DNA from: a virus
Taxonomy: Duplodnaviria; Heunggongvirae; Uroviricota; Caudoviricetes
Strand: one strand, 5' to 3'
IMG/VR virus record: IMGVR_UViG_3300043119_000732
DNA: 64,000 nt
The position numbers and the translations under genes were made by a program. How positions within the stretch are numbered: position 1 is the first letter of the stretch; every line of letters starts with the position of its first letter. Of this stretch, positions 1 to 64,000 are shown one piece after another. Below the pieces are notes generated by a model, which saw only the letters and a program-made list of their open reading frames with translations, had not been told where the DNA came from and made no database searches.

Positions 1-471
1 GTTAATGGTGTACTAACTAATTCCATTAGTACACCTACTAATTTATTATCTATTGACACTATAGTTAAAAATATTCTATACTTAGGTAATCAGAATTATA
101 GTGACAAGTCAATAACAGACTACATAACAAATCAAAAAATAATTGCAACAGGTTTCGATGTATCAGATTTTAATATATACAACATATCCTTATCAGATGA
201 CTTTATTAAGTATCTCTATATGAGAGGTATAACTATAGACAATATAAACATCGACTTCACTTGTGATGATAGAAATTCTATAGAAACCGTAGATAATATC
301 TTCAAGTATAACATACCTGGTAGATTATCTAATAAAGTATTAGTTTATATTAAAGGATTAGACGTTGATAGTACAACCGCAAGCTCTTTGACAAGTGTAG
401 TTAATGATAGAGTTAGATCTATACTACCTTCAAATATAAGCGATATTACATACAATCTTGACATACGATGA
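1..471 (+). CDS. 3' portion of a structural (fiber-like) protein that begins upstream of the window
   Basis: Frame 1 is open from base 1 to the stop at 469-471. It contains the listed 220..471 ORF. Composition is N/S/T/I-rich like the neighbouring fiber genes. Confidence 0.45.
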   Translation, partial: VNGVLTNSISTPTNLLSIDTIVKNILYLGNQNYSDKSITDYITNQKIIATGFDVSDFNIYNISLSDDFIKYLYMRGITIDNINIDFTCDDRNSIETVDNIFKYNIPGRLSNKVLVYIKGLDVDSTTASSLTSVVNDRVRSILPSNISDITYNLDIR

Positions 472-2171
472 ACATTTATAATTACACAGAAGGTGATACG
501 TTTACCTATAACGGGTCTGCATATACAGGTTTTTATAACCTGAAAGACAATATTGCATATGTTAATAGATATTATACAAATACTTCCGCACAATTACAGA
601 ACCAATCTAACATTTTAAATGATTTTATTATCAACGAAGGATATTTTAACTATACCCCGCTCACAGATACATCGTTACCGTATAACGAACAGGATATAAC
701 CTTTAGCAGTAATGAAATCGTAAATTCGAATTCGATTAATTTAAAAATTGGTAAAATCATTAGTAATTTTTTCGATTTATACAGACGATGCTCTGCATTA
801 ACTAATAACTTACCGAATGGTTATACCGCCTATGCGTCTGTTACTTCAAACGGAGGCACCTTATTAAACTGGAAATCATCAGCTAACTCCGGTGCATATG
901 GTATACAGTCTGTAAACCCGCAACTAACTGCAATAAGTGATATATTATTAGTAAAGAATTTTTACGGTGATAATCTAAACGTAGTAACACAGACACCAAG
1001 CGCATATTTCATATTTAATTTTAATAATCAATTTAATACATTTAGAGCAGTTGCATCTGCAACTGCGGTAGACGCAACTTCAAAAATAAACTTCTTAAAT
1101 ATATCTTCAATAGATGCAGATAGCAACGGTAACTTATATATTGCAGATAAGGATAATAAACAGGTTTATAAGATTAGTATTAACTCAACACTCAATAATA
1201 GTAGAGTTTCTTTAAATAACCCGAAATTAGTGCACATAATAGGTGGTTTGATTGAACCATCTGTTGTACGTTATATTGACGATTTATTATACGTCTATGA
1301 TAGATCTTCTTTTACAGTATACATATACAACTCAAAGATGACGTTTACTACAAAATACGTTAATAGTAAAGTATTTCAAACAAACGAACCCTGTTATATA
1401 GAGAAAGATGTAAATGGAAACTTATATATACTGACCAAAACAGGTGTAATTGTAAAATCGTCACCTTTATTAGATACTACAGCAGAGGTTGTTAGTACGA
1501 ATATCATTCTTGATATAGGCGAATATTGTAATAAAATCAAAATATCATATAATGATAGTAACATTGTATATGTTAGTACAACTAAAAATGTATATAAGCT
1601 ATTCTTAAACAAATTACAGAATAAAATAGGCAAATTTATATGGGGTAATACCACCATATCTTCTGTATCAAGCCTTTCATTTTCTAGTATAATTACAGAT
1701 AATAATTACGATTATATCATGATATATGATACCAATAGATTTATGCTGTTTCAAGAGCAAAATGATCTAACAAGTACATTACAAAAGAACCATTTTAGTA
1801 TATACAATGAGAGTAATATTTTACTACAAAAAGATTACGTTAATAACATAACGTTTAATAGAATGTTATATAAGTTGCTATACAATCATGATATATTTGT
1901 ATCTTTTATTCAGTCTAAGTTATCATATAATTATACAAATTATGATCTACTACTCGATAGCGTTTCTGTACTATCTGTAGACGATGTATCTAATATAAGA
2001 AAAGAAAAGACACTCGATTATTTTGTAGGTGTAAATGAAAATATATCACCCCAAGTTGTAAATCGTGTTTTTAAGAAAATACTTGATTATCAACATACAA
2101 TATTAAGTATTATTGAACCAACAATTATTAATACCAAGTATTCAACAACACAAGTTATACCATTTAATTAA
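468..2171 (+). CDS. hypothetical virion/tail-fiber-like protein
   Basis: 567 aa ORF, N/S/T/Y-rich. It is tightly packed with the following tail-collar genes, with 4-nt overlaps. Confidence 0.5.
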   Translation: MNIYNYTEGDTFTYNGSAYTGFYNLKDNIAYVNRYYTNTSAQLQNQSNILNDFIINEGYFNYTPLTDTSLPYNEQDITFSSNEIVNSNSINLKIGKIISNFFDLYRRCSALTNNLPNGYTAYASVTSNGGTLLNWKSSANSGAYGIQSVNPQLTAISDILLVKNFYGDNLNVVTQTPSAYFIFNFNNQFNTFRAVASATAVDATSKINFLNISSIDADSNGNLYIADKDNKQVYKISINSTLNNSRVSLNNPKLVHIIGGLIEPSVVRYIDDLLYVYDRSSFTVYIYNSKMTFTTKYVNSKVFQTNEPCYIEKDVNGNLYILTKTGVIVKSSPLLDTTAEVVSTNIILDIGEYCNKIKISYNDSNIVYVSTTKNVYKLFLNKLQNKIGKFIWGNTTISSVSSLSFSSIITDNNYDYIMIYDTNRFMLFQEQNDLTSTLQKNHFSIYNESNILLQKDYVNNITFNRMLYKLLYNHDIFVSFIQSKLSYNYTNYDLLLDSVSVLSVDDVSNIRKEKTLDYFVGVNENISPQVVNRVFKKILDYQHTILSIIEPTIINTKYSTTQVIPFN

Positions 2172-2179
2172 ATAATATT

Positions 2180-2860
2180 ATGAGTAATTTATCGACCAAA
2201 ACAATCGAACAAACATACAAATCTGTTTTAAATATCGGTACTGAAGCAGCACCTAATAACACATTAACATCGAAGCTTTCAGTTATAACCGATGGTATGG
2301 GTAATGAAAGTTCTTTTTCTATAAGTACGATAAATAACGGTGCTAGAGTTACAGGTCCCTTTAACGTGGTTGGTACTATCTCTGCCAGTAATTTTGATAT
2401 ACCCACGTCATCCGGTGCGTTTCAGTCGATATTAAATACTATATATCCTATAAATAGTGTATACTTTACTACTTCTAACTCAAGTTTTGCTAGCTTTTTG
2501 GGGTTTACATGGGTTCAAATTTCTCAAGGTAGATTTATAGCAGGTGTAGGTACTGGTACTGATAAAAATGGGAATACATTTAGCGTCAGTGTATGTGCAG
2601 GTAGTGATACCGTAGGTGAATATACTCACGGATTATCCGCTAGTGAACTACCACCACACAACCACGCAATACAAGCTACAGAACGTGTAACTAGTGATGA
2701 TGCTGCAAGTGGTAGTAGAGTACTTACTGCTAATCGTAACATAAGCTACTCTACTATTACTATAACTGGGTTAAGTGCTATAGGTGGATTAACACCCGCA
2801 GTACCGCACAATAATATACCACCATATTTTGGTCTGTATATTTGGCGCCGTGTTGCTTAA
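2180..2860 (+). CDS. tail fiber protein with phage tail-collar motif
   Basis: The motif GEYTHGLSASELPPHNHAI resembles the phage tail-collar fibre signature (GxxxHxH). Confidence 0.55.
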   Translation: MSNLSTKTIEQTYKSVLNIGTEAAPNNTLTSKLSVITDGMGNESSFSISTINNGARVTGPFNVVGTISASNFDIPTSSGAFQSILNTIYPINSVYFTTSNSSFASFLGFTWVQISQGRFIAGVGTGTDKNGNTFSVSVCAGSDTVGEYTHGLSASELPPHNHAIQATERVTSDDAASGSRVLTANRNISYSTITITGLSAIGGLTPAVPHNNIPPYFGLYIWRRVA

Positions 2861-5481
2861 CACAATAGCTGTGTGTTTCGTGCAAAAAATACTCTGTTAG
2901 TATCTGTTATTGTACCTGCACCCCATCTACATTTACCTGTAATGTATGTCTGACCATCCGCTGTTAAGATAGTTGTTGTACCACCTATTGCATCAGTAAA
3001 GTTGCAATATATATCAACGATTGATGATGTTATATTGAAGTTTACCGGTGTAAATGAATTACGCTGAACGTAATCTCCAAGACCTAGCTGACCTTGAGCG
3101 TTGTAACCTGTAGCAAATATTCTATTAGTATTTTTTTCTTTAGCAAATACATGTGGTTCTGGACTATTTACCCCGGAGATATATATTTGCTCAATATCTA
3201 TACCATCTAAAGATGTTATAGCTGATAGTTGTCTTGCATTTGTAGTAACACCTGTACCTAACTGGCCACTGCTATTCTCACCACAACCATAAATACGAGT
3301 ACTACCGTTAGCCTCACGTCTCTTAACAATTAAAAAAGGAGGTTGACCATTACCACCACCCACCCATGCACTTAGTACATTTGTTGTTACTAGTACAGGT
3401 ATACTATTTGTTTCGGTGACAGAATTGTTACCAAAGTTACCCCATTCACCGCGCCCCCAGCCATATAATCTACCACCACTAAGTGAAAGGTTATTACCAG
3501 CGCTTAATGCATAGAATGCAGTGGATGCATCATAACCTCCTGCATAAACAGCTACTATACCTGATAATGGTTGTGTAGTCGCTAGAGGATTAACGACAGA
3601 TAACCAGGTTGTATTTGTACTGGTTGTTGTATTGTTACCCATTTGACCGTAACCACCATAACCTACCATGCGTACTTGACTATTCGCAAGCAATGCGCAG
3701 TATGTTTCAGGTACAGTACTAAGATTATAACCACCCGCAGCAACTACATCAACAACCGGTATAACTGACCCAAGCACTAAACCTGGATTACCTATACCAG
3801 TATTTGTTGTTGTTCCATTACCTAGTTGGCCAAAACCATTATGGCCAAAGCTATAAAGGCGTCCATTTGAATCTAATGCCATGGTTGATAGATTTCGGTC
3901 ATCGTAAGATAATATCATTTTTGTAATATTAGAGAGATTACATTGCGTAGGGTATGATATAGTACTGGTTGTACCTCCTACACCCAACTGACCGTAATCG
4001 TTTCTACCCATAGCATAAACATTTCCAGCTGTTGTTAAAATAAATGTTTTATCGTCAGTTGTAAATAATTTACTAACTTTTACGTTATTTGGTAGTGGGA
4101 CTATAGCACCTGGTGCATATACATTTAGTGTACCAAATCTATTATAAGCAGAATTTTCACCTATCACTCTAGCATTACCTTCGTAATCAACAAAAGCAAA
4201 ACCATCACCTACAAATCTGCGATTGTTAGAATTTTCAGGAAATTGTCTTACAATTTGCGGTACCGGTTGATTTACTAAAGTTAGTCTATTTAGACCATCA
4301 AAACCTATTGATGTATTATCAACACGTACTTGTAATGTACCACCTGAAAGATCTATATTACCTGTGGCTGTATTAGCAGATAAACCAGGTCCTACAATTA
4401 AATTAAAGTTTACTTTTGGATCTGGTAGTGCTTTTATAATGTAGTTTGTTACTAAATATGGCTGAGTATTTGTATGTGATTCACCACCACCTGTTAATCC
4501 CATAGTTATTGATGAATCTGCATTACCTGTAGTACCAGAATTATTAAGACCCCAAGGTACCGTACTATCTCCTTGAGAACCAGTAGTCCTAATTGTTAAA
4601 TCGTGTTTGTGGGGTGGTATCTCTGCAATAGTTAGTGTATGAACGTATTCACCACCTGAAGTGCCTAATGTAAATGTGGCTGTATTTCCGGATACGTCAC
4701 GTACATTAGTACCAGAACCTACCGCTATTTTACCTCTTAAATCAGGTAGTTTATAAAGATCACCAACTTTTGGACCATATGTTTCACCTAAAATTGATGA
4801 TAACCCTGGATATTGAGTACCATTAAAAGTACCACCATTACATAGAAGATAGTTTGAAGGAGTAGATGCAGAAGCCCATGGCATTATAGCACCAATCGGT
4901 ATAGCATCAGCAAACACTAGTGATGTTCCAGACCCCTGTATAGGTTGAGACCATGAAAGATTACCTGCACCATCAACTCTTAAATATCTATCACCCGTAT
5001 AAGAACTTGGCCATGTATACTGTTTTGTATTAAACGTTGTATTACCTGTAACATTTAGTGTACTACCTTGTAATGTTGTTGCGTTTAGAGAGTTAACAGT
5101 AATACTTGTTGTTGTAGATATTTTTGAACCTAATAATGTACCATCAGCTATGTTTGTATTTGTTATAGTACTGTTAGCTATTTTAGAACCTGTAACAGAT
5201 TGACTTGCAATTTTCGACTCTGTTATTGCGCTATCTCTTATAACATTAGTATTTACAGCTTCAGAACCCGGAGACTGTTGTGTTGATATTAACTGTTCAT
5301 TACCTACTATTGCCCTTCTACTTGAATCAGCTGCGTTATAGGTAGGTAACAGATTACTGATTGAAATCTTTCTTGTTATTCCAGGATCTGAACTATTAGC
5401 CCTATCATTAACAATCAACTGATTAATAGTTTTATTAACACTAATCTCGTTAAGTTCTGAAATCTTGATATCTGTTGACAT
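2857..5481 (-). CDS. large tail fiber / host-recognition protein with RCC1-like beta-propeller repeats and tail-collar motif
   Basis: 874 aa. It has six or more RCC1-type repeats (YAMGRNDYGQLGVGGTT, YSFGHNGFGQLGNGTTT, GYGGYGQMGNNTTT, YGWGRGEWGNFGNNSVT, YGCGENSSGQLGTGVTT, GYNAQGQLGLGDYVQRN). It also carries GGEYVHTLTIAEIPPHKHDL, a tail-collar motif. Confidence 0.6.
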   Translation of the reverse strand: MSTDIKISELNEISVNKTINQLIVNDRANSSDPGITRKISISNLLPTYNAADSSRRAIVGNEQLISTQQSPGSEAVNTNVIRDSAITESKIASQSVTGSKIANSTITNTNIADGTLLGSKISTTTSITVNSLNATTLQGSTLNVTGNTTFNTKQYTWPSSYTGDRYLRVDGAGNLSWSQPIQGSGTSLVFADAIPIGAIMPWASASTPSNYLLCNGGTFNGTQYPGLSSILGETYGPKVGDLYKLPDLRGKIAVGSGTNVRDVSGNTATFTLGTSGGEYVHTLTIAEIPPHKHDLTIRTTGSQGDSTVPWGLNNSGTTGNADSSITMGLTGGGESHTNTQPYLVTNYIIKALPDPKVNFNLIVGPGLSANTATGNIDLSGGTLQVRVDNTSIGFDGLNRLTLVNQPVPQIVRQFPENSNNRRFVGDGFAFVDYEGNARVIGENSAYNRFGTLNVYAPGAIVPLPNNVKVSKLFTTDDKTFILTTAGNVYAMGRNDYGQLGVGGTTSTISYPTQCNLSNITKMILSYDDRNLSTMALDSNGRLYSFGHNGFGQLGNGTTTNTGIGNPGLVLGSVIPVVDVVAAGGYNLSTVPETYCALLANSQVRMVGYGGYGQMGNNTTTSTNTTWLSVVNPLATTQPLSGIVAVYAGGYDASTAFYALSAGNNLSLSGGRLYGWGRGEWGNFGNNSVTETNSIPVLVTTNVLSAWVGGGNGQPPFLIVKRREANGSTRIYGCGENSSGQLGTGVTTNARQLSAITSLDGIDIEQIYISGVNSPEPHVFAKEKNTNRIFATGYNAQGQLGLGDYVQRNSFTPVNFNITSSIVDIYCNFTDAIGGTTTILTADGQTYITGKCRWGAGTITDTNRVFFARNTQLLC

Positions 5482-5489
5482 AAGAATAT

Positions 5490-6119
5490 TTATACTCCTA
5501 CAATACGCTCTGAATTTTCAGTATTAATAAAGTTGGATGCACTGAGACCATAAAATGTTGTTTCTGATACAGATGTGTCTATTTCAGGGTCTGTCTTTAA
5601 ATAAATAACTGCCGATGATGTTTGCTGTTGTACTAGTACTGTTGAGTATGCAACAGGGTATATGATATTTTCATTACTTTCAAAATTAAAGAATGGTATA
5701 TAAACACCGCTATAATAAAGCATTTGCGTGTTTAGTAACGTTAAGTCCTTGTCTAGTATATTCTCTGCAACTGTGCATAGAGTAATACCAAATGTAGTTT
5801 TATATCCGTTTCTGTATAAAACATCTACAGTGATATAATCGTTTTTATTTTTAGGATAATATGTATAGTTTATTATAGGATTAGATATGAAAACCGTATT
5901 ACCAGAAATAGATGTTGTAATATCAAAAATATTTAATTCAGGTGTAGTACATTTTACTCTATATACACCGTATGTGCCTATATCAATACCAGTAAGATTG
6001 AATATTAAATTTGTACTACCCTGTATACTGTGTGTTTGGTAGAGAGTATACGACATAGATACAGGTTCATATCCTGATATGTATATGGTATATGTTGGTT
6101 TAGAAGTTAATTGTTCCAT
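5490..6119 (-). CDS. hypothetical structural protein
   Basis: 209 aa ORF in the minus-strand structural operon. Confidence 0.4.
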   Translation of the reverse strand: MEQLTSKPTYTIYISGYEPVSMSYTLYQTHSIQGSTNLIFNLTGIDIGTYGVYRVKCTTPELNIFDITTSISGNTVFISNPIINYTYYPKNKNDYITVDVLYRNGYKTTFGITLCTVAENILDKDLTLLNTQMLYYSGVYIPFFNFESNENIIYPVAYSTVLVQQQTSSAVIYLKTDPEIDTSVSETTFYGLSASNFINTENSERIVGV

Positions 6120-8466
6120 CTGTAAAAGTTTGAGTTGGTGTAGATACTATTGTTTGGGTTGCAAAATCACTAGATAATACATTTTCAGTGTAAAAGTTTT
6201 CCGTAACATTGTGGTTTAAAGGGCTGAAATATCGGTTAGTAAATATACTAAGCTCGCTATTCTTTATTCTAAATATCAGCACATGTATTAGAGGCATGAA
6301 ATTAAGATCCACGTAATTTGTAACCAAACAAAACGCATTAGTTTTTGTGTTAAATATTAACTTTGACTGTCTTATCTTTACAATATTCGTAGTCATACTA
6401 TCAAACGTAAATATTTCAGCAAAAGTACTTTCATTTGTTGTTCTGTTATCCAGTATTGTAAACCTTGTAGCCGTCTTTAGATTATATTTGTATATAGAAT
6501 GAATAACATATTTGGTGTTTACGTTATTTTTTGTTTCTAATTTAATATAATATATATCATCACCTACTCTATATGGGTTGGTAATAGCAGTTATATCGGC
6601 ACCGACACTTGGTTGTCTGTTGTATTCTAATATTACAGGTATATCACCTGTTGCTTTTAATTTTGTATCATATGTAAATCTATCTATGACAACATAATTC
6701 AACGTCTTAATAAAATATACATTACCGAACATTGCTAAGTCTAAGACAGAATTATTCAACTGCTCATACAATACTGAGTTACCTACGTATTTTTTAAAGA
6801 CATTTTCAAAACCACCTGATAAAGGTGTTACATTTTCAGTAGTTATGTCGATAATAAAATAGTTTTTAGTAGATAACTGTTTAAAAGACAGTGTTTCTTT
6901 ACCATCAGGTGTTTCGGTTGTAAACTGTGTAGTTGTGTTATTAAAGTTTAAATTAGAGGGTGTACCACCTATAAAGCTACCTTCAACGTCTTGTTTAAAA
7001 TAAGAGTCCTGTGCAAAACTAATAAAGATATTACCAAAAATATCCGTATCTTTACTATATATATCACCTTTATCTGTAAATTGTTCTATACTATTAAAAT
7101 TACCACTATAGTCAGGAATAAAGTTTTTATTTTCTAAGGCTGTATAAGAAGTAAACTGTTGAGTACCTACATATGTTTTAGGTAAATTAGAACCAAAAGA
7201 GGTAGATATATTTCTAGCAACGCTAGCATCATCTAATATAAACGTTAGTGGTATATAGTTTTGTGTTTTTGATGTATTACTTATATTACCATACTTCGAT
7301 GGGTCAGGGAATACATAGATCTTATTTGATTCTATTTGAGACTTATCTATAAAATAATCAAAATGCGAATCCATCTTAATTATACCTTGATACGTTGGTT
7401 TAAAAAATAATCCAATTTGTCTCTCTGTTAATATTTCATCATTATCTACTGTTAAAGTTGAGGGATTAAAAATGTTTAAGAGGTTACGATGATACTTGCC
7501 ATTACTAAAGAGTTTACCTGACAATACCTCACCTAGTGAGTTGGATGATACGTAGTAAAAATCTGTACCAATATAATTTTTTACTAATTCGACATCAATG
7601 TTGTATTTTAAGTTAGTTCTAGTTGGTTGGGTATAATCAATAGTATCTGTAATATCTAAGTATGATAATTCTGTAGAATTTATATTTACTGCTAAACTAG
7701 TCAATTCTTTTAAGGTTATTACTTTACTAGATATTAACTTTCTTATAGCAGTATCTATATCAAAAAAATACTCAGAAACGATATTATTTGTATTTGACGT
7801 AAAGTATTGCTTACGTTTGCCTGTAGCATTATAAAAGTCTGGTGTTTTATTGGGATCTAAATCATAGTAATCATTAAAAACGTCATATTGTCTCTCTACT
7901 TCTATTACTAAATCTCGTATTATTGAAGATAGGGATTGAGTAGTTGTTAGATTTAATGAGTTATCATCAGTTGAGAATAAAGAAATTACAGTATCTTTTA
8001 TAACCTCTTCTATACTCTGTACGTTGCCTTTTTGAGATACAAAACTTAAATTTTTATTAAAAGTTTTCTTTTTATTTGCAAAATATAAACATATTTCTTT
8101 TATTTTTCTTGCAAAAAACGGTATAATAATTTCTAGATTTTCTGGGTTATTAACATCTAAATTAGATATGTATTTCTTTTCTTCAGCAGAAGTATATTTT
8201 ATTTTTATTTCTGTTAGAAGATTTAAGAACTGGTTCTGTGTATCAGAAAATGTAGAGTCATTATTTTGCTTTATTTTTTCGTTCCAGTTTTTAATGTAAA
8301 TAGTATATTGATCAAAATTTATTACACTATTTGTAACAGCTTTTGCATAATTGAGAAACTCAATAAACGAAAATAGCTTTACAGAATCATATTTTTGATC
8401 ATCTATATCATTTGTGATACTATTAAGTACCTCAAACGTAGTAATATTTTTTTGTGTCAATGACAT
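6100..8466 (-). CDS. hypothetical large structural (baseplate/fiber-associated) protein
   Basis: 788 aa ORF contiguous with the baseplate-like genes. No diagnostic motif seen. Confidence 0.45.
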   Translation of the reverse strand: MSLTQKNITTFEVLNSITNDIDDQKYDSVKLFSFIEFLNYAKAVTNSVINFDQYTIYIKNWNEKIKQNNDSTFSDTQNQFLNLLTEIKIKYTSAEEKKYISNLDVNNPENLEIIIPFFARKIKEICLYFANKKKTFNKNLSFVSQKGNVQSIEEVIKDTVISLFSTDDNSLNLTTTQSLSSIIRDLVIEVERQYDVFNDYYDLDPNKTPDFYNATGKRKQYFTSNTNNIVSEYFFDIDTAIRKLISSKVITLKELTSLAVNINSTELSYLDITDTIDYTQPTRTNLKYNIDVELVKNYIGTDFYYVSSNSLGEVLSGKLFSNGKYHRNLLNIFNPSTLTVDNDEILTERQIGLFFKPTYQGIIKMDSHFDYFIDKSQIESNKIYVFPDPSKYGNISNTSKTQNYIPLTFILDDASVARNISTSFGSNLPKTYVGTQQFTSYTALENKNFIPDYSGNFNSIEQFTDKGDIYSKDTDIFGNIFISFAQDSYFKQDVEGSFIGGTPSNLNFNNTTTQFTTETPDGKETLSFKQLSTKNYFIIDITTENVTPLSGGFENVFKKYVGNSVLYEQLNNSVLDLAMFGNVYFIKTLNYVVIDRFTYDTKLKATGDIPVILEYNRQPSVGADITAITNPYRVGDDIYYIKLETKNNVNTKYVIHSIYKYNLKTATRFTILDNRTTNESTFAEIFTFDSMTTNIVKIRQSKLIFNTKTNAFCLVTNYVDLNFMPLIHVLIFRIKNSELSIFTNRYFSPLNHNVTENFYTENVLSSDFATQTIVSTPTQTFTDGTINF

Positions 8467-8480
8467 TACAAATATATTTA

Positions 8481-9878
8481 TCAGGTAGATATGATACCTG
8501 TATTCGTGTATAGATGATAAACTAATATATTATCTATAATACCACCATCTTCTGCATATTGTCTATATGAGCTGCAGTTATTTAGATATGTATTCTTTGG
8601 GTTGTCGAAATCTATGTATTTTTGTAAAAGAGTATTATCAACTCTATCTATATACTCATAAAATTCATAATACTTAGGTATATCTACGTTTTCAAAGTCG
8701 TTAGGTAATATTAATCCCCAGCCCCAATCTGTGTTGTATGAAGATAATGCGTAAGATTTAAGAACCGGGTCTATATAAACCACATTTAAAGCATCGGGAA
8801 TTAAAGGTGATACTAATGTATAGTTACCGCTAAATTTTTCGTGAGCTATTACAGGTTTATAGTAACTTGGGTTCGTATTTCTGTATAAAACACCAGTAAG
8901 AAAATCTATTTTATTACCTTTATTTAGACCGTAAACAGTGCTATTTACAAAACCTTTATTATCAAAATTAAAGTTATATTGATTTTTACCACCTATTTGA
9001 TATGATAATGGTACGCAAAATATATTGATAAGTCTTTGAAGGCTTGGTGGGTATTGTAGGTTATAGTTTGTATAAACGTCTTTTATACTGTCTAGCATTG
9101 ATGTAAACTGAGGCAAGTTAGAATAAACAACATCGCTATTATTTTGTACAAAATTCGATATCTTTTCATATATCTCTATTCCTAGCGTATTTGGATCGCT
9201 AGAAGAATCACCTACTATTTGACCTAAAAAGTCTCTAAAAAATGATGTTTTGTCTTGTAATATCTGCTGTAATGCAAGAGACTCATATTGTGCGCTTTGA
9301 TTATTATCTTCATTTATAATTCTTATATTATATATACCTGCGCTAGGATATATATTAAATGTATTTGAATAACCAGTAAGTGAATACGTGTCATTATATA
9401 TAGCCTGTATTTTTACATCACTACCTGTTAAAGTAGATACAAAATAACCCTTAAAGAAACCACCATACTCTTCAGAAGATAAATCTTGAAAATTGCTATT
9501 AAATGTTGCACTTAAATCAGTACCGTTGCTGTCTACAATTTTAAGATCTATAGATGATAGTGGTATTAAAGGTATACTCTTTATAGGTACGTCGTTAGCA
9601 GTTTTAACTCTCACTACAAAATATACTTTTGTGTTATTAAACTTATTAATATCAATATTAAAGGTATTATCAGTATAACCTACACCGTCTATACCGTTCG
9701 ATGTTATAACTAACTTACTATCTGCAGAAATAACGTTCTCTACTATTTTAAATGTGGTGTAGTAGTATGTAGGATTTATTACTTCACTGTTATCGTAATT
9801 TATAAAATATGATTCAGCATCTTTTATTTTAGATGTATTGAGATGTGCAAATATTATTACTGGATAAGCGCTGGTCAT
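8481..9878 (-). CDS. hypothetical structural protein
   Basis: 465 aa ORF in the same operon. Confidence 0.4.
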   Translation of the reverse strand: MTSAYPVIIFAHLNTSKIKDAESYFINYDNSEVINPTYYYTTFKIVENVISADSKLVITSNGIDGVGYTDNTFNIDINKFNNTKVYFVVRVKTANDVPIKSIPLIPLSSIDLKIVDSNGTDLSATFNSNFQDLSSEEYGGFFKGYFVSTLTGSDVKIQAIYNDTYSLTGYSNTFNIYPSAGIYNIRIINEDNNQSAQYESLALQQILQDKTSFFRDFLGQIVGDSSSDPNTLGIEIYEKISNFVQNNSDVVYSNLPQFTSMLDSIKDVYTNYNLQYPPSLQRLINIFCVPLSYQIGGKNQYNFNFDNKGFVNSTVYGLNKGNKIDFLTGVLYRNTNPSYYKPVIAHEKFSGNYTLVSPLIPDALNVVYIDPVLKSYALSSYNTDWGWGLILPNDFENVDIPKYYEFYEYIDRVDNTLLQKYIDFDNPKNTYLNNCSSYRQYAEDGGIIDNILVYHLYTNTGIIST

Positions 9879-9886
9879 TCTAATAT

Positions 9887-10657
9887 TTAAGGTTTAAAAT
9901 CTTCATAGTAGTATATGCTTGCAATTCCTGATGTACCTACAAACACAGTAGTTACACCTGCAAACCCAGATGCTTCATTACTAAATAGTACTACTTGATT
10001 TGTTAATGGGTTTAGCTGTGCATATATTTTATCACAAGTAGTTGTTACTTCACTTATAGGAAATAAATCACCACTTAATGTAAACATCGAAAATAATTTT
10101 AAGTGTGAGTATTGATCTGTCTCATATGAAGATATAGATTGTAGTTGTGATTTATTTCCTGATACTGATAACCGTACACTATAACCTTCAGCAGACAGAG
10201 ATGTATATGTCTGAAATGAATTCATACGTGTTATCTGGAGAGGTATACTTGCACTCGAAGAATAAGCAGAATTACCACTTAAGTACGTAAAGGTTAGTTT
10301 ATCAGGTATTAAATTATATGCTTCTAAAGTAGGTATTATAGCCGATTTGTATAGGTTACCACCACTATCAGCAACAACGAGTGTTATATTATATGTACCT
10401 GGAACCTGATATTTATGTGTAGCTGTTAAGCTATTGCTTATGGTACCATCTCCAAAATCTATATAATACCCCCAATTTTCAATAAAATTCAACTGAGACG
10501 GTAAATTGTCAAATATCGGGTAACACACAACTGTATCTATATCACCACAGTAACATGATGTTGTGTTTTGATAAGTATAGTTTAATACACATAAAGGTAT
10601 AGTAACAACAGATAGATTATCATAACTATTAACAAAATTATATTGCAAATTAGGCAT
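9887..10657 (-). CDS. hypothetical structural protein
   Basis: 256 aa ORF that overlaps the start of the downstream gene by 8 nt. Confidence 0.4.
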   Translation of the reverse strand: MPNLQYNFVNSYDNLSVVTIPLCVLNYTYQNTTSCYCGDIDTVVCYPIFDNLPSQLNFIENWGYYIDFGDGTISNSLTATHKYQVPGTYNITLVVADSGGNLYKSAIIPTLEAYNLIPDKLTFTYLSGNSAYSSSASIPLQITRMNSFQTYTSLSAEGYSVRLSVSGNKSQLQSISSYETDQYSHLKLFSMFTLSGDLFPISEVTTTCDKIYAQLNPLTNQVVLFSNEASGFAGVTTVFVGTSGIASIYYYEDFKP

Positions 10658-12476
10658 TTACGTTCTCCACTACTATTTTATTTAAAATTGAACTGTTGAG
10701 TAAGAATGGATACTTAAAATAAGGTAATTGTGTGCTGTTGGACGTTGATACTATATCAACGTCCGGATAAACTGGGTTATATATAATTAAGTTTATGTAT
10801 GGTACTTCAAATATACGGCCATTTGAAACTTTTCTAGTTTTAATACCTACAACACCTGGTAGCTGTAGTATCTTAGTTTGTAATGCAGTTGTATCTATTA
10901 ATAAACCGAGCTGTGTGTTAGTTTTATTAAAGTATTCAACGAATATATTATTAACATTTTCTATTATTTTCTGTGTACTAATCTTATTTGTGAGTGATTT
11001 TTCAACCACTAATACTGTATCATTAACGTCTTGTTGTGTAGGTATATCACCTAAAAAGGTTAGTCCAATAGTTACTGCTGTATAAACAGGGTCCTGTGGT
11101 ATTATTTCCATGTTTAACATTTTGATACTCTCTGCACCGTTCAGTATTTCAGACTTCTGTGATTGTGATAAGAAAAACAGGTTGTTATTTTCATCTACAG
11201 CCTTTATACCAGGTACCATAAAGACATAAACGTTGTTGGTTTGTCCACATGTCGAGAAGTTTACTTCATTGAACAACACCCTTGAATCATCATTAGGTCT
11301 ATCTAATCCTAAACTATAATAGTACTTGATTACATTATCGATATAGCTTAGATTATTAACAACCTTTATACTTGATACTATATTGGAGTAATTTTTATTT
11401 ATATATGTTTCAAGATCTTCTGATGTCACTATTCTATTTTGAGAAAATAACATCTTAGGTGCATTTTGTCTTATTTTATCGACTGATTCAGGTTCTGCAG
11501 ATGAAGATGAACCTGAATTATTTGAAAATATAATATTTGTAACATCAACACCGTTCAATAATGTTGTGTTATTGTATGTATTCTTAGTTAAGTCATTAAA
11601 TTGAGGTGTTGCGTATGTATTTAGTGAGTTATTGTTTAATTGATTAGCTGAAACTATACCGGTTAACCCATCGCTTTTTAAATAATAGATATATACTGTA
11701 TCTCCTGCATTTAATCTTCTACCATAAACACCGTTACCGAATTTTATTTCATAAAATCCATTTTCATTTATACGTTTTTCGAAAGAAAATGATGTAGTTT
11801 TAGCATTAAAAATTGAATCAACTTCTGAAAAACTAATACCATCCGCGTCTGGTGAGCCAAATTTAACAAAAACACCTATGCTGCTGTCTTCTATATTAAT
11901 GGGTTTATTGGTTATTGTATCTTTAACTACTAATGTAATTGTTTCAAAATCTTCACCTATTGCAGTTTGAGGTGTATATTCAAATACCGAACCCTGATAT
12001 AATATGTTATCCGTTGATAGACCTTCAAGATACTCTGCATCATTGGTATTTTTTGCAAATGTTATATCTTTTAAGAATGAATATTTAATACCGTTTATAT
12101 TAAAAAATGAGTATCTTTTTATAGTGTAAACACCTTGTGTTAAGTTTGCATTAGCATTTGCTTGAAAGCTTAATAGCGCTGTTTTGTAACCTGTAGGTTT
12201 ATAACCTATAAGCTTAACAATTCTATTCATATTTTCATAAATAGAGCTTTCTGAAAATGTAGATTCAGAAGAAGTTTGGTTTAGATAAAATAAAAGAGTA
12301 TGGTAAGAATATGCAATAACGTCTATTATTGCAGAGAGATTACTACCTTCGTAATTTTGATCCGTAAAAACGCCTCCTTTTGTTAGCCTATCTTTTATAA
12401 GCTGCTTGAGGGTTAAAGCATCAAAAGTAGCGTAACTGTTTCTAGGTAACGTGAAATCGGTATTGTCCAGAGCCAT
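10650..12476 (-). CDS. baseplate wedge protein, baseplate-J-like
   Basis: The N-terminal region (FTDQNYEGSNLSAIIDVIAYSYHTLLFYLNQ) resembles the baseplate J family. Size of 608 aa and position in the fiber/baseplate operon fit. Confidence 0.45.
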   Translation of the reverse strand: MALDNTDFTLPRNSYATFDALTLKQLIKDRLTKGGVFTDQNYEGSNLSAIIDVIAYSYHTLLFYLNQTSSESTFSESSIYENMNRIVKLIGYKPTGYKTALLSFQANANANLTQGVYTIKRYSFFNINGIKYSFLKDITFAKNTNDAEYLEGLSTDNILYQGSVFEYTPQTAIGEDFETITLVVKDTITNKPINIEDSSIGVFVKFGSPDADGISFSEVDSIFNAKTTSFSFEKRINENGFYEIKFGNGVYGRRLNAGDTVYIYYLKSDGLTGIVSANQLNNNSLNTYATPQFNDLTKNTYNNTTLLNGVDVTNIIFSNNSGSSSSAEPESVDKIRQNAPKMLFSQNRIVTSEDLETYINKNYSNIVSSIKVVNNLSYIDNVIKYYYSLGLDRPNDDSRVLFNEVNFSTCGQTNNVYVFMVPGIKAVDENNNLFFLSQSQKSEILNGAESIKMLNMEIIPQDPVYTAVTIGLTFLGDIPTQQDVNDTVLVVEKSLTNKISTQKIIENVNNIFVEYFNKTNTQLGLLIDTTALQTKILQLPGVVGIKTRKVSNGRIFEVPYINLIIYNPVYPDVDIVSTSNSTQLPYFKYPFLLNSSILNKIVVENVNA

Positions 12477-12477
12477 A

Positions 12478-13161
12478 TTAATTATTTATGTTAGGTGGTT
12501 TGCTATAGTGTTTTAATAATACACTTACATCCCAAAACATATACGGTGTGTAGTACCTTTCAAAAGAAACCTTATTCCAATATAAAACCACTAACTGTCT
12601 AGGTTTCTTACCTGTCATTATAGAGTATATATATGCATATAATGATAATTGAAGGCTGTATGTAGTATACTTACAGTTGTGCAGGTGTTCTAGAGGTTTT
12701 AACAAAGTTTCATTGTATTTGTTATAAAAATCAAACTTCTTATTCGTTTTAAGGTCTAAGACATCAAAAGATTTATCATCAATATCTACGATAATATCCG
12801 ACGTTCCCGCTATTTTGTATGTATCATTCCACAACATAACTTCACTACGCACATCTATTCTTTTATATGGGAATACTTTTTGGAACTCATTTATAATATT
12901 CTGTTCGTCAACAGTACCGTTCTTTAAGTAGTTCTCTACGACTGAGTGAACATCTTTACCAAAAGCACAAGCGTTTTCTGTATTTTGTTTCCACTCCTCT
13001 TTTACTACTTGCTGTGATACACCTCGTTTCTTAGCTACTATTCTACTAAAAAAATCAACATCAAACGGTTTCTTATATTTACCTAAAAGTTGCGAAACAG
13101 ATTGGTATACTTCACCATTATTATTCGAATAAGTATGTGTTTGAGGATCAAAATTAATCAC
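12478..13161 (-). CDS. hypothetical protein with possible PD-(D/E)XK (RecB-family-like) nuclease motifs
   Basis: 227 aa. Carries IVDIDD...VLDLK followed by QLSLYAY, which resemble RecB-type nuclease motifs II and III. This is a weak call. Confidence 0.3.
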   Translation of the reverse strand: MINFDPQTHTYSNNNGEVYQSVSQLLGKYKKPFDVDFFSRIVAKKRGVSQQVVKEEWKQNTENACAFGKDVHSVVENYLKNGTVDEQNIINEFQKVFPYKRIDVRSEVMLWNDTYKIAGTSDIIVDIDDKSFDVLDLKTNKKFDFYNKYNETLLKPLEHLHNCKYTTYSLQLSLYAYIYSIMTGKKPRQLVVLYWNKVSFERYYTPYMFWDVSVLLKHYSKPPNINN

Positions 13162-13326
13162 ATATATATTGTAATTTCAAATGATTTTTAATCAACTTTG
13201 AATTTGATTTTATGTTTTCATATATTATTATAATTGAGATGACAAAGAAAAATTGGTTTGATGCAAATTCGGTATTTGGTTAAATCAACAAAAATCATCA
13301 AAGGAACAAGATAATAATAACTAATT

Positions 13327-13536
13327 ATGACAGTCGGTGACTTTTTAATCAAAAACGTAAGAAACGGTAATTTGCCTACCACTAGTGTTAGTGAGGTAAT
13401 TGGAATGGATGAAATATGGTTTTTTCATCCTGATAAAAAATATCAACCAGGAATTCTAATCAATTCACATAGCGGTACTATTCTAGGTACGGTTGAATTA
13501 TTTGATAGAGACGTAGATGACTCTTGGAGAACTTGA
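13327..13536 (+). CDS. hypothetical small protein
   Basis: 69 aa ORF lying after a divergent AT-rich promoter region. Confidence 0.3.
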   Translation: MTVGDFLIKNVRNGNLPTTSVSEVIGMDEIWFFHPDKKYQPGILINSHSGTILGTVELFDRDVDDSWRT

Positions 13537-13538
13537 AA

Positions 13539-13781
13539 TTAATCATCATCAAATTCATCCATAAGTTCAAGTATAGGTTCGTATCCTAAAACAATACAAA
13601 TTAACTTACCGTCAATTGGTAACTTAAACATTATATCATAAGGTGTCTTATCTATTTTTACAAGAAAATCCTGTAAAAACTTTTCTTGTAAAAATAGAAG
13701 AACCGTACCCCGATCATAGTCGATATGAACATCTTTAGTATACTCTTTAACGATATCCACAATCTTGACAAGATTCTCCAT
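13539..13781 (-). CDS. hypothetical small acidic protein
   Basis: 80 aa ORF. Confidence 0.35.
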   Translation of the reverse strand: MENLVKIVDIVKEYTKDVHIDYDRGTVLLFLQEKFLQDFLVKIDKTPYDIMFKLPIDGKLICIVLGYEPILELMDEFDDD

Positions 13782-13795
13782 AATATTATTTAATC

Positions 13796-14182
13796 ATGGC
13801 ACGTGATAAAAAGTTCATAAACTACACTTTTGACGATGGAGAGTATAAAATACCTGCAACGTATACTGCTACATGTATAGTTTCAGGTGAAAAGGTTGTG
13901 TATTACCATAAAAATCTTGTCAAACTAATAGAAACTAAGTATAAAAATAACTTCAAGTTGTTTGTAGATACTTTTATATCACCTTCTGCTAAAAAAGAAG
14001 AGCAAGAATTACATAATCAAGATAAATATAAATTGAACATATATGCATACTATTTGATTATATGTTACAATGATGCAGTTAAAAAGAATGATGAATATTC
14101 TAAGTTTGTTTGCTCAGAACGCTTTGAAAAGCATTTTAATAAAGACATATTAAATCACTTAAATGATACATATAAAGCCTGA
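13796..14182 (+). CDS. hypothetical protein
   Basis: 128 aa ORF. Confidence 0.4.
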   Translation: MARDKKFINYTFDDGEYKIPATYTATCIVSGEKVVYYHKNLVKLIETKYKNNFKLFVDTFISPSAKKEEQELHNQDKYKLNIYAYYLIICYNDAVKKNDEYSKFVCSERFEKHFNKDILNHLNDTYKA

Positions 14183-14648
14183 TAAGCTTATTAAAACAAA
14201 ATACAAAACAGTAGATTTTCATCTACTGGAACATATATGTAATATATTGTATACGTCTAATAAGACTAATAAAAGAAATTATACGATTCATGTCAAAGGA
14301 GTTAAGGGAAGCGAGTGTCAGTATCAACGTGGTGCGAGAGGTAGATTAACAATTAAAATAGTAACAAATTTAAAAAACGATAGTTCTTTTATTAAATATT
14401 TCTTACATGAGTTTAGACATTTTTTACAAGATAAAATATTTCATGTAGTATTTGACGATACTACATACAATGATGCAACTTATGAAGATTATATTAACAG
14501 CCCTCTAGAAGTAGATGTAAAAAACTTTCTAGACGATCACTTGACTAATTCATGCAAACTTTACGGTAAAATGAAGATATTTAAAGATAAACTACTAACA
14601 TCAAAAACTGGTAAGTTATTTACAGGTTTTAAAGATAATAATGAATAA
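14163..14648 (+). CDS. hypothetical protein
   Basis: 161 aa ORF. Confidence 0.4.
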   Translation: MIHIKPDKLIKTKYKTVDFHLLEHICNILYTSNKTNKRNYTIHVKGVKGSECQYQRGARGRLTIKIVTNLKNDSSFIKYFLHEFRHFLQDKIFHVVFDDTTYNDATYEDYINSPLEVDVKNFLDDHLTNSCKLYGKMKIFKDKLLTSKTGKLFTGFKDNNE

Positions 14649-14874
14649 GGAAGATATTGTTTATAGACATAACGTTAATGGTTATGTATATGTATATGAT
14701 CGATACGGGTTTATACATGTATATGACAACAATAACATTGAAGACCCAACTGTTCAATGTATTAAGAGTGTAAAATGTACTTGCAGTTCTAAGAAAGACT
14801 TTGATTTAGAAGTACTATATATACATTCAAGTGAAAAATACAAAAACATAAACCTAGACGAAGATATTAGTTGA
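14641..14874 (+). CDS. hypothetical protein
   Basis: 77 aa ORF. Confidence 0.35.
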   Translation: MNKEDIVYRHNVNGYVYVYDRYGFIHVYDNNNIEDPTVQCIKSVKCTCSSKKDFDLEVLYIHSSEKYKNINLDEDIS

Positions 14875-14877
14875 TTT

Positions 14878-15132
14878 TTGTATTCTTCACTTACTATAGA
14901 CCTGTTTATGAAAGACGCAAAAGTAACATGGAATGAGTACCTAAATAACCCAAATGTCCGGCCAAAGTGTTTCAATGTAACATTTGAAAGAAACGATGAC
15001 GGTACATTTAGAATCATAGGAAACTCAGCAATCATGCTCGAGGCTGTAAATCAGCATCAAGCAAAGGTAGTTAAGGTTGATGCACGGAACTTAGCATCAA
15101 CCTTAAATAAGAGCAGAATTACAGCTCTTTAA
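14878..15132 (+). CDS. hypothetical protein
   Basis: 84 aa ORF followed directly by an intrinsic terminator. Confidence 0.4.
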   Translation: MYSSLTIDLFMKDAKVTWNEYLNNPNVRPKCFNVTFERNDDGTFRIIGNSAIMLEAVNQHQAKVVKVDARNLASTLNKSRITAL

Positions 15133-15134
15133 CA

Positions 15135-15172
15135 AAAAGGCTAGGTTTGCAAACCTAGCCTTTTTTTATTAA
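15135..15172 (+). terminator. rho-independent terminator
   Basis: The hairpin aaaggctaggtttgcaaacctagccttt is followed by a T7 run. Confidence 0.7.
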
Positions 15173-15180
15173 ATATTTTT

Positions 15181-15606
15181 GTGAAAATTCGCATTAGAGA
15201 TCGTAGATATGAAGATATTGGTTTAAAAAATAATAAAGTAACCGGTAAACCAATTGCAACTATACAAGATAGTCTAGGTCAACGCGTTATTAATTTTGTT
15301 AAAAAATTATCCATAACACCTATTGAGATAAATAAGGCTTACGATCCAAAAAAAGAAACTGAATTAGTACAATATTTAGATAGATATATAACAAATAAGT
15401 TTATTAATGCTAACCCAAACTTACGTGACAAATTTGGTATTATTAAATCTGTTGTTTATAAATATTTTAATTATGAGTTAGTTGAAGATAATCCTAAAAC
15501 TCAAAGTAATCAAGATAAAATTGAGAGTAAACCAGTTACAGCAAAACAACTTGAACTCAGTTTTGAGCAGTTTTATAATAGGGTTTTTGAGAAATATAGG
15601 AACTAA
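15181..15606 (+). CDS. hypothetical protein (GTG start)
   Basis: 141 aa ORF. Confidence 0.35.
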   Translation: MKIRIRDRRYEDIGLKNNKVTGKPIATIQDSLGQRVINFVKKLSITPIEINKAYDPKKETELVQYLDRYITNKFINANPNLRDKFGIIKSVVYKYFNYELVEDNPKTQSNQDKIESKPVTAKQLELSFEQFYNRVFEKYRN

Positions 15607-15621
15607 TATATACTTGGCTGT

Positions 15622-16269
15622 ATGAAAGTAGTACAACCAGAAACAAAGACAACCTTATTACTTAATAAGAATTATCAAGCATTTGCATTCTGTAATGCTC
15701 GGGCTGCCTTACGTCATCTTATAACTGGTAGAGCCTCTGGTATCGATGCATCCGGTAACTTAGTTTCATGGTCTGGTGCTGATCACGATAAAAACGGTGC
15801 TATAAGAGCTACATTATCTTGGTATGGTAATAGAGTAGAACTATTTGAAGATCAACCTTGTCTTAGATCTGCACCTAATCCCGTTACCGGTGAAGATACT
15901 AATTGGGCTATACCAACTATACTGAGATGTACACACCACTTCGGTTTTCACGTAAGAAAGAACGGTAATACATCATTAAAAATGTTATACAATTTATATA
16001 AAGGTGTGTGTCAATATTGTTTAGAGCGTATACCATATCACACAGCAACAAAAGATCATGCATTTCCAAAATCAAAAGGTGGTACTAACGATGATTTTAA
16101 TCTTGTTTTAGCTTGTAAGCAATGTAATAACGAAAAGGATAATATTTTCCCCTTTTTTAATGTAAATGGTGAAGAAGTAAAACCTAGACGTATTGCACCT
16201 CAGGCAATTTTAGTACAAAATACACCTATCTTAAGAGAAGAGTGGCGACCTTATTTATATCTTGAATAA
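15622..16269 (+). CDS. HNH homing endonuclease
   Basis: Contains CQYCLERIPYH...KDHAFPKSKGGTNDDFNLVLACKQCNNEKDN, an HNH motif with a zinc-binding Cys pair. Confidence 0.7.
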   Translation: MKVVQPETKTTLLLNKNYQAFAFCNARAALRHLITGRASGIDASGNLVSWSGADHDKNGAIRATLSWYGNRVELFEDQPCLRSAPNPVTGEDTNWAIPTILRCTHHFGFHVRKNGNTSLKMLYNLYKGVCQYCLERIPYHTATKDHAFPKSKGGTNDDFNLVLACKQCNNEKDNIFPFFNVNGEEVKPRRIAPQAILVQNTPILREEWRPYLYLE

Positions 16270-16309
16270 TACCCACACAATTACATCGGACATATAATAA
16301 ATAAATTAT

Positions 16310-17752
16310 ATGTCCGATGTAATTGTATCTCAAGATATCGATAACTTTATGCAAGCAGCTAATAAAGCTGCAGCGCGCACTAACCTTGGGGTTGGAGCTA
16401 ATGATGATGTTACATTTAATACGCTTTATATACCAGGTAGCGCTGTTGTAAGTGGTGTTGTTCAGGCCGGGCTTATACAAATATACGGTCAGGCTCAGTT
16501 TTTAACTGCCCAAATAGGTCTTAATGCTACTCAATTATATGGTTCAGCAAACAGTAGTGTTGAAGTTACTCTCCCAACTGAAAGTGGTACTTTAGTAACA
16601 ACAGATCAATTAGCTCTCAAAGCACCAATTCTGAACCCTGTATTAAGCGGTACTACAATTACTAACAATTTATCTACCCAAACACTTACAGCAACTAATA
16701 TAAATGTAAGGAGCCTATCTGCTCAAACCCTTACAGTAGATGGTGAAGTAATTGCATTAAGTAGCGTTTACACACCGGCAGTATTGACCAATTTTTTATC
16801 TCTATATGGACAGGCTGATATATTAAGTATAAGGCTTGGACTTAATGTCACAGAATTATATGGTTCAGCAAATAGTAATGTCGTAGTTACTCTCCCAACT
16901 GAAAGTGGTACTTTAGCAACAACAGAGCAATTAGCTCTCAAAGCACCAATTTTAAATCCTGTATTAAGCGGCACTACAATTACTAACAATTTATCTACCC
17001 AAACACTTACAGCAACTAATATAAATGTAAAAAGTCTATCCGCTCAGACACTTACAGCAACTAATATAAATGTAAAAAGTCTATCCGCTCAGACACTTAC
17101 AGCAACTAATATAAATGTAGGAAGGGATTTAGAATGGAACGGATATAATAGGTTTTCACCTAAAATTAGTGCAAATGCATATAATCTTCAAGATGGCCAA
17201 ATATATATAGATGGACCAACATTATTTGATACCACAACACTATCAGAACTAACAGATGTAACATATACTATTTTTGTAAACGGTAATACGTATAGTATAG
17301 GTGTTTCATCTAAAGGTTTGACAGCATTTGATGCAAATATAAATAGATTAGTAGCTTCATCTGTAGATACCAATAATCTAACAACTACTAATGCAAATGT
17401 AAGTGTAATAACAGCTGCTAATGCAAATATAAATACATTAACAGCACGAGAGGTTATATCTGACGTAAACGTAACCAATATAACAACCACTAAAACATTT
17501 AGCTATTCTGCAGACAACTCTAAGATATTCAACTTTAACACTGCATCTGGATCAATATCAGCAATCTTTCCAGGTATCTTGCCAAACGGATTTAACGTGG
17601 GAATAACAAATATTGGTACAAATACAGTTTACATATCATCTACACAAGTAAATAATTTATGTGCTACAAGTAATAAAAATAGTACACAATTTAGCGGTAT
17701 ATACATATATAAAACAAATAATGCTCTATACGGTATCGGAAAGTTTAATTAA
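16310..17752 (+). CDS. tail fiber-like protein with internal tandem repeats
   Basis: 480 aa. Holds two copies of a ~107-aa repeat (…YGSANS.V.VTLPTESGTL.TT.QLALKAPILNPVLSGTTITNNLSTQTLTATNINV…). It also holds a tandem 45-bp repeat that encodes KSLSAQTLTATNINV. Confidence 0.55.
   Translation: MSDVIVSQDIDNFMQAANKAAARTNLGVGANDDVTFNTLYIPGSAVVSGVVQAGLIQIYGQAQFLTAQIGLNATQLYGSANSSVEVTLPTESGTLVTTDQLALKAPILNPVLSGTTITNNLSTQTLTATNINVRSLSAQTLTVDGEVIALSSVYTPAVLTNFLSLYGQADILSIRLGLNVTELYGSANSNVVVTLPTESGTLATTEQLALKAPILNPVLSGTTITNNLSTQTLTATNINVKSLSAQTLTATNINVKSLSAQTLTATNINVGRDLEWNGYNRFSPKISANAYNLQDGQIYIDGPTLFDTTTLSELTDVTYTIFVNGNTYSIGVSSKGLTAFDANINRLVASSVDTNNLTTTNANVSVITAANANINTLTAREVISDVNVTNITTTKTFSYSADNSKIFNFNTASGSISAIFPGILPNGFNVGITNIGTNTVYISSTQVNNLCATSNKNSTQFSGIYIYKTNNALYGIGKFN
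16990..17119 (+). repeat. tandem 45-bp repeats (about 2.5 copies) inside the fiber gene
   Basis: The unit aaaagtctatccgctcagacacttacagcaactaatataaatgta appears twice exactly, after a partial copy. Confidence 0.7.
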
Positions 17753-17844
17753 GAATTTTATGATACCTAAAGAATTTTTTATAATCTGTCGTGGTCAAGT
17801 ATTAAAAACAATACTAACAGCTATATCATAAATATTTTAATCAC

Positions 17845-18468
17845 ATGACTATTAAAGACTTTTATGTTTTCTGTTGTAACCAACAAGATTCTACAGTGGA
17901 ATATACATATATCATGGTATCAGGTGCTGGTGTTGCTTTAGGAAATGGTTTATATACTCTTACTGGGACACGCAATGATAAACCTTATTACACTAATTTA
18001 TCAAATTATGAAATTTATTACAGATCATTTGATGCAAAATGGGTAATAGAGGTATCAACAGAAATATTGTATGTAACCACACAACCAAATTTAACAACTC
18101 CATTGAATACTACATGGCAATCTACTTTAGATGCATTCAACCCACCACCAGTTGAAGTATCAGTTGCATATTCTGTTCAAGTATCTGGAGCAGGAACAGC
18201 CGCGGCAAATGGAATATACATTTTTGACGGTGTCTATAATAATTTTCCTTTTTATGTTATGGATGGAAACGTATTTTACAGTATCTATAAGTCTGATTCA
18301 GGAGCAAATGGCGTATGGATTATAGCTTCTGAAGCTACACAACTATATGAAAACAATTTGTCTGGATTGATTTCTCCATATAATATAATCAACCCATGGA
18401 CTAGATCTTTTACTTCAGTATTTGGCGCCTCTCCTGCACCTACTGTTACTCCATATCCAATACAATAA
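17845..18468 (+). CDS. hypothetical protein with internal two-fold duplication
   Basis: VSGAGVALGNGLYTLTG..NDKPYY and VSGAGTAAANGIYIFDG.YNNFPFY are repeated halves. Confidence 0.45.
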   Translation: MTIKDFYVFCCNQQDSTVEYTYIMVSGAGVALGNGLYTLTGTRNDKPYYTNLSNYEIYYRSFDAKWVIEVSTEILYVTTQPNLTTPLNTTWQSTLDAFNPPPVEVSVAYSVQVSGAGTAAANGIYIFDGVYNNFPFYVMDGNVFYSIYKSDSGANGVWIIASEATQLYENNLSGLISPYNIINPWTRSFTSVFGASPAPTVTPYPIQ

Positions 18469-18665
18469 TAAATTTTCAAAGAAGGAACTTTTTTTAAAAT
18501 AGTGGTGTTGAAAGTTAGTTCTTTTGAATAAATAATTAAACATATGACAACAATATGGTCCATTACAAGTAAATTACAAAGACGCCCAAGTGAAGCGTTT
18601 TATGGTAATCTACCTATATGCGATTACCTAGGGTTAGAATAAAGAATTTCCATATTCTATATGAT

Positions 18666-18703
18666 AACCCTAAGCCTAAGAAAAGCTTAGGGTTTTTTAT
18701 TTA
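18666..18703 (+). terminator. rho-independent terminator
   Basis: The hairpin aaccctaagcctaagaaaagcttagggtt is followed by a T-run. Confidence 0.7.
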
Positions 18704-18921
18704 GCCAAGGAACATACTTAAAATATTTTTACAATTTAGTTAATACAACGCTTTAAAGTTGAGCGAAGGTAAATCAACGAACGCTGAAGAAAATCCATCA
18801 GCATCCTAAACCACACCTGAGAAAGGTAAGTGAGAGAGGTTGAGAGTAGAGTTCTTTGTTTGGTTTGACGACATTATTAAACGTCGTTAGCGGCCCCGGA
18901 CGCTATAAATAGCCGGGTTAT

Positions 18922-19015
18922 AGGAGTAAGGTAGCTGCTGGGTCGTGCTGCACTTGACTGTAAATCAAGTCCCTCTGGGTAAACATCGCAGGTTCAATTC
19001 CTGCTACTCCTACCA
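18922..19015 (+). tRNA. tRNA-Tyr (GTA), type II
   Basis: Acceptor aggagta/tactcct. Anticodon arm cttga-ctGTAaa-tcaag. Long variable arm. T-arm gcagg-ttcaatt-cctgc. CCA is encoded. Confidence 0.75.
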
Positions 19016-19021
19016 TTTTTC

Positions 19022-19107
19022 GCCGCTGTGACAATAATACAAATTGGTACAGTTACTACGTTGAGAACGTAGAGTTTTTGCAGATTCGAATTCTGCCAGC
19101 GGCACCA
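19022..19107 (+). tRNA. atypical tRNA, apparent anticodon GAG (Leu-like), expanded D region
   Basis: Perfect 7-bp acceptor gccgctg/cagcggc. Anticodon arm ctacg-ttGAGaa-cgtag. T-arm gcaga-ttcgaat-tctgc and CCA. The D region is 24-25 nt and no long variable arm is found. Confidence 0.45.
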
Positions 19108-19197
19108 TTTTTTTGGGAGCGACTACACCGCTTTTAGCTGAATATGCGACGAATATTGTCGATAAAACTCTCAAAAATTCATTTCTTGCCTTTTTGT

Positions 19198-19274
19198 TCC
19201 CTCATAACTTTAATTGGTAGAGTACCCGCCTTGTAAGCGGGAAGTTGTCAGTTCGAACCTGACTGGGGGATCCA
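19198..19274 (+). tRNA. tRNA-Thr (TGT)
   Basis: Acceptor tccctca/tggggga. Anticodon arm cccgc-ctTGTaa-gcggg. T-loop ttcgaac. CCA encoded. Confidence 0.75.
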
Positions 19275-19320
19275 CTTATTACTATCTCTTGAAAGCTCCA
19301 TTTTATGAATAAATAATTAA

Positions 19321-20124
19321 ATGTATAAATTCAACCAAGAAGAATTCGATAACGCGACAAATAAAGATTCAGTTACTTGCTGGTGTAAAGATTGTGGAAC
19401 AGAAACCAAAAGACTTAAAATTTATATTAAGCATAATATAAAACATAACGTAGATAAATTTGATTGTCCTTCTTGTAAAGAAAAAGAAAAGCAAAAAATA
19501 ATAGAAGAAAATACAAAAGTATGCCTGACATGTAACATTTCCTTTTTTAGTTACGAAAATAAATTTTGCTCTAATAGTTGTGCTGCTACAACAATCAACA
19601 AGACAAGAGTTTGTAACAAAGTTCATAAAAATACAGAAAATTTTATTAGCAATAATCGCTTCCTTAAAAGAGGTCCTGCATTAAGATATAAAGAATACAA
19701 AAAGTGTTTAAATTGTGAACGAGACTTCTTACCGGTAGCAAAAACGTCAATATTTTGTGAACAAATATGCTCTTCTGAACACAGAAAAAACCAGCGTGAA
19801 AAAGAATTAGAACCACTATTAATCGAAGGAAAGGTTATTTCTCAAAATATTGAAACAAATAACACAATATATAGAAGATACTTAATTCGCAAATTTGGAC
19901 CAAGGTGTATGAAATGTGGTTGGTCCGAAGTAAATCCTTTTTCAGGTAAAGTACCGATCGAGTTAGAACATAAAGATGGTAATTGCATTAATAACATTCC
20001 AGATAATTTAGAGTTGTTGTGTCCAAACTGCCATTCACTATCTCAATTTTATAAAGGTGCTAATAAACGAGAAGGTGGATCTCCAAGATATAAACAATGG
20101 AAAAAATACTTCTCTATCAAATAA
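19321..20124 (+). CDS. HNH homing endonuclease with N-terminal Cys-rich zinc-finger region, inserted in the tRNA cluster
   Basis: Multiple CxxC pairs are present. The C-terminal EHKDGNCINN...LCPNCH is an HNH motif. Confidence 0.6.
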   Translation: MYKFNQEEFDNATNKDSVTCWCKDCGTETKRLKIYIKHNIKHNVDKFDCPSCKEKEKQKIIEENTKVCLTCNISFFSYENKFCSNSCAATTINKTRVCNKVHKNTENFISNNRFLKRGPALRYKEYKKCLNCERDFLPVAKTSIFCEQICSSEHRKNQREKELEPLLIEGKVISQNIETNNTIYRRYLIRKFGPRCMKCGWSEVNPFSGKVPIELEHKDGNCINNIPDNLELLCPNCHSLSQFYKGANKREGGSPRYKQWKKYFSIK

Positions 20125-20190
20125 TTTTTAAGTCCAGACAGCAACCATTAAAATACTACAATAAGGTAAATAAATGGACTTAGTTTTTAC

Positions 20191-20266
20191 GATGGTATAG
20201 TGTAAAGGTTTGCACAGAACACTGTCACTGTTCAAGTCGGGGTTCAATTTCCCCGTACCATCGCCA
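20191..20266 (+). tRNA. tRNA-Asp (GTC)
   Basis: Acceptor gatggta/taccatc. Anticodon arm gaaca-ctGTCac-tgttc. T-arm cgggg-ttcaatt-tcccc. CCA encoded. Confidence 0.8.
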
Positions 20267-20273
20267 TTTTTAT

Positions 20274-20347
20274 CCTTCACAGGTGTTATAGTAGCATTTC
20301 CCGTTTGGGGCGGAAAGGACTCGGAGCGTAACCGAGGTGGAGGACCA
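20274..20347 (+). tRNA. tRNA-like gene with non-canonical T-loop (AGCGTAA); anticodon unresolved, possibly TTG
   Basis: 7-bp acceptor ccttcac/gtggagg with one G-U pair. T-arm ctcgg-agcgtaa-ccgag. The 3' end is CCA. Confidence 0.35.
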
Positions 20348-20354
20348 TTTTATT

Positions 20355-20440
20355 ACGGTGTTGGTTAAGCTGGAATTTGGCAGACAGTATGCATTTAGAC
20401 TGCATGAGCCTTGAAGGTTCAACTCCTTCACACCGTACCA
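20355..20440 (+). tRNA. atypical tRNA, apparent anticodon TAG (Leu-like), expanded D region
   Basis: Perfect acceptor acggtgt/acaccgt. Anticodon arm atgca-ttTAGac-tgcat. T-arm gaagg-ttcaact-ccttc and CCA. The D region is about 25 nt and contains ggaatttggcagac, similar to Leu D-arms. Confidence 0.45.
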
Positions 20441-20447
20441 ATTTTAT

Positions 20448-20521
20448 TGAGATGTCGTATAAAAGTATTACCTCGGACTTTGACCCCGAAGAAGTTGGAG
20501 CGTTACCAGCCATCTCAGCCA
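20448..20521 (+). tRNA. tRNA-like gene, apparent anticodon TTG (Gln?), non-canonical T-loop (AGCGTTA)
   Basis: Acceptor tgagatg/catctca. Anticodon loop ctTTGac. T-arm gttgg-agcgtta-ccagc. CCA encoded. Confidence 0.4.
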
Positions 20522-20527
20522 TTTTAT

Positions 20528-20621
20528 AGTCAGGTAATGTAATTGGAAGCATCGACGGCCTTATAAACCGTGAGCACTAGATTGGTGCCGAGCGAGGGTT
20601 CAATTCCCTCCCTGACTACCA
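20528..20621 (+). tRNA. type II tRNA (long variable arm), isotype unresolved (loop ccttataaa)
   Basis: Acceptor agtcagg/cctgact. D-arm atg-taattggaag-cat. Two internal hairpins. Canonical T-arm gaggg-ttcaatt-ccctc. CCA encoded. Confidence 0.5.
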
Positions 20622-20622
20622 T

Positions 20623-20698
20623 GGTAGAGAGGCCGAACGGTTTAGGCAAGAGTTTCATAAGCTCTTATTTGTGAGTTCAAGTCTCACCTCTACCACCA
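20623..20698 (+). tRNA. tRNA-Met (CAT)
   Basis: Acceptor ggtagag/ctctacc. Anticodon arm aagagt-ttCATaa-gctctt. T-arm gtgag-ttcaagt-ctcac. CCA encoded. Confidence 0.7.
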
Positions 20699-20766
20699 TA
20701 TTTAATAATGTAACGGTAAGAACGCTTACAAGTCAATATTTCAGATTAGTTACATCGCCAATTTAT

Positions 20767-20838
20767 TGCAGTGAGGCAGGTTGCCCAAGGAGTCTCATAA
20801 GCTACCTTCTCTGGTTTCGAGTACCAGCGCTGCACCCA
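20767..20838 (+). tRNA. short atypical tRNA with CAT anticodon loop (Met/Ile2-like)
   Basis: Perfect acceptor tgcagtg/cgctgca. Anticodon loop ctCATaa. T-arm ctggt-ttcgagt-accag. CCA encoded. The D region is shortened. Confidence 0.4.
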
Positions 20839-20975
20839 ATTTAAGTTCATCCAGCAATACTAAATGTCATTGAATACAACAAAAAGCTGAACTTAGTAAT
20901 AAAAGTCCGCACAGCAATCAAAAGCAATTGAATATTAATCAATACAAGCTAAAAACGGACTTTGAAATTTTTTAT

Positions 20976-21052
20976 GCCGATGTCGTCTAATTGGTTAGGA
21001 CACCTCCCTTTCACGGAGAAGCTTGGCGGTTCGATCCCGCTCATCGGTACCA
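20976..21052 (+). tRNA. tRNA-Glu (TTC)
   Basis: Acceptor gccgatg/catcggt. Anticodon arm ctcc-ctTTCac-ggag. T-arm ggcgg-ttcgatc-ccgct. CCA encoded. Confidence 0.65.
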
Positions 21053-21058
21053 TTTTAT

Positions 21059-21134
21059 GTCTCGTTGGTCGAGTGGTTACAGGCTTTTCTCTGCAAAAGA
21101 AATTACATAGGTTCAATTCCTATACGAGACTCCA
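21059..21134 (+). tRNA. tRNA-Cys (GCA)
   Basis: Acceptor gtctcgt/acgagac. Anticodon arm tttct-ctGCAaa-agaaa. T-arm atagg-ttcaatt-cctat. CCA encoded. Confidence 0.7.
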
Positions 21135-21143
21135 TTTTTTTAC

Positions 21144-21222
21144 GCCCTAGTAGCCCAATTGGTAGTATGGCCAGAGTCTTAAACACTCTTCAGTGTGAGT
21201 TCGAATCTCACCTAGGGTACCA
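21144..21222 (+). tRNA. class-I tRNA with TAA anticodon (Leu-decoding anticodon on a short-variable-arm scaffold)
   Basis: Acceptor gccctag/ctagggt. Anticodon arm agagt-ctTAAac-actct. Variable loop only 5 nt. T-arm gtgag-ttcgaat-ctcac. CCA encoded. Confidence 0.5.
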
Positions 21223-21261
21223 CTTTAAGTATATACAGCAAAAATAAAACGCAATCATCAT

Positions 21262-21302
21262 ATACAGATGCTAGTGTGGGTTCAATTCCCACCTCTCCAC
21301 CC
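21262..21302 (+). pseudogene. tRNA 3'-half fragment (T-arm plus acceptor 3' strand plus CCA) with no matching 5' half
   Basis: gtggg-ttcaatt-cccac is followed by ctctcca-c-cca. The complementary tggagag lies 12 nt downstream, not upstream. Confidence 0.4.
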
Positions 21303-21371
21303 AATTTATACTTTATTGGAGAGTAGTGTAACGGTAGCACAGTAAACGCAAAAAATATACTTAGTTTTTTA

Positions 21372-21458
21372 CGCGTCGGTTCCCTTAGCGGCGAAAGGTC
21401 GAGCCTTTTAAGCTCACGGTTTAAACCCATCGAGGGTTCGAGTCCCTCCCGACGCACC
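21372..21458 (+). tRNA. type II tRNA with apparent TTT anticodon loop (cttttaa); identity uncertain
   Basis: Acceptor gcgtcgg/ccgacgc. Anticodon stem gagc/gctc with loop ctTTTaa. Variable arm contains ggtttaaacc. T-arm gaggg-ttcgagt-ccctc. CCA encoded. Confidence 0.45.
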
Positions 21459-21463
21459 ATTTT

Positions 21464-21538
21464 TGCTCCTATAGTCTAATGGATAGGCACCGGTCTTCTA
21501 AGCCGTATTATGTAGGTTCGAGCCCTACTGGGAGCGCC
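21464..21538 (+). tRNA. tRNA-Arg (TCT)
   Basis: Acceptor gctccta/tgggagc. Anticodon loop ctTCTaa. T-arm gtagg-ttcgagc-cctac. CCA encoded. Confidence 0.6.
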
Positions 21539-21696
21539 ATTTTTGTTCATGTACCAAGCGTACAGTGAGCTTTCGGGTCTGTTATGCAGACCCAGTCTCT
21601 TTATCTAAAGATGCGGGTTCAAGGTCCGCTCCTCTCTTACCCAATAGAACAAGGAGGATAGTTCAACATGGTAGAACATTAGATATAAATTTTTAT

Positions 21697-21771
21697 TGCC
21701 TGCTCGTATTCTGGCGAGTACCCCTGACTGTTAATCAGGTGAGCGTGGATCGTAACCACGGCGGGCAGCCA
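21697..21771 (+). tRNA. tRNA-Asn (GTT) with non-canonical T-loop (ATCGTAA)
   Basis: Acceptor tgcctgc/gcgggca. Anticodon arm cctga-ctGTTaa-tcagg. T-arm cgtgg-atcgtaa-ccacg. CCA encoded. Confidence 0.6.
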
Positions 21772-21778
21772 TTTTTAT

Positions 21779-21871
21779 GGAGAGTTGGCCGAGTACGGTT
21801 TATGGCATCTATCTTGAAAATAGAAGGGTCCTCAAAAGCCCCGACGGGTTCAAATCCCTCACTCTCCTCCA
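21779..21871 (+). tRNA. tRNA-Ser (TGA), type II
   Basis: Acceptor ggagagt/actctcc. Anticodon arm tctat-ctTGAaa-ataga. Long variable arm. T-arm acggg-ttcaaat-ccctc. CCA encoded. Confidence 0.75.
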
Positions 21872-21931
21872 CTTTAACATACGTACTATACCTCTTGTTA
21901 TCAATGTGAATAATGGGTACGTGTAATTTAT

Positions 21932-22007
21932 GCATCGTTCGCATAGTGGTTAGTGCGCCTCTCTTCCAAAGAGGATTCCGTGAGTTCGAATCTCACACGA
22001 TGCTCCA
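21932..22007 (+). tRNA. tRNA-Gly (TCC)
   Basis: Acceptor gcatcgt/acgatgc. Anticodon arm cctct-ctTCCaa-agagg. T-arm gtgag-ttcgaat-ctcac. CCA encoded. Confidence 0.8.
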
Positions 22008-22097
22008 TTTTGCGAAAGCAACTAACCTATAATACTCAGCGCTAAGTCAGGTATAAGGAAATTATAGGAAAGCAAAGACCTAATGTTGCTACCTTTA

Positions 22098-22178
22098 TGC
22101 ATCAGTGCCCGGAGTTCGTTTAACGGTCCTCGCTCTTAACGAGATTTACATGGGTTAAAATCCCATCTGATGCACCAA
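22098..22178 (+). tRNA. tRNA-Lys (CTT)-like with non-canonical T-loop (TTAAAAT)
   Basis: Acceptor tgcatca/tgatgca. Anticodon arm ctcg-ctCTTaa-cgag. T-arm atggg-ttaaaat-cccat. CCA encoded. The D-loop is enlarged. Confidence 0.5.
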
Positions 22179-22183
22179 TTTAC

Positions 22184-22261
22184 AGGAGATGGGACTGCAG
22201 GGTTGGTCACCGCTTTTACATAGCGATTAACAGAAGGGTTCGAGCCCCTTATCTCCTACCA
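22184..22261 (+). tRNA. tRNA-Val (TAC)
   Basis: Acceptor aggagat/atctcct. Anticodon loop ttTACat. T-arm aaggg-ttcgagc-ccctt. CCA encoded. Confidence 0.65.
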
Positions 22262-22386
22262 TTTTCTCAGGTTGTACGGTAGAAATCCGGAAAAACTAGA
22301 CCCTTTTCGATTGGGCTCTGGTAGAGGGCATCCAAACGTAATAGTAGGATTGTAAGATTGACGACCCTTACTTGGGACCAATTTAT

Positions 22387-22773
22387 GGGGGTGTACAGGA
22401 TTCGACTTAATTCGATACAGCTCTATTTGCAAGCAGAGATTGATATTATCTCTATAACTAGTATCAAAACTACAAATGGCAACATTGTAAATTACATCAA
22501 GAACTTCTTCAAGAGCGCTGCTCCTGTTGAGGCCCTTGCATTCGCTGCTTAATAAACAGCGATCGAAACTAGATTTGATTCTCACTAAAATTTAATTTCG
22601 TTATATAGTGAGATTAGAGAGTCAGTTATACATTGGGATTCTCTAGTATATAAATGTATACCACTATCTACAGGTTGTAGTATACCTTAAAATAGTTATT
22701 AAATACTACTAAGCTTGTAGATAATAGTGAGGTTTGGGTTAAACACGCGGGTTCAATTCCCGCCACCTCCACC
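22387..22773 (+). ncRNA. ssrA: tmRNA (SsrA), about 387 nt, phage-encoded
   Basis: The 5' end ggggg-tgtacaggattcgac matches the tmRNA signature GGGG…GGATTCGAC. The 3' end is a tRNA-like T-arm gcggg-ttcaatt-cccgc with acceptor cacctcc-a-CCA pairing the 5' gggggtg. Internal reading frame …KNFFKSAAPVEALAFAA then TAATAA, ending in the Ala-rich, degradation-tag-like C-terminus. Confidence 0.8.
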
Positions 22774-22778
22774 ATTTT

Positions 22779-23069
22779 ATGAATAGAAACGAAACGCTTG
22801 AACGTATTAAAGTCAAAATGAAGGAAAAAAATCCATCTATAAAAGATGTTGAATTCGTTGCAAAACGAGATCCTATAAATTTTGGAGCAATAACATATTC
22901 CGTTTTTATAAATGGAGAAAAAAGTCAGGATAGATTACTTGGTGAATTAATAGATGATTTAGAGTTTGTTGGATGTCATTATGCTCCAATAAACGAAAAA
23001 AGAATAGATGTAGTAGAAGAACTTGCTACATTATTATGTAATGTATATGATAGTTCGGAATTTAAATAA
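22779..23069 (+). CDS. hypothetical protein
   Basis: 96 aa ORF immediately after the tmRNA. Confidence 0.4.
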   Translation: MNRNETLERIKVKMKEKNPSIKDVEFVAKRDPINFGAITYSVFINGEKSQDRLLGELIDDLEFVGCHYAPINEKRIDVVEELATLLCNVYDSSEFK

Positions 23070-23261
23070 TTTTTGTTAACAAAGAAAACACATCGATTTC
23101 CAATAGTCGTGATGATCAAAGAGTGCAGTAAAAGTCTGAATATTGGAATAATTTAGGGAAAGCCGCCGTTGATCCAACGAAGAGAAGGCTTGACAGTTCG
23201 GAGAGATTGAACGACATTGCAGTGGATGAGTTGACACTGTAGATTATTAAATAACTCATAT

Positions 23262-23337
23262 TGGAGTTTGGTGAAGCAGGTGCTCACGTCTGCATGAAGA
23301 GCAGAAGATCTCGGATCGATACCGAGAGCTCCAGCCA
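23262..23337 (+). tRNA. tRNA-Phe (GAA) with non-canonical T-loop (ATCGATA)
   Basis: Acceptor tggagtt/agctcca. Anticodon arm tctgc-atGAAga-gcaga. T-arm ctcgg-atcgata-ccgag. CCA encoded. Confidence 0.6.
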
Positions 23338-23338
23338 C

Positions 23339-23412
23339 TGGCCTATAACACAATGATAGTGTGCTTGCCTGATTAGCGAGAAATGGGGGTTTAATTCCCT
23401 CTAGGCCAACCA
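23339..23412 (+). tRNA. tRNA-Ile (GAT)
   Basis: Acceptor tggccta/taggcca. Anticodon arm cttgc-ctGATta-gcgag. T-arm ggggg-tttaatt-ccctc. CCA encoded. Confidence 0.55.
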
Positions 23413-23415
23413 TTT

Positions 23416-23489
23416 ATCCAGCCATGTTCCAAGGTAGGCGATAGAGTCTCCAAAACTCAATGCGGTAAGTTCGATTCTTACGCTGGATG
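23416..23489 (+). tRNA. tRNA-Trp (CCA)
   Basis: Perfect acceptor atccagc/gctggat. Anticodon loop ctCCAaa. Canonical T-arm gtaag-ttcgatt-cttac. The 3' CCA is not encoded. Confidence 0.65.
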
Positions 23490-23515
23490 TTTTTATTTCT
23501 TAACTAAATATAATA

Positions 23516-23845
23516 GTGGGTAAACACATGATACAAAGTATGTTATCACGCGAAGGTAGCGTACTTAAAAAGTATGAAGATTATATAACACCTGATAGTA
23601 ATCTTTATATTAACCCTGATAATCCGGATTCTAATATAATCAGAAGTTTAGCTAAACGTAAAAATAAAGAAGAGACAGTTAAAAAGCATTATGCAGTTGC
23701 TGCAAAAGCAGGTAATTTATATACAAAAAATATACTTAAATTAGCTGAAGAGCAAGGAGTGAAACTAAAGGTAATACATCTTAATATATACCCTGGCGGT
23801 GCAACATCTTTCATGTATAGAATAGCTTTGCAAAAGATAGATTAA
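23516..23845 (+). CDS. hypothetical protein
   Basis: 109 aa ORF. Confidence 0.4.
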   Translation: MGKHMIQSMLSREGSVLKKYEDYITPDSNLYINPDNPDSNIIRSLAKRKNKEETVKKHYAVAAKAGNLYTKNILKLAEEQGVKLKVIHLNIYPGGATSFMYRIALQKID

Positions 23846-23856
23846 TAAATAATTAA

Positions 23857-24189
23857 ATGAATTTTGATCTTCTAATAGAAAAGACTCTATCCAACCTTGA
23901 TGCAAAGAATCAAGAATTTTTCAATGTTAGATCTAAAGGTGCAAAAAAGATAGAAGCATCTGCAAGAGCAAAAGGTGGTCCATCACTGCTTACAGCTCAA
24001 CACTTTAAAGCAAAAGAAATACCATACAAAGAATGTATTAAAAATATAGAGAATCCAAAATTTATTGAATCTAAAGCAGATCAATGCTTTTCTAAACTGA
24101 GAAGTTGGAAGAGTATGACACAGGCTGAATTTCAAAAAGTAACAGGTGAACTTGAAGCATACGGTGAGTGCCTTATTAAGCTAAAATAA
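23857..24189 (+). CDS. hypothetical protein
   Basis: 110 aa ORF. Confidence 0.4.
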   Translation: MNFDLLIEKTLSNLDAKNQEFFNVRSKGAKKIEASARAKGGPSLLTAQHFKAKEIPYKECIKNIENPKFIESKADQCFSKLRSWKSMTQAEFQKVTGELEAYGECLIKLK

Positions 24190-24192
24190 TTT

Positions 24193-24287
24193 GGAGGGTA
24201 GGTAGATATTGTTCTTGCTACATTTGTTTGCTAAACAAAACCGGACCTTAAAAGCCGGTGAGGGTTAAATTCCCTCACCCTCCGCCA
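24193..24287 (+). tRNA. tRNA-Ser (GCT), type II
   Basis: Acceptor ggagggt/accctcc. D-stem gtag/ctac. Anticodon arm tttgt-ttGCTaa-acaaa. Long variable arm accgg…ccggt. T-arm gaggg-ttaaatt-ccctc. CCA encoded. Confidence 0.65.
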
Positions 24288-24295
24288 TTTTTGTA

Positions 24296-24721
24296 TTGAT
24301 ACTGTATCTAATAAATAATAGTATGGAAGACAAGATTATAAGTGAAAAGTATCTAACTGAAATAGCGTTTACAAAAAGATACGATACAACAGATGATTAT
24401 TATATAATGTTCTGGATGGCTGATGATTACGACAACACTATACAACGTCTTTTTAGTAAAAGTTTAGAAGATACAGTAAGTATTGTCGGTTTGAATAGAC
24501 ACGATAAAAAGCAAGCAATCATTAAAAAACTAGAAGAAAAACCTCTAAACATATTTTACGCTATAGATACTTTTGAAGATAGTAGAGAGATAACGATGAT
24601 ATTAGTAGGTACAAACCCTAAGACTACAGATAAGATGAGTATAGAAATTAACGATAAATATGAAAACGATGCACCCAGTTTCTTTAAATTTCTAAGAGCA
24701 GAAGGTCTAAGAATAAAATGA
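24296..24721 (+). CDS. hypothetical protein
   Basis: 141 aa ORF. Confidence 0.4.
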   Translation: MILYLINNSMEDKIISEKYLTEIAFTKRYDTTDDYYIMFWMADDYDNTIQRLFSKSLEDTVSIVGLNRHDKKQAIIKKLEEKPLNIFYAIDTFEDSREITMILVGTNPKTTDKMSIEINDKYENDAPSFFKFLRAEGLRIK

Positions 24722-24906
24722 TCACGTTTAGTTTATTTTTTGAAGCCAATATACATAAAGCTAGACATCCTGGAAGATTTAAAGCAAAGGTAACTAAACG
24801 CTTTGGTAAAGGTAAGATAACTTGTTCTAAAGCAAGATCTTTTACTTCAAGTAGAGACACACTTACTAAGAAACAAGCAAATAGATTTATTAATTACCAC
24901 TGTTAG
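24718..24906 (+). CDS. hypothetical small basic protein
   Basis: 62 aa ORF, K/R-rich. Confidence 0.3.
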   Translation: MITFSLFFEANIHKARHPGRFKAKVTKRFGKGKITCSKARSFTSSRDTLTKKQANRFINYHC

Positions 24907-24929
24907 AAGGAACAAAAATAAAATTTGGT

Positions 24930-25277
24930 ATGGGAAAAGCTAGATACAGATGTCCTTTACTCGATAAACCAAATCAATGGCATGTTGTTCTTGATATAGA
25001 ACAACAACCTTTCAATTGGGTGTATCCAGATTATAAATGTCGACGTCTCTCTGTTACAAAAAAAGATGATGGTACGTACTTACCTTTGGTCAATGGATCT
25101 AATGATTTCCGTAACGTGCCATATGGTGAGACGTTTACAACAAGTAGCTTAGAAGAAGCTCAAAAGTTTTTATTTACATATATAGATAATATAATCGAGA
25201 GAGATAAAAGGCAAGACAAATCTCAATTAAAAGAGTATCTTAAAACGTATGTTGATAGAAAGCTTAAAGAGCAATAA
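24930..25277 (+). CDS. hypothetical protein
   Basis: 115 aa ORF. Confidence 0.4.
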   Translation: MGKARYRCPLLDKPNQWHVVLDIEQQPFNWVYPDYKCRRLSVTKKDDGTYLPLVNGSNDFRNVPYGETFTTSSLEEAQKFLFTYIDNIIERDKRQDKSQLKEYLKTYVDRKLKEQ

Positions 25278-25315
25278 TTTTTAGTAGTCTCTCTGTGCCT
25301 CTCATGCATAATATA

Positions 25316-25343
25316 ATGTAAGTAATTGCGCAATTACTTACAT
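25316..25343. promoter_or_regulatory. perfect 28-nt palindrome (14-bp stem hairpin)
   Basis: atgtaagtaattgc|gcaattacttacat sits between the last protein gene and the next tRNA block. Confidence 0.5.
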
Positions 25344-25378
25344 TATAGCATTGAAGCATAATTCAGGGAGAGTTTATT

Positions 25379-25454
25379 GGGGAGTTAGCTCATTCAGTAG
25401 AGCAATTGCTTTGCAAGCAATAGGTGACCGGAGCAAAGCCGGTATTCTCCACCA
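25379..25454 (+). tRNA. tRNA-Ala (TGC) with non-canonical T-loop (AGCAAAG)
   Basis: Acceptor ggggagt/attctcc. D-arm gctc-attcagtag-agc. Anticodon arm attgc-ttTGCaa-gcaat. T-arm accgg-agcaaag-ccggt. CCA encoded. Confidence 0.6.
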
Positions 25455-25460
25455 CTTTAT

Positions 25461-25536
25461 GTCTCGTTAGTTCAATGGATCAGAACCTTCGGCTACGGAC
25501 CGAACGATGGAAGTTCGACTCTTCCACGGGACACCA
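25461..25536 (+). tRNA. tRNA-Arg (ACG)
   Basis: Acceptor gtctcgt/acgggac. Anticodon arm ttcgg-ctACGga-ccgaa. T-arm ggaag-ttcgact-cttcc. CCA encoded. Confidence 0.75.
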
Positions 25537-25568
25537 CTTTCTCGAAGACTAATTATCTTCGAGTATGT

Positions 25569-25644
25569 TCGATCGTGACGCCGTTTAGTAAGGCAGAGAA
25601 GCTGGCAAAGTGTCTGCCCGCGGGTGCGAATCCCGTCGGTCGAA
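25569..25644 (+). tRNA. tRNA-like gene, isotype unresolved (oversized anticodon-region loop)
   Basis: Acceptor tcgatcg/cggtcga. T-arm gcggg-tgcgaat-cccgt. The central stem gcaga/tctgc encloses a 15-nt loop. No encoded CCA. Confidence 0.3.
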
Positions 25645-25764
25645 CTACAAATTTGAGAATAGAACAATGGTAGGTGAAACCAAGATGTATATCTTTAGAT
25701 TTAAGTCTGTTCTTTCTTTTCAGAAAGTCTAATCACCGATACTACTGAAAAGTTCTCAATTTAT

Positions 25765-25843
25765 GGGGACATCGTCTAAAAACGTAAAGGACATACCTCT
25801 CTCACAGGTAAAATGCCGGCTCGCATTCCGGTTGCCCCCACCA
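25765..25843 (+). tRNA. tRNA-like, apparent anticodon CTC (Glu-like), non-canonical T-loop
   Basis: Acceptor ggggaca/tgccccc with one mismatch. Anticodon arm tacct-ctCTCac-aggta. T-arm ccgg-ctcgcat-tccgg. CCA encoded. Confidence 0.4.
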
Positions 25844-25918
25844 CTTTCTTTCGGCCATCTGGCACCAAGGCATGCTGCCGTTGAGTTCGGCGGATGGAAT
25901 TGCAATCCGAAAGAATAT

Positions 25919-25994
25919 GCACCAGTGACCGGAAAGGCTACGGCTCAGATTGCAACCCTGATTCATGTCGGTTCAAATCCGACCTGGTGCTCCA
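25919..25994 (+). tRNA. tRNA with GCA anticodon (second Cys-like copy)
   Basis: Acceptor gcaccag/ctggtgc. Anticodon arm tcag-ttGCAac-ctga. T-arm gtcgg-ttcaaat-ccgac. CCA encoded. Confidence 0.55.
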
Positions 25995-26297
25995 CTTTCG
26001 GACCAGAATTGAAGCTGGTGGTGTAAACCTTGGAACAACTGAATGACTTCAATTTCAGCCGTATAGGGGAAGAAACTTACCGAAAGCTTTTATCAGGAGA
26101 TGATGTAGTGATTAGCATACTAGGCTGTGAACCTGGGTGGCAGAGTTTGATTCTCTGGCTCCTGACCAATTTGACGGTAATGGCTGAGTTCGACTCAACA
26201 AGGCAAGTCCAGCAGTTCGCCTTCTGTAACCGTAACCTCCAAGCCTTATGGCTTCGGATATGGCCTTCGTTCCGTTCGCCCGATAAGTAACGGATAT

Positions 26298-26374
26298 GCT
26301 CAGGTAGCCCAACGGTAGAGGCGTCGGTCTTAGAAGCCGAATAGTGATGGGTTCAAATCCCTCCCTGAGCACCA
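26298..26374 (+). tRNA. class-I tRNA with TAG anticodon (Leu-decoding anticodon, short variable arm)
   Basis: Acceptor gctcagg/cctgagc. Anticodon arm tcggt-ctTAGaa-gccga. 5-nt variable loop. T-arm atggg-ttcaaat-ccctc. CCA encoded. Confidence 0.55.
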
Positions 26375-26387
26375 AACAAAGAATAAA

Positions 26388-27815
26388 TTATCTACTTACC
26401 TCTTCCCAATCAACAGAACCGTAAACAACCTCAACATCAGTACTTGCTGTTACAGCAAGTGTTAGTTCATAAGATTCACCGGTAAAACTATTTCTCTCAA
26501 GTTGGAACTTAAATAAAGCTTCTTTCAATATATCTATTGTTGTAGAACCTTGAGCGTTAGAACTAAAGTAACCAGATGCTAGTACCCTACCACCTGTTAT
26601 ACTAGTGGCGTCAAGTTTATACTGTACAGAAGAGCTACCACCTGCATCTATCCATGTACCGGTACCACCTGCTGAAACACCACTAGCAATAACCTTCCAA
26701 CTATAAATACCTGTACCATCACCCATTAACGATATTGCTGTTAGAATGACAATAGCATCTAATCTACTTGGTCTCAATCTTATGGTTATTACAGGATAGT
26801 ATGTGCCTGCTGTAACAAGACTCTTTGGTGCGGTTATTAATGTACCAACAGATTGTTGTAAACCTCTTAATTCGTAACCACCTTCAGATATTACTGTGCT
26901 ACATACTTGCTTCAATTTACTAGGACTTGCTGTAGCAGCTTTATTTTCTATCTCATATCTAAGAGGTAGTGAAGCTGTAGTTATATAAGTGACATCAATT
27001 ACGTTAGCATGATGAAAATAGTGACAAGGTATAAACTGACCATTTATAATAAAGCCTGTTCTAACTGTACCTAAACCAAGCCACTCTATATCTACAAACA
27101 AAATTTGTGATTTAGTAATATCTAAAATAATACCTGATGGACCTGTACCATCAAGTCGATCTACATTCCATTGTGATTGTGATATACGATTAGATACAAC
27201 TGAACCGCTTGTAATGCTACGTTCAACCATATAAAGCGTACTATCATCTAATTCTAGATATATACCGTTATCATTACCAAAATAACCAGTGCGCTGTCTT
27301 AAATTAGATTTAGCTTGATTGAAACTAAATGAATTCATTATTTGAAGACTCTTACCCGGTTGATAAGAAAATACTTTTGTTGTCTCTCTATATATTTTTG
27401 AACCACTTAATGCATCGACTCTTAACTCTATTAATCCTTGAGCTTGAATAAATTGAGCAGAAGCAGATGTCGATGTAGTACCACCTGTAAGATTAGACCA
27501 AAGACTGTTATCACCATATCTAAATGATGAATCAAAAAGAGTTAATGGACTAGATGTTCTTGTACGACCAAACGCATCACTTGCCATATTCAAGTTACCG
27601 GTATAATTTGCAGTAGTGTTATCAACATTTTTAACCAGAACAGCGTATTTAGAATATACATCCATTGAACTAACTGGTTGTACCCCTACTGTATCAGGCG
27701 AACTAAATCGTACTACAGAAACAGGAGGGAATTGAGTATTGTTAGTTATTTGTATAAACTTATTATATTCTAAAGTCTGATAATTTACCACTACATTTGA
27801 ATCAAATGATCCCAT
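26388..27815 (-). CDS. hypothetical virion/structural-like protein
   Basis: 475 aa ORF, S/T/G-rich, convergent with the tRNA cluster. No diagnostic motif. Confidence 0.45.
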   Translation of the reverse strand: MGSFDSNVVVNYQTLEYNKFIQITNNTQFPPVSVVRFSSPDTVGVQPVSSMDVYSKYAVLVKNVDNTTANYTGNLNMASDAFGRTRTSSPLTLFDSSFRYGDNSLWSNLTGGTTSTSASAQFIQAQGLIELRVDALSGSKIYRETTKVFSYQPGKSLQIMNSFSFNQAKSNLRQRTGYFGNDNGIYLELDDSTLYMVERSITSGSVVSNRISQSQWNVDRLDGTGPSGIILDITKSQILFVDIEWLGLGTVRTGFIINGQFIPCHYFHHANVIDVTYITTASLPLRYEIENKAATASPSKLKQVCSTVISEGGYELRGLQQSVGTLITAPKSLVTAGTYYPVITIRLRPSRLDAIVILTAISLMGDGTGIYSWKVIASGVSAGGTGTWIDAGGSSSVQYKLDATSITGGRVLASGYFSSNAQGSTTIDILKEALFKFQLERNSFTGESYELTLAVTASTDVEVVYGSVDWEEVSR

Positions 27816-27879
27816 AGTATTATTTAATCAAATAACTAATAATATGTATTATTAGGTTAAAGTTCCACTAAATATACGT

Positions 27880-28425
27880 ATGAAGAAATTACTTACATTT
27901 ATAACTCTACTCATACTAGTTATATCTTTAAGCTCATGCTCAAAGAAATCTACTAATGCTTTACCTTATACAAACGACTCTATACCTGCGTACTTTATAG
28001 ATACACAATGGAAATTGTTATCAAAAGTTCAGAACAGCGGATCATTTCCTTTTACTGGTGATAAAGACTACGCTGTTGTTAATTATGATTGGTTATTTGA
28101 ATTTTATGAAGTATGGAGAGATGAAATATTTGCGCAGAATGTTATAAAATGGGATGATAAATTTGATTGTAACAAATTTGCAACATCTTATATTGCTCGA
28201 GCACAGATCGAATATTTTAAAATAACATGGGGAAATAATAAACCTCAAGCTCTCGCTTTAGCAGAAATATGGTTTACAGAAAAGGAAACAAAAACAGCAA
28301 AATATAATCATGCTATAGTTGCTGCATTAACTAATAAAGGTTTAGTATTTTTTGAACCTCAGACTGGAAAACAAATAATACTAACAGAAAAACAACAGGC
28401 AAGTATCTATTTGAAAAAGTTCTAA
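27880..28425 (+). CDS. putative lipoprotein
   Basis: N-terminal signal peptide with lipobox LSSC (MKKLLTFITLLILVISLSSCSKK). Confidence 0.55.
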   Translation: MKKLLTFITLLILVISLSSCSKKSTNALPYTNDSIPAYFIDTQWKLLSKVQNSGSFPFTGDKDYAVVNYDWLFEFYEVWRDEIFAQNVIKWDDKFDCNKFATSYIARAQIEYFKITWGNNKPQALALAEIWFTEKETKTAKYNHAIVAALTNKGLVFFEPQTGKQIILTEKQQASIYLKKF

Positions 28426-28443
28426 ATATAGTAAATAACATAT

Positions 28444-28896
28444 ATGGTAAAGTTTAACAATCAGAGCCTGGCTATAGTACCTAGAACACAAGGATCGAGT
28501 GTACCGCCACCTCTAGGAAGAACAACACCACCAGGTGGTTTAAAAAAATTTAAGATAGCTCTTAATAAAGATATAGATACACGCCCTTATTTGCTTGTAA
28601 AAGGAGCTTATATTGATGATGGACTAGATTTTAGTGGTAGATATTACTTACAAAGTGGTCTAACCAATGAGAAACCTTTTTATAAAAATAACGACGGTAC
28701 TGTAACTATATTTTGGAGATTCTATCCAGATCCACCTATAGAAGAGAGACCAGGTTTTTGGACTATAGGGGATTTAATAGATTCTCAGACACTGGACGGA
28801 AATAGTCCTGAATCAAATGTATGGAACGTATATGAATGGTTCCTTGCTTCTGGTGGTTACCCTATGCCAATAACAATAACAAGAGTGGGTCTATAA
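28444..28896 (+). CDS. hypothetical protein
   Basis: 150 aa ORF. Confidence 0.4.
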   Translation: MVKFNNQSLAIVPRTQGSSVPPPLGRTTPPGGLKKFKIALNKDIDTRPYLLVKGAYIDDGLDFSGRYYLQSGLTNEKPFYKNNDGTVTIFWRFYPDPPIEERPGFWTIGDLIDSQTLDGNSPESNVWNVYEWFLASGGYPMPITITRVGL

Positions 28897-28914
28897 ATAT
28901 TATTATTATTACAA

Positions 28915-29529
28915 ATGCAACACTATTTAAAAGAATTACAAAGACAACCATACTATTCTTCTGGAAAGACAATAGCAATACCACGTAGTTTGCAACAAAA
29001 GTTAGCGTTTGATGCTGCTGCACAATTTGAAGCTGAGCAACGTACTATTTTTGAAAAAAGAAGAGCAGAATATGATCTATTAGAAAAACATGGTGGAGAT
29101 TTAAACGCTGGTGATTCTAATAAGAGAGTGATACCACCGCCTAGTCTTATATCTTACACATACACAGTAACACTTGCTCAGGCTGGAAATGATACTAGGA
29201 TGACTGAACAATACTTTACTTTAGAAATTGGTATACCAGGGGTAATTTGGGGAATTTCATTAGGTTGGGATGGTAGTGGCGCTATAGAACCAGTACCAGG
29301 TGCAGAAGATTATTACATTGCTGACCCTGGAGATGTAAGTGATAGTGATTTTACAAATAGAATACAAAGCATCGTAGGTACAATCAATACATATTCTGAA
29401 GGTTACGGGTATACCGCAACCTTCTTAGTCGGAAGCGCAGGCGTGGGCTCTTTTAAGATTACACCAACAAATGATGTAGTTAGGTCATCTCCTACGGCTA
29501 GTGTAGGTACCTGGGCTGTATCAACTTAA
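28915..29529 (+). CDS. hypothetical protein
   Basis: 204 aa ORF. Confidence 0.4.
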   Translation: MQHYLKELQRQPYYSSGKTIAIPRSLQQKLAFDAAAQFEAEQRTIFEKRRAEYDLLEKHGGDLNAGDSNKRVIPPPSLISYTYTVTLAQAGNDTRMTEQYFTLEIGIPGVIWGISLGWDGSGAIEPVPGAEDYYIADPGDVSDSDFTNRIQSIVGTINTYSEGYGYTATFLVGSAGVGSFKITPTNDVVRSSPTASVGTWAVST

Positions 29530-29571
29530 AGTTAACATTGCGGGTTTTCTTACAAGTGAATAAATATTAAC

Positions 29572-29868
29572 ATGTCATTTACAAATCTAAACCTTTGTTA
29601 TTCATTTAATCTTATAGCAACAACAGCATTAAAGAAACTGTCTAGCTTTGAATGTAGTGAAATCCTTATAACTAATAAAACAGGTCAAGATATTATTATA
29701 TATGATGCTAATACTACTGACGCTAGTAGATCCTTTCTTTTAGGTAGCCTTGAAGGTGTAGTATTTAGAGGTATTACTAATAGTGATCAATTAAGTGTAT
29801 TAACTACAGCAGGTTCAGGTACAATATATTGTCGCACTGCATATTATAGTAATTTAAATCAGAGATGA
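29572..29868 (+). CDS. hypothetical protein
   Basis: 98 aa ORF that overlaps the next gene by 4 nt. Confidence 0.35.
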   Translation: MSFTNLNLCYSFNLIATTALKKLSSFECSEILITNKTGQDIIIYDANTTDASRSFLLGSLEGVVFRGITNSDQLSVLTTAGSGTIYCRTAYYSNLNQR

Positions 29869-31658
29869 GAATATTTCCTACAGTACCGGGATTTAATGGT
29901 CTAAGCTTTAACAATACCGATGGTGGTATTGGTTACGATGACTATCTTTCTTTAGATTTAAATTTTGCTCTAACAAAAACGTTAGAACCTAGAGTAACAT
30001 TCTCACGCTCAAGTGGAGCAACAAACATCGGCCCTGCAGGTTTGGTTGAGTGGGCTCCTGAGAATCTACTAACACGAAGCGGGGAGTTTAATACCGCGCC
30101 TTGGGCTACATTAAACGGAACTGCGACACCAACTACCGTCTTAGATCCTACCGACGGTCTTGCTGCCTATAGTTTTGTAGAAAACACCGCGAGTGGTAAT
30201 CATCAAATTTTTCAGACACTAAACACCGCCATAGGTGTTCAAACTTTTTCGATCTTTATTAAAGCTGCGGGGCGGACTAGCTGCCAACTTTTGTTGTTTA
30301 ACGCCACTAATGGCAGCTTTGGAAGAGTAAACGTAGACCTAAGCACGGGCGCTTTAAGCTCGGTTATTGGTAGTGCGTCTGTGCAGCAGTTTTCAAACGA
30401 TTGGTGGAGGGTATCCGTTACCGGGACTTCCACTGTTTTGGCTTCAAGTGTAAACATACTCCTTGTTAATAATGATACCACTTCTTATACAGGTAATGGG
30501 GTGTCGGGAGTTTTACTTTATGGTGCACAGATTCAAAGGGGTACATCACCAACTGCATATATAATAACAACTACCTCTGCTGTGTATGGCCCACGATTTG
30601 CACATAATCCCGTTACGCTTGCGTCTCAAGGCCTGCTTATCGAGGAGGCGCGGACAAACCTTTTTGCCAGAAGCGAAGAGTTTAGTGACGCCTACTGGAC
30701 AAAAACAAGGTTGTCGATTTCTGCAAATGCTACAACAGCACCAGACGGGGTGGTTACGGCGGACAAGTTGGTTGAGGACACGTCAACAGGTAGCCATGAA
30801 ATTAGCCGAGCAATAAATGTAACATCTGGGCAAGCATACACGTTTTCTATTTTCATAAAGAAGGCTGAACGATCACGCGTCTCAATGGAGCTTCCGTTTA
30901 GCTTCCCAGCGGGGGCTTCTGCTGTTTTTGACGCGGACGCTGGGACGGTTGTTTCAACGGGGGCGGCTGCAACGGCGTCCATTAGTGCTCTACCCAATGG
31001 GTTTTATCGCTGCGTTCTAACCGCAACAGCAAATGCAACAGCAACCGGAACGCTATACTTAAAGCTGGTTGACACCGGAACTAATACCAGTTACACGGGC
31101 GACGGAACTAGCGGCCTTTTTATTTGGGGAGCGGGCGCGGAAGCAGGGTCGTTCGTAACTTCTTACATCGCTACAACCACCGCATCAGCCACCCGCGCCG
31201 CCGACGTGGCCACGATTACGGGCCCCAACTTCTCATCATGGTTTAAGCAGGCAGCTGGAACCATAGCAGTTAATTATGCCCCGCCACCTATTCCGTTTCC
31301 TTCGTCGCCTCGTTTTGAGTCCGTCTTTAGATTTGGCCCTAGCGCCGAACGCTGGGGCTTACTCAATGGCGGCAGCACTTTGAATTATCAAACTCAGGTT
31401 TTTCGAGGTGGCGTGTTTATCGGATCTAGCGCGGCAGTTCCGCAGTCGTCCAGCATGGCGTATGCCTTTGCGTGGGATGTGTCTGGGCATGCACAATCAT
31501 ACAATGCGACTGCCGCTACGACTAGCTCAGTTTCGCCGACGACAAACGTAAACACGGAGCTTTTGATCGGCACCAGCAATTTGTGCGGCACCATTGCTCG
31601 TATCCGTTTTTACAACCGCCGCTTACCCAACGCTAGCATTCAAATTATCTCAACATGA
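29865..31658 (+). CDS. tail fiber / receptor-binding-like protein with two repeated beta-sandwich-like domains; compositionally foreign (GC-rich) core
   Basis: 597 aa. Two homologous modules (…TASGNHQIFQTL…QTFSIFIKAAGRTSCQ… and …TSTGSHEISRAI…AYTFSIFIKKAERSRV…). GC content rises sharply from about 30000 to 31650 compared with the AT-rich flanks. Confidence 0.5.
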   Translation: MRIFPTVPGFNGLSFNNTDGGIGYDDYLSLDLNFALTKTLEPRVTFSRSSGATNIGPAGLVEWAPENLLTRSGEFNTAPWATLNGTATPTTVLDPTDGLAAYSFVENTASGNHQIFQTLNTAIGVQTFSIFIKAAGRTSCQLLLFNATNGSFGRVNVDLSTGALSSVIGSASVQQFSNDWWRVSVTGTSTVLASSVNILLVNNDTTSYTGNGVSGVLLYGAQIQRGTSPTAYIITTTSAVYGPRFAHNPVTLASQGLLIEEARTNLFARSEEFSDAYWTKTRLSISANATTAPDGVVTADKLVEDTSTGSHEISRAINVTSGQAYTFSIFIKKAERSRVSMELPFSFPAGASAVFDADAGTVVSTGAAATASISALPNGFYRCVLTATANATATGTLYLKLVDTGTNTSYTGDGTSGLFIWGAGAEAGSFVTSYIATTTASATRAADVATITGPNFSSWFKQAAGTIAVNYAPPPIPFPSSPRFESVFRFGPSAERWGLLNGGSTLNYQTQVFRGGVFIGSSAAVPQSSSMAYAFAWDVSGHAQSYNATAATTSSVSPTTNVNTELLIGTSNLCGTIARIRFYNRRLPNASIQIIST

Positions 31659-31900
31659 ACGATTATTGCCTAAAATTTAATTCAGAAGATACATTTATTG
31701 GTATATTACAATCTATTAGTAACCTTGACACTGTAGGAAGTGTAAGCTTCAATCATAAATATGCATTTGATGTTATCGGCAACATCGACGGTGTTGTTGG
31801 GTGGCATGTTAATTTACGTATAATAGATGGTTCAGAACTACCTGAAGTATTTCAGCAATACACCATTACACCAGCAACACCGTGTAGGGTTTGGCTATAA
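31655..31900 (+). CDS. hypothetical protein
   Basis: 81 aa ORF overlapping the previous stop. Confidence 0.3.
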   Translation: MNDYCLKFNSEDTFIGILQSISNLDTVGSVSFNHKYAFDVIGNIDGVVGWHVNLRIIDGSELPEVFQQYTITPATPCRVWL

Positions 31901-31955
31901 TATTTTTAAATCGCGGGAACTTTAATAATATGTTTTTACAACCAAACATATTATT

Positions 31956-32945
31956 ATGGCTCACCATATTACAAAACGAGACAAACAACAAGGCATCAAG
32001 CAAGCTTGGCATGGTCTGACGCAAGTATTAGAACATATCGATCTTGATAATTGCTTTTTATCTGAATGGGAGATTAAATCATCTCGTCTATTCATTGGTG
32101 ATGGTATTGAAACCGATTTTTATATTCTGACTGCAACCGATGATAATAAAGTTATCGGTAAGCCGTTTGCAGAAACTTATAAGCCTATCTCGAATACGCA
32201 GTTTTTGAAGATGATCAAAGATGTGCTTAAAGAGATCGATGGTGCAAAGATTGAATCGGTGGGTTCAGTTTGTAATCGAGGAAGGGTATTTGTATCTATC
32301 TCTCTAAAAGATACATCAGTTTATAAAATCGGTAACAGAGAGTTTAACGACTACTTAAACTTTGGTAATGGTCATGACCAGTCATCTGTTCTCTGGGCAA
32401 ATAATACAAATATATGCACGGTATGCAATAACACATTCTCTGCAAATCTCAATAATAAATCTGGAGATATCAATCTCAGAATCCCTCACAAAGGTAACAT
32501 TGAAGTAAGAATTGAAAACTTTAAAGAGGTTATTGATATTCATCTAGGCTCACAAGCTAATTTCAAGCTTGAATTTGAACGATTGATGGCTGAACCACTT
32601 ACACAGCGTGATGCAAAATATCTATTTACTGGCTGGTTGAACCGTACAACACCTGAAAAAGAACCCTCTACAAAGTTCTTGAACAAGGTAAATCGTCTTA
32701 CTGAACTATTCTCATCTGGTGCTGGTAATCGTGGTGAAAATTGTGCTGATGCATTTAGCGCTGTAACAGACTATTATACTCATGAATCAACACGCGGTAG
32801 TGGTGTTAACGTTGGTGCACAGTTTGTATCATCTGAGTTTGGTCTTGGACGCGCTGCCAAGAATAACTTCTGGGATGTAATCACCGACAAAGATCTAACA
32901 GCTGATTATATTAGCTCAGGAAGTAATATACTTTCTAAGGTATGA
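31956..32945 (+). CDS. hypothetical protein
   Basis: 329 aa ORF. Confidence 0.45.
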   Translation: MAHHITKRDKQQGIKQAWHGLTQVLEHIDLDNCFLSEWEIKSSRLFIGDGIETDFYILTATDDNKVIGKPFAETYKPISNTQFLKMIKDVLKEIDGAKIESVGSVCNRGRVFVSISLKDTSVYKIGNREFNDYLNFGNGHDQSSVLWANNTNICTVCNNTFSANLNNKSGDINLRIPHKGNIEVRIENFKEVIDIHLGSQANFKLEFERLMAEPLTQRDAKYLFTGWLNRTTPEKEPSTKFLNKVNRLTELFSSGAGNRGENCADAFSAVTDYYTHESTRGSGVNVGAQFVSSEFGLGRAAKNNFWDVITDKDLTADYISSGSNILSKV

Positions 32946-32978
32946 TAAAACGCATTTGGATAATATGGGTTAAAACAA

Positions 32979-33113
32979 TGGGTAATAAAATAAGCGAAGA
33001 TGATAGAGAAGCAGATATTGCTGCTATTATCAGAACGTTCTGGTGGTTAGTACATATTATTACATGCTTTTTTATTATCGCAAATAATGGAAGAAATCTT
33101 AAGCTATGGTAAA
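32979..33113 (+). CDS. possible small membrane peptide (44 aa)
   Basis: ATG-initiated ORF with a hydrophobic core (FWWLVHIITCFFIIA). Not in the ORF track because it is under 60 aa. Confidence 0.2.
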
Positions 33114-33426
33114 AGAAAATAAACCTGCTACATATCTATTTCTAGACCCTGATTATAAGAGATTTGTATTTGAAACATGGAAGAAATGTATAGATGAAGG
33201 TTGGTCATCTCAGGATGCACGCGAATACGCAAATATGCTTTGGAACGAAAATAAAATATCAATATGAGTAAAAAAGATATATACTTAATGTGGTCTCTCT
33301 AAAAGTAGAAAAAACAAATCTACCTATAGATCTCACGTTTAGAGGAAAAATGGAGAGATTGGATTACAAAAATACAATCTTTGGATTACTTGTATTAATG
33401 AGCCTGCTAAATAATTATTCAAATTT

Positions 33427-33711
33427 ATGAACAAAGACAATTCACAAGAAAAAAATAGTTTCGCAAAACAAAAAAGATTTGCCTCACATGGATTTAAACG
33501 CATACTTAAACGTATGATAGAGTCTATGGTGGTTTACAACATAGACTATCGTAAGAATGAGTTAAAAGCTCATGAAATGCGAGATCTTGCAAAATATTTT
33601 GCAGTTAAAATCGATACAAGCAATTCTAAGAGTCGAGAGAGTACTGGAGTGGTAGCTGTTCTTGAAAAAATAGATTCTTTAAATACTAAAGCTACTAAGA
33701 AATCTAAATGA
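33427..33711 (+). CDS. hypothetical protein
   Basis: 94 aa ORF. Confidence 0.4.
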   Translation: MNKDNSQEKNSFAKQKRFASHGFKRILKRMIESMVVYNIDYRKNELKAHEMRDLAKYFAVKIDTSNSKSRESTGVVAVLEKIDSLNTKATKKSK

Positions 33712-34097
33712 GATTTACGCAAAAAGTTACAGATGATGCAGTTAAGGACTGTTTAACGGTTGTACCTCCTAATGAATACATAGTTACACTAGTTAATTGT
33801 ACATCTAGAATCGATGATTTTGTTGCAAGTGTTACAGGTAACCCTTATGTAAAAGGTAGCACTTTTTACATGTTAACTAAGCAAGAGATCATACAAAAAC
33901 ATAAGCAGATTTTTATTCAAAATAAAAAAACTAAAGATGTGTTTCAAGGTGTATATGCTCGATCCCTTTTAGGTATATCTGAAGAAACTACAAGAGTAAC
34001 ACCACTACATACCGTAGATTACGATATCTTTATTCAGAGCACATCTTTAAATAGGAAACTTGTATCTGGTACAAAAGTACTTATCATAACCGGATGA
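33708..34097 (+). CDS. hypothetical protein
   Basis: 129 aa ORF. Confidence 0.4.
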   Translation: MRFTQKVTDDAVKDCLTVVPPNEYIVTLVNCTSRIDDFVASVTGNPYVKGSTFYMLTKQEIIQKHKQIFIQNKKTKDVFQGVYARSLLGISEETTRVTPLHTVDYDIFIQSTSLNRKLVSGTKVLIITG

Positions 34098-34507
34098 AAT
34101 ATACACCAGAGAATGTTAATAGGTTAGAACCGAATCAGGTGTTTGTATTCGGTTCTAACCTCGCTGGTAGGCACGGAAAGGGTGCTGCTAAAATTGCACT
34201 TAATAAATATGGTGCAAGATATGGTGTAGGTAGAGGATTACAAGGGCAATCTTATGCTTTACCTACAAAAGACTTTGAAGTAAATACATTATCTCTTGTA
34301 GATATAGAAGCGGAGATCTTTACTTTCTTGAATTTCGCTGACAATAATAGACAGTATGAATTTATTGTTACTAAGATAGGCTGTGGATTAGCTGGTTATA
34401 AAGTGGAACAAATTGCAAAGCTTTTTGCAAAGTGGTGTATTCCAATTAATGTAATCCTTCCAGAGGAATTCTGGAAGGTAATTTTAGAAACAGGAAATAC
34501 AATATAA
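34094..34507 (+). CDS. hypothetical protein with Gly-rich nucleotide-binding-like motif (macro-domain-like?)
   Basis: VFVFGSNLAGRHGKGAAKIALNKYG loosely resembles the macro-domain NAAN…GGGV…AI signature. Weak call. Confidence 0.35.
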   Translation: MKYTPENVNRLEPNQVFVFGSNLAGRHGKGAAKIALNKYGARYGVGRGLQGQSYALPTKDFEVNTLSLVDIEAEIFTFLNFADNNRQYEFIVTKIGCGLAGYKVEQIAKLFAKWCIPINVILPEEFWKVILETGNTI

Positions 34508-34508
34508 T

Positions 34509-34697
34509 ATGCAAATTACAAAAACTAAAACAATTAAATTAGTCGCAGATACTGGTTCAGAACATATCGAGTATGTTATAACAACAAACCCTGATAATAA
34601 TAAGTATGTCAATCTATCCAGTGATGATGCTACTATAACTGTACCTGTACAAGCACTATATAATTTAAGTCAAGCTCTACAAGAATTTGAATGTTGA
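34509..34697 (+). CDS. hypothetical small protein
   Basis: 62 aa ORF. Confidence 0.3.
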   Translation: MQITKTKTIKLVADTGSEHIEYVITTNPDNNKYVNLSSDDATITVPVQALYNLSQALQEFEC

Positions 34698-34700
34698 TGT

Positions 34701-35000
34701 ATGAACCAACAAGAACAAAACTTAGCCATCACTCACGCCTGCGGGTGGAAGTTTCTGAAGCACCGAGAAGACTATAGTTGGTATCACTCCGGTAGCGGAG
34801 GTTATCTAAAAGAACCACCGGATTATTTCAACAGTCTGGATGCCATGCACGAGGCGGAGAAGGTGCTCGATCCTATGCAACGTGAACGATACCGAACAGA
34901 ACTTGTTTATGTTCTTGCAGGTGCAGATATATTTGCCACCGCCACCCAACGCGCCGAGGCTTTTCTTAAAACTTTAAATCTTTGGGAGGATGGTAAATGA
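34701..35000 (+). CDS. hypothetical protein (GC-richer segment)
   Basis: 99 aa ORF with locally elevated GC. Confidence 0.4.
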   Translation: MNQQEQNLAITHACGWKFLKHREDYSWYHSGSGGYLKEPPDYFNSLDAMHEAEKVLDPMQRERYRTELVYVLAGADIFATATQRAEAFLKTLNLWEDGK

Positions 35001-35311
35001 CAAAAGAACCTAAATATAGTTGTCCGCATCTCGATGAGGCTATCAGTGCAGCTGAACAAGCAGCTAATACAGTAAGGCATGAAGTAGAAAAGGCACGAAG
35101 TATTCATGAAGAATTACGGGAATGGGGACGTGAATGGGAAGTAGAAGCTGGAAGACTTGAAAGCAAGTTAAGTGATGTTACCGATGAACGTGATAAACTT
35201 GATGAAGAAAATAGTGAACTGAGAAGTCAAATAGAAAAATTAGAGCAAGCTCTTGCTCAAGCCGAAGCTGAAATTATTGAACACTCAAATTATGTTCAAG
35301 TCACGGCTTAA
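34997..35311 (+). CDS. hypothetical coiled-coil protein
   Basis: 104 aa. Heptad-like EELREW…KLEQALAQAEAEIIEH. Confidence 0.4.
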   Translation: MTKEPKYSCPHLDEAISAAEQAANTVRHEVEKARSIHEELREWGREWEVEAGRLESKLSDVTDERDKLDEENSELRSQIEKLEQALAQAEAEIIEHSNYVQVTA

Positions 35312-35343
35312 AAATGTAACCTGGAACAATATTATTATACATT

Positions 35344-36918
35344 ATGCTACAATTCAATAAAGTAAATGCTACCCCTGCTAAACTCGATCAATGGGTTCAA
35401 CTTGGTGTAAATGTTCTTCTTATTGGCGAGAAGGGTGTTGGCAAGACACAGCGCGTTATAGATGCATTTAAACGCAATAATCTTAAGTTTGCTTATTTTT
35501 CTGGTTCTACTCTTGATCCTTGGATTCATTTGATTGGTATCCCAAAAGTAAGAGGTGCAGAAGGTCAAGAGAAGATGGATTTTATTCTACCTTCTAACCT
35601 TGATGAAGATATTGAAGCATTATTTATTGACGAATATAATAGAACTCATAAACTTGTAAAGAACGCTCTTCTTGAGCTTCAACAGTTTAAGTCAATTAAC
35701 GGTCGTAAGTTTCCTAAGCTTAAGATGGTTTGGGCTGCTATTAATCCACCTAAGTCTGATAGCGATGCTAACTCACAAGACTATGATGTAGAGCAACTTG
35801 ATCCTGCACAACTCGACCGTTTTCATGTTATTGTTGAGCTTCCAAATGCTCCTGATAAGAAATACTTTGTAGATAAGTATGGTGATCATCATGGTAATAT
35901 TCTTATTAACTGGTGGAAAGATCAATCAGATGATGCTAAGAAGATTCTAAGTCCTCGTAGATTAGATTATATTGGAGAGTTTTTCAATAAAGGAGGAGAT
36001 GTATATGATCTTCTACCGGTATCAGCTAATACAAAAGATCTTGTAACTAAACTTGCTACCAAGAAAGAAGACGCATTGTTACATAGTGTATTTGCTAATC
36101 CTACAGAAGATGTAATGAAGCTATTCTTACTCGGTGATCAGAACTATCTCAAGTATAAGGATAAGTTGAATGAGCCTCGTTTCTGGAAATTCCATAAATA
36201 CCTCAAGCAAGAGTATATCTGTGCTAATATAAAGAATAGTGGTATTTATAAGAACTATGCTATATTACAGGGGTTAAAGAAGGATGTAACCTTTACTGCT
36301 GCAATTACAGCGGTATCAAATTCAACTATGAATAATGATTTATTAAAGGTTCTTAAGCTACTAGAAGCGCAAAATCTCGATATTAGTAAGTTTGAGATTA
36401 CAACTCAATCTACCAACAACCTACTTACATCTTTACCACCTTCAGTCACAACAAACGATTTATTCTCAGTTAATCCTGCTATATTAGTAGCAGGCAAAAC
36501 TAAGAAGATAGATTTTACTGTATATAGAAGTCTAGGTACTAACGTTTATATAAGTCTAATGGAGGACTTAGTTAAGTCTTGGAGTAATGTACCCAATCAT
36601 TATGATGTAATTAACTTTACATGTACTATGGTTGGATCGTTTCAAACCACCACATTTACTAAATATAAATCTAAACTACTACCTCTAATTGGTACATGCT
36701 GTATGTTAGCTAAACAAAAGCTAAATACAGATGAGCAAAAGCAAATAAGATCCCAGATACATATTAATAAGGCTAAGATTGGAGATACACACTATAACGA
36801 ATTTATAAACTATTTACGGGGTGATTCAGATGAAACGAGTGTTATTATATCTGAAGACTTTGAAAAGAAAGTAAACGAGGCTAGTATGCTTGTTGCTCTA
36901 TCTTCTAATATAAAATGA
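35344..36918 (+). CDS. AAA+ ATPase, MoxR/CbbQ/CobS-like (AAA_5 family)
   Basis: Walker A LLIGEKGVGKTQ. Walker B ALFIDE. 524 aa. Followed directly by VWA-domain proteins. Confidence 0.6.
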   Translation: MLQFNKVNATPAKLDQWVQLGVNVLLIGEKGVGKTQRVIDAFKRNNLKFAYFSGSTLDPWIHLIGIPKVRGAEGQEKMDFILPSNLDEDIEALFIDEYNRTHKLVKNALLELQQFKSINGRKFPKLKMVWAAINPPKSDSDANSQDYDVEQLDPAQLDRFHVIVELPNAPDKKYFVDKYGDHHGNILINWWKDQSDDAKKILSPRRLDYIGEFFNKGGDVYDLLPVSANTKDLVTKLATKKEDALLHSVFANPTEDVMKLFLLGDQNYLKYKDKLNEPRFWKFHKYLKQEYICANIKNSGIYKNYAILQGLKKDVTFTAAITAVSNSTMNNDLLKVLKLLEAQNLDISKFEITTQSTNNLLTSLPPSVTTNDLFSVNPAILVAGKTKKIDFTVYRSLGTNVYISLMEDLVKSWSNVPNHYDVINFTCTMVGSFQTTTFTKYKSKLLPLIGTCCMLAKQKLNTDEQKQIRSQIHINKAKIGDTHYNEFINYLRGDSDETSVIISEDFEKKVNEASMLVALSSNIK

Positions 36919-38168
36919 ACTATCAAGAACGGTTAGAAATATCTCAAAAGCTCCAAAGTTATCACTATTTCTTTAGAGCTTTTTGGGATATAGGTAACCC
37001 CATAGTAGGTAAGTTTGATGATTTACCTACTGCTGCGATTACCTTTGATGATCAAGGCAATCATCTTAACTTGATGATAAATGAAGATTTTTGGAATTCT
37101 CTAAACGAAGAAACTAAACTCTTTTTAGTTTGTCATGAGATTTTACACATTCTATTAGAGCATGGTTATAGATTCTCTGAGTATATAGGTACACAAGAAT
37201 TTAGTAATATGAATATAGCTGCCGATGTAGTTATTAACGAGACTTTAGTAAGTTCATTTAGTTTTAAGAGAATTGAACTGAATAATGATCTAAGTGAAAA
37301 AGGTTGCTGGATGGATACGGTATTCAAAAATGATAAAAATTGCTTACCTAATCAATCTACAGAATACTATTTTAATAGACTACCTAAAGATAAAGAGAAC
37401 AAATACTTTGCTATAGACTCTCATAAAGTATTAACTCCCGAACAGCAACAACAGATGAAAGATTTGATAGATGCTTCTGGTATTCTTGATAAACTAGATG
37501 AATCATTTACCAATAAACTACCATCAACTGTTGATACGCAAAAATTAAAGAACTCTGCTGCAGGTAAAGGCACAGGTTCATGGCTTACTGTAAATTCGTT
37601 AAGAAAAAAGAAGTACAAGTGGGAGACTGTTATTAAGAAATGGGAAAGTCAGTTTAATAAAGATACTATCAATACGTTAGAACGATGGGAGAGAGTAACT
37701 CCTAAATACTCTCAATTACTATCTAGTGATATATCACTACCTACTGAGAATTGGATCTTAGATGATTTTAAAGACAATCATAAGATTGATGTATGGTTCT
37801 TTTTAGATACATCTGGTTCTTGTATTGGGTTAAAAGATCGCTTCTTTACTGCTGCACGTAGTTTAAATCCTAATAGGTTTAATGTTCGTTTATTTTGCTT
37901 TGATACCTCTGTTGTAGAGATTGATATCAAACAGAATAAAGTGTACGGCGGTGGAGGTACTTCTTTTAGTATTATAGAATCTAAGATACAAAATACTATT
38001 AAATCTGAAAAGATTAAATACCCTAAAGCTGTATTTTTAATCACTGATGGTTATGGTGATACAGTTAAACCAGAGAAGCCAGAACGTTGGTACTGGTTTT
38101 TATCTGATAATTATAGACATTATATACCAAAAGAGTCTAAAATATTTAAGTTATCTGACTACGAATAA
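36915..38168 (+). CDS. putative metallopeptidase (HExxH) plus VWA (MIDAS) domain protein, MoxR-partner type
   Basis: LVCHEILHILLEH is an HExxH…E motif. The C-terminal FFLDTSGSC is a DxSGS MIDAS motif. Overlaps the upstream ATPase by 4 nt. Confidence 0.6.
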   Translation: MNYQERLEISQKLQSYHYFFRAFWDIGNPIVGKFDDLPTAAITFDDQGNHLNLMINEDFWNSLNEETKLFLVCHEILHILLEHGYRFSEYIGTQEFSNMNIAADVVINETLVSSFSFKRIELNNDLSEKGCWMDTVFKNDKNCLPNQSTEYYFNRLPKDKENKYFAIDSHKVLTPEQQQQMKDLIDASGILDKLDESFTNKLPSTVDTQKLKNSAAGKGTGSWLTVNSLRKKKYKWETVIKKWESQFNKDTINTLERWERVTPKYSQLLSSDISLPTENWILDDFKDNHKIDVWFFLDTSGSCIGLKDRFFTAARSLNPNRFNVRLFCFDTSVVEIDIKQNKVYGGGGTSFSIIESKIQNTIKSEKIKYPKAVFLITDGYGDTVKPEKPERWYWFLSDNYRHYIPKESKIFKLSDYE

Positions 38169-38170
38169 TT

Positions 38171-38380
38171 ATGAATCAAAAACAACAAAGTAAAGAATTA
38201 ACATCGCTTAAAGAGAATTATAGAGCTCATCTGAATTCTCTTATAGAAATTGAAGATAAAGCATGTAAACTACTCAATATTGATCCTAATAACAGTAATG
38301 AATATGATAGTGATTGGGTATTAGATTATCTTAATGGTCATTGCTCACAATCCGTTCTTAGAAAGAAAATTAAACAATGA
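38171..38380 (+). CDS. hypothetical small protein
   Basis: 69 aa ORF. Confidence 0.35.
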   Translation: MNQKQQSKELTSLKENYRAHLNSLIEIEDKACKLLNIDPNNSNEYDSDWVLDYLNGHCSQSVLRKKIKQ

Positions 38381-38616
38381 ATATTGAATTTCTAACACAC
38401 GCACCACCTATTCCAGATTGGTTCGAACGACTTGTATGGTATGAAAATGTTGTGGAAGATATGCCTGGTAAGCCAGGTTGGAAACATCAAGTTACAAAGA
38501 AGATGTTCGAGCCACAGATGGACTATTTAGTCCGCTGGAGATTTGCATATTCTAAAGCTATGCAAGATGAATACAGTAAACGTATTAACGAAAATTTCTT
38601 CAACAAAAGCACTTGA
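38377..38616 (+). CDS. hypothetical protein
   Basis: 79 aa ORF. Confidence 0.4.
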   Translation: MNIEFLTHAPPIPDWFERLVWYENVVEDMPGKPGWKHQVTKKMFEPQMDYLVRWRFAYSKAMQDEYSKRINENFFNKST

Positions 38617-38682
38617 TTAATAAGGAACATATATAAAATAAAACTGAAGTATCGACAGCAAACAAAAAATATACTTAGAATT

Positions 38683-40212
38683 ATGGCAACTAAAAAAACA
38701 ATCAAAAAGACAGCTCCTAAGCAAAACGCACTTATCAGTGCTTTAACTACAGGAGATATCAAGACGCATAATGGTGCGGTAAGTCATTCGACTACTGGTA
38801 CTTCTTTGCTCGATTTTTTTGGTAAAGGTGGTTCAATGCGTTCACAACCAGATGATGCATCTATTACACTTTTCCGCTCCGCTTATAATGAGGATAAGAC
38901 TATCGCTCTTAAGATTCTCTTCTATCTAGTAGATGTACGTGAAGGTCAAGGTGAGCGTAAGCTCTTCCGTAACTGCTTTAAGTGGCTTGCGCAAAACGAT
39001 GAGAAAGTAGCTAAGAACCTCTTGATCCAGATCCCTGAGTTTACTCGTTGGGACAACGTACTTGAGACGCTTGAAGGTACATCTCTTGAAAAAATCGCAC
39101 TTAAATTTGTTGCTGATAAACTTATTGAAGATGCATCTGAAAAGAATCCTTCACTATGTGCTAAATGGGCACCAAGTGAACAGGCTTCATCTTCTGTAAC
39201 CAAACGTCTTGCAAAGAAAGTACGTACTACTTTAGATTACTCTCCAAAGCAATATCGTAAGCTTCTATCAGCTCTTCGTAAAAAGATCGATGTAGTGGAA
39301 CGCAAAATGTGTGTAGGTGAATGGGACAAGATCAATTATCCTGCGGTACCTTCAAAGGCTGCAAGCACTTACCGTAAAGCATTCAAAGAACATGACGGTG
39401 ACCGTTACTCAAAGTTTTTAACTAATGTCGAGAAAGGTGAAGAAAAGATTAACGCTTCAGTATTGTACCCATATGATATTGTACGTTCAGTTCGTAATAT
39501 ACGGTCCGTAGATCGTACTCTAGAGGCCCAATGGAAGGCCTTACCAGATTATCTTGCCGGTAATAAGCATAATGGTATTGTTGTAGCTGACGTTTCAGCT
39601 TCAATGGACTCTTGTAACTATTATAATGCTAATATTGGTAATAACATAGCACCTATTGATGTTGCTGTATCAATTGCAATTTATTTTGCTGAACGAAACG
39701 AAGGTGCATTCAAAGATCATTTTATGATCTTCTCCCATAATGCTAAACTTTTAAAGATTACAGGTACAAGTCTAATACAAAATGTAACTGATGTTCTTGG
39801 TAGACGTGAGGTTGCTAATACTAATCTACAATCTGTATTTGATCTTATACTTGATAAAGGCGTAAGTAATAAAGTGCCGCAATCTGAAATGCCATCCCAT
39901 GTATATATTATCTCAGATATGCAATTTGATTGTGCTACCGGGCCAGACTCTCTTAATAGCGGTGAAGTAACTAATCATGCTGCTATTAAGGCAAAGTACG
40001 CTGCAGCTGGTTACAACGTGCCTCAAATTGTATATTGGAATGTTAACTCTTATAGTGATGTACCGGTTAAATATGACGATAAAGGTACTTGCTTAGTATC
40101 AGGCTGTTCACCTTCAATCTTGAAGAGTGTTTTGTCTAACAAATCAACAACACCTTATAACATGATGATCGATACAGTTTGTAGTGACCGTTATGAAGTA
40201 ATCAAAGCTTAA
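38683..40212 (+). CDS. TROVE-domain / VWA protein, Ro60 (Rsr)-like
   Basis: 509 aa. The N-terminal LLDFFGKGGSMRS resembles the Ro60 FG-x-GG-T/S motif. Central VVADVSASMDS is a DxSxS MIDAS motif. The architecture matches Ro60 (about 530 aa torus plus vWA). Confidence 0.5.
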   Translation: MATKKTIKKTAPKQNALISALTTGDIKTHNGAVSHSTTGTSLLDFFGKGGSMRSQPDDASITLFRSAYNEDKTIALKILFYLVDVREGQGERKLFRNCFKWLAQNDEKVAKNLLIQIPEFTRWDNVLETLEGTSLEKIALKFVADKLIEDASEKNPSLCAKWAPSEQASSSVTKRLAKKVRTTLDYSPKQYRKLLSALRKKIDVVERKMCVGEWDKINYPAVPSKAASTYRKAFKEHDGDRYSKFLTNVEKGEEKINASVLYPYDIVRSVRNIRSVDRTLEAQWKALPDYLAGNKHNGIVVADVSASMDSCNYYNANIGNNIAPIDVAVSIAIYFAERNEGAFKDHFMIFSHNAKLLKITGTSLIQNVTDVLGRREVANTNLQSVFDLILDKGVSNKVPQSEMPSHVYIISDMQFDCATGPDSLNSGEVTNHAAIKAKYAAAGYNVPQIVYWNVNSYSDVPVKYDDKGTCLVSGCSPSILKSVLSNKSTTPYNMMIDTVCSDRYEVIKA

Positions 40213-40220
40213 TTAGATTT

Positions 40221-40256
40221 GAGGAGAGCTATACTATAGCTCTCCTCTTTTATTTT
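40221..40256 (+). terminator. rho-independent terminator
   Basis: gaggagagctatactatagctctcctc followed by ttttatttt. Confidence 0.75.
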
Positions 40257-40481
40257 ATGAAAATCGCCAGAGTTACAGATGAAGAATTGATAGAGTTACA
40301 AGAAGATATTGTCTTTAACCCTGATAGATATACAGGTCGTATTGGTAGACTCCTTCAGAAGACAATATACGGTTATCAAGTATTGGTAGATCATGCTGCT
40401 GATAAATCAAAAGACTATCTCGAATACAGATCAGATATTAAGGAATTCTTAGATTCAAATAAAAATGTGTTTAACAGTTAA
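40257..40481 (+). CDS. hypothetical protein
   Basis: 74 aa ORF. Confidence 0.35.
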   Translation: MKIARVTDEELIELQEDIVFNPDRYTGRIGRLLQKTIYGYQVLVDHAADKSKDYLEYRSDIKEFLDSNKNVFNS

Positions 40482-40647
40482 AGAACAACTTATAGAATAC
40501 TGCTACAAGTTTAAAAAAGACTATATCTATGATGTAGGTTCGCGTGAGTTTGATTGTTTAATTTCTCTTATTGATGATAACGAGGTGACTTCGTTTGAAG
40601 ATTTAGCTAAGTATGGGATGGATTATGGTATGCACTATGAAAAGTAA
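40465..40647 (+). CDS. hypothetical protein
   Basis: 60 aa ORF. Confidence 0.3.
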   Translation: MCLTVKEQLIEYCYKFKKDYIYDVGSREFDCLISLIDDNEVTSFEDLAKYGMDYGMHYEK

Positions 40648-40969
40648 AATAATTGAACAGTATACTGATAAAGAGCTTGATGAAAGCTTTTGTAGAGATG
40701 TAGCTAATATACCTTACGAGTATACTGAGCAGGTAGATATAGACTCTCGATGTATATATGAATTTCCTCCACCTAGCTTTTGCCATAACTATATCAGTGG
40801 TGAATTATGGAAGCAGTTAAATGTCTGTGAAAGATATGAGTTTTTCAAGCAAGGGAAGTTGTATACAATAAGACTGTACGAAAATAGTAATGTTTATGAA
40901 TATCAACATGAAACTGTAGGTAGAGCTGTTGTAATTGCATTACTTAAAAAAGAATATAAAATCGCATGA
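40637..40969 (+). CDS. hypothetical protein (start moved to internal ATG to limit overlap)
   Basis: ORF 40613..40969; the MKSKIIEQ… start at 40637 is preferred. Confidence 0.35.
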   Translation: MKSKIIEQYTDKELDESFCRDVANIPYEYTEQVDIDSRCIYEFPPPSFCHNYISGELWKQLNVCERYEFFKQGKLYTIRLYENSNVYEYQHETVGRAVVIALLKKEYKIA

Positions 40970-42000
40970 AAGAAGCACTTTATTATAATCAAGTAACACT
41001 TATACCTAATAAGTGTGTAGTTAACTCACGCTCTCAATGTGATACTACGATTAATTTTTGTGGTTACATATTTAACTTACCAGTAGTACCTGCAAACATG
41101 GCATCGGTTATCGACATAAATAATGCTAAATGGTTAGCGTTTAATAAGCATTTCTATATCTATCATCGCTTTGGAGATACTCGTGATTTTATTAGTCGTT
41201 CTAATTTTGAGCGTTGGCCTCTCGTAAGTATTTCTATTGGTGTACAACCTAGTGATACTATGCTAATTGATTGGCTTGAGATTACTAAATATAAAGTAGA
41301 CTTTATTACAATTGATATTGCTCACGGTTTTGCAGAGTCTGTTGCAGTGATGGTTAGGTATATCAAAAATAAGTTACCCAATACTAAAGTAATCGCTGGT
41401 AATATATGGGGTGATAAACAGTCTATAGAATTTCTACAAAACGCAGGAGCAGATGCAATTAAAGTAGGTTTAAGTTGCGGTGCAGGATGCTCTACATTTA
41501 ATGAGACTGGATTTGGTTCACCAATGTTTAGTGCTGCTTTTGAAGCTGGTGTTAACGCAAAGGTACCAGTAATTCTTGATGGAGGTATTAGACATAATGG
41601 AGATATTGCAAAAGCTATTGTTGCATTCTTATCCAATCAGTTTCAAGCTGTTTATGGAAATCCTTTTAAATGCGGTAATAAACAATGGAGAGAACCACTT
41701 AACGTTCCGATGATTATGGCTGGTAGTATCTTTGCTGCTTGTATTGATGCTCCTGGTGATGATATTATTATTAATGGAAGAGTATGGAAAAATTACTACG
41801 GATCAGCTTCTGCTGAATCCAAAAAGAAGACCGGTCAAGAAGTAAAACACGTTGAAGGTAAGAGCATTGTTCTTGAGGGTAATAGTTTAACTTATGCAGA
41901 AAAATATGATCAAATTAAAGATGCTGTTCAAAGTCAAATTTCATATGCAGGTGGTAATGATTTAACTGCTTTAAAAGATGTTCAATGGAGAAAGATATGA
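40966..42000 (+). CDS. IMP dehydrogenase / GMP reductase family protein (TIM barrel, no obvious CBS pair)
   Basis: KVGLSCGAGCSTFNETGFGSPMFSAA…ILDGGIRHNGDIAKAI matches the IMPDH/GuaC catalytic-loop and phosphate-binding motifs. Confidence 0.6.
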   Translation: MKEALYYNQVTLIPNKCVVNSRSQCDTTINFCGYIFNLPVVPANMASVIDINNAKWLAFNKHFYIYHRFGDTRDFISRSNFERWPLVSISIGVQPSDTMLIDWLEITKYKVDFITIDIAHGFAESVAVMVRYIKNKLPNTKVIAGNIWGDKQSIEFLQNAGADAIKVGLSCGAGCSTFNETGFGSPMFSAAFEAGVNAKVPVILDGGIRHNGDIAKAIVAFLSNQFQAVYGNPFKCGNKQWREPLNVPMIMAGSIFAACIDAPGDDIIINGRVWKNYYGSASAESKKKTGQEVKHVEGKSIVLEGNSLTYAEKYDQIKDAVQSQISYAGGNDLTALKDVQWRKI

Positions 42001-42392
42001 GTAATAGAGAAATTAAGTTTAGAGTATGGGATGTACCTGCACATCAATACACTGATAATTACCATATTACAATAGATCTAAATGGGTCTGTGTATAACCT
42101 ACAAAACGGGGCAGGTGGTAAAGACTATATTCTACAACAATATACTGGATTTAAGGATAAGAACGATATAGAGATATATGAAGGTGATATAGTAAAATTT
42201 ACTGAAAAGCTTCATGAACATGGAGATATACAAACATTAGTTGCAGAAGTTATTTATGATAGCAAAAATGCAGCATTTGGTGTAGGTAAAAATAATGTAG
42301 TGTGGAATTGGTTTACTGATTACGGTATTTCGAATATCGAAGTTATAGGTAATAAATTCGAAACACCTGAAAGAATGTTGATTTCAAAATAA
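41985..42392 (+). CDS. YopX-family phage protein
   Basis: The N-terminal REIKFRVWD is typical of YopX-domain proteins. Confidence 0.55.
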   Translation: MEKDMSNREIKFRVWDVPAHQYTDNYHITIDLNGSVYNLQNGAGGKDYILQQYTGFKDKNDIEIYEGDIVKFTEKLHEHGDIQTLVAEVIYDSKNAAFGVGKNNVVWNWFTDYGISNIEVIGNKFETPERMLISK

Positions 42393-42411
42393 ACTAATTT
42401 AAAATTTTAAT

Positions 42412-42867
42412 ATGGCAATAAACATCGACGATATTCAAGAAGTACTAATTCAAAACGGAATTGAACCAGAAAAGCGCTCTGCTATCATTAAAGATATCAA
42501 AGAGGCTGCTGATGCAGAAAAAGAAGATAAAGAGAAGGCACCTAGACAGAAGTCTAAGTTTACTGTATTAATTCGTGGTGATGCTGAAGTAGCGAAAGTT
42601 ATTCAACAAGCCTGGATTGTACAGACACCAGAAGAGCAAGATGACTCTACTTTAGTAGATAGACTCAAGATTGCTACAGCAAAACACAATAATAACCTTA
42701 AGAAAAAGAAGTGGGCTGTTGAGCTTTGGAGAGATGTATTTGCTTATATTAAGTCAAAGACTACTAAAGAGCAAGAAGTAAACGTAAAAATTAAAACAAA
42801 AGAACCTGTACGGGTAATTGTACTTGAAACCGAAAAGGTAATTGAAAATGACCAAAAGACCAACTAA
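42412..42867 (+). CDS. hypothetical protein
   Basis: 151 aa, K/E-rich. Confidence 0.4.
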   Translation: MAINIDDIQEVLIQNGIEPEKRSAIIKDIKEAADAEKEDKEKAPRQKSKFTVLIRGDAEVAKVIQQAWIVQTPEEQDDSTLVDRLKIATAKHNNNLKKKKWAVELWRDVFAYIKSKTTKEQEVNVKIKTKEPVRVIVLETEKVIENDQKTN

Positions 42868-43324
42868 GCTTGATAAAGAGATTTTAGAGCCTGCAATGAA
42901 AGAGCTCTATACAAAGCATCTAGCAAAACTCGATGACTTTGGAGAAGAAGATGAAGCTATTGACTCACTAATTAAATCTTACCATCAAGATGCATATGAT
43001 TTTGCCAAGGCATTAGATTACGATGGTTGGATTGTAGATTTTCCATTATGCGAGGCACTTGACAATGGTTGGTCTATTTTAGACAAACATTATAAACAAG
43101 CGCTCGAACAATGGTTTATTAATAACCCTATACAACCATATACTGTTGGTACAAAGGTAGTCGTTACCAGACCGTATAGTAGTGTTAAGGGTAAAAAATG
43201 CATCATTACTTCGTTTAAAGAAAATACTGGTGAATATACAGTACGTGAAGAAGAAAAATACAAACAAGGTGATTCTGGTGGTTATGTATTAAATCACGAA
43301 GACCTACAAATAGTTAATGGCTAA
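42842..43324 (+). CDS. hypothetical protein
   Basis: 160 aa ORF. Confidence 0.4.
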   Translation: MKMTKRPTKLDKEILEPAMKELYTKHLAKLDDFGEEDEAIDSLIKSYHQDAYDFAKALDYDGWIVDFPLCEALDNGWSILDKHYKQALEQWFINNPIQPYTVGTKVVVTRPYSSVKGKKCIITSFKENTGEYTVREEEKYKQGDSGGYVLNHEDLQIVNG

Positions 43325-43473
43325 ACAAAAGAAAAGCTATTACAAATCTAAAAAAGAAAAGGATTATGAGGCTGCTCAATCAAAGGCAGCCTCAGTACCT
43401 TCTTTATCTGCAGTACCTGAAAAACGCAGACATATTATACGTAAACATGCAGATGGTACAAATATAAACATAT

Positions 43474-43857
43474 ATGAGTCGTATATCGATACCTAAAATT
43501 CGCATTCGTAAAATCGTACATAATAGTCACTGTGAATATCTCGGTGAGTTTGATTGCACTGATATCTTATATTTCTTTAAGAGGTATACCGGTATATGGT
43601 TTAAAGAGCATACCGATGTAGAAGGTACTATTACAGATGATGTGATTGGTAAATATATAGATAGTTCAGATGAATTTAATATTCTTGAAGAAGATTATTT
43701 TATAATCGGTTATCCTGTTACACATATGTATGAGGGTAAGTTAACAGATTCGTCTAGTATGTTTATCCAGCATCCAGACGAATATGGTTTTGAAACAATA
43801 AAGGACAGTAAAGGAACAGAATTAACATACAACTATGCAAACAAAAGTAAGATTTAA
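43474..43857 (+). CDS. hypothetical protein
   Basis: 127 aa ORF. Confidence 0.4.
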   Translation: MSRISIPKIRIRKIVHNSHCEYLGEFDCTDILYFFKRYTGIWFKEHTDVEGTITDDVIGKYIDSSDEFNILEEDYFIIGYPVTHMYEGKLTDSSSMFIQHPDEYGFETIKDSKGTELTYNYANKSKI

Positions 43858-44248
43858 ACAGAACGCTATTCATATACCACATAAGAACTTATTCTTAGTT
43901 TCTTATCATCGGCATGACTTTATAACATATACACACGATGATGGTAGATATATATTTATAGATGGTGGTAGTGATTATATCCGTGTTGGTGGTAACTTGG
44001 AACTATATAAAGAAGGTATAGTTATGAACTGGTGTACTGATAGTGATTTTAACAATCTAGATGAAATACGTACTATGGCACTTTGGGGTACTCGTGGTAA
44101 AGATGGTAAACAACCTCTAGCTTGGAAACCTATCTTTACGTTTAAAAGAGCACATCTACGTGCAATAAAGAAGAATTGCGCACATTATATGCACCCTATT
44201 TTATTAGATGTGGTTAAATATTGGCTGAAAATGAAGTATAGCGAATGA
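43835..44248 (+). CDS. hypothetical protein
   Basis: 137 aa ORF. Confidence 0.4.
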   Translation: MQTKVRFKQNAIHIPHKNLFLVSYHRHDFITYTHDDGRYIFIDGGSDYIRVGGNLELYKEGIVMNWCTDSDFNNLDEIRTMALWGTRGKDGKQPLAWKPIFTFKRAHLRAIKKNCAHYMHPILLDVVKYWLKMKYSE

Positions 44249-44781
44249 ACATCTTTTGTATACACGAAGAGGCTGCTAAGTCAGCATACGAATTACCAGA
44301 TCAGTATATCAAATCAAAAATGATTATTGAATCTGCTATAATGTTACAGCATTGTTTTTCTAATGAAACGCTTGCATCCTCTTCATGCCCAAGAACTCTT
44401 GCAGGTAGTGTAAGAAAAAGTGGAGGAGGATATTATAACCATCCATGTTCTAAATGGGTTAGAGAGTCGGTAACAAATTATGTATGGCTTTGCTTACATG
44501 CAAAAGCTATGTGTGATGAGAGGCGTAATAGATTTCCCAATAGTAAAAAGCACTTTACAGAAGATTTTATAGATTGGTGCTTATGTAATAATACATCAAC
44601 AAAATTATCTGACAAAGGGTTGACTCCTTTCGCTGAAGCATTTACTAAAAATTCTAAATGCACATCATTACCTACCTTTAAAGATTCTAATACTCAGCAA
44701 AGATATCGCCTATACATTAAACACGATAAAGAATTTGCTACCTGGACAAATACTACAACGCCTGAATGGTACTTGAACTAA
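44245..44781 (+). CDS. hypothetical protein (weak resemblance to pyrimidine-dimer DNA glycosylase N-terminus)
   Basis: 178 aa. The ELPDQ… segment is loosely like T4 endonuclease V ELADQHL. Low confidence. Confidence 0.3.
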   Translation: MNIFCIHEEAAKSAYELPDQYIKSKMIIESAIMLQHCFSNETLASSSCPRTLAGSVRKSGGGYYNHPCSKWVRESVTNYVWLCLHAKAMCDERRNRFPNSKKHFTEDFIDWCLCNNTSTKLSDKGLTPFAEAFTKNSKCTSLPTFKDSNTQQRYRLYIKHDKEFATWTNTTTPEWYLN

Positions 44782-44815
44782 AAAGTACTCAACGGAACTT
44801 AATTAACATATACAC

Positions 44816-45871
44816 ATGATCTTCAACGAACAACCTGAAGTTTTTACAGACTTCCCTACTCTGTTACCTATCGATGCCGCTAAAATTGACAGTCATGAGT
44901 TTCCTGCTTTATTCTTAATTTCTAGTTTAACAAATAAGTTTGCAAGTTCTTATAAGCCAGATACAAAGTATAAGGTTAAACTATTAGATTATCTTTGTGA
45001 GCGAGCTAAGCTTATTAGATATCGTGTATATGAACAAGATGGAAGAGATAACTCATACTACTTTCACTATAAAAACTATATCATCTACGTAGGTGCAAAT
45101 GATGAAATTACTATAAACTTATTTTTCGCAACAGATGTTATACCAGATATAACCGAATTTGATAAGTTTAAGATTACTGATAACTCATCTAGAGTTTCGA
45201 TTCTAATTAAAGGTGCGTATGGACTCGAAGCACGCTCTATCAAAGTTGATCCGATTAAAGTAGAAGATATTAATATCAACTATGGTCCTAACTTTAATAA
45301 GATTCATGAGAATGTAGTCTCAAAGCTTAATAAGCCGCAGTCTTCTATTATGTTCTTCCATGGACCTCCAGGATGCGGTAAAAGCTCATATATCAAGTAT
45401 CTGACCAATGCTGTTGATAAAGAGTTTATTTTTATTCCAGTAGCATTTGCAGGTGAATTGAGCTCTCCAGACTTTATGTCTCTTCTACTCGAACATAAAG
45501 ATTCGGTACTTATTCTTGAAGATTCAGAGAAGGTTGTGCAGAGTCGTGAACAAGATGATCATAATGTAAGCACTGTATCTACTTTGCTTAATATCTCTGA
45601 TGGTATTCTTGGATCGATGCTCAATATTAAAATTGTTGCTACGTATAACGGTGATAAAGATAAGGTTGATAAAGCACTTCTTCGCCCAGGACGTCTTGCA
45701 ATCGACCATACTTTTGGTAAACTCGATGCTGCTACTGCAACTAAACTTGCAAAGTCGCTTGGTAGAGATGTAGTCTTTGATAAAGAAATGACTCTTGCTG
45801 AAGTGTATAATCTCGGTGATGATACTGGATACAAAGAGAAGCAAGTTCGTAAGATTGGATTCGGTGTTTAA
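44816..45871 (+). CDS. AAA ATPase (classic AAA clade)
   Basis: Walker A FHGPPGCGKSS. Walker B ILEDSE. Second region of homology ALLRPGRL. Confidence 0.7.
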   Translation: MIFNEQPEVFTDFPTLLPIDAAKIDSHEFPALFLISSLTNKFASSYKPDTKYKVKLLDYLCERAKLIRYRVYEQDGRDNSYYFHYKNYIIYVGANDEITINLFFATDVIPDITEFDKFKITDNSSRVSILIKGAYGLEARSIKVDPIKVEDININYGPNFNKIHENVVSKLNKPQSSIMFFHGPPGCGKSSYIKYLTNAVDKEFIFIPVAFAGELSSPDFMSLLLEHKDSVLILEDSEKVVQSREQDDHNVSTVSTLLNISDGILGSMLNIKIVATYNGDKDKVDKALLRPGRLAIDHTFGKLDAATATKLAKSLGRDVVFDKEMTLAEVYNLGDDTGYKEKQVRKIGFGV

Positions 45872-45885
45872 TTTTATATAAACAT

Positions 45886-46248
45886 ATGAGCGAATTTTAC
45901 TACAAAGACGAAAAAGGTAAATATCATAAAAGGCATGAAACACCTCGGTTTCTATCTGATGGTGTTTGGGTTGTTCAAACTAAACCTGGAGTGCACTCTC
46001 AGCAATGTATAATGAAGATAGGTGAGTTGTCTTCGGTGTTTCCTTTTGCTGATCTTGCACAACATAGTGATAGGTTAGCTGAATTTATTAGACTATGGAA
46101 TATCTCGATCAATAGGTATAACCCATATGGTGTGCATTCTTTAGCTATTCTTAAATTTATTAGCATGACTGAAGAGGAAAAGAAGAGTTGGTTAAAACAG
46201 TTAAGAGAAGAAACTAAAGACGAAATTTCAAAATATGATGGCTGCTGA
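45886..46248 (+). CDS. hypothetical protein
   Basis: 120 aa ORF. Confidence 0.4.
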   Translation: MSEFYYKDEKGKYHKRHETPRFLSDGVWVVQTKPGVHSQQCIMKIGELSSVFPFADLAQHSDRLAEFIRLWNISINRYNPYGVHSLAILKFISMTEEEKKSWLKQLREETKDEISKYDGC

Positions 46249-46447
46249 ATCATTTATTAGAATAAGTACAACTAAAGTAAACAAAAGATGTAAAGAGATA
46301 TTACAATCTAAACCTAAATTCTATCATTCTAATACACATAAGTTGGCTAAAACATTAACCCTTATGTGTATTCTTACCGAAGAGTCTGGTGATGATACTA
46401 TTTACATGACTATTTCGGATGTACGGATTATATTTGAAATCAAATAA
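46235..46447 (+). CDS. hypothetical protein
   Basis: 70 aa ORF. Confidence 0.3.
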   Translation: MMAAESFIRISTTKVNKRCKEILQSKPKFYHSNTHKLAKTLTLMCILTEESGDDTIYMTISDVRIIFEIK

Positions 46448-46468
46448 GGAACAAATTTAAATTTTTTT

Positions 46469-46669
46469 ATGAAATCTATATACTTTATATTTTGTGTATT
46501 GACAGGTATTATTGGATATAATGTCAATGTGCATCTAAACTCATCATTTCCATTATTTTGGGCGTGTATGGACTTTCTCCTCAGTCCAATTGCTTGGGCT
46601 AAGTGGCTTATTTGTCAAGATGTGAATATTACTATAATCAAAGAGTCGTTTAGCTTCTTTTTTGTATAA
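46469..46669 (+). CDS. small membrane protein
   Basis: 66 aa with two hydrophobic segments. Confidence 0.35.
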   Translation: MKSIYFIFCVLTGIIGYNVNVHLNSSFPLFWACMDFLLSPIAWAKWLICQDVNITIIKESFSFFFV

Positions 46670-46844
46670 TGAATACACCTCTACATGCTTCTATTAATGT
46701 CGGTGAAACGGTACCACATAGATATTTTGCACCTCCATCCACACCAGATCGACCTATTACTAAAGTAAAAGCTTACTTTAATGGTAAAAATTATCTATTT
46801 GATCGATCTACGCATGGTGAGCCCTGGACATTATTAAAGGTAGT

Positions 46845-47249
46845 ATGAGTAAAACCAAACAAGTAATTATCATTAGAAAAGACCTCAAAATGCGTAGAGG
46901 TAAAGAAATATCTCAGGGTGCACATGCTTCTATGGGTGTTTTTACCAAACGAGCTAATTTTCAGGAAGATCCTTTTAACACATCTTGTCACTACATGATT
47001 TGTGATATAGATAGAGCGATGAGAGCCTGGTTAGAAGGTTCATTTGCAAAAGTAGTTGTAACAGTTCAAACCGAGCAAGAACTTATTGATCTTGAAATTA
47101 AAGCTAAAGAAGCTAAAATACCTTGCTGTCTAATTGAGGATAACGGTATTACAGAATTTAATGGAGTTAAAACTAAAACTGCATTAGCAATTGGGCCTTG
47201 GTGGCCTGAAGAAATTGATAAGATTACTGGAACATTACCATTATATTAA
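46845..47249 (+). CDS. pth2: peptidyl-tRNA hydrolase, PTH2 family
   Basis: VIIIRKDLKMRRGKEISQGAHAS matches the PTH2 signature (V…R.DL.MgkGK.aaQ..HA). 134 aa, the typical PTH2 size. Confidence 0.7.
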   Translation: MSKTKQVIIIRKDLKMRRGKEISQGAHASMGVFTKRANFQEDPFNTSCHYMICDIDRAMRAWLEGSFAKVVVTVQTEQELIDLEIKAKEAKIPCCLIEDNGITEFNGVKTKTALAIGPWWPEEIDKITGTLPLY

Positions 47250-47250
47250 A

Positions 47251-47613
47251 ATGCCAAATAATTACAAACTCTATTTTACATTTCATCAGTGGGCCGCTAC
47301 AGGTGAAGGCGTTAAATTTCAATTTATGATTTGTGGTAGCAAAACACCAGATGGTGCTAAAAAGAAACATCTCGAAGAGTTTATGCCTGTTTTTAAAGAG
47401 GTTGTTAAGATTGGTTTGCCAACAGCAGATCTTTATTACCTTAAATCACAAATTGCAGCAATACCACTCAGAACAAACGGTAAACTTAATAAGAAAGTAG
47501 CAGCTATTCTAAACGATTTTCTTAACCACAGCATGATTGAGTACGTTACTAAAATGATAGAAGAAGAAGGTTTAATGAGTTTAAAATTTGAGAGCTATGC
47601 AAACTTATCATAA
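47251..47613 (+). CDS. hypothetical protein
   Basis: ORF 47191..47613; the internal ATG at 47251 directly follows the pth2 stop. Confidence 0.35.
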   Translation: MPNNYKLYFTFHQWAATGEGVKFQFMICGSKTPDGAKKKHLEEFMPVFKEVVKIGLPTADLYYLKSQIAAIPLRTNGKLNKKVAAILNDFLNHSMIEYVTKMIEEEGLMSLKFESYANLS

Positions 47614-47673
47614 GATATACAATTAAATCTAAGGAACTTTAATAAAATTAAAATGTAACAAATTATTATCATT

Positions 47674-48414
47674 ATGAAGCTACACGAACTACTCGCAGTC
47701 GAGAATTCTCTCGAAAATCAGACAAACAAGGTACGTAACGAACTCGCCACGACCTTTGAAAAGAAGCGTCATCTCTTCGAAGAGAAGAAGATTGTATTTA
47801 CACCTTCCGGTGAAGGTCAGTCAACGGTCGAGTCTCAGCTTGATATTCAGACCACTGTTGATAAGGAATTGAAGCTTATTGCTGGGTTTATTACCAAGGC
47901 TCTCGATGCTTCGTATCAGGTTGCTGAAACTAATACTGCAGCTCGCGGTGATATTACTCTTGAAGATGGCACTGTAATTGCTAAGGATGTACCTGCTACC
48001 GCTCTTCTTGAACTTGAGAAGCGTCTAATTGAGATTAATTCTTTAATCCTTTCTATTCCTACTCTCGACCCTGCTAAAGGATTTACACATGATGCTGCTC
48101 GTGGTGGTGGTATCTATCAAGCCCGTACAATTAATAAGACTCGTACGAAGAAGGAAAAGTCAGTAATCGTTCTATATCCTGCGACCGACAAGCACCCTGC
48201 CCAGACTCAGCTTGTTGATGAAGACAAGGTTATCGGTAATATTCAAGAGCAAGAGTGGTCTGGTCTTATTACTCCTGCGCAAAAGTCTGAGTATCTTAGT
48301 CGAGTTGATACTTTGACTCGTGCAGTTAAGCAGGCCCGTTCTCGTGCTAACGATACCGAGGTCGATAAGAATAAGAAGATCGGTGCTAAGTTGATTAGCT
48401 ATATCTTCAACTAA
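47674..48414 (+). CDS. hypothetical protein (GC-richer, highly charged)
   Basis: 246 aa with elevated GC. Followed by a long structured 3' region and a strong terminator. Confidence 0.45.
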   Translation: MKLHELLAVENSLENQTNKVRNELATTFEKKRHLFEEKKIVFTPSGEGQSTVESQLDIQTTVDKELKLIAGFITKALDASYQVAETNTAARGDITLEDGTVIAKDVPATALLELEKRLIEINSLILSIPTLDPAKGFTHDAARGGGIYQARTINKTRTKKEKSVIVLYPATDKHPAQTQLVDEDKVIGNIQEQEWSGLITPAQKSEYLSRVDTLTRAVKQARSRANDTEVDKNKKIGAKLISYIFN

Positions 48415-48727
48415 AACAATTTCGGGTGGCTCCTTCGGGAGTATCCAGGCTCAAAGTGAAATCCGGGTCTAAACCGGTCATGCTCAAGTTCAAACTAAGG
48501 CTATTCACTCGAGGCTCAAAACCCGACTAAGAAGGTTCTTTAAAAGATAGTGTCTATTTAAACCAGATGCGGCTGTTCAAATCAGCTCCTGACCCCCAAT
48601 TTCCGGTTAGTATATATGGTCAGGTAACTTAGTGGTAGAGTGCTGGTATTAAGCTAAAAACACAAAGCATTTTAAAGAACAGAGCTAAAAAACGCTCTTT
48701 GTCACATATTATGAAAATATGACAACA

Positions 48728-48769
48728 GGCAGGGCATTCGCGAGGTAGCGGGCCCTGCCACCTTTTTTT
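48728..48769 (+). terminator. rho-independent terminator (possible attenuator for the downstream prs-like gene)
   Basis: ggcagggc-attcgcgaggtagcg-ggccctgcc followed by T8. Lies 63 nt upstream of the prs-like start. Confidence 0.75.
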
Positions 48770-48832
48770 ATAATTCAGCTTACTCTGTGTTAGTTTTAAC
48801 TAATCCAAGGGAACAATATTACAATATCTTAC

Positions 48833-49699
48833 ATGAACTTTCGAACATATAAAGGAACACATGAACTTGTGATTAAGCAAGCTACCTTCCCAGGTGGTGA
48901 GGTTCTTATACAAACTCAACCAAACTTTGGGTTTTTTAATACGCAAGATACAATTCGTATTGAAGCGCGTATTCGTAATAGCGATGACTTATTTGCCCTT
49001 GCTCTCATTAAGGATGCTATCGAGAATGAACAGATAACTTATGGTGATAAATCGAGTATTGAGCTTATTATACCTTATGTACCATATGCCCGACAAGATC
49101 GTACATGCTGTAAAGGTGAACCACATAGCCTAAAGGTATTTGCTAAATTTATTAATAATTTGAATTTTGATCGTGTAATCGTATGTGATCCTCATAGCGA
49201 TGTTACTGGTGCATTAATCGATCGAGTTAAAATTATCGACCAGGTACAAATAATTAATGATTTTACAGCGTTTTGTAAACGTGTATTACAGGGTGTACTA
49301 TTTGTAAGTCCAGATGCAGGTGCAAATAAAAAGACTGCAAATGTTGCTAAGTATTTTGACCATATTCGATTTATTCGTGCTGATAAACTTCGTGACCTTG
49401 CAACAGGTAAAATTATTGAAACCTCTATATTTGCGGATGATCTTAATGGTGCTGATATAGTAATTGCAGATGATATTTGCGATGGTGGTCGCACCTTTAT
49501 CGAACTCGCTAAATCTCTTAAGAAAAAGAATGCAGGTAATGTGATTCTATACGTTACTCATGGTATTTTTAGTCAAGGTGTTGATACTCTATTTGCAAAT
49601 GGTATAGATGAGATTTATACAACTAATAGCTACAGTACCGATTTAAATATCGAAGAGAAGAATAAAAATAAGTTATATATCCATAATCTTACATTTTAA
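48833..49699 (+). CDS. prs: ribose-phosphate pyrophosphokinase (PRPP synthetase) family protein; Prs or the phage Adps-type homolog
   Basis: IPYVPYARQDR matches the Prs motif PYFGYARQDR. IVIADDICDGGRTF is the PRPP-binding loop (DDxxDTGGT-like). Confidence 0.75.
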   Translation: MNFRTYKGTHELVIKQATFPGGEVLIQTQPNFGFFNTQDTIRIEARIRNSDDLFALALIKDAIENEQITYGDKSSIELIIPYVPYARQDRTCCKGEPHSLKVFAKFINNLNFDRVIVCDPHSDVTGALIDRVKIIDQVQIINDFTAFCKRVLQGVLFVSPDAGANKKTANVAKYFDHIRFIRADKLRDLATGKIIETSIFADDLNGADIVIADDICDGGRTFIELAKSLKKKNAGNVILYVTHGIFSQGVDTLFANGIDEIYTTNSYSTDLNIEEKNKNKLYIHNLTF

Positions 49700-49763
49700 T
49701 GAAAATAACTGATAAATTTATATTCTTTGATATAGATGTTAGACGTAAAATTACACAAAATTT

Positions 49764-50651
49764 ATGACCAAAAGCGACCCATATCTTTCTAATGAACTTT
49801 GTATAGAACGTCTATACAAAGAATATCAAAAGCATAATAGACTCATCATAGCAGTTGATTATGATGATACCTTATATGATTGGCACGGTAAAGGCACGAC
49901 ACATGAGTTTGTAATTGATCTCATGAAGAGATGCAAAGCTCTTGGATTTTACGTAGTGATATTTACTGCTAGTAAAGTAGAGAGACATACATCGATCAGA
50001 GTTTATTGTGCTGAAAAGGGTATCGAGATAGACTCTATCAATAAGAATCCTATCGCTCTCCCATATGGAAACGAAGGTAAGATATATTATAACATCTTCC
50101 TTTGTGACCGTGCCGGTCTTCGCTCTAGCTATTATATACTAGAGCAGGTTGTTACTCGAATCGAAAAAGAGAGACGCGAAAAGGTTTATCTTAAACCTAC
50201 AGATATCTATAATGGTCATCTCTCTGATCTCGATTCTATTTTCTTAGCTGGTTCTATATCTAATGCAGTCGATTGGCAACAAATTGCTGCTGATAAACTT
50301 ACTCCTCATTTCGATGTATTTAATCCTCGTCGATATGACTTTAACGTACTTGATAGCACGATGGAAGAAGAACAAATTAAATGGGAGTTCGAACATTTAG
50401 TTGCAGCCAAGCAAGTAATATTCTGGTTTAGTAATGAAACACTAGCACCGATTTCTTTATATGGACTTGGATTGTTTGGATATAAAGCACACTTTATTGG
50501 CATACACCCAGAATTTAAACGTAAACGTGATGTAGAAATTCAAACCAAACTCAGAAACCCAGATGCGAAGATATTCTACGATCTTAATGAAATGTTAGAT
50601 GCTGTTATTGCATCCAAAGATGTACTACCAGGAAATAAATTAAAATTATAA
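49764..50651 (+). CDS. fusion protein: HAD-like phosphatase N-domain plus nucleoside 2-deoxyribosyltransferase-like C-domain
   Basis: N-terminal IAVDYDDTLYD is HAD motif I (DxDxT). The C-terminal FLAGSISNAVDW…FDVFNP…VIFWF resembles the nucleoside-deoxyribosyltransferase Rossmann-like family. Confidence 0.5.
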   Translation: MTKSDPYLSNELCIERLYKEYQKHNRLIIAVDYDDTLYDWHGKGTTHEFVIDLMKRCKALGFYVVIFTASKVERHTSIRVYCAEKGIEIDSINKNPIALPYGNEGKIYYNIFLCDRAGLRSSYYILEQVVTRIEKERREKVYLKPTDIYNGHLSDLDSIFLAGSISNAVDWQQIAADKLTPHFDVFNPRRYDFNVLDSTMEEEQIKWEFEHLVAAKQVIFWFSNETLAPISLYGLGLFGYKAHFIGIHPEFKRKRDVEIQTKLRNPDAKIFYDLNEMLDAVIASKDVLPGNKLKL

Positions 50652-50658
50652 TACAATT

Positions 50659-51711
50659 ATGAGCCATTATATTATCACCGGTTCCAGTGTTTCAGTCAAA
50701 AACGAAGCTGCTCTTTCGATTGAAAAGAAACTTCCTGTCGGAAACTATGCCGTAAAGGAACACCCTCAGACCGGGCTTTACCTTGAAATAGTTGATCGAT
50801 TTAAAATGCCAAGCCACATTTTTGGCAATACTCCTGATCGTTCTAAACGTATTATCAATACGTTTCTTGACCGCGAATGCAGCACAGGAGTTTTACTCGC
50901 TGGAGAAAAAGGCAGTGGTAAAACTCTTCTTGCTAAGAGTCTTTCGATTGAGTGTGCTAAACTTGGTTATCCTACCATAATCATTAATAACGATTGGTGC
51001 GGTGATGAGTTTAATCAGCTTATTCAGAATATTGATGAACCTGCAGTTGTAATGTTTGATGAGTTTGAGAAGATATACGATGACGAAAAACAAGAGCAAG
51101 TATTGACGCTTCTTGATGGGGTATACCCTACGAAGAAGCTTTTTGTAATTACTTGTAATGATAAATGGCGTATTAACCAGCATATGCGCAATCGCCCTGG
51201 TCGTTTGTATTATATGCTCGATTATCGTGGACTTGATCAAAACTTCATCGTCGAGTATTGTAATGCGATGCTTAATGAGAAGAAACACATTCAGCTTATC
51301 TGTCGTATCTCTGGGTTGTTTGATTCATTCAACTTCGATATTCTTAAAGCACTTGTCGAAGAGATGAATCGATATAAAGAAGACCCTATCAAAGCTCTTG
51401 AGATGCTCAATGCTAAACCTGGTAGTGATAGTGAAGCTAACTTTAGTATTACGTTTGCTGTTAAAGGTAAAATTCAAGATAAAAACGCAATTTATCCGAA
51501 TATTATCGAAGGTCTACCGCTTGGTAAGACCCACCATTTTACAGTTTATAGTAAAGCTGACAAAAAACCTGACCGCCGTGTTGAAGTTGGTGAAGATAAT
51601 ATTATCAATGTTGATACCGAAAAAGGTATTTTTATATATAAACTAGATGATATGACGTTTACCATGACGCGTGATAACGGCAATCAGATTGACTTCTATA
51701 GACATCTATAA
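50659..51711 (+). CDS. AAA+ ATPase (MoxR/CobS-like), paralog of the 35344 gene
   Basis: Walker A LLAGEKGSGKT. Walker B VVMFDEFE. Also NRPGRLYY. Confidence 0.6.
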   Translation: MSHYIITGSSVSVKNEAALSIEKKLPVGNYAVKEHPQTGLYLEIVDRFKMPSHIFGNTPDRSKRIINTFLDRECSTGVLLAGEKGSGKTLLAKSLSIECAKLGYPTIIINNDWCGDEFNQLIQNIDEPAVVMFDEFEKIYDDEKQEQVLTLLDGVYPTKKLFVITCNDKWRINQHMRNRPGRLYYMLDYRGLDQNFIVEYCNAMLNEKKHIQLICRISGLFDSFNFDILKALVEEMNRYKEDPIKALEMLNAKPGSDSEANFSITFAVKGKIQDKNAIYPNIIEGLPLGKTHHFTVYSKADKKPDRRVEVGEDNIINVDTEKGIFIYKLDDMTFTMTRDNGNQIDFYRHL

Positions 51712-51834
51712 AGTCACGCTTGGGTAGTTGATTCCAAATGAACTTTAATAAAATAATTTTGTTAGATCGATGCGTATATATGAATCATTCAAGTGATTTG
51801 ATTCTGTAAAAGCATCGAGACTCAACACAAACAT

Positions 51835-53421
51835 ATGAAAACTAATCCGCTAAATCTAATCGATGGCTATAAAGCCGACCATCGTCGTCAATATCCAGTA
51901 GGTACTGAGTTGGTTTACTCTAACTTTACCCCGCGTTCTACTAGACACGCTGCAAAAGTAAAAGGAGTTGATAATAAAGTAGTATTCTTTGGCCTTCAAT
52001 ATCTTCTAAAGTGGTTGCTTATTGATACCTTTAATCAGGAGTTCTTCAATCAGCCTAAAGAAAAGGTTATAAAGAAGTATAAGCGCCGTCTTGATAACTA
52101 CCTAGGTACTGGAGCTGTACCTATTGATCATATCGAACAGTTACACGACATCGGTTATCTTCCAATCTCTATTAGTGCCCTACCTGAGGGTGCTGTAGTT
52201 GATGAGAAGATTCCGGTGTTTGTTATCGAAAATACCACCTCAGGTGCTTTTTGGCTTACTAATTATCTCGAGACTATCTTGAGTAATATGATTTGGAAGC
52301 CTTGTACCAGTGCTACAACCGCTCGTAAGTATCGTATTCTTCTTAAGAGATATGCAAAGCTTACCGGTGCTGATGTTAATTTCGTTGACTTCCAAGCTCA
52401 CGATTTTAGCTTCCGTGGTATGTCTAGCCCTCAGGACGCGGTAATGTCTGGTGCTGCTCACCTTGCAGCTGGTAATCTCGGTACCGATACGATCCCTGCG
52501 ATCGATCTACTCGAAGATTACTATAATGCTAACTCTGATAAGGAGCTAGTCGGTTGTTCGGTACCTGCGACTGAACACTCTGTAATGTGTGCTGGTGGTC
52601 AAGGTGATGAACTCTATACCTTTAAACGTCTTATTACTGAGTTATATCCACAAGGTATTGTCTCAATTGTATCCGACACTTGGGACTTCTGGCAGGTTAT
52701 CACAGTATTCTTACCTGCTCTTAAGAACGAGATTCTCGCTCGTAAAGGTGGACCTGTTGGAGATAAGGTTGTAATCCGACCTGACTCTGGCGATCCTATT
52801 CGAATCATCTGTGGTTACAATGAAGACGAAGTCATTCGAAAGGACAGTAAGATTTTCCTTGACGATAACACATCACTGATTAAAGCGATACCAGGAAAAG
52901 AGATCACCGAAGCTGAATTCAAAGGAGCTATCCAGTGCCTTTGGGACACGTTCGGTGGTACTGTAACTGAGAAAGGATTCAAAGTTCTTGACTCTCACAT
53001 TGGTTTGATTTATGGTGACTCGATTACACTCGAGCGCGCCTATCAAATCATGGAAGGGTTGATGAAGAAAGGGTTCGCAAGTACTAACGTCGTTCTCGGT
53101 GTTGGTTCTTATACCTATCAGTATTGTACTCGTGATACTCTTGGATTTGCAATGAAGGCAACATCGGTAACCGTAAATGGTGAAGAGCGTGCGATCTTTA
53201 AGGATCCTAAGACTGATGGTGGTATGAAGAAGTCTGCTAAGGGTTATCTTGCAGTGTTTAAGAACGACAAAGGTGATTATGTCCTCCACGACGAAGTTAC
53301 CAAGGTCGTTGCTGATAACTGCGATCTTAAAGAGGTCTTCCGAGATGGTAAGCTGTTGATTGATTATACTCTAGCCGATATTCGAGCGCGAGTAAATGAG
53401 AGCATTAATAAAGCTCTCTGA
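51835..53421 (+). CDS. nadV: nicotinamide phosphoribosyltransferase (NAMPT/NadV) family
   Basis: Collinear with NAMPT along its length: DGYKADHRRQYP, FGLQYLLK, AFWLTNYLETIL, DFSFRGMSS, VPATEHSVM, IVSDTWDFW, VIRPDSGDP. Confidence 0.85.
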   Translation: MKTNPLNLIDGYKADHRRQYPVGTELVYSNFTPRSTRHAAKVKGVDNKVVFFGLQYLLKWLLIDTFNQEFFNQPKEKVIKKYKRRLDNYLGTGAVPIDHIEQLHDIGYLPISISALPEGAVVDEKIPVFVIENTTSGAFWLTNYLETILSNMIWKPCTSATTARKYRILLKRYAKLTGADVNFVDFQAHDFSFRGMSSPQDAVMSGAAHLAAGNLGTDTIPAIDLLEDYYNANSDKELVGCSVPATEHSVMCAGGQGDELYTFKRLITELYPQGIVSIVSDTWDFWQVITVFLPALKNEILARKGGPVGDKVVIRPDSGDPIRIICGYNEDEVIRKDSKIFLDDNTSLIKAIPGKEITEAEFKGAIQCLWDTFGGTVTEKGFKVLDSHIGLIYGDSITLERAYQIMEGLMKKGFASTNVVLGVGSYTYQYCTRDTLGFAMKATSVTVNGEERAIFKDPKTDGGMKKSAKGYLAVFKNDKGDYVLHDEVTKVVADNCDLKEVFRDGKLLIDYTLADIRARVNESINKAL

Positions 53422-53428
53422 TTATATA

Positions 53429-53463
53429 GGCTCAGATCATAAAAGGTCTGAGCCTTTTTTTTT
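53429..53463 (+). terminator. rho-independent terminator
   Basis: ggctcagatcataaaaggtctgagcc followed by T9. Confidence 0.8.
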
Positions 53464-53484
53464 GGAACTAAAATATCATTCTGT

Positions 53485-53691
53485 ATGTTAATATTTCTAT
53501 CTATTTTATTTCTTCTTATATGGAGTATAGTTGGAGTTTGTATACTAAAGCATCTGTCTAATACAAAACCATTCCCTACAAACACTTTACAGTTTTTAGC
53601 TGTATTTATCGCATGCGGCCCTGTTGCATGGGTACTACTTATTATCTGCCTTGTTATTGACATAGCAACTAAAGGACAATACCTTGAATAA
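53485..53691 (+). CDS. small membrane protein
   Basis: 68 aa with two transmembrane segments. Confidence 0.4.
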   Translation: MLIFLSILFLLIWSIVGVCILKHLSNTKPFPTNTLQFLAVFIACGPVAWVLLIICLVIDIATKGQYLE

Positions 53692-54082
53692 CCTCGATCG
53701 ATTTAATACTCCAGTAGTAACTGGTAACTATAAAACATTGAATGATACTGTAAAGTCTTTTGGATGTAAAAACATTCAATTTAGTATCTTTGATACAGTA
53801 TCATACGGTGATGGCGCGGGTCAAGAATGGATAATTATATATCCAGATATTACTTCAAGTCAACCTGTATTCAAAGGTGAATGTAGATTTTGTGTTGATT
53901 ACTGGAGAATATCTGAGCGGCCTATATACTTTACTTTAGAAAACCCTACTTGGAAAGATATTATAATAGAGTTAGATAATATTATGAAGCAAGGCGATGG
54001 TTGTGGTATCTTTCTAGAGAATATTAACGTTAGAAAAGATAAATTTGGATTACAATATTATGAATTTGTAATAGGAAGCTAA
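53684..54082 (+). CDS. hypothetical protein
   Basis: 132 aa ORF. Confidence 0.4.
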   Translation: MNNLDRFNTPVVTGNYKTLNDTVKSFGCKNIQFSIFDTVSYGDGAGQEWIIIYPDITSSQPVFKGECRFCVDYWRISERPIYFTLENPTWKDIIIELDNIMKQGDGCGIFLENINVRKDKFGLQYYEFVIGS

Positions 54083-54083
54083 T

Positions 54084-54338
54084 ATGACAAAACAAGAATT
54101 TGAGCGAGCCTTGATATTAGACTATCTGGCTAACAGAGAGAATGCGCTAGTATTCTCTATATACGCTAACTTTAAAATAATTTATATTCAAGTACTTGAA
54201 ACGTATGTAGGTATAATGATGAGTGATTTTAATAACATAACGAAAAGCTATACATGTAGTATTGAAGTATTAGATTCTAAAGGTAAAATTGACTTTGATA
54301 TTGCATACACAAAATTAGAAAGTATGATCAATGAGTGA
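54084..54338 (+). CDS. hypothetical protein
   Basis: 84 aa ORF. Confidence 0.35.
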   Translation: MTKQEFERALILDYLANRENALVFSIYANFKIIYIQVLETYVGIMMSDFNNITKSYTCSIEVLDSKGKIDFDIAYTKLESMINE

Positions 54339-55080
54339 TATCTATACTATTACACACCCTGAAAATGATATATTCTTTGTAAGTGATTGCCACTTTCATC
54401 ATGATAAAGACTTTGTATATAAACCAAGAGGTTATACTTCTTGTAATGACGCACTTGAAGGTATAATCGGTAAATGGAATGAAACATGTACTTATGACTC
54501 TATAGCTTTTCATCTTGGAGACTTTGTATTTGGTGATCCAGATGGTAAGAAGATTCAAAATCTATTTAGACGTCTAAAATTTCATACTCTTTTTCTTCTA
54601 CCTGGTAACCATACATCAGGTTGGAGGCAGATGTATAAAACTAATAAGCTTAAGCTTTACCCATATATTGCACCTGAAGTGGATATCTTTCCATTGGTTA
54701 CTGAGTTTGAAGGACGTAGAGTAATATATATACCAAACTATATTGAACTAAGGATAAATAAAGATACGCATATGGTATTGAGTCATTACCCTATTGGCTC
54801 TTGGAATTGTCAAAATAAAGGCTCTATTCATCTTTCTGGTCATTGTCATGGTAATTACCCTATATCAAATAAGAATACTGGTAACGGTAGACAACTTGAC
54901 GTTGGTATAGAATCATTTGGAAAGCCCATTAGTTTAACTGAAGTAAAAGCTCATCTCAAAAATAGACCACATGGTCTTGTAGATCATCACGGTAAAAGAG
55001 AAGGATTTACTTCTGAGTTTATGAACGGACCCGAAGACTCACCTTATAAAGACTACAACAACGATAAGAAAGTACTATGA
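54331..55080 (+). CDS. calcineurin-like metallophosphoesterase
   Basis: Motifs D-x-H (SDCHFHHD), GD (LGDFVFGD) and GNH (LPGNHTSGW). Confidence 0.65.
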   Translation: MSDIYTITHPENDIFFVSDCHFHHDKDFVYKPRGYTSCNDALEGIIGKWNETCTYDSIAFHLGDFVFGDPDGKKIQNLFRRLKFHTLFLLPGNHTSGWRQMYKTNKLKLYPYIAPEVDIFPLVTEFEGRRVIYIPNYIELRINKDTHMVLSHYPIGSWNCQNKGSIHLSGHCHGNYPISNKNTGNGRQLDVGIESFGKPISLTEVKAHLKNRPHGLVDHHGKREGFTSEFMNGPEDSPYKDYNNDKKVL

Positions 55081-55643
55081 TCAAACTAACATTTCAAACT
55101 GAACATGATTATATTAAATTTGTAAGAACTGCTTGCATCTTTACTCATTTGCGTGCATATAATGCGGCAGCACATGTATGGAAAAAAGAAGATATGCCGT
55201 TTATCTCTAAGGTAGATGATAAGGAGTTCAGAGAAGAAAACTTCCAAGAGTGGAAGAAATGTTTTGAAGTTTATGAAAAGGCAGAGAAAGAATACGGAGA
55301 AGATATGTTTTATTGGAGAGGTATATTTGAGGGCTATTCTGCTGAAACACTTCTTTATAGTTTGGGATTGGTTTACAATCCAGACGAAGATGGTGATGGT
55401 GTTACATATATTGCTTCTGATTTGGATGTTGATTTAAATACGTTAAAGCGTAACGAGGATTTTCCAAAATCTTTTCCATGTGTAACTTGTGTTGAAGATG
55501 GTAATAAGTACGATGGTCTATTTATAAATCATGTTTATTTAGAAGACTTTAAAGACGAATCTCCACTCCTAAAATTTGATTGGCTTGAAGAGAATGTTCG
55601 AGCTTTTTGGGTTGAAGGTAAGGGTAGTTATTACGGAGGATAA
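55077..55643 (+). CDS. hypothetical protein
   Basis: 188 aa ORF. Confidence 0.4.
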   Translation: MIKLTFQTEHDYIKFVRTACIFTHLRAYNAAAHVWKKEDMPFISKVDDKEFREENFQEWKKCFEVYEKAEKEYGEDMFYWRGIFEGYSAETLLYSLGLVYNPDEDGDGVTYIASDLDVDLNTLKRNEDFPKSFPCVTCVEDGNKYDGLFINHVYLEDFKDESPLLKFDWLEENVRAFWVEGKGSYYGG

Positions 55644-55647
55644 CAAG

Positions 55648-55842
55648 ATGAAAAAACATCTCAAATGGTTTGCTAAATATGGTGGATTGGTAATCTTTGC
55701 TATTTTTCTATATTTATGTGTATGCTGGTGGTTGCCATTGTATGAATTACAAATCGGATTAAAAGCTGTTTTTGTTAGTCATGCAATTATAGGAATAATT
55801 CTTTGGATTGCATACGGTGCTGGAGCGCTTGATGGTGATTAA
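55648..55842 (+). CDS. small membrane protein
   Basis: ORF 55576..55842. The ATG at 55648 (MKKHLKWFAKYGGLVIFAIFLYL…) follows the upstream stop. Confidence 0.4.
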   Translation: MKKHLKWFAKYGGLVIFAIFLYLCVCWWLPLYELQIGLKAVFVSHAIIGIILWIAYGAGALDGD

Positions 55843-55847
55843 TAATC

Positions 55848-56159
55848 GTGTATTCAAATATGAAATTAAATAAAAAACTAATAAGTGGATGGAGGTGTCG
55901 TTTATATGGAACGGATGGAGTTGAGGTTGAAGAAATTGAATTAAAACATCTGGACGGTATAAATTTTCAACGTAGCGGTAAAGTTGAAGATAACGACTGG
56001 TTTATGCAGAATAACTCTGCTGAATTTATTGTTGACAGTGATAAATTTTTCATTATTGAAAATGGAACTAGACATGATGCCGAAGATTGGTTATATCATT
56101 GTCATTTAGACGGAGATTTAGGTTATGACGCGATTTATATTAAAAGATTTAGACAATGA
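55848..56159 (+). CDS. hypothetical protein
   Basis: 103 aa ORF. Confidence 0.4.
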   Translation: MYSNMKLNKKLISGWRCRLYGTDGVEVEEIELKHLDGINFQRSGKVEDNDWFMQNNSAEFIVDSDKFFIIENGTRHDAEDWLYHCHLDGDLGYDAIYIKRFRQ

Positions 56160-56527
56160 AAACTGAAATTCCCATGAAAACTTATTGCTACGAAGTCTGT
56201 TTTGCTCCATCTGGTTATCTTAATTGTATTAGAAAACTAGAGGTTGAAAAACTTATCACACCTAATTCATTCAATAGATATCTCGCCACGGAAAAGATTG
56301 ATGAGGATAGCTTTAACATTGTTTGTGAAGTCGAACAGTCTTGGGATGGATTTCCATTTGACAAAGACGAGAAATATGATTGTTATGTAGAACGTAATGG
56401 ATATTTCACAAACCTAGAAGCCGCAAAGAAATTTGCCGAGGATATTCTAACTCGAAATATTAGAGAACTCATTGATCGAGCCGAAGAACTAAAACGCAAT
56501 CTTATCTATTACGAAATACAAGGATGA
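56156..56527 (+). CDS. hypothetical protein
   Basis: 123 aa ORF. Confidence 0.4.
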   Translation: MKTEIPMKTYCYEVCFAPSGYLNCIRKLEVEKLITPNSFNRYLATEKIDEDSFNIVCEVEQSWDGFPFDKDEKYDCYVERNGYFTNLEAAKKFAEDILTRNIRELIDRAEELKRNLIYYEIQG

Positions 56528-56868
56528 AAAAGACTTTAAGAGTATATCACGAAAGCGGTTACTGGCATGGTAACGGTTATTATGAAAGGTATAATGCAAA
56601 GGGTATTACCTACCATGCCGAAAAGTTTGATTTCTTTGATATAGATGAAAATGATAATTGGATTAAAGAACTGATTCGTTGGAATCGCTACTATAAAACC
56701 CAAAACGGAAAAAAAGCGGTATTCGTTACTAAAGTTGTATTTTACGACCAACCAGGTAAACCTAGAACAATTCTCATACCTAAACATTGGGCTAAACTAA
56801 TGTGCTTTGTTATAAACTTGTTACCGGAAAATATCAAAAGAAAAAGAAAGCTTTGGTTTGGACTATGA
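56524..56868 (+). CDS. hypothetical protein
   Basis: 114 aa ORF. Confidence 0.4.
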   Translation: MKKTLRVYHESGYWHGNGYYERYNAKGITYHAEKFDFFDIDENDNWIKELIRWNRYYKTQNGKKAVFVTKVVFYDQPGKPRTILIPKHWAKLMCFVINLLPENIKRKRKLWFGL

Positions 56869-57125
56869 AACTATTTACTTCAAGAAAAAAGGTAACACGG
56901 CATCATATTACGATAAGAAAAGACAGGTATGGTAGATGTGACGATACTTGGTGTGAACAGAAACTTTACCGGCAACTCATGTTACATGGTAAAGTAGTGT
57001 TTCAATGGGAGATTGACCACGAAATCGTTCCAGTTTACGCGTGGACCGGATCGGCTTGTTTTGGAGATACTTGTGGATGGGTATCGAAATTTGCTCCATT
57101 TGATGAATATGGAGTATGCAAATAA
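56865..57125 (+). CDS. hypothetical Cys-containing protein
   Basis: ORF 56802..57125. The in-frame ATG at 56865 avoids overlap. Confidence 0.35.
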   Translation: MKLFTSRKKVTRHHITIRKDRYGRCDDTWCEQKLYRQLMLHGKVVFQWEIDHEIVPVYAWTGSACFGDTCGWVSKFAPFDEYGVCK

Positions 57126-57155
57126 ACTATCTAGGAAATTTAATATAATCTTATT

Positions 57156-58328
57156 ATGAAATACTCTACACTTTATAGTCGTACCTCAACAGGTGCTATT
57201 CAGACCTGGTATATAGAAACAGAAGGTGCAAAATACCGTACCGTTTACGGACAGCTTGGAGGTGCTATTCAAACCACAGAATGGTATAATACATACACTA
57301 CCAATGAAGGTAGAGCTAATGCTCGTAATGCAGAAGAGCAAGCAGAGTTTGAAGCACAAGCAATCTTTAAACGCAAGCTTGAATCTGGCTATTGGCTAAA
57401 TATCGATGATATCGATAAGGTTCATTTTGTAGAGCCTATGCTTGCTAAGAATTGGGCTGATAGAAAAGATAAGGTAATGTATCCAGTATGGGTAAATATG
57501 AAGTACGATGGTGCTCGTTCTGTACATGGCATTACTGGCCCGTTTTCGAGAAACGGCAAGCCTTGGAAGACTGCACAACATATCTCAAAAGCACTTCAGC
57601 CAGTGTTTGATAAGTATCCTGATATCATTTTCGATGGAGAGCTTTATTGTCATAAGCTCAATAATAACTTCGAAAAGATAATGAGTCTTATTAAGAAGAC
57701 TAAGCCTACTGTAGCTGATATTGAAGAATCTGCTAATACTATTCAGTATCATATCTATGACATTATTGATACTGTACTTAATTATTCACAGCGTTTAGAA
57801 AAGCTTAATAGTATTCTATCTGAGTGTTTGCAGCCTGGTATAATTAATAATGTAATTTGTATTGCTCCTTCTTATCACTGTAATAATGAAGATGAAGTAA
57901 ATCGCTATTATGAACAGTTTATGGAGCTTGGATATGAAGGGCAGATTATTCGCCTTAATAAGCCATATGAAAATAAACGCTCTTCTAATCTTCTAAAACG
58001 AAAAGATTTCGATGAGAAAGAGTATTATATTATTGATATTGAAGAAGGTGAAGGTAATAAAACAGGTATGTGTGGTCGATTTATCTTGCTAAAAGATATC
58101 GATGATATTAACTACGCTGTTAAGAATTACGGATACAACCATAGTGATATCGATAATAAGTTTAACTCAAATGTAAAAGGCTCTCATGAATATCTAAAGG
58201 AACTACTAGATAATAAACAAACATTTAAAGGTAAGTATGCTAAGGTAAAGTATTTTGGTATTGGTGCTGAAGGTGCGCCAAGATTTCCATACGTTATCGG
58301 TATTAGAGATGGAGTAGGAGTAGATTAA
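57156..58328 (+). CDS. lig: ATP-dependent DNA ligase
   Basis: Motif I MKYDGAR (KxDG). FSRNGK. Motif IV IFDGELY. Confidence 0.7.
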   Translation: MKYSTLYSRTSTGAIQTWYIETEGAKYRTVYGQLGGAIQTTEWYNTYTTNEGRANARNAEEQAEFEAQAIFKRKLESGYWLNIDDIDKVHFVEPMLAKNWADRKDKVMYPVWVNMKYDGARSVHGITGPFSRNGKPWKTAQHISKALQPVFDKYPDIIFDGELYCHKLNNNFEKIMSLIKKTKPTVADIEESANTIQYHIYDIIDTVLNYSQRLEKLNSILSECLQPGIINNVICIAPSYHCNNEDEVNRYYEQFMELGYEGQIIRLNKPYENKRSSNLLKRKDFDEKEYYIIDIEEGEGNKTGMCGRFILLKDIDDINYAVKNYGYNHSDIDNKFNSNVKGSHEYLKELLDNKQTFKGKYAKVKYFGIGAEGAPRFPYVIGIRDGVGVD

Positions 58329-58332
58329 TTTT

Positions 58333-58518
58333 ATGAGAAACCCAAACCGCATACCAATTCTTATTGAGAAGTTTCAAAAGATCTGGACAGCTATGCCTGA
58401 CTTGAGATTCGGTCAGCTATGTGTTATTATCTTTGGATCAGAGGATAAGATGTTCAATATGGAAGATGATGAATTTGAGAAGAGGCTTGATGCTTTTTTG
58501 ACTAAAATATGCTTATAA
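58333..58518 (+). CDS. hypothetical small protein
   Basis: 61 aa ORF. Confidence 0.3.
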   Translation: MRNPNRIPILIEKFQKIWTAMPDLRFGQLCVIIFGSEDKMFNMEDDEFEKRLDAFLTKICL

Positions 58519-58865
58519 AAGAATTTGAAAATGGTGTACTATATGCTTTAATATTAGATGGTACACAGATTAAAACATCTGATCATGCAATTGCGTATGA
58601 TACTAATACATATCTACACGCTGGACTTATTATTGAGTTACATGATACTTTTTTTAGTGTAATGAAAAATAGGTATGGTACTGAAGATAAAAACATACCT
58701 ATTTTTTTACTTGACGATTATTTAAACCATTATAGTAATAAGTTTCAACATAAGTCACCTATATTAGATAATTTTGCATCTACATCAATTGCGGATATAT
58801 TATCCAATCCAGTACCTAAGTATAAATATGCAAATTTAGCAGATATTCTTAAACCACCATTTTAA
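58509..58865 (+). CDS. hypothetical protein
   Basis: 118 aa ORF. Confidence 0.4.
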   Translation: MLIKEFENGVLYALILDGTQIKTSDHAIAYDTNTYLHAGLIIELHDTFFSVMKNRYGTEDKNIPIFLLDDYLNHYSNKFQHKSPILDNFASTSIADILSNPVPKYKYANLADILKPPF

Positions 58866-58866
58866 T

Positions 58867-59448
58867 ATGAAAATAGGAGATATAGTAGTTTATACACAAA
58901 AAGCACCCCGTAGTGAGTTTCCTGAGAACGTACGTGATGGTGTTGTAGTAGATATTGCTCCAAATAATATCTATGTACGACCATATAATTGTAAGTGTAA
59001 TGTTTGCTTTAACCCAAACGAGCTTAGAGTTATACTTCCAGGTAGATTGAGAGAGAGTAAGAAGGTACAACCTAGTAAGCCTAAAAAGTCTAAGATTGAG
59101 AATGAGTTTCAGACATATATGGACTGGAAAGTTGCTGGTAGGTATGTACGCAAAGGTGAAAGATATATGAAACGAAATGAAGATGGTGAGTGCCTTTTTC
59201 ATCGATCACAAACCAATTGCTCAGTAACTGAACAACCCAGAACCTTTAAAAGAAATTGGAGTAGATCTATCGATGATGAGATGTATGAAGATAGTATAAC
59301 AGAACCGACCCCGGTCCGAACTTATTACTCAGACTTTATGGGTGGTAGATCACGTGTTACAGAGTATTCTGACGGCACAACTAAGTCAGATTACTTAGGT
59401 ATGGCAGGTGAAGATGATGTACCTTGTGGTATAAGTCTAGGAATGTAA
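58867..59448 (+). CDS. hypothetical protein
   Basis: 193 aa ORF. Confidence 0.4.
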   Translation: MKIGDIVVYTQKAPRSEFPENVRDGVVVDIAPNNIYVRPYNCKCNVCFNPNELRVILPGRLRESKKVQPSKPKKSKIENEFQTYMDWKVAGRYVRKGERYMKRNEDGECLFHRSQTNCSVTEQPRTFKRNWSRSIDDEMYEDSITEPTPVRTYYSDFMGGRSRVTEYSDGTTKSDYLGMAGEDDVPCGISLGM

Positions 59449-59687
59449 ATAATAATGTGAAGAGATTGCTCTTTAGTATATTGCTTTGTATATCATATAC
59501 TACATACTCACAGGATATGATACCTGCTGACTGGTCAGATATCGTGTATTTTGATAATAATGGTAATGGTTGGGGGCCTGGAGGTAAACCTAGACCCCCT
59601 GTACCTGAACCTGATTCATATGGTATGATTATGTTAGGTATATCTCTAACATATGCTTTATTCTTAAGAAGAATACCTAGAAAGTAA
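59424..59687 (+). CDS. small secreted protein with PEP-CTERM sorting signal
   Basis: N-terminal signal-like LLFSILLCISYTTYS. C-terminal PVPEPDSYGMIMLGISLTYALFLRRIPRK gives PEP, then a transmembrane helix, then an Arg cluster. Confidence 0.5.
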   Translation: MWYKSRNVNNNVKRLLFSILLCISYTTYSQDMIPADWSDIVYFDNNGNGWGPGGKPRPPVPEPDSYGMIMLGISLTYALFLRRIPRK

Positions 59688-59716
59688 TCCTAGGAAATTC
59701 TATAATATAAGGGTGT

Positions 59717-59956
59717 ATGAGATACATATTACTCTTCTTATTTTTAGGTCTTACCGGGGTAGCAATCTGGAAGATCTTTACTAGCGCGGCATTTGACCGT
59801 TTTCTTAGCAATCTTTCAAAGAAAACTGATGCTTCTACAATTCAAAGCGAATTTGATATTGCCAATAAACGTGCTAATAACTATAATAGCACGTTAGATA
59901 AAACACAGCAAAAGATCAATGCTGAAAAACATAGAGTATCAAATATTAAAAAGTAA
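59717..59956 (+). CDS. small membrane-anchored protein
   Basis: 79 aa with an N-terminal transmembrane helix and a charged tail. Confidence 0.4.
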   Translation: MRYILLFLFLGLTGVAIWKIFTSAAFDRFLSNLSKKTDASTIQSEFDIANKRANNYNSTLDKTQQKINAEKHRVSNIKK

Positions 59957-60000
59957 TCAAGGAAATTTTGTAAAATTTTAATTGTTAAATATAATAAATT

Positions 60001-61269
60001 ATGGAACTAAAAAATATAATTAAACTCGCAAGCGTCGGTGCTGTCGTTATTGGTGGTATCCTTGTATTTAGTGGTGCTGTCGGTCATAATGACGACCAAG
60101 ATTGGCAGGTGCTGCAATACCCTAATGGAACGGTTCGAATTATTGATAATCCTGGATGGTATGGTAAATGGTACGGCACTGTCTGGACATACCCTCGTAA
60201 CTGGCAGTTTGAGTTTACGAGGGAGATCACGAATGAGTCTCCTACAGATGAGTCGACTCGTGTAACGTTTAATGACGGTGGTACCGCAGATGTTGATGCT
60301 ATGATTTCATTTGCATCACCCCCTACAGTTGACAATAAGCGTGAATTCCATCGCCGTTTCGGTGGTAATCACGATGCTATTAAGAACTCAGTTTGGGGAC
60401 ATCTTTCAAACGTTCTTAAGGCCTCTGGACCTCTGATGAGTGCATCTGAGAATCAGGCTGCTCGTAAGTCTGAATTTAATAATGTTGCATATGAACAGAT
60501 GAATGCAGGTTTGTATGAGATGCGACGTATTGAACGAACTCTAGATCAGATTGACGAAAAGGGTAACCCAATTAAAGTTCTTGCGACTGAAGTAGTAGTT
60601 GATAAGAATGGTAAACCTATCGTTTCACAAACCTCACCACTCAAACACCTCGGTATTCATGTAACCCAGTTTTCTATTACTGAGACTGAATACGATGAGC
60701 AGACTCGAAAGCAATTTGCACAAAAGAAGGAAGCATTTTTACAGGCAGAATCTGCAAAAGCGCAACGTGAAGGTGAGGTTCAGCAGCGTTTGATGATTAT
60801 CGAGAAGGGTCTTCGTGAGAAGGCTGAGACCGAAGCTAAGTCAAATCGTGAAAAGGCTGAGGCTGTTATTCGTGCTGAGAAAGAAAAACAGGTTGCTGAA
60901 ACTGAAGCTGCAAAGCTCCTATCAGTAGCAAAGCTTGATAAAGAAACTGCTGAGACTGCGGCCATGAAACAGCTTGAAGTGGCACGACTTGAACGTCAGG
61001 CTGCTGAAGAAACGGCTAAACAAGTTATTGAACTTGCGAAAGCTGAAAAGGAACGCATTGCGTTGGGTGGTGCTCTCACAGAAGAGAAGAAGGTACTAGC
61101 TGAGATTGCTGCACGACGTGACGTAGATGTTGCTGCGGCGCTTGCTAAAGTTGCAGTACCAAGTACAGTTATTACTGGTGGTGCTGGAGCTAATGGTAAT
61201 GATGGAGCCAGCGTGAATGAGAACTTAATGAATCTGACCCTGCTAAAGAGTATGGGTATTATTAAATAA
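60001..61269 (+). CDS. SPFH (band 7 / HflK-like) domain membrane protein
   Basis: N-terminal transmembrane helix. The C-terminal Ala/Glu/Lys-rich coiled region (QAESAKAQREGEVQQRLMIIEKGLREKAETEAK…) is typical of HflK/C and prohibitin. Confidence 0.55.
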   Translation: MELKNIIKLASVGAVVIGGILVFSGAVGHNDDQDWQVLQYPNGTVRIIDNPGWYGKWYGTVWTYPRNWQFEFTREITNESPTDESTRVTFNDGGTADVDAMISFASPPTVDNKREFHRRFGGNHDAIKNSVWGHLSNVLKASGPLMSASENQAARKSEFNNVAYEQMNAGLYEMRRIERTLDQIDEKGNPIKVLATEVVVDKNGKPIVSQTSPLKHLGIHVTQFSITETEYDEQTRKQFAQKKEAFLQAESAKAQREGEVQQRLMIIEKGLREKAETEAKSNREKAEAVIRAEKEKQVAETEAAKLLSVAKLDKETAETAAMKQLEVARLERQAAEETAKQVIELAKAEKERIALGGALTEEKKVLAEIAARRDVDVAAALAKVAVPSTVITGGAGANGNDGASVNENLMNLTLLKSMGIIK

Positions 61270-61284
61270 GTTTAAGGTAGTTAG

Positions 61285-61318
61285 AAAGAGACTTCAAGAG
61301 TGATCTTGAAGTCTCTTT
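61285..61318 (+). terminator. hairpin terminator candidate
   Basis: aaagagacttcaaga-gtgat-cttgaagtctcttt, a 15-bp stem. Confidence 0.5.
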
Positions 61319-61342
61319 CCCTGTCATATAATATGAAGACAT

Positions 61343-61663
61343 ATGAATAACGTTGTACAAATTACAGATCAAACATTTGCAGATACTATTAATTATAATA
61401 ATATAGTAGTGATTGATTATTACGCTAACTGGTGTGGTCCTTGTAAAGCCTATAGCCCTATATTTGATAGGGTTGCTAAAGAGTTTATTGGAAGAGCAGT
61501 TTTTGGTAAAATCAATACAGATGAGTTTAGTTTCATGAGTGAACATAATATTCGTTCACTACCCACTACAGTCGTTCTAAAGAACAGACAGGTGGTAGAA
61601 AAGATTACAGGTATAATCACCGAAGAAGACCTACGCAATAATATAACAAAGCATGTATCTTGA
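61343..61663 (+). CDS. trxA: thioredoxin
   Basis: WCGPCK active site. 106 aa. Confidence 0.8.
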   Translation: MNNVVQITDQTFADTINYNNIVVIDYYANWCGPCKAYSPIFDRVAKEFIGRAVFGKINTDEFSFMSEHNIRSLPTTVVLKNRQVVEKITGIITEEDLRNNITKHVS

Positions 61664-62219
61664 AATATCGGGAAGACAATCAGGCAAGACAGAGCGCCTT
61701 ATCGATTTTGCTATCGATAAGGCACGTAAAGGTGATACTGTTTTAATAAGTACGTTTAATATACGTAATGTAAGTACGATAAAAAATCACATACGCAGTA
61801 AAGTAGCTAATGAAAAAATTATTATAGATTGCGGTAATCGCATATATAAAGAAGTTGGATTAATTAGTCTAATAGATATCACTGATAAATGCATCGATAC
61901 TGCTGTTTGTTTTAGAAAATATAAATGGAAGTGTTTTGATGAATTTGATTTTAACTCTTTTATTCGACCAGAATATATTGATAAAAACTGTTATTTCGTT
62001 ACCTCTCCCAAGTATCTCCGTAAGGTAGAAGAAAGAAAACAAACAAATAATAGTGATTTACTTTACCAATTAGTTTTGAAGAAGAAATATCGATATAGGT
62101 GTTTTATAAAGGAGCAAGTGCTAAAGCTACCAAATTTAACTATTAATGAGCGTACAGGTATATGGATGCTAGATAAAAATAATAATCCTATTGAACCTAA
62201 AGAATATACTATAGTATGA
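61653..62219 (+). CDS. P-loop NTPase-like hypothetical protein
   Basis: SGRQSGKTE is a Walker A motif. Confidence 0.4.
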   Translation: MYLEISGRQSGKTERLIDFAIDKARKGDTVLISTFNIRNVSTIKNHIRSKVANEKIIIDCGNRIYKEVGLISLIDITDKCIDTAVCFRKYKWKCFDEFDFNSFIRPEYIDKNCYFVTSPKYLRKVEERKQTNNSDLLYQLVLKKKYRYRCFIKEQVLKLPNLTINERTGIWMLDKNNNPIEPKEYTIV

Positions 62220-62446
62220 ACGATGCAGACTATCCGATTGCAATTATCACAATAAACGAGAAAAGTGATATATCTGTTGATATATCACCTATTCTTTTAC
62301 CACCAGACTCTTTACCTCATATAGTATCACAAGTCTATAAAAAGTTTAGAGATGCATATATACAAAGCGGTCAGCTAAATCAAAAAGATTTAGAAAAGTT
62401 TGAAATGAATGTGATTCAAAGTATTTCAGAAGAGATAATAAAATGA
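62216..62446 (+). CDS. hypothetical protein
   Basis: 76 aa ORF. Confidence 0.35.
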   Translation: MNDADYPIAIITINEKSDISVDISPILLPPDSLPHIVSQVYKKFRDAYIQSGQLNQKDLEKFEMNVIQSISEEIIK

Positions 62447-62757
62447 AAATAGAACCTAGTCAATGCCCGACACTATCAGACTGTGATATTAGGGAGTTAG
62501 TAAGATCACTAGATCAGTTCGATTATGTCAATATATATCACGAACGCACTGAACATAGTGAATGGGAAGTAGAAATCCATAACGGTTCAGTATGCATTAG
62601 AAAATCTAGCGGGTGGTTGTTACGAGCACTATGGGCTGCTGTTCAAGAATCCCAGACTACATGGGAACAAGAATATATTGAACACAACAAAAAAATTAAA
62701 GCTGCACTTAGTAAGCTAACTGCAGAAGATAAAATAATTCTCGGACTAACCAAATGA
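62443..62757 (+). CDS. hypothetical protein
   Basis: 104 aa ORF. Confidence 0.4.
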   Translation: MKIEPSQCPTLSDCDIRELVRSLDQFDYVNIYHERTEHSEWEVEIHNGSVCIRKSSGWLLRALWAAVQESQTTWEQEYIEHNKKIKAALSKLTAEDKIILGLTK

Positions 62758-63428
62758 AAAATCGCATCTACTTCGACATTGAAACTGCTCCATATCTAAC
62801 TGAAAAGCTTGAAAAGCTTATGCCTGAATTTGAGGCTCCATCTAATTATAAAGATGCTTCTAAAATTCAAGCTGCTATAGAAGAAAAGAAGCAGAAATGG
62901 ATTGATAATGCTGCACTTAACCCAATGTTAAGTCATGTTGCAGTTATTGGCTATGAACGTAATAAAGATCTTTACGTTAAAGAGAGTGATAATCGTGATG
63001 ACTATCAAGTAATAAAAGACTTTGTAGATACTTGTAAACAAGGATACAATGGTGAGCTAACTATCGTTGGTTGGAATATTTTTGAGTTCGATCTACCTTA
63101 TATTATTCGTCGTGCATGGAAGCATAAGCTAGATACCTCTCATATACAGCTCCGTAATAACCGTTACTGGCCAGAGTACTTTGTAGATCTCAGAGCAATC
63201 TGGGGTCTTGGACAATATCAGTGTGGTGGTAATCTTGGAGAAGTATCTGAATTCTTTGGTGGTACTGGTAAGACAGGTGATGGTGCAGAGTTTGCTAAAC
63301 AGTATTATGGTACTGAAGAGCAGAAGCAAAAGGCTATCTCTTATGCACTAAATGATGTAGGTATTACCGCTTTTGTAGGTGAGCATATGATCGGTTGCGG
63401 TGTTGATATTAATCCAGCTAAACAATGA
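62754..63428 (+). CDS. DnaQ-like (DEDDy) 3'-5' exonuclease
   Basis: Exo I YFDIETAP. Exo II VGWNIFEFDLPYI. Exo III YALNDV. Confidence 0.6.
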   Translation: MKNRIYFDIETAPYLTEKLEKLMPEFEAPSNYKDASKIQAAIEEKKQKWIDNAALNPMLSHVAVIGYERNKDLYVKESDNRDDYQVIKDFVDTCKQGYNGELTIVGWNIFEFDLPYIIRRAWKHKLDTSHIQLRNNRYWPEYFVDLRAIWGLGQYQCGGNLGEVSEFFGGTGKTGDGAEFAKQYYGTEEQKQKAISYALNDVGITAFVGEHMIGCGVDINPAKQ

Positions 63429-64000
63429 AAAAGAAATACGAATTTACTGGTAAAGAAAAAAACGGCCTGAAACAAATCCGGCGCATTTCCGATGACCTTG
63501 TCGGAGGTTGGATTCAGACTGAATCCAACCTCTCCCAAGAAGGAGATTGTTTCGTCTATGATAATGCCGAGGTCTCCGGTGATGCCGAGGTCTATGGTGA
63601 TGCCAAGGTCTCTGGTAATGCCATGGTCTATGGTAATGCCGAGGTCTCTGGTAAAGCCTGGGTCTCCGGTGATGCCGAGGTCTATGGTGATGCCATGGTC
63701 TATGGTAATGCCAAGGTCTGTGGTAATGCCGAGGTCTATGGTAATGCCTTGGTCTGTGATAATGCCAGGGTCTCTGGTAATGCCATGGTCTATGGTAATG
63801 CCAAGGTCTGTGGTAATGCCGAGGTCTATGGTAAAGCCTGGGTCTCTGGTTATGCCGGGGTCTGTGGTAATGCCTTGGTCTGTGATAATGCCAGGGTCTC
63901 TGGTAATGCCATGGTCTATGGTAATGCCAAGGTCTGTGGTAATGCCGAGGTCTATGGTAAAGCCTGGGTCTCTGGTTATGCCGGGGTCTGTGGTAATGCC
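63425..64000 (+). CDS. hexapeptide-repeat protein (3'-truncated by window end), GC-rich
   Basis: ATG at 63425. Frame open to the window end. About 25 tandem 6-aa units (V-Y/S/C-G-N/D-A-K/E/M). Confidence 0.5.
   Translation, partial: MKKKYEFTGKEKNGLKQIRRISDDLVGGWIQTESNLSQEGDCFVYDNAEVSGDAEVYGDAKVSGNAMVYGNAEVSGKAWVSGDAEVYGDAMVYGNAKVCGNAEVYGNALVCDNARVSGNAMVYGNAKVCGNAEVYGKAWVSGYAGVCGNALVCDNARVSGNAMVYGNAKVCGNAEVYGKAWVSGYAGVCGNA
63561..64000 (+). repeat. 18-bp tandem repeat array, including a perfect 126-bp tandem duplication (63749-63874 and 63875-64000)
   Basis: The 126-mer ttggtctgtgataatgccagggtctctggtaatgccatggtctatggtaatgccaaggtctgtggtaatgccgaggtctatggtaaagcctgggtctctggttatgccggggtctgtggtaatgcc occurs twice with no mismatch. 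Confidence 0.85.

What the first reader, a model, noticed from the sequence alone, without database searches (positions are those of the whole stretch)
35344..40212. AAA+ ATPase, metallopeptidase-VWA and Ro60-like TROVE-VWA proteins encoded in a row
Three adjacent genes on one strand are: a MoxR/CbbQ-type AAA+ ATPase with Walker A GEKGVGKT; a protein combining an HExxH…E metallopeptidase signature (CHEILHILLEH) with a MIDAS VWA domain (DTSGS), the known MoxR-partner architecture; and a 509-aa protein with a Ro60/TROVE-like N-terminus (LLDFFGKGGSMRS) and a second MIDAS (DVSASMDS). Ro60 orthologs bind tRNA-like Y RNAs and misfolded RNAs, and this phage carries many atypical tRNA-like RNAs. The module could be an RNA/protein quality-control or anti-defence chaperone system. 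It has not been characterised in phages as far as I know.
Basis: partly seen in the sequence, partly recalled or inferred. Interest (0 to 1): 0.7.

Follow-up and report, generated by a model that had tools for sequence, protein, structure and literature searches.

The report
Ro60-like protein beside a MoxR chaperone pair
The three genes are real and correctly typed, but they are two known phage units that sit side by side only in this phage lineage: a MoxR ATPase with its peptidase-vWA partner, and a Ro60-like RNA-binding protein for which I found candidate tRNA-like Y RNA partners elsewhere in the window.

Summary

The three-gene module is not supported. Genes 1 and 2 travel as a pair without gene 3 in RSL1, BCSR5 and LR756511. 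Gene 3 relatives occur in 705 phage records, against 4-6 records for genes 1 and 2. The spacer between gene 2 and gene 3 varies even among close relatives.

Both parts are already described in phages. Iyer 2021 reports the MoxR plus peptidase-vWA pair. Thermus phage phiLo Ro60 is characterised. Bas63 gp130, 38% identical to gene 3, counters the ppl defence.

New here:
- Gene 3 relatives sit next to tRNA arrays or YrlA-like RNAs in distant phage lineages.
- The window holds three permuted tRNA-like, YrlA-type elements (48562-48647, 21267-21346, 21604-21683).
- A covarying hairpin motif occurs only in the tRNA array and directly upstream of gene 3.

Overall this is a new member of known kinds, with moderate interest.

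The parts
35344..36918 (+). Gene 1: MoxR-class AAA+ ATPase (about 240 N-terminal residues) with an alpha-helical C-terminal domain of about 280 aa and unknown role
   Evidence: It carries Walker A GEKGVGKT, Walker B D96-E97, N134 and R159 in 'AQLDRF', and these residues are invariant in 28 homologues. A profile of the homologues hits MoxR 2r44 at E 6e-4. The AF2 model (pLDDT 81) hits NorQ at E 1e-7 (TM 0.6 on the target) and CbbQ2 6l1q. Its own Pfam AAA hits are all below cut-off.
36915..38168 (+). Gene 2: DUF2201_N HExxH metallopeptidase fused to a vWA/MIDAS domain; the partner of gene 1
   Evidence: DUF2201_N scores 6.6e-9 here and is found in 24 of 24 homologues. VWA_CoxE is weak here (E 0.032) and is found in 2 of 24 homologues, best E 6.3e-6. 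H74, E75, H78, H83 and the MIDAS residues D298, S300, S302, T349 and D378 are invariant. The gene overlaps gene 1 by 4 nt. It is paired with a gene 1 homologue in L002, L003, L004, L008 and L010.
38171..38616 (+). Two small ORFs (69 and 79 aa) between gene 2 and gene 3; lineage-specific filler
   Evidence: They have no Pfam or PHROG match. tblastn finds no homologue in any related locus except the identical contig L007.
38647..38676 (+). Covarying hairpin motif, AAGUAU-CGACAGCA...AUACUU(AG), ending 6 nt before the gene 3 start codon
   Evidence: The same motif lies directly upstream of the gene 3 orthologue in L005, L006, L008, L009 and L010, and the distal stem base pairs covary. In L008 and L010 a copy encloses a tRNA-like module.
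38683..40212 (+). Gene 3: Ro60-like RNA-binding protein of the DUF2828/DUF7788 type (helical-repeat TROVE-like domain plus vWA/MIDAS)
48535..48680 (+). winB: YrlA-type ncRNA candidate. A long basal stem is capped by a permuted tRNA-like module (48562-48647). A hairpin follows at 48681-48698
   Evidence: It lies in a 418-nt intergenic gap. Orthologues in L009 (19114-19204) and L010 (13384-13468) share the flanking sequence. RNAalifold on the three predicts the outer, middle and inner stems, T-arm, acceptor-like stem and D-arm, with 16 compensated pairs. The single-sequence fold agrees, z -2.4. The L009 and L010 orthologues hit Rfam YrlA below threshold at 34.4 and 27.5 bits.
21225..21364 (+). 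winC: YrlA-type candidate inside the tRNA array. A 10-bp outer stem of the AAGU/ACUU hairpin motif encloses a permuted tRNA-like module (21267-21346)
   Evidence: Model R1 scores it 47.5 bits, E 3e-10, and it was not in the training set. Its fold shows the outer stem, T-arm, a 7-bp acceptor-like stem and a D-arm. Neither ARAGORN nor Rfam calls a tRNA here. It has the same motif and architecture as the elements directly upstream of gene 3 orthologues in L008 and L010.
21602..21685 (+). winA: a third permuted tRNA-like module in the tRNA array, with weaker support
   Evidence: Rfam YrlA gives 28.8 bits over the full-length model, E 0.0065 in a 10-kb scan. R1 gives 31.7 bits. By eye it has a perfect 7-bp closing stem UAUCUAA/UUAGAUA, a T-arm, a 6-bp acceptor-like stem, a D-arm and a possible A15:U48 pair.
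20130..20962 (+). Three further copies of the AAGU...ACAGCA...ACUU(AG) hairpin motif in the tRNA array (20130-20181, 20843-20894, 20903-20962), two of them just upstream of tRNA genes (before tRNA-Asp and tRNA-Glu)
   Evidence: Found by the motif scan, which gave 20 hits against a shuffle mean of 2.5. The only copy in the window outside the tRNA array is the one upstream of gene 3.

Best explanation
The region holds two separate functional units that are neighbours only in this phage lineage.

Unit 1 is genes 1 and 2. Gene 1 is a MoxR-class AAA+ ATPase. Gene 2 is its cognate vWA/MIDAS adaptor fused to an HExxH metallopeptidase. By analogy with NorQ-NorD and CbbQ-CbbO, the ATPase hexamer engages the vWA protein, which uses its MIDAS site to hold a client protein. 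The fused peptidase suggests that the client is remodelled and cleaved. The client is unknown.

Unit 2 is gene 3, a Ro60-like ring-plus-vWA protein of the DUF2828 type. It belongs with the phage's tRNA and tRNA-like RNA system. I infer that it binds phage-encoded YrlA-type Y RNAs (candidates winB, winC and winA), and possibly the conserved hairpin in its own leader. I also infer that, as for Thermus phage phiLo Ro60 and Bas63 gp130, the resulting RNP modulates host RNA decay or repair and helps the phage resist host defences.

Shown here: the folds, the motifs, the family distributions, and the existence and covariation of the RNA elements. Inferred: RNA binding by gene 3, the identity of its RNA partners, and the physiological role.
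For: Folds and motifs:
- Gene 1 resembles NorQ, CbbQ and MoxR.
- Gene 2 has DUF2201_N and an invariant MIDAS motif.

Independence of the two units:
- The gene 1 + gene 2 pair occurs without gene 3 within 7-8 kb in LR756511, BCSR5 and RSL1.
- Gene 3 relatives are found in 705 phage records, against 4 records for gene 1 and 6 for gene 2 at the same threshold.
- Gene 3 orthologues at 55-71% identity (L005, L006, L009) have no gene 1 or gene 2 within 8-10 kb.
- Where all three co-occur, the spacer between gene 2 and gene 3 is 0.5, 2.1 or 3.1 kb with different genes in it, and in L010 a 441-aa gene separates genes 1 and 2.
- Xanthomonas phage XbC2 has homologues of genes 2 and 3 that lie 23 kb apart.
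- As a proxy, about half of the top 50 gene 1 and gene 2 hits share the same longest-contig length, against 6 shared between gene 1 and gene 3.

RNA link of gene 3:
- In 8 of the 13 loci examined a same-strand tRNA lies within 6 kb, seven of them within 3.5 kb: KVP40, Bas63, UAB_Phi87, Listeria LP-124, Campylobacter CP30A, Bacillus PJN02, L006 and L009.
- A YrlA-type module lies 24 nt upstream in L008, 85 nt upstream in L010 and about 145 nt downstream in mycobacteriophage JoeDirt. The R1 scores are 28.3, 68.6 (L010 was in the training set) and 51.9 bits. The Rfam YrlA scores are 39.3 bits (L010) and 39.8 bits (JoeDirt).
- In Listeria LP-124 the gene is followed by RtcB, a NADAR-type gene and an RNA ligase.
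- Within the window the hairpin motif occurs only in the tRNA array and upstream of gene 3, and it is found upstream of gene 3 in all six members of the clade.

Literature:
- phiLo Ro60 binds two phage-encoded Y-like RNAs and attenuates host PNPase (PMC12135203).
- Bas63 gp130 counters the ppl defence and can be transferred to T7 (10.1101/2024.10.10.617714).
- The MoxR + peptidase-vWA pair is described in jumbo phages (PMC7824862).
Against: - In the window itself no Y-like RNA is adjacent to gene 3. The nearest candidate, winB, is 8.3 kb downstream, and the tRNA array ends 12.3 kb upstream.
- All YrlA matches fall below Rfam's gathering score of 69 bits, and the GNCGAAN0-1G Ro-binding motif of bacterial YrlA is absent.
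- Gene 3 gives no Pfam TROVE hit and no sequence or profile hit to Ro60 in the PDB.
- Genes 1, 2 and 3 do stay in the same neighbourhood and on the same strand in three related phages, so some functional coupling cannot be excluded.
- Three of the four sequences used to train model R1 were picked by a scanner that required base pairing, so the pair statistics are inflated. The RNAalifold result for the three orthologues is the less biased evidence.
Confidence: 0.68

Rival explanations
1. The three proteins form one MoxR-vWA quality-control machine, in which the ATPase remodels both vWA proteins, including the Ro60-like RNP, and the peptidase processes clients.
Against: - The phyletic distributions are independent: 705 records for gene 3 against 4-6 for genes 1 and 2, the pair occurs alone in three jumbo phages, and gene 3 occurs alone in many lineages.
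- The genes between them vary, and one lies on the opposite strand in L010.
- Gene 3 has its own conserved leader hairpin, which genes 1 and 2 lack.
- Bas63 gp130 works alone when moved into T7 or expressed from a plasmid.
Confidence: 0.1
2. Gene 3 is a counter-defence protein that acts by protein-protein contact, using its vWA/MIDAS site to sequester a host defence protein such as ppl. Its Ro60-like ring has lost RNA binding. Its proximity to tRNA genes reflects only shared early or middle expression.
For: The only direct functional data for this sequence family is inhibition of ppl by Bas63 gp130, and no RNA partner was shown there. There is no Pfam TROVE match and the bacterial Ro-binding RNA motif is missing. 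The MIDAS motif is invariant.
Against: - YrlA-type RNAs abut the gene in three lineages, including a distant actinophage.
- RtcB and an RNA ligase are neighbours in Listeria phage LP-124.
- The leader hairpin is shared with tRNA units.
- phiLo Ro60 binds Y-like RNAs (PMC12135203).
Confidence: 0.12
3. The permuted tRNA-like elements are decaying remnants of tandem tRNA duplications, consisting of the 3' half of one copy plus the 5' half of the next. They have no function and no relation to gene 3.
For: A junction between two copies of the same tRNA gives exactly this order of arms. Many weak R1 hits in tRNA arrays are such junctions. The acceptor 3' strand is followed by N-CCA-AUUU, as at real tRNA 3' ends in this array. 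winA and winC lie inside the array.
Against: - winB lies 22 kb from the array in its own intergenic gap. It has a long basal stem and a following hairpin, and it is conserved in three phages with 16 compensated pairs.
- The modules in L008, L010 and JoeDirt are isolated next to gene 3 orthologues with no tRNA within 6 kb.
- The strict scanner gave 6 hits against about 0.1 expected.
Confidence: 0.08

Closest known systems
Ro60/Rsr with YrlA-type Y RNAs (Chen et al. 2014, PMC4201824; Thermus phage phiLo Ro60 with Yrl1/Yrl2, PMC12135203; PDB 9kop, 9l5y, 1yvp, 2nvo)
   Same: The protein has the same two-domain architecture of a helical-repeat ring plus vWA/MIDAS. The associated RNAs have a T-arm, an acceptor-like hairpin and a D-arm closed by a long stem, as in YrlA. 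In relatives the RNA gene abuts the protein gene.
   Different: The sequence family is DUF2828/DUF7788, not Pfam TROVE, and there is no sequence-level hit to any solved Ro60. The RNAs score below Rfam's YrlA cut-off and lack the GNCGAAN0-1G motif. In this window the RNAs are not adjacent to the gene.
Bas63 (Felixounavirus) gp130, a Ro60-like counter of the ppl defence system (bioRxiv 10.1101/2024.10.10.617714)
   Same: It is 38% identical over 490 residues, E 5e-101. It is a large-phage gene associated with a tRNA array. A weak R1 hit (27 bits) lies in the array 1.1 kb downstream.
   Different: gp130 lies 165 nt upstream of the array, whereas gene 3 is 12.3 kb from its array and sits next to a MoxR pair. 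The host and its defence repertoire are unknown for this phage.
MoxR AAA+ with metallopeptidase-vWA pair of group 2.2 jumbo phages (Iyer et al. 2021, PMC7824862); cellular NorQ-NorD and CbbQ-CbbO
   Same: A MoxR-class ATPase is immediately followed by a vWA/MIDAS protein with an N-terminal HExxH peptidase. The pair is conserved in RSL1, BCSR5 and LR756511.
   Different: Gene 1 carries an extra helical C-terminal domain of about 280 aa, and its own Pfam AAA scores are below cut-off. I could not compare it directly with the proteins named in the paper (ASV44729.1 and ASV44728.2). The pair sits among non-structural genes here, which does not obviously fit the proposed role in virion assembly.

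Membership tests
MoxR-class AAA+ ATPases (NorQ/CbbQ/MoxR) | Walker A, Walker B (DE), sensor-1 Asn and the Arg of the 'DRF' motif | tested here: met
   G28-K34-T35, D96-E97, N134 and R159 are invariant in 28 homologues. The alignment to MoxR 2r44 covers the Walker B to DRF region.
MoxR-class AAA+ ATPases (NorQ/CbbQ/MoxR) | Curated Pfam AAA_3 or AAA_5 score above the cut-off | tested here: not met
   AAA_5 scores 14.4 bits against a cut-off of 22. Some homologues carry precomputed PF07726 or PF07728 domains.
MoxR-class AAA+ ATPases (NorQ/CbbQ/MoxR) | Fold closest to MoxR-family structures | tested here: met
   The first 15 Foldseek hits are NorQ chains plus CbbQ2 6l1q, with E from 1e-7 to 6e-6 and TM about 0.6 on the target.
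MoxR-class AAA+ ATPases (NorQ/CbbQ/MoxR) | Adjacent gene for a vWA/MIDAS partner | tested here: met
   Gene 2 overlaps gene 1 by 4 nt. The pairing is kept in 5 other loci.
DUF2201-type metallopeptidase-vWA proteins | DUF2201_N above the cut-off, with HExxH | tested here: met
   It scores 36.2 bits against a cut-off of 23.2. H74, E75 and H78 are invariant, and 24 of 24 homologues match.
DUF2201-type metallopeptidase-vWA proteins | C-terminal vWA domain with a MIDAS motif (DxSxS...T...D) | tested here: inconclusive
   The MIDAS residues D298, S300, S302, T349 and D378 are invariant. However, VWA_CoxE scores only 14 bits against a cut-off of 26.4, 2 of 24 homologues match it at E 0.01 or better (best 6.3e-6), and no structure model was made.
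Ro60 / TROVE proteins | Pfam TROVE (PF05731) or sequence similarity to solved Ro60 proteins | tested here: not met
   There is no TROVE hit. Neither phmmer nor the profile search hits any Ro60 in the PDB.
Ro60 / TROVE proteins | Helical-repeat ring followed by a vWA/MIDAS domain (fold) | tested here: met
Ro60 / TROVE proteins | A Y RNA partner encoded nearby | tested here: inconclusive
   No Y RNA lies within 8 kb of gene 3 in the window. YrlA-type modules abut the orthologues in L008, L010 and JoeDirt, and three candidates lie elsewhere in the window.
Ro60 / TROVE proteins | Binding of Y RNA and misfolded RNA | not testable with these tools
   This needs EMSA or RIP.
DUF2828/DUF7788 family (PHROG 850, 'Ro-like RNA binding protein' of phage annotators) | Both Pfam domains above their cut-offs, over the full length | tested here: met
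   DUF2828 scores 135.5 bits, DUF7788 scores 150.9 bits and PHROG 850 scores 3e-139. Mycobacteriophage homologues are annotated 'Ro-like RNA binding protein'.
YrlA (Rfam RF02553) | Score at or above the gathering threshold (69 bits) | tested here: not met
   winA scores 28.8 bits, winB gave no hit at E 5 or better in its region, and winC gave no hit at E 10 or better. The L010, L009 and JoeDirt elements score 39.3, 34.4 and 39.8 bits.
YrlA (Rfam RF02553) | Architecture: basal stem formed by the 5' and 3' ends, then T-arm, acceptor-like hairpin and D-arm | tested here: met
   RNAalifold on the winB, L009 and L010b orthologues recovers all of these helices with 16 compensated pairs. winC and winA show the same arms.
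YrlA (Rfam RF02553) | GNCGAAN0-1G Ro-binding motif in the basal stem | tested here: not met
   The motif is not present in winA, winB or winC on reading the sequences. The type-A elements (winC and the modules in L008, L010 and L006) instead share a conserved AAGU...ACAGCA...ACUU(AG) hairpin motif.

The most novel reading that the evidence does not exclude
The AAGU...ACAGCA...ACUU(AG) hairpin is the binding site of the DUF2828-type Ro60-like protein. Some copies enclose a tRNA-like module and some do not, and the motif is found only in the tRNA array and in the gene 3 leader. On this reading the protein marks, protects or processes each unit of the phage tRNA array, and autoregulates its own mRNA through a Y-RNA-like leader. 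Ro60-like proteins would then be dedicated organisers of phage tRNA arrays. That would explain why the gene tracks tRNA arrays across unrelated large phages and why it defeats host defences.
Probability: 0.15. Interest if true: 0.7.

Novelty: new member of a known kind. Interest (0 to 1): 0.4.

Why it matters
The three-gene module as proposed is not a new system. Each part is already described in phages, and the juxtaposition is specific to this lineage.

The useful result is the RNA side. DUF2828-type Ro60-like genes track tRNA arrays or YrlA-like RNAs in very different large phages. This uncultured phage clade offers concrete, covariation-supported Y-like RNA candidates and a shared hairpin motif. 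These give testable ligands for a protein family whose only known phenotype is defeating the ppl defence, by an unknown mechanism.

Tried and rejected
Searches that found nothing useful:
- Megablast of the locus against phage records gave no match.
- phmmer of each protein against PDB sequences gave nothing useful.
- The gene 3 and gene 2 profiles against the PDB gave nothing.
- Rfam at gathering thresholds found only tRNAs and a tmRNA, with no Y RNA.
- Rfam in E-value mode around gene 3 (26-46 kb) and over 46-64 kb gave no Y RNA hit. winB was missed.
- KVP40 and L006 gave no YrlA hit at E 1 or better.
- An exact-pattern scan of IMG/VR for the winA module gave 0 hits.
- The search for related loci with the 267-aa ORF inside the tRNA array returned only distant loci.
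- NCBIfam and PADLOC gave no hit for any of the three proteins.

Method problems:
- MAFFT misaligned winA, so it was left out of the model.

Ideas considered and set aside:
- The AAGU/ACAGCA motif as a plain sigma-70-like promoter. This does not explain the covarying distal stem pairs, although a promoter-associated role is not excluded.
- The permuted modules as two-piece tmRNA genes. This was rejected because the segment after the D-arm is too short for a tag reading frame.
- PHROG 1314's label 'HNH endonuclease' for gene 2. This was rejected because every homologue matches DUF2201_N.

Full report
**Observation.** The window has three + strand ORFs at exactly the stated coordinates: 35344-36918 (524 aa), 36915-38168 (417 aa) and 38683-40212 (509 aa). 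All the quoted motifs are in their translations. Two details differ from the finding. Genes 1 and 2 overlap by 4 nt. Genes 2 and 3 are separated by two small ORFs (38171-38380 and 38377-38616) that match no family. The region has about 34% GC and lies 12 kb downstream of an array of 24 tRNA genes that also contains a full-length tmRNA. No phage record is similar at the DNA level. The identical proteins occur on metagenomic contigs of up to 209 kb.

**Gene 1.** Pfam gives only sub-threshold AAA hits (MCM, AAA_5, AAA_7 and AAA, E 0.02-0.07). PHROG 1297 'ATPase' scores 1.6e-12. Among 1311 homologues, some carry precomputed AAA_3 or AAA_5 domains, and sources name two of them MoxR ATPases. In an alignment of 28 homologues the Walker A motif, D96-E97, N134 and the R159 of 'AQLDRF' are invariant. 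The profile of that alignment hits the MoxR protein 2r44 at E 6e-4, across the stretch from Walker B to DRF. The AlphaFold model has pLDDT 81. Its first ~260 residues match NorQ hexamers and NorQ-NorD complexes (E 1e-7, TM about 0.6 on the target) and the CbbQ2 Rubisco activase. Gene 1 is therefore a MoxR-class AAA+ ATPase. It has an extra helical C-terminal domain of about 280 residues whose role is unknown.

**Gene 2.** DUF2201_N, a putative metallopeptidase domain, scores above its cut-off (6.6e-9). VWA_CoxE is weak (E 0.032). PHROG 1314 scores 2e-35 over the full length and is labelled 'HNH endonuclease'. That label looks wrong, because all 24 aligned homologues match DUF2201_N and two match VWA_CoxE (best E 6.3e-6). 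H74, E75, H78 and H83 are invariant, and so is a complete MIDAS signature (D298, S300, S302, T349, D378). The vWA assignment therefore rests on the motif and on the weak Pfam hits.

**Gene 3.**
- Pfam gives DUF2828 (3e-39) and DUF7788 (4e-44), and no TROVE hit.
- PHROG 850 'RNA-binding protein' scores 3e-139.
- Neither the single sequence nor a 39-sequence profile finds any Ro60 in the PDB by sequence.
- The AlphaFold model has pLDDT 82 and pTM 0.78.
- Foldseek matches the model over its full length to the Ro60 of Thermus phage phiLo (9kop at E 4.9e-9, and 9l5y) and to Xenopus Ro60 (E about 1e-6).
- The MIDAS residues D303, S305, S307, T380 and D412 are invariant.

Gene 3 has the Ro60 architecture, but it belongs to a separate sequence family.

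**Is it one module?** The evidence says no.
- tblastn finds gene 3 relatives in 705 phage records. These include Felixounavirus, KVP40-like vibriophages, Listeria, Staphylococcus, Campylobacter, Enterococcus and Bacillus phages, and mycobacteriophages in which the gene is annotated 'Ro-like RNA binding protein'. The same search finds gene 2 in 6 records and gene 1 in 4.
- In LR756511 (595 kb), Burkholderia phage BCSR5 and Ralstonia phage RSL1, homologues of genes 1 and 2 are adjacent and no gene 3 relative lies within 7-8 kb.
- Gene 3 orthologues at 71%, 64% and 55% identity (L009, L005, L006), and the KVP40 homologue, have no gene 1 or gene 2 nearby.
- The three genes co-occur only in the closest relatives, and there the spacing is not fixed. 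It is 0.5 kb with two ORFs in the window. It is 2.1 kb with five genes, including a NADAR gene, in L008. It is 3.1 kb including an opposite-strand gene in L010, where a 441-aa gene also separates genes 1 and 2.
- Xanthomonas phage XbC2 has homologues of genes 2 and 3 that lie 23 kb apart.
- As a rough proxy, about half of the top 50 gene 1 and gene 2 hits share the same longest-contig length. Only six contig lengths are shared between the gene 1 and gene 3 hit lists, and these six gene 3 hits range from 100% down to 55% identity.

Genes 1 and 2 are therefore a conserved pair, and gene 3 is an independent gene.

**What is already known.**
- Iyer et al. 2021 describe in group 2.2 jumbo phages a MoxR AAA+/vWA chaperone-cochaperone pair in which the vWA protein carries an N-terminal metallopeptidase. 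They propose a role in virion assembly. They also note ROT/TROVE proteins in a subset of jumbo phages (PMC7824862).
- Hu et al. 2025 solved the phiLo Ro60 structure. They showed that it binds two Y-like RNAs encoded upstream of its gene and, together with them, attenuates host PNPase (PMC12135203).
- Chen et al. 2014 found YrlA RNAs, which have a tRNA-like domain, next to Ro60 genes in bacteria and mycobacteriophages (PMC4201824).
- I confirmed that gp130 (MZ501086, 80319-81734) is 38% identical to gene 3 (E 5e-101) and lies 165 nt upstream of 25 tRNA genes.

**Gene 3 relatives track tRNA and tRNA-like RNAs.** I examined 13 loci.
- Eight have a same-strand tRNA within 6 kb of the gene. The distances are Bas63 and UAB_Phi87 0.17 kb, Bacillus PJN02 0.17 kb, L006 0.55 kb, Listeria LP-124 0.6 kb, Campylobacter CP30A 0.7 kb, KVP40 3.4 kb and L009 6 kb.
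- In Listeria LP-124 the gene is followed by RtcB, a DUF1768/NADAR gene and an RNA ligase. This recalls the cellular rsr-rtcB operon.
- Three of the remaining loci have instead a YrlA-type element right beside the gene (see below).
- The window is the outlier, with 12.3 kb to the nearest tRNA.

**Y-like RNAs.**
- Rfam in E-value mode gave one sub-threshold, full-length YrlA match inside the tRNA array: winA, 21583-21705, 28.8 bits, E 0.0065.
- Reading the sequence showed a circularly permuted tRNA-like module. It has a closing stem UAUCUAA/UUAGAUA, a 4-nt variable loop, a T-arm, an acceptor-like stem closed by a loop, U8-A9 and a D-arm.
- A scanner written for this arm order found six such modules in about 340 kb of held sequence, all on the coding strand. 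Twenty shuffles gave 2 hits in total.
- One of them, winB (48562-48647), lies in a 418-nt intergenic gap 8.3 kb downstream of gene 3.
- winB has orthologues in L009 and L010 with conserved flanks. RNAalifold, run without constraints on the three, predicts an outer stem, a middle helix, an inner stem, the T-arm, the acceptor-like stem, the D-arm and a trailing hairpin, with 16 compensated pairs.
- I built a covariance model, R1, from four modules. Three of the four had been selected for base pairing, so the pair counts are biased.
- R1 found winC (21267-21346, 47.5 bits, E 3e-10, not in the training set) and rescored winA at 31.7 bits.
- It also found a module 24 nt upstream of the gene 3 orthologue in L008, one in the L006 array, and a weak one in the Bas63 and UAB_Phi87 arrays.
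- In mycobacteriophage JoeDirt it found a clean module about 145 nt downstream of the DUF2828 gene (51.9 bits). Rfam YrlA gives 39.8 bits there.
- The L010 module that lies 85 nt upstream of its gene 3 orthologue scores 39.3 bits on Rfam YrlA, E 3.3e-5.
- All of these scores are below Rfam's gathering score of 69 bits, and the bacterial GNCGAAN0-1G motif is absent.
- In several elements the acceptor 3' strand is followed by N-CCA-AUUU, as at the real tRNA 3' ends of this array. This suggests processing like that reported for M. smegmatis YrlA. That step is an inference.
- Many weak R1 hits in tRNA arrays are plain tRNA-tRNA junctions and should be ignored.

**A shared hairpin motif.** The elements of the winC type are enclosed by a stem of the form (U/G)AAGU-NN(N) ... 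N'N'(N')-ACUU-AG, with ACAGCA just inside the 5' strand.
- A scan for the motif gave 20 hits in the held sequence, against a shuffle mean of 2.5 and a maximum of 7.
- The window has five copies, all on the + strand. Four are in the tRNA array: 20130-20181 before tRNA-Asp, 20843-20894, 20903-20962 before tRNA-Glu, and the copy around winC. The fifth is at 38647-38676 and ends 6 nt before the gene 3 start codon.
- The motif lies directly upstream of the gene 3 orthologue in all six clade members. The distal stem pairs covary (UAU/AUA, UGU/ACA, UCC/GGA, UGC/GCA, UAG/CUA). In L008 the hairpin directly upstream of the gene encloses a tRNA-like module. In L010 a second copy just upstream (9817-9931) encloses one, while the copy next to the gene does not.
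- The window's copy looks like the L008 element with the module deleted.
- Genes 1 and 2 have no such hairpin.
- Its function is unknown. It could be a processing site, a protein-binding stem or a promoter-associated element. A plain promoter would not explain the covariation.

**Conclusion.** The finding joins two known phage units.
- The MoxR plus peptidase-vWA pair most likely works as a client-remodelling and client-cleaving chaperone. Its client is unknown. Its location among non-structural genes (an A1S_2505-family protein, an IMPDH/GMP-reductase-like enzyme, YopX and DUF932) does not particularly favour the published idea of virion assembly.
- Gene 3 is a Ro60-like protein of the DUF2828 type. 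It is tied to the phage's tRNA and Y-like RNA system by gene neighbourhood in many lineages and by a shared cis motif. Its likely role is in RNA surveillance and counter-defence.
- RNA binding, the partner RNAs and the phenotype are inferred, not shown.

Noticed in passing
window 22387-22774 (+): A full-length tmRNA gene (Rfam RF00023, 133.9 bits) is embedded in the phage tRNA array. The relative L006 also has one at 16253-16645.
   Followed up: no
window 18922-26374 (+): The array holds 24 tRNA genes by ARAGORN. Rfam calls three further tRNA-like sequences that ARAGORN misses (20448-20518, 22099-22174, 25765-25840). Several tRNAs are unusually long, at 93-95 nt (Tyr, Ile-tat, Ser).
   Followed up: partly
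L006 11787-12152 and L018 4426-4977: A GOLLD RNA (172 bits, above threshold) sits in the tRNA array of a related ~210-kb phage. A ROOL-like RNA (87 bits, just below threshold) sits in the Listeria phage LP-124 array about 1 kb upstream of its DUF2828 gene. Large ornate RNAs thus share the neighbourhood of the Ro60-like gene.
   Followed up: no
L006 15989-16220: There are three tandem tRNAs with the anticodon CTA, which reads the amber codon (ARAGORN labels them Pyl). This hints at stop-codon suppression or recoding in that related phage.
   Followed up: no
window 36915-38168; PHROG 1314: PHROG 1314 is labelled 'HNH endonuclease', and the label has spread into GenBank records (for example Erwinia phage Kaldavass and Acinetobacter phage XC38). 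All 24 aligned homologues of gene 2, which matches PHROG 1314 over its full length, match the DUF2201_N metallopeptidase and carry a MIDAS motif. The label looks wrong.
   Followed up: partly
L008 8662-9201, L010 8721-9215, L006 1231-1743, L018 10341-10844: A NADAR/DUF1768 gene recurs within a few kb of the DUF2828 gene in four phages. RNA ligase or RtcB genes accompany it in L006 and Listeria LP-124. No NADAR match was found among the ORFs flanking gene 3 that were scanned in the window.
   Followed up: no
L010 4334-5659: A 441-aa gene with no family match is inserted between the gene 1 and gene 2 homologues in one relative. The pair therefore tolerates interruption.
   Followed up: no
window 34094-34507 (+): This ORF encodes an A1S_2505-family phage non-structural protein (NCBIfam NF049995, 1.1e-42), two ORFs upstream of gene 1. 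It gave no Pfam match.
   Followed up: no
window 30001-32000: This is a GC-rich island (0.47 against about 0.34 elsewhere). It covers most of a 597-aa ORF (29865-31658) that has no Pfam match. The other GC peak, at 20-22 kb, is the tRNA array.
   Followed up: no
H93, Salmonella phage 7t3 (MK773491.1) 173169-174620: The DUF2828 homologue in this 349-kb phage is annotated 'structural protein'. If that annotation rests on virion proteomics, the Ro60-like protein may be packaged in the virion.
   Followed up: no

Follow-up and report, generated by a model that had tools for sequence, protein, structure and literature searches.

The window, by which we mean the whole stretch of DNA that was analysed, comprises 64 kb of a phage genome of at least 209 kb. 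The phage, a large tRNA-rich myovirus, probably carries NAD+ reconstitution pathway 1 (NARP1) in the form of an extended operon; this grading is for an operon of NARP1 type that includes additional genes tied to the pathway, and the roles of the accessory genes are rated lower. All five open reading frames (ORFs) that an earlier note on this DNA had listed are present, and all lie on the + strand. Together with their domains and flanking signals, they are as follows.

48796 to 48825, + strand: sigma-70-like promoter candidate (TTAACT, 18 nt spacer, TACAAT), from a consensus scan only
48833 to 49699, + strand: predicted adps gene, 288 aa; ORF confirmed
49764 to 50651, + strand: predicted HAD::NDT-like fusion gene, 295 aa; ORF confirmed
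49764 to 50201, + strand: N-terminal part of the fusion, predicted cap-less HAD phosphatase of BT_0820 type
50220 to 50651, + strand: C-terminal part of the fusion, NDT/DNPH1-like (PF15891)
50659 to 51711, + strand: predicted classical AAA+ ATPase (phrog_2376), 350 aa; ORF confirmed
51835 to 53421, + strand: predicted namat gene, 528 aa; ORF confirmed
53428 to 53455, + strand: intrinsic-terminator-like hairpin (11-bp stem, 6 G-C pairs, T8 tail)
54331 to 55080, + strand: calcineurin-like metallophosphoesterase, 249 aa; ORF confirmed, outside the transcription unit

The four genes from 48833 to 53421 are predicted to form an apparent single transcription unit. The promoter candidate lies 8 nt ahead of the start codon of adps and is itself preceded by a weak terminator-like hairpin (48744 to 48759), no + strand terminator was found within the four-gene stretch, and the hairpin at 53428 to 53455 lies 7 nt past the namat stop codon. 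This last hairpin is strong and terminator-like, and the end of the unit is placed there.

The Adps and Namat homologs

The product of 48833 to 49699 matches phrog_619 (3e-88) and TIGR01251 (139 bits), and all Prs equivalog models score it below their own cut-offs. Both PRPP-synthetase signatures that the earlier note had attributed to it are present, as IPYVPYARQDR and DDICDGGRT. The latter falls in the PP loop, which binds the ATP donor and is remodelled in Adps (pattern DD[IL]C-x4-[ST]F; Cys215 to Ser220 in ICP1; PMC13586617). In the window protein the loop reads DDICDGGRTF, a string that is identical in Bas61 and occurs in 19 of 57 Prs-like proteins linked to Namat, more often than any other form. 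The corresponding string is DDMIDTGGTL in E. coli Prs and DDLTESxGT[LM] in Prs-like proteins linked to Nampt.

According to the Adps signatures published in 2026, in ICP1 Adps the catalytic residue is Lys185, the acceptor residues are Arg87, His121, Asp161, Asp212, Asp213 and Asp216, and adenine is contacted by Phe18 and Phe92 (PMC13586617). The ICP1 residues align with F19, R87, H121, D161, K185, D213, D214, I215, C216, D217 and F222 of the window protein, in which K185, R87, H121, D161, D213, D214, D217 and F19 are kept; the sole mismatch is at the Phe92 position, where the window protein has Cys. The C-terminal alpha11-alpha12 module of PRPS (filament/regulatory) is missing, the alignment stopping before the Prs tail, and the length of 288 aa compares with 315 for E. 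coli Prs and with medians of 290 aa for Namat-linked and 320 aa for Nampt-linked proteins.

Across the alignment, identity is 36-42% to the Adps of Gary, an ICP1-like phage and Bas61 and 28% to E. coli Prs. The phylogeny of Prs against Adps that the earlier note had proposed as a check places the window protein with these three Adps in a clade apart from E. coli Prs (100/100 neighbour-joining bootstraps) and likewise apart from the Nampt-linked Prs-like proteins (100/100), the contrast set being one true Prs and six Nampt-linked Prs-like proteins only. The namat gene lies three genes downstream, within the ten-gene distance expected for an Adps. Judged by its sequence, the protein is Adps, an ADP-ribose pyrophosphokinase of PRPS-like fold, and not a housekeeping Prs.

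A NAMPT homolog had likewise been claimed at 51835 to 53421, and the matches to phrog_448 (2e-196), PF04095 and PF18127 bear this out. The protein aligns to the solved phage Namat (PDB 9w5x) at 528 bits and to human NAMPT at about 230 bits. [quoted passage not shown] The active-site comparison suggested earlier gives a match to Namat throughout: the clamp reads GSYTYQYCTRD, in which Tyr occupies positions 3 and 7; the SCL Arg is present, TPRSTR aligning with TPRTSR(40) of SPbetaL1 in a loop that is 5 residues longer in the window protein; and the Nampt-like catalytic core (D13, Y15, F189, R192, D215, His, R306, D308, GD(A/S)) is intact. The phage Nampt controls, which are about 31% identical to the window protein, have GGGLLQ..RD at the clamp position. 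The GS-type sequences, including the window protein, are monophyletic with respect to the GG-type Nampts (60/60 bootstraps), and the window protein groups with experimentally validated Namats. Its clamp, loop and phylogenetic position thus identify it, at the sequence level, as Namat, a nicotinamide ADP-ribose transferase.

Homology to biochemically and structurally studied enzymes makes it highly probable that the core NARP1 pathway, Adps then Namat, is present in this phage. Adps would move the beta,gamma-pyrophosphate from ATP onto the 1'' hydroxyl of ADP-ribose (ADPR), giving ADPR-PP, and Namat would convert ADPR-PP and nicotinamide to NAD+. The NAD+ pool depleted by host NADase defences (TIR, SIR2, SEFIR and similar) would thereby be restored.

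The HAD and NDT-like domains

The gene following adps had been called a HAD/deoxyribosyltransferase fusion, rightly: residues 6-140 match phrog_1238, residues 158-241 match PF15891 (6e-16), and the AF2 model (mean pLDDT 92) has two domains, matching BT_0820 (PDB 2obb, HAD phosphatase) and BDI_0649 (PDB 4mcj, NDT-like), respectively. These two are separate structural-genomics proteins of Bacteroidales, whereas their counterparts in the window are fused; our literature search found a published function for neither. The HAD motifs are D32-x-D34-x-T36 (I), T68 (II), K106 (III) and D115 (IV), all six residues being invariant in 15 homologs, and the Rossmannoid fold matches 2obb and Pnkp phosphatases.

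Relatives of the HAD domain occur on 307 stretches in IMG/VR, and neighbourhoods within 8 kb were taken from the best 80. Among these, 55 have a NARP1 core gene nearby, 47 lie between or beside both, one has a Nampt-type enzyme nearby, and 25 are without any NARP1 gene at that distance. The usual order among the 47 is Adps-HAD-Namat, often with overlapping ORFs; crAss-like phages have Namat-HAD-Adps, and Bacillus phage Crookii has Namat-HAD. A HAD phosphatase recurs at one operon position in many unrelated phages. HAD and Macro can take the same slot, as in Adps-Macro-NDT-Namat (L022) and Adps-HAD-NDT-Namat (L029), and they may also coexist, since two loci (L122 and L130) have both in one operon, which argues against simple redundancy with Adpp, the Macro-domain phosphatase of NARP1-AP. 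We found no paper on a HAD phosphatase between or beside Adps and Namat.

Judged from gene neighbourhood only, there is about an even chance that the HAD domain is an accessory phosphatase that returns to ADPR a phosphorylated ADP-ribose which Adps cannot use, a role parallel to that of Adpp. Candidate substrates would be ADPR-1''-phosphate produced by defences of the aRES type, 2'-phospho-ADPR derived from NADP+, and, in its opened form, ADPR-cyclic phosphate, a dead-end product that arises spontaneously. More tentatively, the HAD phosphatase, often together with a PF15891 NDT-like glycosidase and NADAR, might constitute an undescribed NARP1 extension that makes ADPR from a non-canonical product, which could be a non-aRES phosphorylated ADPR or ADP-ribose on nucleobases or immune signals.

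The same neighbourhoods bear on a different and unlikely explanation, in which the fusion has no part in NARP1 and only neighbours it in a common anti-defence island. It would then be a separate enzyme of nucleotide metabolism or anti-defence, for example one that hydrolyses dNMPs or nucleotide signals, or a polynucleotide 3'-phosphatase. Such an enzyme would fit the fusion relative in L010, which has neither Adps nor Namat nearby, the Pnkp 3'-phosphatases among the characterised structural neighbours of the HAD domain, the RNA-repair genes that often adjoin NARP1 loci, and the NDT-like family, whose members also accompany Nampt-type, NMNAT and PncB clusters or stand apart from all three. It accords poorly with the frequency of both NARP1 genes, and the single Nampt-type case, among the best 80 HAD relatives, with a HAD-NARP1 link that spans unrelated crAss-like phages, Bacillus Herelleviridae and jumbo-size metagenomic phages, and with the absence of a terminator between the window genes.

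The NDT-like domain matches the folds of 4mcj, DNPH1 and NDT, a fold common to N-glycosidases and TIR NADases. It resembles DNPH1/Rcl and the nucleoside 2-deoxyribosyltransferases in fold and motif layout (hhGS loop, xELG nucleophile strand), but identity is 13-16%, and the context is NAD/ADP-ribose metabolism rather than dNMP salvage. Moreover, the nucleophile Glu of the xELG strand, an otherwise invariant catalytic position present in 42 of 42 homologs and in BDI_0649, is replaced by Gly234 in the window. The nearest homolog (88% identity) keeps the Glu, and the rest of the window domain is well conserved. NAD or ADPR genes lie within 8 kb at 47 of the 80 loci of the NDT-like family, and in the NAD gene cluster of Phosso a homolog is the last gene. 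It is an evenly balanced judgement from these sequences that the family is of N-glycosidase type, linked to phage NAD/ADP-ribose gene clusters generally, and that the window member is catalytically dead, perhaps serving in ligand binding or scaffolding; given the conserved remainder, the G234 domain may instead use a different mechanism.

A more active part for this domain appears improbable. It, or NADAR in sister phages, would free ADPR from ADP-ribosylated nucleobases or N-glycosidic ADPR-derived immune signals, Adps and Namat would recycle the ADPR, and the HAD domain would trim phosphate from the same product. NADAR does lie beside the fusion or the NDT-like gene within the NARP1 operons of L011, L009, L024 and L187, N-glycosidases and TIR NADases have the same fold, and RyDEP is an earlier case of a glycosidase supplying NARP1; against this, the nucleophile Glu is missing and NADAR is absent in this phage, and our literature search found no biochemical data for any PF15891 member.

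Comparison with known NAD+ pathways

Both window enzymes bear the signatures published for the NARP1 systems of Bas63, SPbetaL1, Fado and ICP1 (Osterman et al. 2024; PMC12774641; PMC13586617). Gene order and strand are also the same, the unit beginning with adps and ending with namat; however, the gap between the two genes is 2.1 kb and holds two extra genes, whereas in 53 of 80 sampled NARP1 loci it is shorter than 300 nt with nothing between. Compared with SPbetaL1 Namat, the window enzyme is longer by 25 residues inserted near positions 337-361.

In NARP1-AP of Vibrio phage Gary, the Macro-domain ADPR-1''P phosphatase Adpp stands between Adps and Namat (bioRxiv 10.64898/2026.01.28.702374). 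The window likewise has a phosphatase gene between adps and namat, and the two systems likely share the logic of converting a non-canonical NAD+ breakdown product to ADPR. Unlike Adpp, the window phosphatase belongs to the HAD superfamily, with a predicted DxDxT aspartyl-phosphate mechanism, and is fused to an NDT-like domain. We rejected an assignment of the window to NARP1-AP, since Macro gave no Pfam match in the window and tblastn searches with the Gary Adpp and L022 Macro sequences were empty.

NARP2 (KVP40 Nampt + Nmnat) has the same purpose, NAD+ restoration, and a homologous phosphoribosyltransferase fold. It was rejected because the window transferase is of Namat type, about 31% identical to KVP40-like Nampt with another clamp motif, and because searches with two Nmnat/NadM and two Macro queries found no homolog in the 64-kb window; the partner here is Adps. 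As 64 kb of at least 209 kb is covered, an Nmnat could lie elsewhere in the genome.

The earlier note had offered a choice between NadV-based salvage and NARP1. Tests on both enzymes favour NARP1, and the pair does not fall with housekeeping Prs and NadV. Classical PRPP-dependent salvage, in which the Prs-like enzyme makes PRPP, the NAMPT homolog makes NMN and a phage or host NMN adenylyltransferase makes NAD+ (the logic of NARP2 or NadV-NadM-Prs), is very improbable: the Prs-like protein has neither the canonical PP loop nor the C-terminal module and groups with validated Adps, the transferase has an adenine clamp absent from PRPP-preferring phage Nampts, true Nampt-linked Prs-like proteins (DDLTES loops, about 320 aa) form another group, Nmnat was not found in the window, and Osterman et al. 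found no phage with both pathways. What speaks for it, besides the partial coverage of the genome, is that Namat-type enzymes can still make some NMN from PRPP in vitro (PMC12774641), and that the closest phage-collection match, a record named 'Acinetobacter phage MD-2021a' whose genes look chromosomal, has a prsA_2-nadV-nadM cluster beside a bifunctional NMN adenylyltransferase. The NadV of this record is 55% identical to the window Namat and bears the Namat-type motif, so the signature is no proof of exclusive use of ADPR-PP.

NAD+ depletion is among the commonest bacterial anti-phage strategies. The NARP1 core is already known, being present in about 4% of sequenced phages (Osterman et al. 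2024), and its presence in one more phage is an ordinary finding; what is new is the genes between adps and namat. Each known NARP1 extension has revealed a host weapon or signal: Adpp acts against aRES, and RyDEP against Thoeris cADPR signals. The HAD phosphatase in NARP1 operons of crAss-like gut, Bacillus and jumbo-size metagenomic phages offers a concrete, cheap hypothesis on which phosphorylated ADP-ribose species is cleared and which defence makes it. In addition, the link of PF15891 to several types of phage NAD cluster suggests that viral NAD metabolism includes an enzymatic step yet to be recognised. If the HAD phosphatase does belong to a NARP1 extension that makes ADPR from a non-canonical product, hosts of these phages would have defences that consume NAD+ and give products so far undescribed.

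The AAA+ ATPase and the metallophosphoesterase

The product of 50659 to 51711 had been labelled MoxR/CobS-like and counted as part of the NAD+ module; the label is wrong, and the place in the module is not supported. It matches PF00004 (5e-10, 40 bits) and phrog_2376 (2.5e-88), whereas AAA_5 (MoxR/dynein-type) reaches 18 bits against a cut-off of 22, and among solved structures it lies closest to the D2 domains of p97/Cdc48; by these matches it is a classical AAA protein. Homologs elsewhere in phages lie inside tRNA arrays or adjoin RNA ligases, and in the sampled loci one was found near NARP1 in 1 of 80 and near HAD in 1 of 80, so that the comparative data give no tie to NAD metabolism. The ATPase is probably a co-transcribed, lineage-specific passenger outside the chemistry.

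The calcineurin-type phosphoesterase at 54331 to 55080 is confirmed by PF00149 and phrog_547 (2e-34). The module link once proposed for it is reduced to a loose, recurrent neighbourhood, because the gene lies past the strong terminator-like hairpin; it is a possible loose associate of the module. Homologs occur within 7 kb at 16 of 80 NARP1 loci, the synteny being repeated in L009, with placement directly upstream of Adps in L187 and 1.1 kb upstream in phage Gary.

Gene content and transcription unit

The earlier note had named five open reading frames. All five were found on the + strand at the coordinates listed below, the motifs quoted for them are present, and each family assignment is backed by profile searches (E-values 1e-6 to 1e-196), so that the observation itself is confirmed.

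Features of the module
48796-48825: promoter-like site just 5' of adps (consensus match)
48833-49699, + strand: adps, Prs-like enzyme
49764-50651, + strand: fusion of a HAD phosphatase domain (49764-50201) and an NDT/DNPH1-like domain, PF15891 (50220-50651)
50659-51711, + strand: AAA+ ATPase
51835-53421, + strand: namat, NAMPT homolog
53428-53455: terminator-like, G+C-rich 11-bp hairpin with a T8 tail, starting 7 nt past the namat stop (consensus match)
54331-55080, + strand: metallophosphoesterase

The four genes from adps to namat are separated by gaps of 64, 7 and 123 nt. Because these gaps are short, a promoter-like site precedes the genes, a consensus scan of the + strand found no terminator-like site inside 48833-53421, and a hairpin follows namat, we treat this interval as one putative transcription unit; the phosphoesterase gene lies outside it. 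PADLOC gave no meaningful match for any module protein. The NADAR protein and the zeta/AAA_33 kinase known from sister operons were searched for in the window, and none was found.

Identity of the two core enzymes

The earlier note had left open whether the Prs-like and NAMPT-like enzymes represent classical NadV-based salvage or NARP1, in which Adps and Namat rebuild NAD+ from ADP-ribose (ADPR) and nicotinamide. According to the structural study of ICP1 Adps (2026, PMC13586617), Adps has a PP loop remodelled for binding of the ATP donor, carries a catalytic Lys185 on a beta-hairpin, retains the acceptor residues and has lost the C-terminal alpha11-alpha12 module. The window protein was aligned with the Adps of Gary and Bas61, E. 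coli Prs, and an ICP1-like Adps in which all residues named in that study are present under the same numbers. The window protein shares the PP loop DDICDGGRTF with Bas61, whereas that of E. coli Prs reads DDMIDTGGTL. K185, R87, H121, D161, D213, D214, D217 and F19 are all retained, and the protein ends 27 residues short of the Prs terminus. The single mismatch is a Cys at the position of Phe92. In addition, the protein stays below the threshold of every curated Prs equivalog model (121 bits where 296 are required, for example), and its score on the phage family phrog_619 is 296 bits. In a neighbour-joining tree of the 71 Prs-like proteins gathered in this analysis, calculated with capped distances, it sides with Adps: a clade that contains it and the three reference Adps, and that excludes E. 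coli Prs and all six Nampt-linked Prs-like proteins, was recovered in 100 of 100 bootstraps. The Nampt-linked proteins have the loop DDLTESxGT[LM] and about 320 residues.

The best-scoring solved structures for the NAMPT homolog are 9w5x and 9w5w, at 528 bits and about 57% identity; their sequence agrees with SPbetaL1 Namat at every residue described for it (PMC12774641). With mammalian NAMPTs, the score is about 230 bits. [quoted passage not shown] Comparison of the active sites matched each of these elements: the window SCH motif is GSYTYQYCTRD, an Arg in the SCL loop aligns with Arg40, and the catalytic core is wholly conserved. The Nampts of KVP40-like and T4-like phages, in contrast, are about 31% identical to the window protein and have the motif GGGLLQ..RD. 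Over the phage collection, identities to the window protein lie at either 35-55% or 27-31%, and in 60 of 60 bootstraps all 60 sequences with the GS-type clamp motif (the window, SPbetaL1, Gary and Bas61 among them) formed a clade apart from 15 with the GG-type motif. Note that the bootstraps for the "exact clade" in the Prs/Adps and Nampt/Namat trees (6/100 and 2/100, respectively) are uninformative, since the validated references are few and leave parts of the family uncovered.

Both trees and the signatures of both enzymes, the phylogenetic and active-site comparisons that the earlier note had proposed, thus support the NARP1 reading. Since the 64-kb window, which is one part of the genome, contains no detected homolog of Nmnat/NadM or of the Macro domain, the results support the core of the module being NARP1, an already known system first described by Osterman et al.

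The top phage-collection match to the window Namat lies in a record named "Acinetobacter phage MD-2021a" (L013, CAKLQF020000015.1), which holds prsA_2-nadV-nadM and looks like a bacterial chromosome because of its ABC transporter, AraC regulator and efflux genes. Bacterial NARP1 homologs have been reported in published work. The NadV of this record has a Namat-type clamp motif, GSFTYNYLTRD, and an NMN adenylyltransferase is encoded beside the Prs-NadV pair, so that the signature alone does not settle the substrate in vivo. The record raises the question of whether the classical Acinetobacter NadV cluster works via ADPR-PP.

The fusion protein and its relatives

A confident AlphaFold2 model of the fusion protein, built from 44 homologs, has a mean pLDDT of 92 and a pTM of 0.84. 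The catalytic tetrad of the HAD domain (D32, D34, T36, T68, K106, D115) is invariant across 15 homologs. In the NDT-like domain, the fold matches of which include the glycosyl-enzyme structure 8qhr, the strand "[TS]L[FYL]E[LY]G" carries a Glu in 42 of 42 aligned homologs and in 4mcj; this position corresponds to the nucleophile established for DNPH1 and the deoxyribosyltransferases. The window protein has Gly234 there, encoded by GGA at 50463-50465, one base from GAA. With T231S and Y251F, at positions that are likewise nearly invariant, it departs at three of 38 conserved columns in total; over the remainder of the domain it shares 88% identity with its nearest homolog, in which the Glu is retained. 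A sequencing error is ruled out because several independent samples contain the fusion protein, identical at every residue, on metagenomic contigs as long as 209 kb; the substitution is therefore real. Judged from its residues, the simplest reading is that the NDT-like domain is catalytically inactive while selection still acts on it; it probably performs no chemistry and may be a pseudoenzyme.

Where relatives of the two domains are encoded is listed below. The three loci with stand-alone homologs (L022-L024) were picked solely by the length of the surrounding sequence, and all three homologs are within NARP1 operons.

Gene order around relatives of the HAD and NDT-like domains (x, other gene)
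L011, full-length fusion homolog: Adps-NADAR-fusion-Namat
L009, full-length fusion homolog: (cut)-NADAR-fusion-kinase-AAA-Namat-...-phosphoesterase
L010, full-length fusion homolog: NARP1 genes absent nearby
L022: Adps-Macro-NDT-Namat (Macro, a 147-aa protein homologous to Macro/Adpp by BLAST)
L023: Adps-x-NDT-...-Namat
L024: Adps-NADAR-x-x-HAD-x-NDT-x-x-Namat
crAss-like Steigviridae: Namat-HAD-Adps, ORFs overlapping
Bacillus phage Crookii: Namat-HAD
Lak megaphage: HAD adjoining a Prs-like gene

The kinase of L009, a NARP1 operon of a sister phage, is a Zeta-toxin/AAA_33-type protein of 297 aa (2201-3094) between the fusion and the AAA+ gene. Another HAD homolog, the metagenomic protein P0013 (267 aa), carries about 125 additional residues at its N-terminus that form a further domain (...NEVFVFGDNRAALHGAGAA...GQTYGIATKD...).

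The pathway assignments of the HAD, NDT-like and AAA+ proteins rest on three IMG/VR samples, scored with a tblastn panel (E <= 1e-5) within 8 kb (samples a and b) or 7 kb (sample c). Sample a comprises the best 80 of 307 confirmed stretches with HAD relatives. A NARP1 core gene is near 55 of these relatives; at 47 of the loci Adps and a Namat-type enzyme are both encoded, usually in the order Adps-HAD-Namat; a Nampt-type enzyme was found near one, an NDT-like gene near 13 and a Macro domain near two. Among the best 80 of 118 confirmed NDT-like relatives (sample b), Adps and a Namat-type enzyme accompany 11, a Nampt-type enzyme 18, an NMN adenylyltransferase 8, and any NAD or ADP-ribose gene 47. 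Sample c consists of the 80 Adps nearest to that of the window. A Namat-type enzyme accompanies 77 of them (original NARP1 paper: 97%); 53 are in plain two-gene operons, and Macro is present in 12 (15%, matching the published share), NADAR in six, HAD in three, NDT-like in two, AAA+ in one and a phosphoesterase in 16. We conclude that the HAD phosphatase is a specific and recurrent, though minority, accessory of NARP1, and that the NDT-like family is linked to phage NAD metabolism more broadly. Sinorhizobium phage Phosso has NadE, PncB, Nudix and NMNAT genes clustered with a nicotinamidase-like gene, and the last member of this cluster is an NDT-like homolog.

A separate class of IMG/VR loci (L053, L056, L057, L062, L065, L075-L078, L093, L098) combines a Nampt-type (GG-motif) enzyme and a full-length Prs-like protein (about 320 aa, loop DDLTESxGT[LM]) with a PF15891 NDT-like gene, to which Macro and metallophosphoesterase genes are often added. 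These loci resemble a NAD module that runs on PRPP and has accessories of its own.

The NARP1 accessories known in the literature are the Macro phosphatase Adpp and the glycosidase RyDEP; our literature search found no HAD or PF15891 protein tied to NARP1. In closely homologous enzymes, Adps pyrophosphorylates ADPR, and Namat joins the resulting ADPR-PP to nicotinamide. In NARP1-AP, Adpp lies between the core genes, and in the window the HAD domain occupies that slot. Because of this exact placement, and because HAD relatives are almost never found with PRPP-type Nampts, the HAD domain would most plausibly return a phosphorylated ADPR species to the pathway. Candidate substrates would be ADPR-1''P from aRES-type NADases, 2'-phospho-ADPR from NADP+, or products of ADPR-cyclic phosphate, into which Osterman et al. 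saw ADPR-PP break down spontaneously. The metallophosphoesterase could open this cyclic phosphate, which we offer as a lead only.

In two operons (L122, 6523-8497; L130, 9-4419), Macro (Adpp-like) and HAD genes both lie between Adps and Namat, so that their substrates may differ and neither phosphatase is a simple substitute for the other. Mutual exclusivity of Macro and HAD is suggestive but not significant (co-occurrence 0/80 in one sample and 2/80 in the other). The operon architecture of the window, with a HAD::NDT-like fusion that has a degenerate glycosidase domain and with an AAA+ ATPase, is new, and the wider Adps-HAD-Namat class is apparently undescribed.

The AAA+ ATPase, the phosphoesterase and the phage at large

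The AAA+ ATPase (phrog_2376) was rejected as a pathway member, since it is near only 1/80 NARP1 loci and its homologs lie in tRNA arrays or beside RNA ligases. The closest relative, in Microbacterium phage Pumpernickel (L021; 48% identity over the full length), lies among arrayed tRNA genes, with an RtcB ligase gene close by; that of Microcystis phage Mel-JY01 (L185) is followed by an RNA ligase and a tRNA gene, and that of Yersinia phage fHe-Yen9-04 (L186) lies between tRNA genes. These three hint at a role related to tRNA or RNA repair. In the NARP1-bearing Klebsiella phage KP13-26, the homolog is about 60 kb from Adps. The gene adjoins namat in the window, L009 and another locus, L222, which is best read as a lineage-specific placement. 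We conclude that the ATPase is tied neither to NARP1 nor to phage NAD metabolism. In fHe-Yen9-04, a gene annotated "phosphoheptose isomerase" lies 1.4 kb 3' of the AAA+ homolog; this is the PHROGs annotation of phrog_1238, to which the HAD domain of the fusion protein matches, and the gene was compared by annotation name.

Metallophosphoesterase genes are common in large phages, and they often accompany RNA-repair genes. Such a gene is present at 20% of the sampled NARP1 loci; it lies directly 5' of Adps in the phage locus L187 and 1.1 kb upstream in Gary.

The window comes from a large tailed phage, with genes for a baseplate wedge protein, for tail fibres and for virion proteins, and is rich in A+T (28-47% G+C across 2-kb intervals). 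A megablast search of 48500-55200 against 50,697 phage records returned zero matches, indicating no close sequenced relative at the DNA level among them. The + strand carries 24 tRNA genes in an array (18922-26374) that covers most amino acids, as is typical of large or jumbo phages.

The 418-nt gap 5' of adps (listed as 48415-48770) matches no Rfam family. Its folding energy is -106.5 kcal/mol (z = -3.9), with none of 100 shuffles as stable, and it contains a tRNA-like stretch, TTAGTGGTAGAGTGCTGG, where ARAGORN calls no tRNA; the gap could hold a small RNA or a decayed tRNA. Just 5' of the module are also a PTH2-type peptidyl-tRNA hydrolase (PF01981, 2e-30; 46845-47249) and a DUF7873 protein (9e-68; 47674-48414). 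The auxiliary genes at 35344-45871 include those for an ATPase (phrog_1297), then for a DUF2201 metallopeptidase-like protein, and for a phrog_850 RNA-binding protein. A member of the IMPDH/GMP-reductase family is encoded at 40966-42000, and a second AAA protein at 44816-45871.

Follow-up and report, generated by a model that had tools for sequence, protein, structure and literature searches.

The question raised by this locus is whether a bacteriophage encodes a substrate for its host's exosortase, a short open reading frame having been predicted, in a 64,000-nt stretch of viral DNA (the window), to end in a PEP-CTERM sorting signal. The source is an uncultured jumbo myophage, and the longest contig on record with this protein measures 209 kb; the phage origin assumed in the original prediction is borne out by 24 tRNAs and by genes for a baseplate wedge, a tail fibre, virion proteins, DNA ligase, thioredoxin and an exonuclease. 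The PEP-CTERM gene has DNA ligase, SPFH, thioredoxin and exonuclease genes as neighbours, a setting of early-type replication genes that also holds two adjoining membrane proteins, the SPFH protein and, encoded downstream, a 79-aa protein in which a coiled-coil-like region comes after an N-terminal transmembrane (TM) helix. Two related loci (L004 and L005) keep the 79-aa and SPFH genes and do not have the PEP-CTERM gene, which is an accessory in this replication-gene region, present in some relatives and replaced in others. Neither an endolysin nor a holin could be made out in the vicinity, and no exosortase-like multi-pass membrane protein is encoded within the 64-kb window.

The open reading frame at 59424..59687 on the plus strand is present exactly as described (TTG start, 87 codons, C-terminus ...PVPEPDSYGMIMLGISLTYALFLRRIPRK and stop), and it is a real gene under selection, as judged from its sequence and that of its relatives. 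It takes up an interval of 268 nt that would otherwise interrupt a compact series of genes read in the same direction, and it has syntenic orthologues between the same flanking genes in two other loci (L003 and L009), with length differences that are all in-frame and dN/dS of 0.40-0.44 against the window gene.

While the reading frame stands, the product length of 87 aa probably does not. Of the possible starts, GTG 59457, giving 76 aa, is most likely the true one. We prefer it to TTG 59424 because the latter falls inside the upstream gene, which stops at 59448, because GTG 59457 aligns with the starts of the orthologues (GTG in L003, ATG in L009), and because of its upstream context: a position matrix derived from 61 gene starts in the window and applied to the 20 nt before each candidate scores GTG 59457 at 4.20, TTG 59424 at -1.24 and ATG 59517 at -4.80, and none of 251 internal start-like codons scores as high as 4.20. 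Within this context lies a TAAATA-type motif, which many genes of the phage have before their starts, and the context also takes in the stop codon of the preceding gene, a layout shared with L003 and L009; Shine-Dalgarno (SD)-like motifs occur in only 4 of the 61 upstream regions of window genes. Public gene calls, which disagree over the start, begin at ATG 59517 and miss the signal peptide. With starts corrected, 97% of PEP-CTERM proteins have a signal peptide, which a wrongly called start is known to conceal (Haft et al., 2006; PMC1569441), and automatic calls systematically shorten these phage genes, with the same effect. The features of the revised gene are collected in Table 1.

Table 1. 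Features of the PEP-CTERM gene and its product (positions in the window; residues of the 76-aa form).
Feature	Position	Strand	Basis
A-rich pre-start context CTAGGAATGTAAATAATAAT, no Shine-Dalgarno motif	59437..59456	+	upstream listing, position matrix
Revised gene	59457..59687	+	GTG start, 76-aa pre-protein plus stop codon
Predicted Sec signal peptide MKRLLFSILLCISYTTYS, predicted cut before Q19	59457..59510	+	heuristic n/h/c-region scan
Mature cargo QDMIPADWSDIVYFDNNGNGWGPGGKPRP, predicted, ~29 aa, with motifs ADWS and GWGxGG-KPxP	59511..59597	+	family comparison
PEP-CTERM domain, residues 48-72	59598..59672	+	PF07589 match
PEP motif P50-E51-P52, preceded by V49	59604-59612	+	read from sequence
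Hydrophobic membrane-spanning segment YGMIMLGISLTYALFL	59619..59666	+	read from sequence
Basic cluster RRIPRK, then stop; predicted cytoplasmic	59667..59684	+	read from sequence

The N-terminus resembles a signal peptide with either start, as had been proposed, and takes the classical form with GTG 59457: MKRLLFSILLCISYTTYS, ahead of QD, comprises an n-region with KR, an h-region LLFSILLCI and small residues at -3/-1 (T-Y-S before the Q). This heuristic assignment is supported by conservation, as the orthologues from L003, L006 and L009, like most strong members of the family, carry equivalent signal peptides of divergent sequence. The cargo motifs ADWS and GWGxGG/KPKP also recur in strong members, separated by a spacer of variable length, made up of repeated GN in L003 and of repeated KD in L009. 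In overall make-up, the 76-aa protein consists of a signal peptide, a Gly-/Asn-rich linker and a TM helix. The uncharged stretch after the PEP motif has a mean Kyte-Doolittle hydropathy of 2.12, and R71 is kept in at least 90% of 16 strong members.

The proposed succession of PEP motif, TM helix and basic cluster is matched by the Pfam PEP-CTERM model PF07589 above its gathering cut-off of 20.7 bits (22.1 bits with 87 aa, 22.5 with 76 aa; E = 1.2-1.6e-4 for the library as a whole). The match covers model positions 1-24 of 24 and stops 4 residues short of the C-terminus. TIGR02595 (NCBIfam), the model named in the original prediction as the one to consult, is borderline against its cut-off of 16 bits, which the 76-aa form just passes (16.3) and the 87-aa form just fails to reach (15.9); this model has 24 positions, and hydrophobic tails inflate scores. 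All other NCBIfam matches are to the tails of PEP-CTERM families. A regular expression requiring P[EDST][PA], an uncharged hydrophobic stretch of 13-22 residues and a C-terminal basic cluster matches this frame alone among the six-frame open reading frames of the window, against an expectation of 0.005 per window from 200 triplet-shuffled windows (0 for a strict PEP). On the evidence of two curated models and of the family-wide invariance of the motif described below, the C-terminus is, at the level of sequence, a genuine PEP-CTERM sorting signal. The window, like each related phage locus, has a single PEP-CTERM instance, whereas bacterial genomes carry several paralogs each, with a median of eight (PMC1569441); a single copy is what would be expected of a phage that borrows a host system, yet it departs from the bacterial pattern.

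An exhaustive search of 1.84 billion representatives recovered about 30 relatives of 44-104 aa, with E-values down to 1e-11 for small members and to 1e-30 with a profile. Across 32 family sequences, the mean column identity is 24%, but the PEP motif and the following glycine (P50, E51, P52 and G56) are invariant, and the V and Y are kept in at least 90%; PF07589 matches 21 of the 32 (E<=0.01) and TIGR02595 29 (E<=0.1). The best-conserved region is KPKP-VVPEP-x-YG, while the cargo is short and variable. The family is not uniformly of the classical form with a tripartite tail and a signal peptide, since a weaker subfamily, found in L010 (8001-8177) and L011 (8001-8159), has members of 52-58 aa that leave no room for the latter. 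Giant repeat proteins (P0139, P0140 and others) also surfaced and were rejected as homologs: they match through a repeated 'VYFDSNGNGQLD' that resembles IVYFDNNGNGWG, and other family members do not have the 'VYFDSNGNGQLD' motif.

All eight distinct genomic contexts of small members that we examined (L003, L009, L006/L007, L008, L010, L011, which is IMG/VR UViG L013, L015 and the P0174 contig) are phage-like and represent at least four different phage types. Small genes are closely packed in them, mostly pointing one way, along with genes for phage-type enzymes, and in several of them the phage-like character was decided by gene content, not by hallmark structural genes; in L015, a PHROG scan found generic phage enzymes only. 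The window protein has no match in PHROGs v4, nor by tblastn in 50,697 GenBank phage records (E<=10), where P0161 and P0142 likewise have none (E<=1), and a megablast of positions 57000-62000 against GenBank phages was also without match. No small relative was found in 185,579 reference bacterial genomes scanned with a 7-sequence alignment, where tblastn confirmed a single match, to the tail of a 232-aa PEP-CTERM protein of the ordinary bacterial kind. The family thus appears to be previously undescribed and seen only on phage-like contigs.

The best clue to the host comes from one shared gene and points, weakly, to marine Verrucomicrobiota of the Akkermansiaceae: metagenome-assembled genomes of marine Akkermansiaceae encode, on the chromosome, a homologue of the neighbouring SPFH protein with 55% identity. 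This phylum is rich in PEP-CTERM proteins and EpsH (PMC1569441, PMC3048395), with 21 PEP-CTERM proteins and EpsH in Akkermansia muciniphila (PMC3048395) and 65 PEP-CTERM proteins in Verrucomicrobium spinosum (PMC1569441). The Akkermansiaceae SPFH locus has a GC content of 53% against 34% for the window, the 79-aa phage protein has no detectable similarity to the product of the small gene that precedes SPFH there, and a scan of IMG/VR with the SPFH protein alone gave no confirmed relative. A Bacteroidota host had been raised by the SD-less starts, the low GC content and the Q after the signal-peptide cleavage site, in line with the Q-rule (PMC5837995). The Bacteroidetes promoter motif TTTG-N-TAnnTTTG has 8 matches, mostly within genes, against 2.9 expected, and TAnnTTTG has 134 against 84 on both strands. 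We downgraded this candidate because the substrates of XrtF are predicted to be unlike PEP-CTERM proteins (PMC10936215) and because the Verrucomicrobiota locus is equally SD-less (no SD motif in 18 genes) with Q at +1 (3 of 4 signal peptides). An attempt to assign a host to the L008 phage through its GP88-like protein was likewise rejected, as this gene is promiscuous among phages of unrelated hosts.

We consider it probable, on sequence grounds, that the gene encodes a phage PEP-CTERM pre-protein that is exported and processed by a host exosortase. The Sec system would export the 76-aa protein and signal peptidase I would cleave it after MKRLLFSILLCISYTTYS, leaving a peptide of ~58 aa whose C-terminal helix anchors it in the inner membrane, with the RRIPRK tail in the cytoplasm and V-P-E-P at the periplasmic face. 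A host exosortase (EpsH/Xrt) would then recognise and cleave the tail, so that a cargo of ~30 residues is released or transferred. As the cargo is minimal and variable and KPKP-VVPEP-x-YG is the most conserved region, the sorting signal itself may be the functional core. The product could be a small tag at the surface, or attached to exopolysaccharide, that alters the surface of the infected cell, or a competing substrate that occupies the exosortase; roles as surface tag, exclusion factor or exosortase decoy are all speculative, and so are the envelope decoration and superinfection block of the original prediction. The decoy role, for which we would give only a tentative and rather doubtful prospect, supposes that the host's exosortase, or the acceptor of that enzyme, is saturated or capped by minimal substrates while infection proceeds, so that the exopolysaccharide-associated protein coat would be stripped or remodelled and competing phages excluded or progeny freed from the matrix. 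Should it hold, these would be the smallest natural exosortase substrates known, and the product of the exosortase reaction would be directly tractable by mass spectrometry.

The alternative that deserves most attention, although we judge it unlikely, is that of a small periplasmic peptide, anchored in the membrane, that needs no exosortase for its function; it could block DNA injection or regulate lysis, and VPEP would be merely a proline-rich linker ahead of a generic stop-transfer anchor. The small membrane proteins Imm and Sp of phage T4 provide examples of such products. The lack of an exosortase in the window, a host link that is only putative, the early-type replication genes around and the two adjoining membrane proteins would all suit this reading, as would the borderline TIGR02595 score and the signal-less relatives, which could insert in the manner of small N-out coat proteins. 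A generic anchor, however, would not be expected to hold V-P-E-P-x-x-Y-G invariant or nearly so over 32 sequences of such low mean identity, nor to be matched in most of them by two independently curated PEP-CTERM models, and the secondary NCBIfam matches are likewise all PEP-CTERM tails.

Much less probable is a role in lysis, either as a unimolecular spanin-like protein, held in the outer membrane through an N-terminal lipoprotein signal and in the inner membrane through a C-terminal anchor, or as the partner of the downstream 79-aa protein, whose TM helix and coiled-coil-like region are arranged in i-spanin fashion. The C-terminal TM segment would fit, and there is a cysteine within the signal peptide (LLC followed by IS), but it lies outside a lipobox (-1 is L here and V in L003 and L009) and is missing in several strong members (P0152, P0160 and P0164). 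The ~30 periplasmic residues would also be too short to span the periplasm, the neighbouring genes do not form a lysis cassette, and L004 and L005 retain the 79-aa and SPFH genes without the PEP-CTERM gene. Least credible of all is a spurious frame or a chance likeness to PEP-CTERM in AT-rich sequence; the frame is short, its start is non-ATG and contested among gene callers, and the model has 24 positions, but this explanation is effectively refuted by the in-frame indels and dN/dS of ~0.4 in the orthologs, the fit into the gene array, the shuffling expectation and the recovery of a family of ~30 proteins at the E-values given above.

If the exosortase reading is correct, phages whose hosts bear PEP-CTERM proteins seem to exploit the exosortase pathway or to interfere with it; among the papers searched, none mentions both 'exosortase' and 'phage-encoded'. 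Exosortases are widespread, and natural minimal substrates with a cargo of ~30 residues may be useful for the biochemistry of what the cleaved protein attaches to and how it leaves the cell. The gene may also serve as a host-range marker, as a phage that carries it should infect an exosortase-positive host.

Among known phage proteins, the Pf3 coat protein has a short N-terminal tail, a single TM segment and a basic C-terminus, and no PEP motif. Its layout is that of the signal-less relatives in L010 and L011, with no homology, and it differs from the window protein, which has a predicted cleavable signal peptide. Of the features of unimolecular spanins of the T1 gp11 type, neither a lipobox Cys nor a lysis cassette is found here. 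The T5 lipoprotein Llp and T4 Sp and Imm exemplify phage- or prophage-encoded substrates of host sorting or lipidation pathways that serve surface remodelling and superinfection exclusion; by analogy, the window gene may likewise be an early or accessory gene for a small envelope protein that needs host export and processing, but there is no sequence similarity, and it would be routed through exosortase instead of Lol/Lgt or simple Sec. Among exosortase-family systems, XrtF of Flavobacterium johnsoniae was considered because its bacterial group has SD-poor starts and, following signal-peptide cleavage, Q at +1, two features that the phage shows as well; its substrates, however, are predicted to be quite unlike PEP-CTERM proteins (PMC10936215), and since the phage protein bears a canonical PEP-CTERM signal, XrtF is an unlikely partner. 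The closest likeness is to the substrates of bacterial exosortases (EpsH/XrtA, CrtB), such as PepA of Zoogloea resiniphila, the A. muciniphila set and the 35 PEP-CTERM proteins of Nostoc punctiforme, which share the signal peptide, the PEP motif, the TM helix and the C-terminal basic cluster that define the class (PMC1569441, PMC12188702), as well as PF07589/TIGR02595 matches and a cargo without homology to known domains. Bacteria, however, have many paralogs and an EPS locus, while the phage gene is single-copy, and the phage cargo of ~30 residues compares with bacterial PEP-CTERM proteins of 232 to 1087 aa (L012, L014, L018 and L019); in the phage protein, conservation peaks at the sorting motif and at the basic, proline-rich stretch just before it.

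The plus-strand open reading frame at 59424..59687 lies within a long co-directional gene array and has the translation originally read from it, with the C-terminus PVPEPDSYGMIMLGISLTYALFLRRIPRK. This C-terminus had been taken for a tripartite exosortase signal, and the resemblance to PEP-CTERM is confirmed: the full 24-position Pfam model PF07589 aligns to residues 48-72 of a 76-aa form of the product with 22.5 bits (gathering cut-off 20.7; E = 1.2e-4 against the entire library), and of all six-frame ORFs in the window just one combines a PEP-like motif, a hydrophobic stretch and a basic C-terminus, a pattern that shuffles yield at 0.005 per window (200 shuffles). With NCBIfam TIGR02595 (cut-off 16) the outcome depends on the start chosen, the 76-aa form scoring just above (16.3 bits) and the 87-aa form of the original prediction just below (15.9 bits), and the remaining NCBIfam matches are, without exception, C-terminal tails of named PEP-CTERM families. 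By sequence criteria, the C-terminus is a canonical PEP-CTERM and the protein a member of this domain family: it combines the motif, the helix, the basic tail, their C-terminal position, an HMM score over threshold and a heuristically called signal peptide, although the multiple paralogues expected under a further criterion are absent, with one copy per phage locus.

The length of 87 aa came from starting the longest ORF at TTG 59424, a choice that makes it overlap the gene before it; the evidence favours GTG 59457 as the true start, giving a predicted product of 76 aa. This codon lies 9 nt beyond the upstream stop codon, and the 20 nt before it (CTAGGAATGTAAATAATAAT) are A-rich and G/C-poor, with the TAAATA-type context typical of this phage. 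Under a start-context matrix built from 61 gene starts (mean score 2.95), GTG 59457 scores 4.20, as compared to -1.24 for TTG 59424 and -4.80 for ATG 59517, and 4.20 is beyond all 251 internal start-like codons. A homologous start is used by the orthologues on the related phage contigs L003, where the codon is GTG, and L009, where it is ATG; L003 lacks a Met where the window has ATG 59517. Public gene calls nevertheless start at ATG 59517 (P0001, 56 aa), so that the hydrophobic N-terminus is lost, and those for the relatives P0146 (97 aa) and P0154 (85 aa) also begin at an internal ATG or TTG; the signal peptide is thereby hidden in all three, and their precomputed Pfam annotation is empty. 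The same start-annotation problem was noted for bacterial PEP-CTERM proteins by Haft et al. 2006 (PMC1569441). In the predicted signal peptide of the 76-aa product, MKRLLFSILLCISYTTYS|QD, a basic n-region precedes a hydrophobic core, and the residues at -3/-1 are small. While this call is heuristic, the signal-peptide-like N-terminus of the original prediction is backed by conservation in the orthologues, whose signal peptides differ in sequence but are equivalent in design (MKKIILALFLFFAVCTHA|QQ and MRALITLLTFIVCIQTYA|QS); the L006 member has MRKYFTICIIFSLLMVHARG|QM once its start is corrected. The sole other clearly exported window protein noticed is a 181-aa protein with a lipoprotein-type N-terminus (see the table).

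A word-indexed protein search returned the protein itself and no relatives, but small relatives (49-97 aa) emerged when 1.84 billion representatives were searched exhaustively with phmmer, and a profile search collected 32 proteins at E <= 0.01. In strong members, the signal peptide is followed by [IT]xADWSxxxY, a spacer variable in length and composition, GWGxGG-KPKP, VVPEP-x-x-YG, about 15 hydrophobic residues and an RR/KK cluster. Mean column identity in the 32-sequence alignment is 24%, with P-E-P and the G of YG invariant and the V before PEP and the Y of YG kept in at least 90%; PF07589 matches 21 of the 32 members (E<=0.01) and TIGR02595 29 (E<=0.1). Constraint is highest in the sorting motif and in the segment directly before it, which is basic and proline-rich. 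The ADWS-to-PEP spacer is hypervariable and of low complexity, L003 having (GN)n expanded to ~45 residues and L009 a KD repeat; both of these contain N-I-T sequons, and the window copy has none. Giant VYFDSNGNGQLD-repeat proteins were rejected as relatives, their phmmer matches being spurious. The segment IVYFDNNGNGWG (window 59541-59576) resembles the VYFDSNGNGQLD unit of the giant multi-repeat proteins P0139 and P0140, which looks like a Ca-binding loop; as other family members lack IVYFDNNGNGWG, the likeness is probably convergent or due to low complexity.

All small-protein contexts examined have densely packed, mostly co-directional small genes and phage-type enzymes, and their GC content spans 35% to 66%, so that the hosts probably differ. 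Two relatives of the window phage (L004 and L005) keep the flanking genes but miss the gene itself, which marks it as an accessory gene at a variable spot. No family member was found in 50,697 GenBank phage records, and the window protein has no PHROG match. Across 185,579 species, each represented by one genome, there are 51 occurrences of the pattern [PD][VPI]VPEP[AD]xYG; the sole match confirmed by tblastn is the tail of a 232-aa PEP-CTERM protein in the normal chromosomal setting of a gammaproteobacterial MAG. This indicates that the tail of the phage protein belongs to the canonical bacterial type and, as this only confirmed reference-genome match is an ordinary 232-aa protein, that the small family is not a normal bacterial gene. 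A metagenome scan added further small-family copies and large bacterial PEP-CTERM proteins alike in the tail only. The family, seen solely on contigs we read as phage-like, thus appears restricted to phages.

Features of the window and of related loci
Feature	Location	Strand	Details
874-aa protein	2857-5481	-	N-terminal half, tail-fibre/collar PHROG matches; C-terminal half, RCC1-like ('regulator of chromosome condensation') repeat matches
tRNA array	18922-26374	+	24 genes, most amino acids covered
Virion structural protein, phrog_1645	26388-27815	-	60-62% identity to marine Synechococcus myophages S-RIM8, S-RIM50, S-WAM2 and SAR116 podophage HMO-2011
181-aa protein	27880-28425	+	Lipoprotein-type N-terminus MKKLLTFITLLILVISLSS|C
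Nucleotide and NAD salvage cluster	40966-42000, 48833-53421		IMPDH/GMP-reductase-like, PRPP-synthetase-like, nucleoside 2-deoxyribosyltransferase-like, NAMPT/NAPRTase-like
Upstream gene end	59448		
Downstream gene start	59717		
79-aa TM/coiled-coil gene and 422-aa SPFH/Band-7 gene	59717-61269		Adjoining the PEP-CTERM gene
Orthologue contexts	L003, L009		Same phage group; same position, between 186-198-aa gene and 79-aa gene plus SPFH
Hypervariable spacer	L003:3027-3150; L009:1279-1515		
Family context	L006/L007		60-kb contig; radical-SAM, NAD synthase/QueC, RNA ligase, AAA genes
Family context	L008		39-kb contig, different phage type; ThyX, GP88, P22-type protein
Family context	L010		204-kb contig; DNA pol III alpha, RtcB, dNMP kinase
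Family context	P0174 contig		184 kb; ribonucleotide reductase, methylase, NAD-dependent ligase
Family context	L011 (= L013)		55-kb contig; viral in IMG/VR
Family context	L015		Exonuclease, ThyX, DNA methyltransferase
Weaker subfamily	L010:8001-8177; L011:8001-8159; P0174 contig		DPWxPY..KGKG..PVVPEP..TM..RR, 52-69 aa
SPFH homologue P0036	L021:10001-11305		Between pyrH/frr and rplT/rpmI
Signal-peptide genes with Gln at +1	L021:6350-7063, 14935-16089, 18003-20969		

The window itself, with a GC content of ~34%, comes from a phage: it carries 24 tRNA genes and encodes tail-fibre and virion proteins and a T4-type baseplate wedge, and the genes around the PEP-CTERM gene specify an SPFH/Band-7 protein, an ATP-dependent DNA ligase, a thioredoxin and a PolB-type exonuclease. 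As the identical protein is recorded on contigs of up to 209,417 bp, this is a jumbo phage. Megablast found no close isolated phage; the baseplate protein shares only 23-28% identity with its T4-like cyanophage counterparts, and the ligase at best 41% with its counterpart in an uncultured 595-kb phage. The phrog_1645 protein is far nearer to its marine phage counterparts than any other window gene; its gene is apparently a mobile structural one, and the similarity suggests a marine origin. Four tRNA predictions are unusually long, at 93-95 nt (Tyr, Ile-tat and two Ser genes). The oligonucleotide TANNTTTG occurs 134 times in the window, against 84 +/- 9 in dinucleotide-preserving shuffles, at sites scattered through coding regions on both strands, an excess that may reflect oligonucleotide bias and not promoters.

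No exosortase candidate (a multi-pass membrane protein) is encoded in the 64-kb window, with ~145 kb of the phage lying beyond it. Shine-Dalgarno (SD)-like motifs precede 4 of 61 window genes, whose starts follow a stretch rich in A and poor in G/C, in many cases TAAATA(A/T). These scarce SD motifs and the Gln at +1, a rule described as Bacteroidetes-specific (PMC5837995), first pointed to a Bacteroidota host, which we came to consider less likely because a verrucomicrobial locus, L021, shares both features and because XrtF, the only exosortase known in Bacteroidota, has substrates predicted to be unlike PEP-CTERM (PMC10936215, PMC12188702). The adjoining 79-aa and SPFH genes are conserved across a large set of metagenomic phages of ~200 kb, and the SPFH protein shares 55% identity with P0036, encoded at L021. 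This locus is plainly bacterial and chromosomal (frr, pyrH, rplT, rpmI, hflX, gltB), and the 90%-identity clusters of its housekeeping proteins have members named Akkermansiaceae bacterium, Verrucomicrobiota bacterium and Luteolibacter algae. P0036 is thus a chromosomal protein of marine Akkermansiaceae, and the similarity suggests gene exchange with Verrucomicrobiota, a clue to the host. As in the phage, SD-like motifs are missing at L021 (0 of 18 genes) and Gln is found at +1, in three of four predicted signal peptides (..LHA|QE, ..LSA|QE and ..VFA|QL; a very small sample). PEP-CTERM was discovered in Verrucomicrobia, with 65 such proteins in V. spinosum (PMC1569441), and A. muciniphila has 21 together with EpsH, Amuc_1470 (PMC3048395). 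Taken together, the SPFH homologue, the features of L021 and this wealth of PEP-CTERM proteins make a verrucomicrobial host plausible and fit the exosortase-bearing host of the original prediction; we propose it tentatively, as it rests on one shared gene and GC content is 34% in the phage versus 53% at L021.

Following the established pathway model (PMC1569441, PMC12188702), the protein would be exported by Sec and its signal peptide cleaved, the C-terminal helix would hold it in the inner membrane with the basic tail inside, and a host exosortase would recognise and cut it at the PEP motif, upon which the cargo would be released or transferred. Since the cargo, tiny at ~30 residues, varies while conservation falls on the signal, we favour, speculatively, a role centred on this sorting reaction, either as a tag for the surface or exopolysaccharide layer or as a competitor of host substrates. 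A membrane-anchored periplasmic peptide that acts independently of any exosortase is an unlikely alternative, against which the invariance of VPEPxxYG argues, and a spanin-like lysis protein is far less probable still, given the absence of a conserved lipobox, a periplasmic part that is too short and the wrong genomic neighbourhood. Least credible of all is an artefact; every length difference from the L003 and L009 orthologues is in frame, and dN/dS against them is 0.40-0.44 (with dS near saturation), so that the ORF is a genuine gene and under selection.

The novelty lies in setting and form, the members being minimal proteins with next to no cargo. The family is missing from PHROGs and isolated phages and, at full length, from NCBIfam, and a literature search found no paper joining 'exosortase' with 'phage-encoded', those mentioning PEP-CTERM and phage dealing with host genes or calling the domain in passing for a mobile element of Dehalococcoides. 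Members of a weaker subfamily start in an ATGA overlap with the upstream gene, with no room for a signal peptide; if their PEP motif is to face the periplasm, they would need a leaderless, N-out insertion, similar to that of the Pf3 coat protein.
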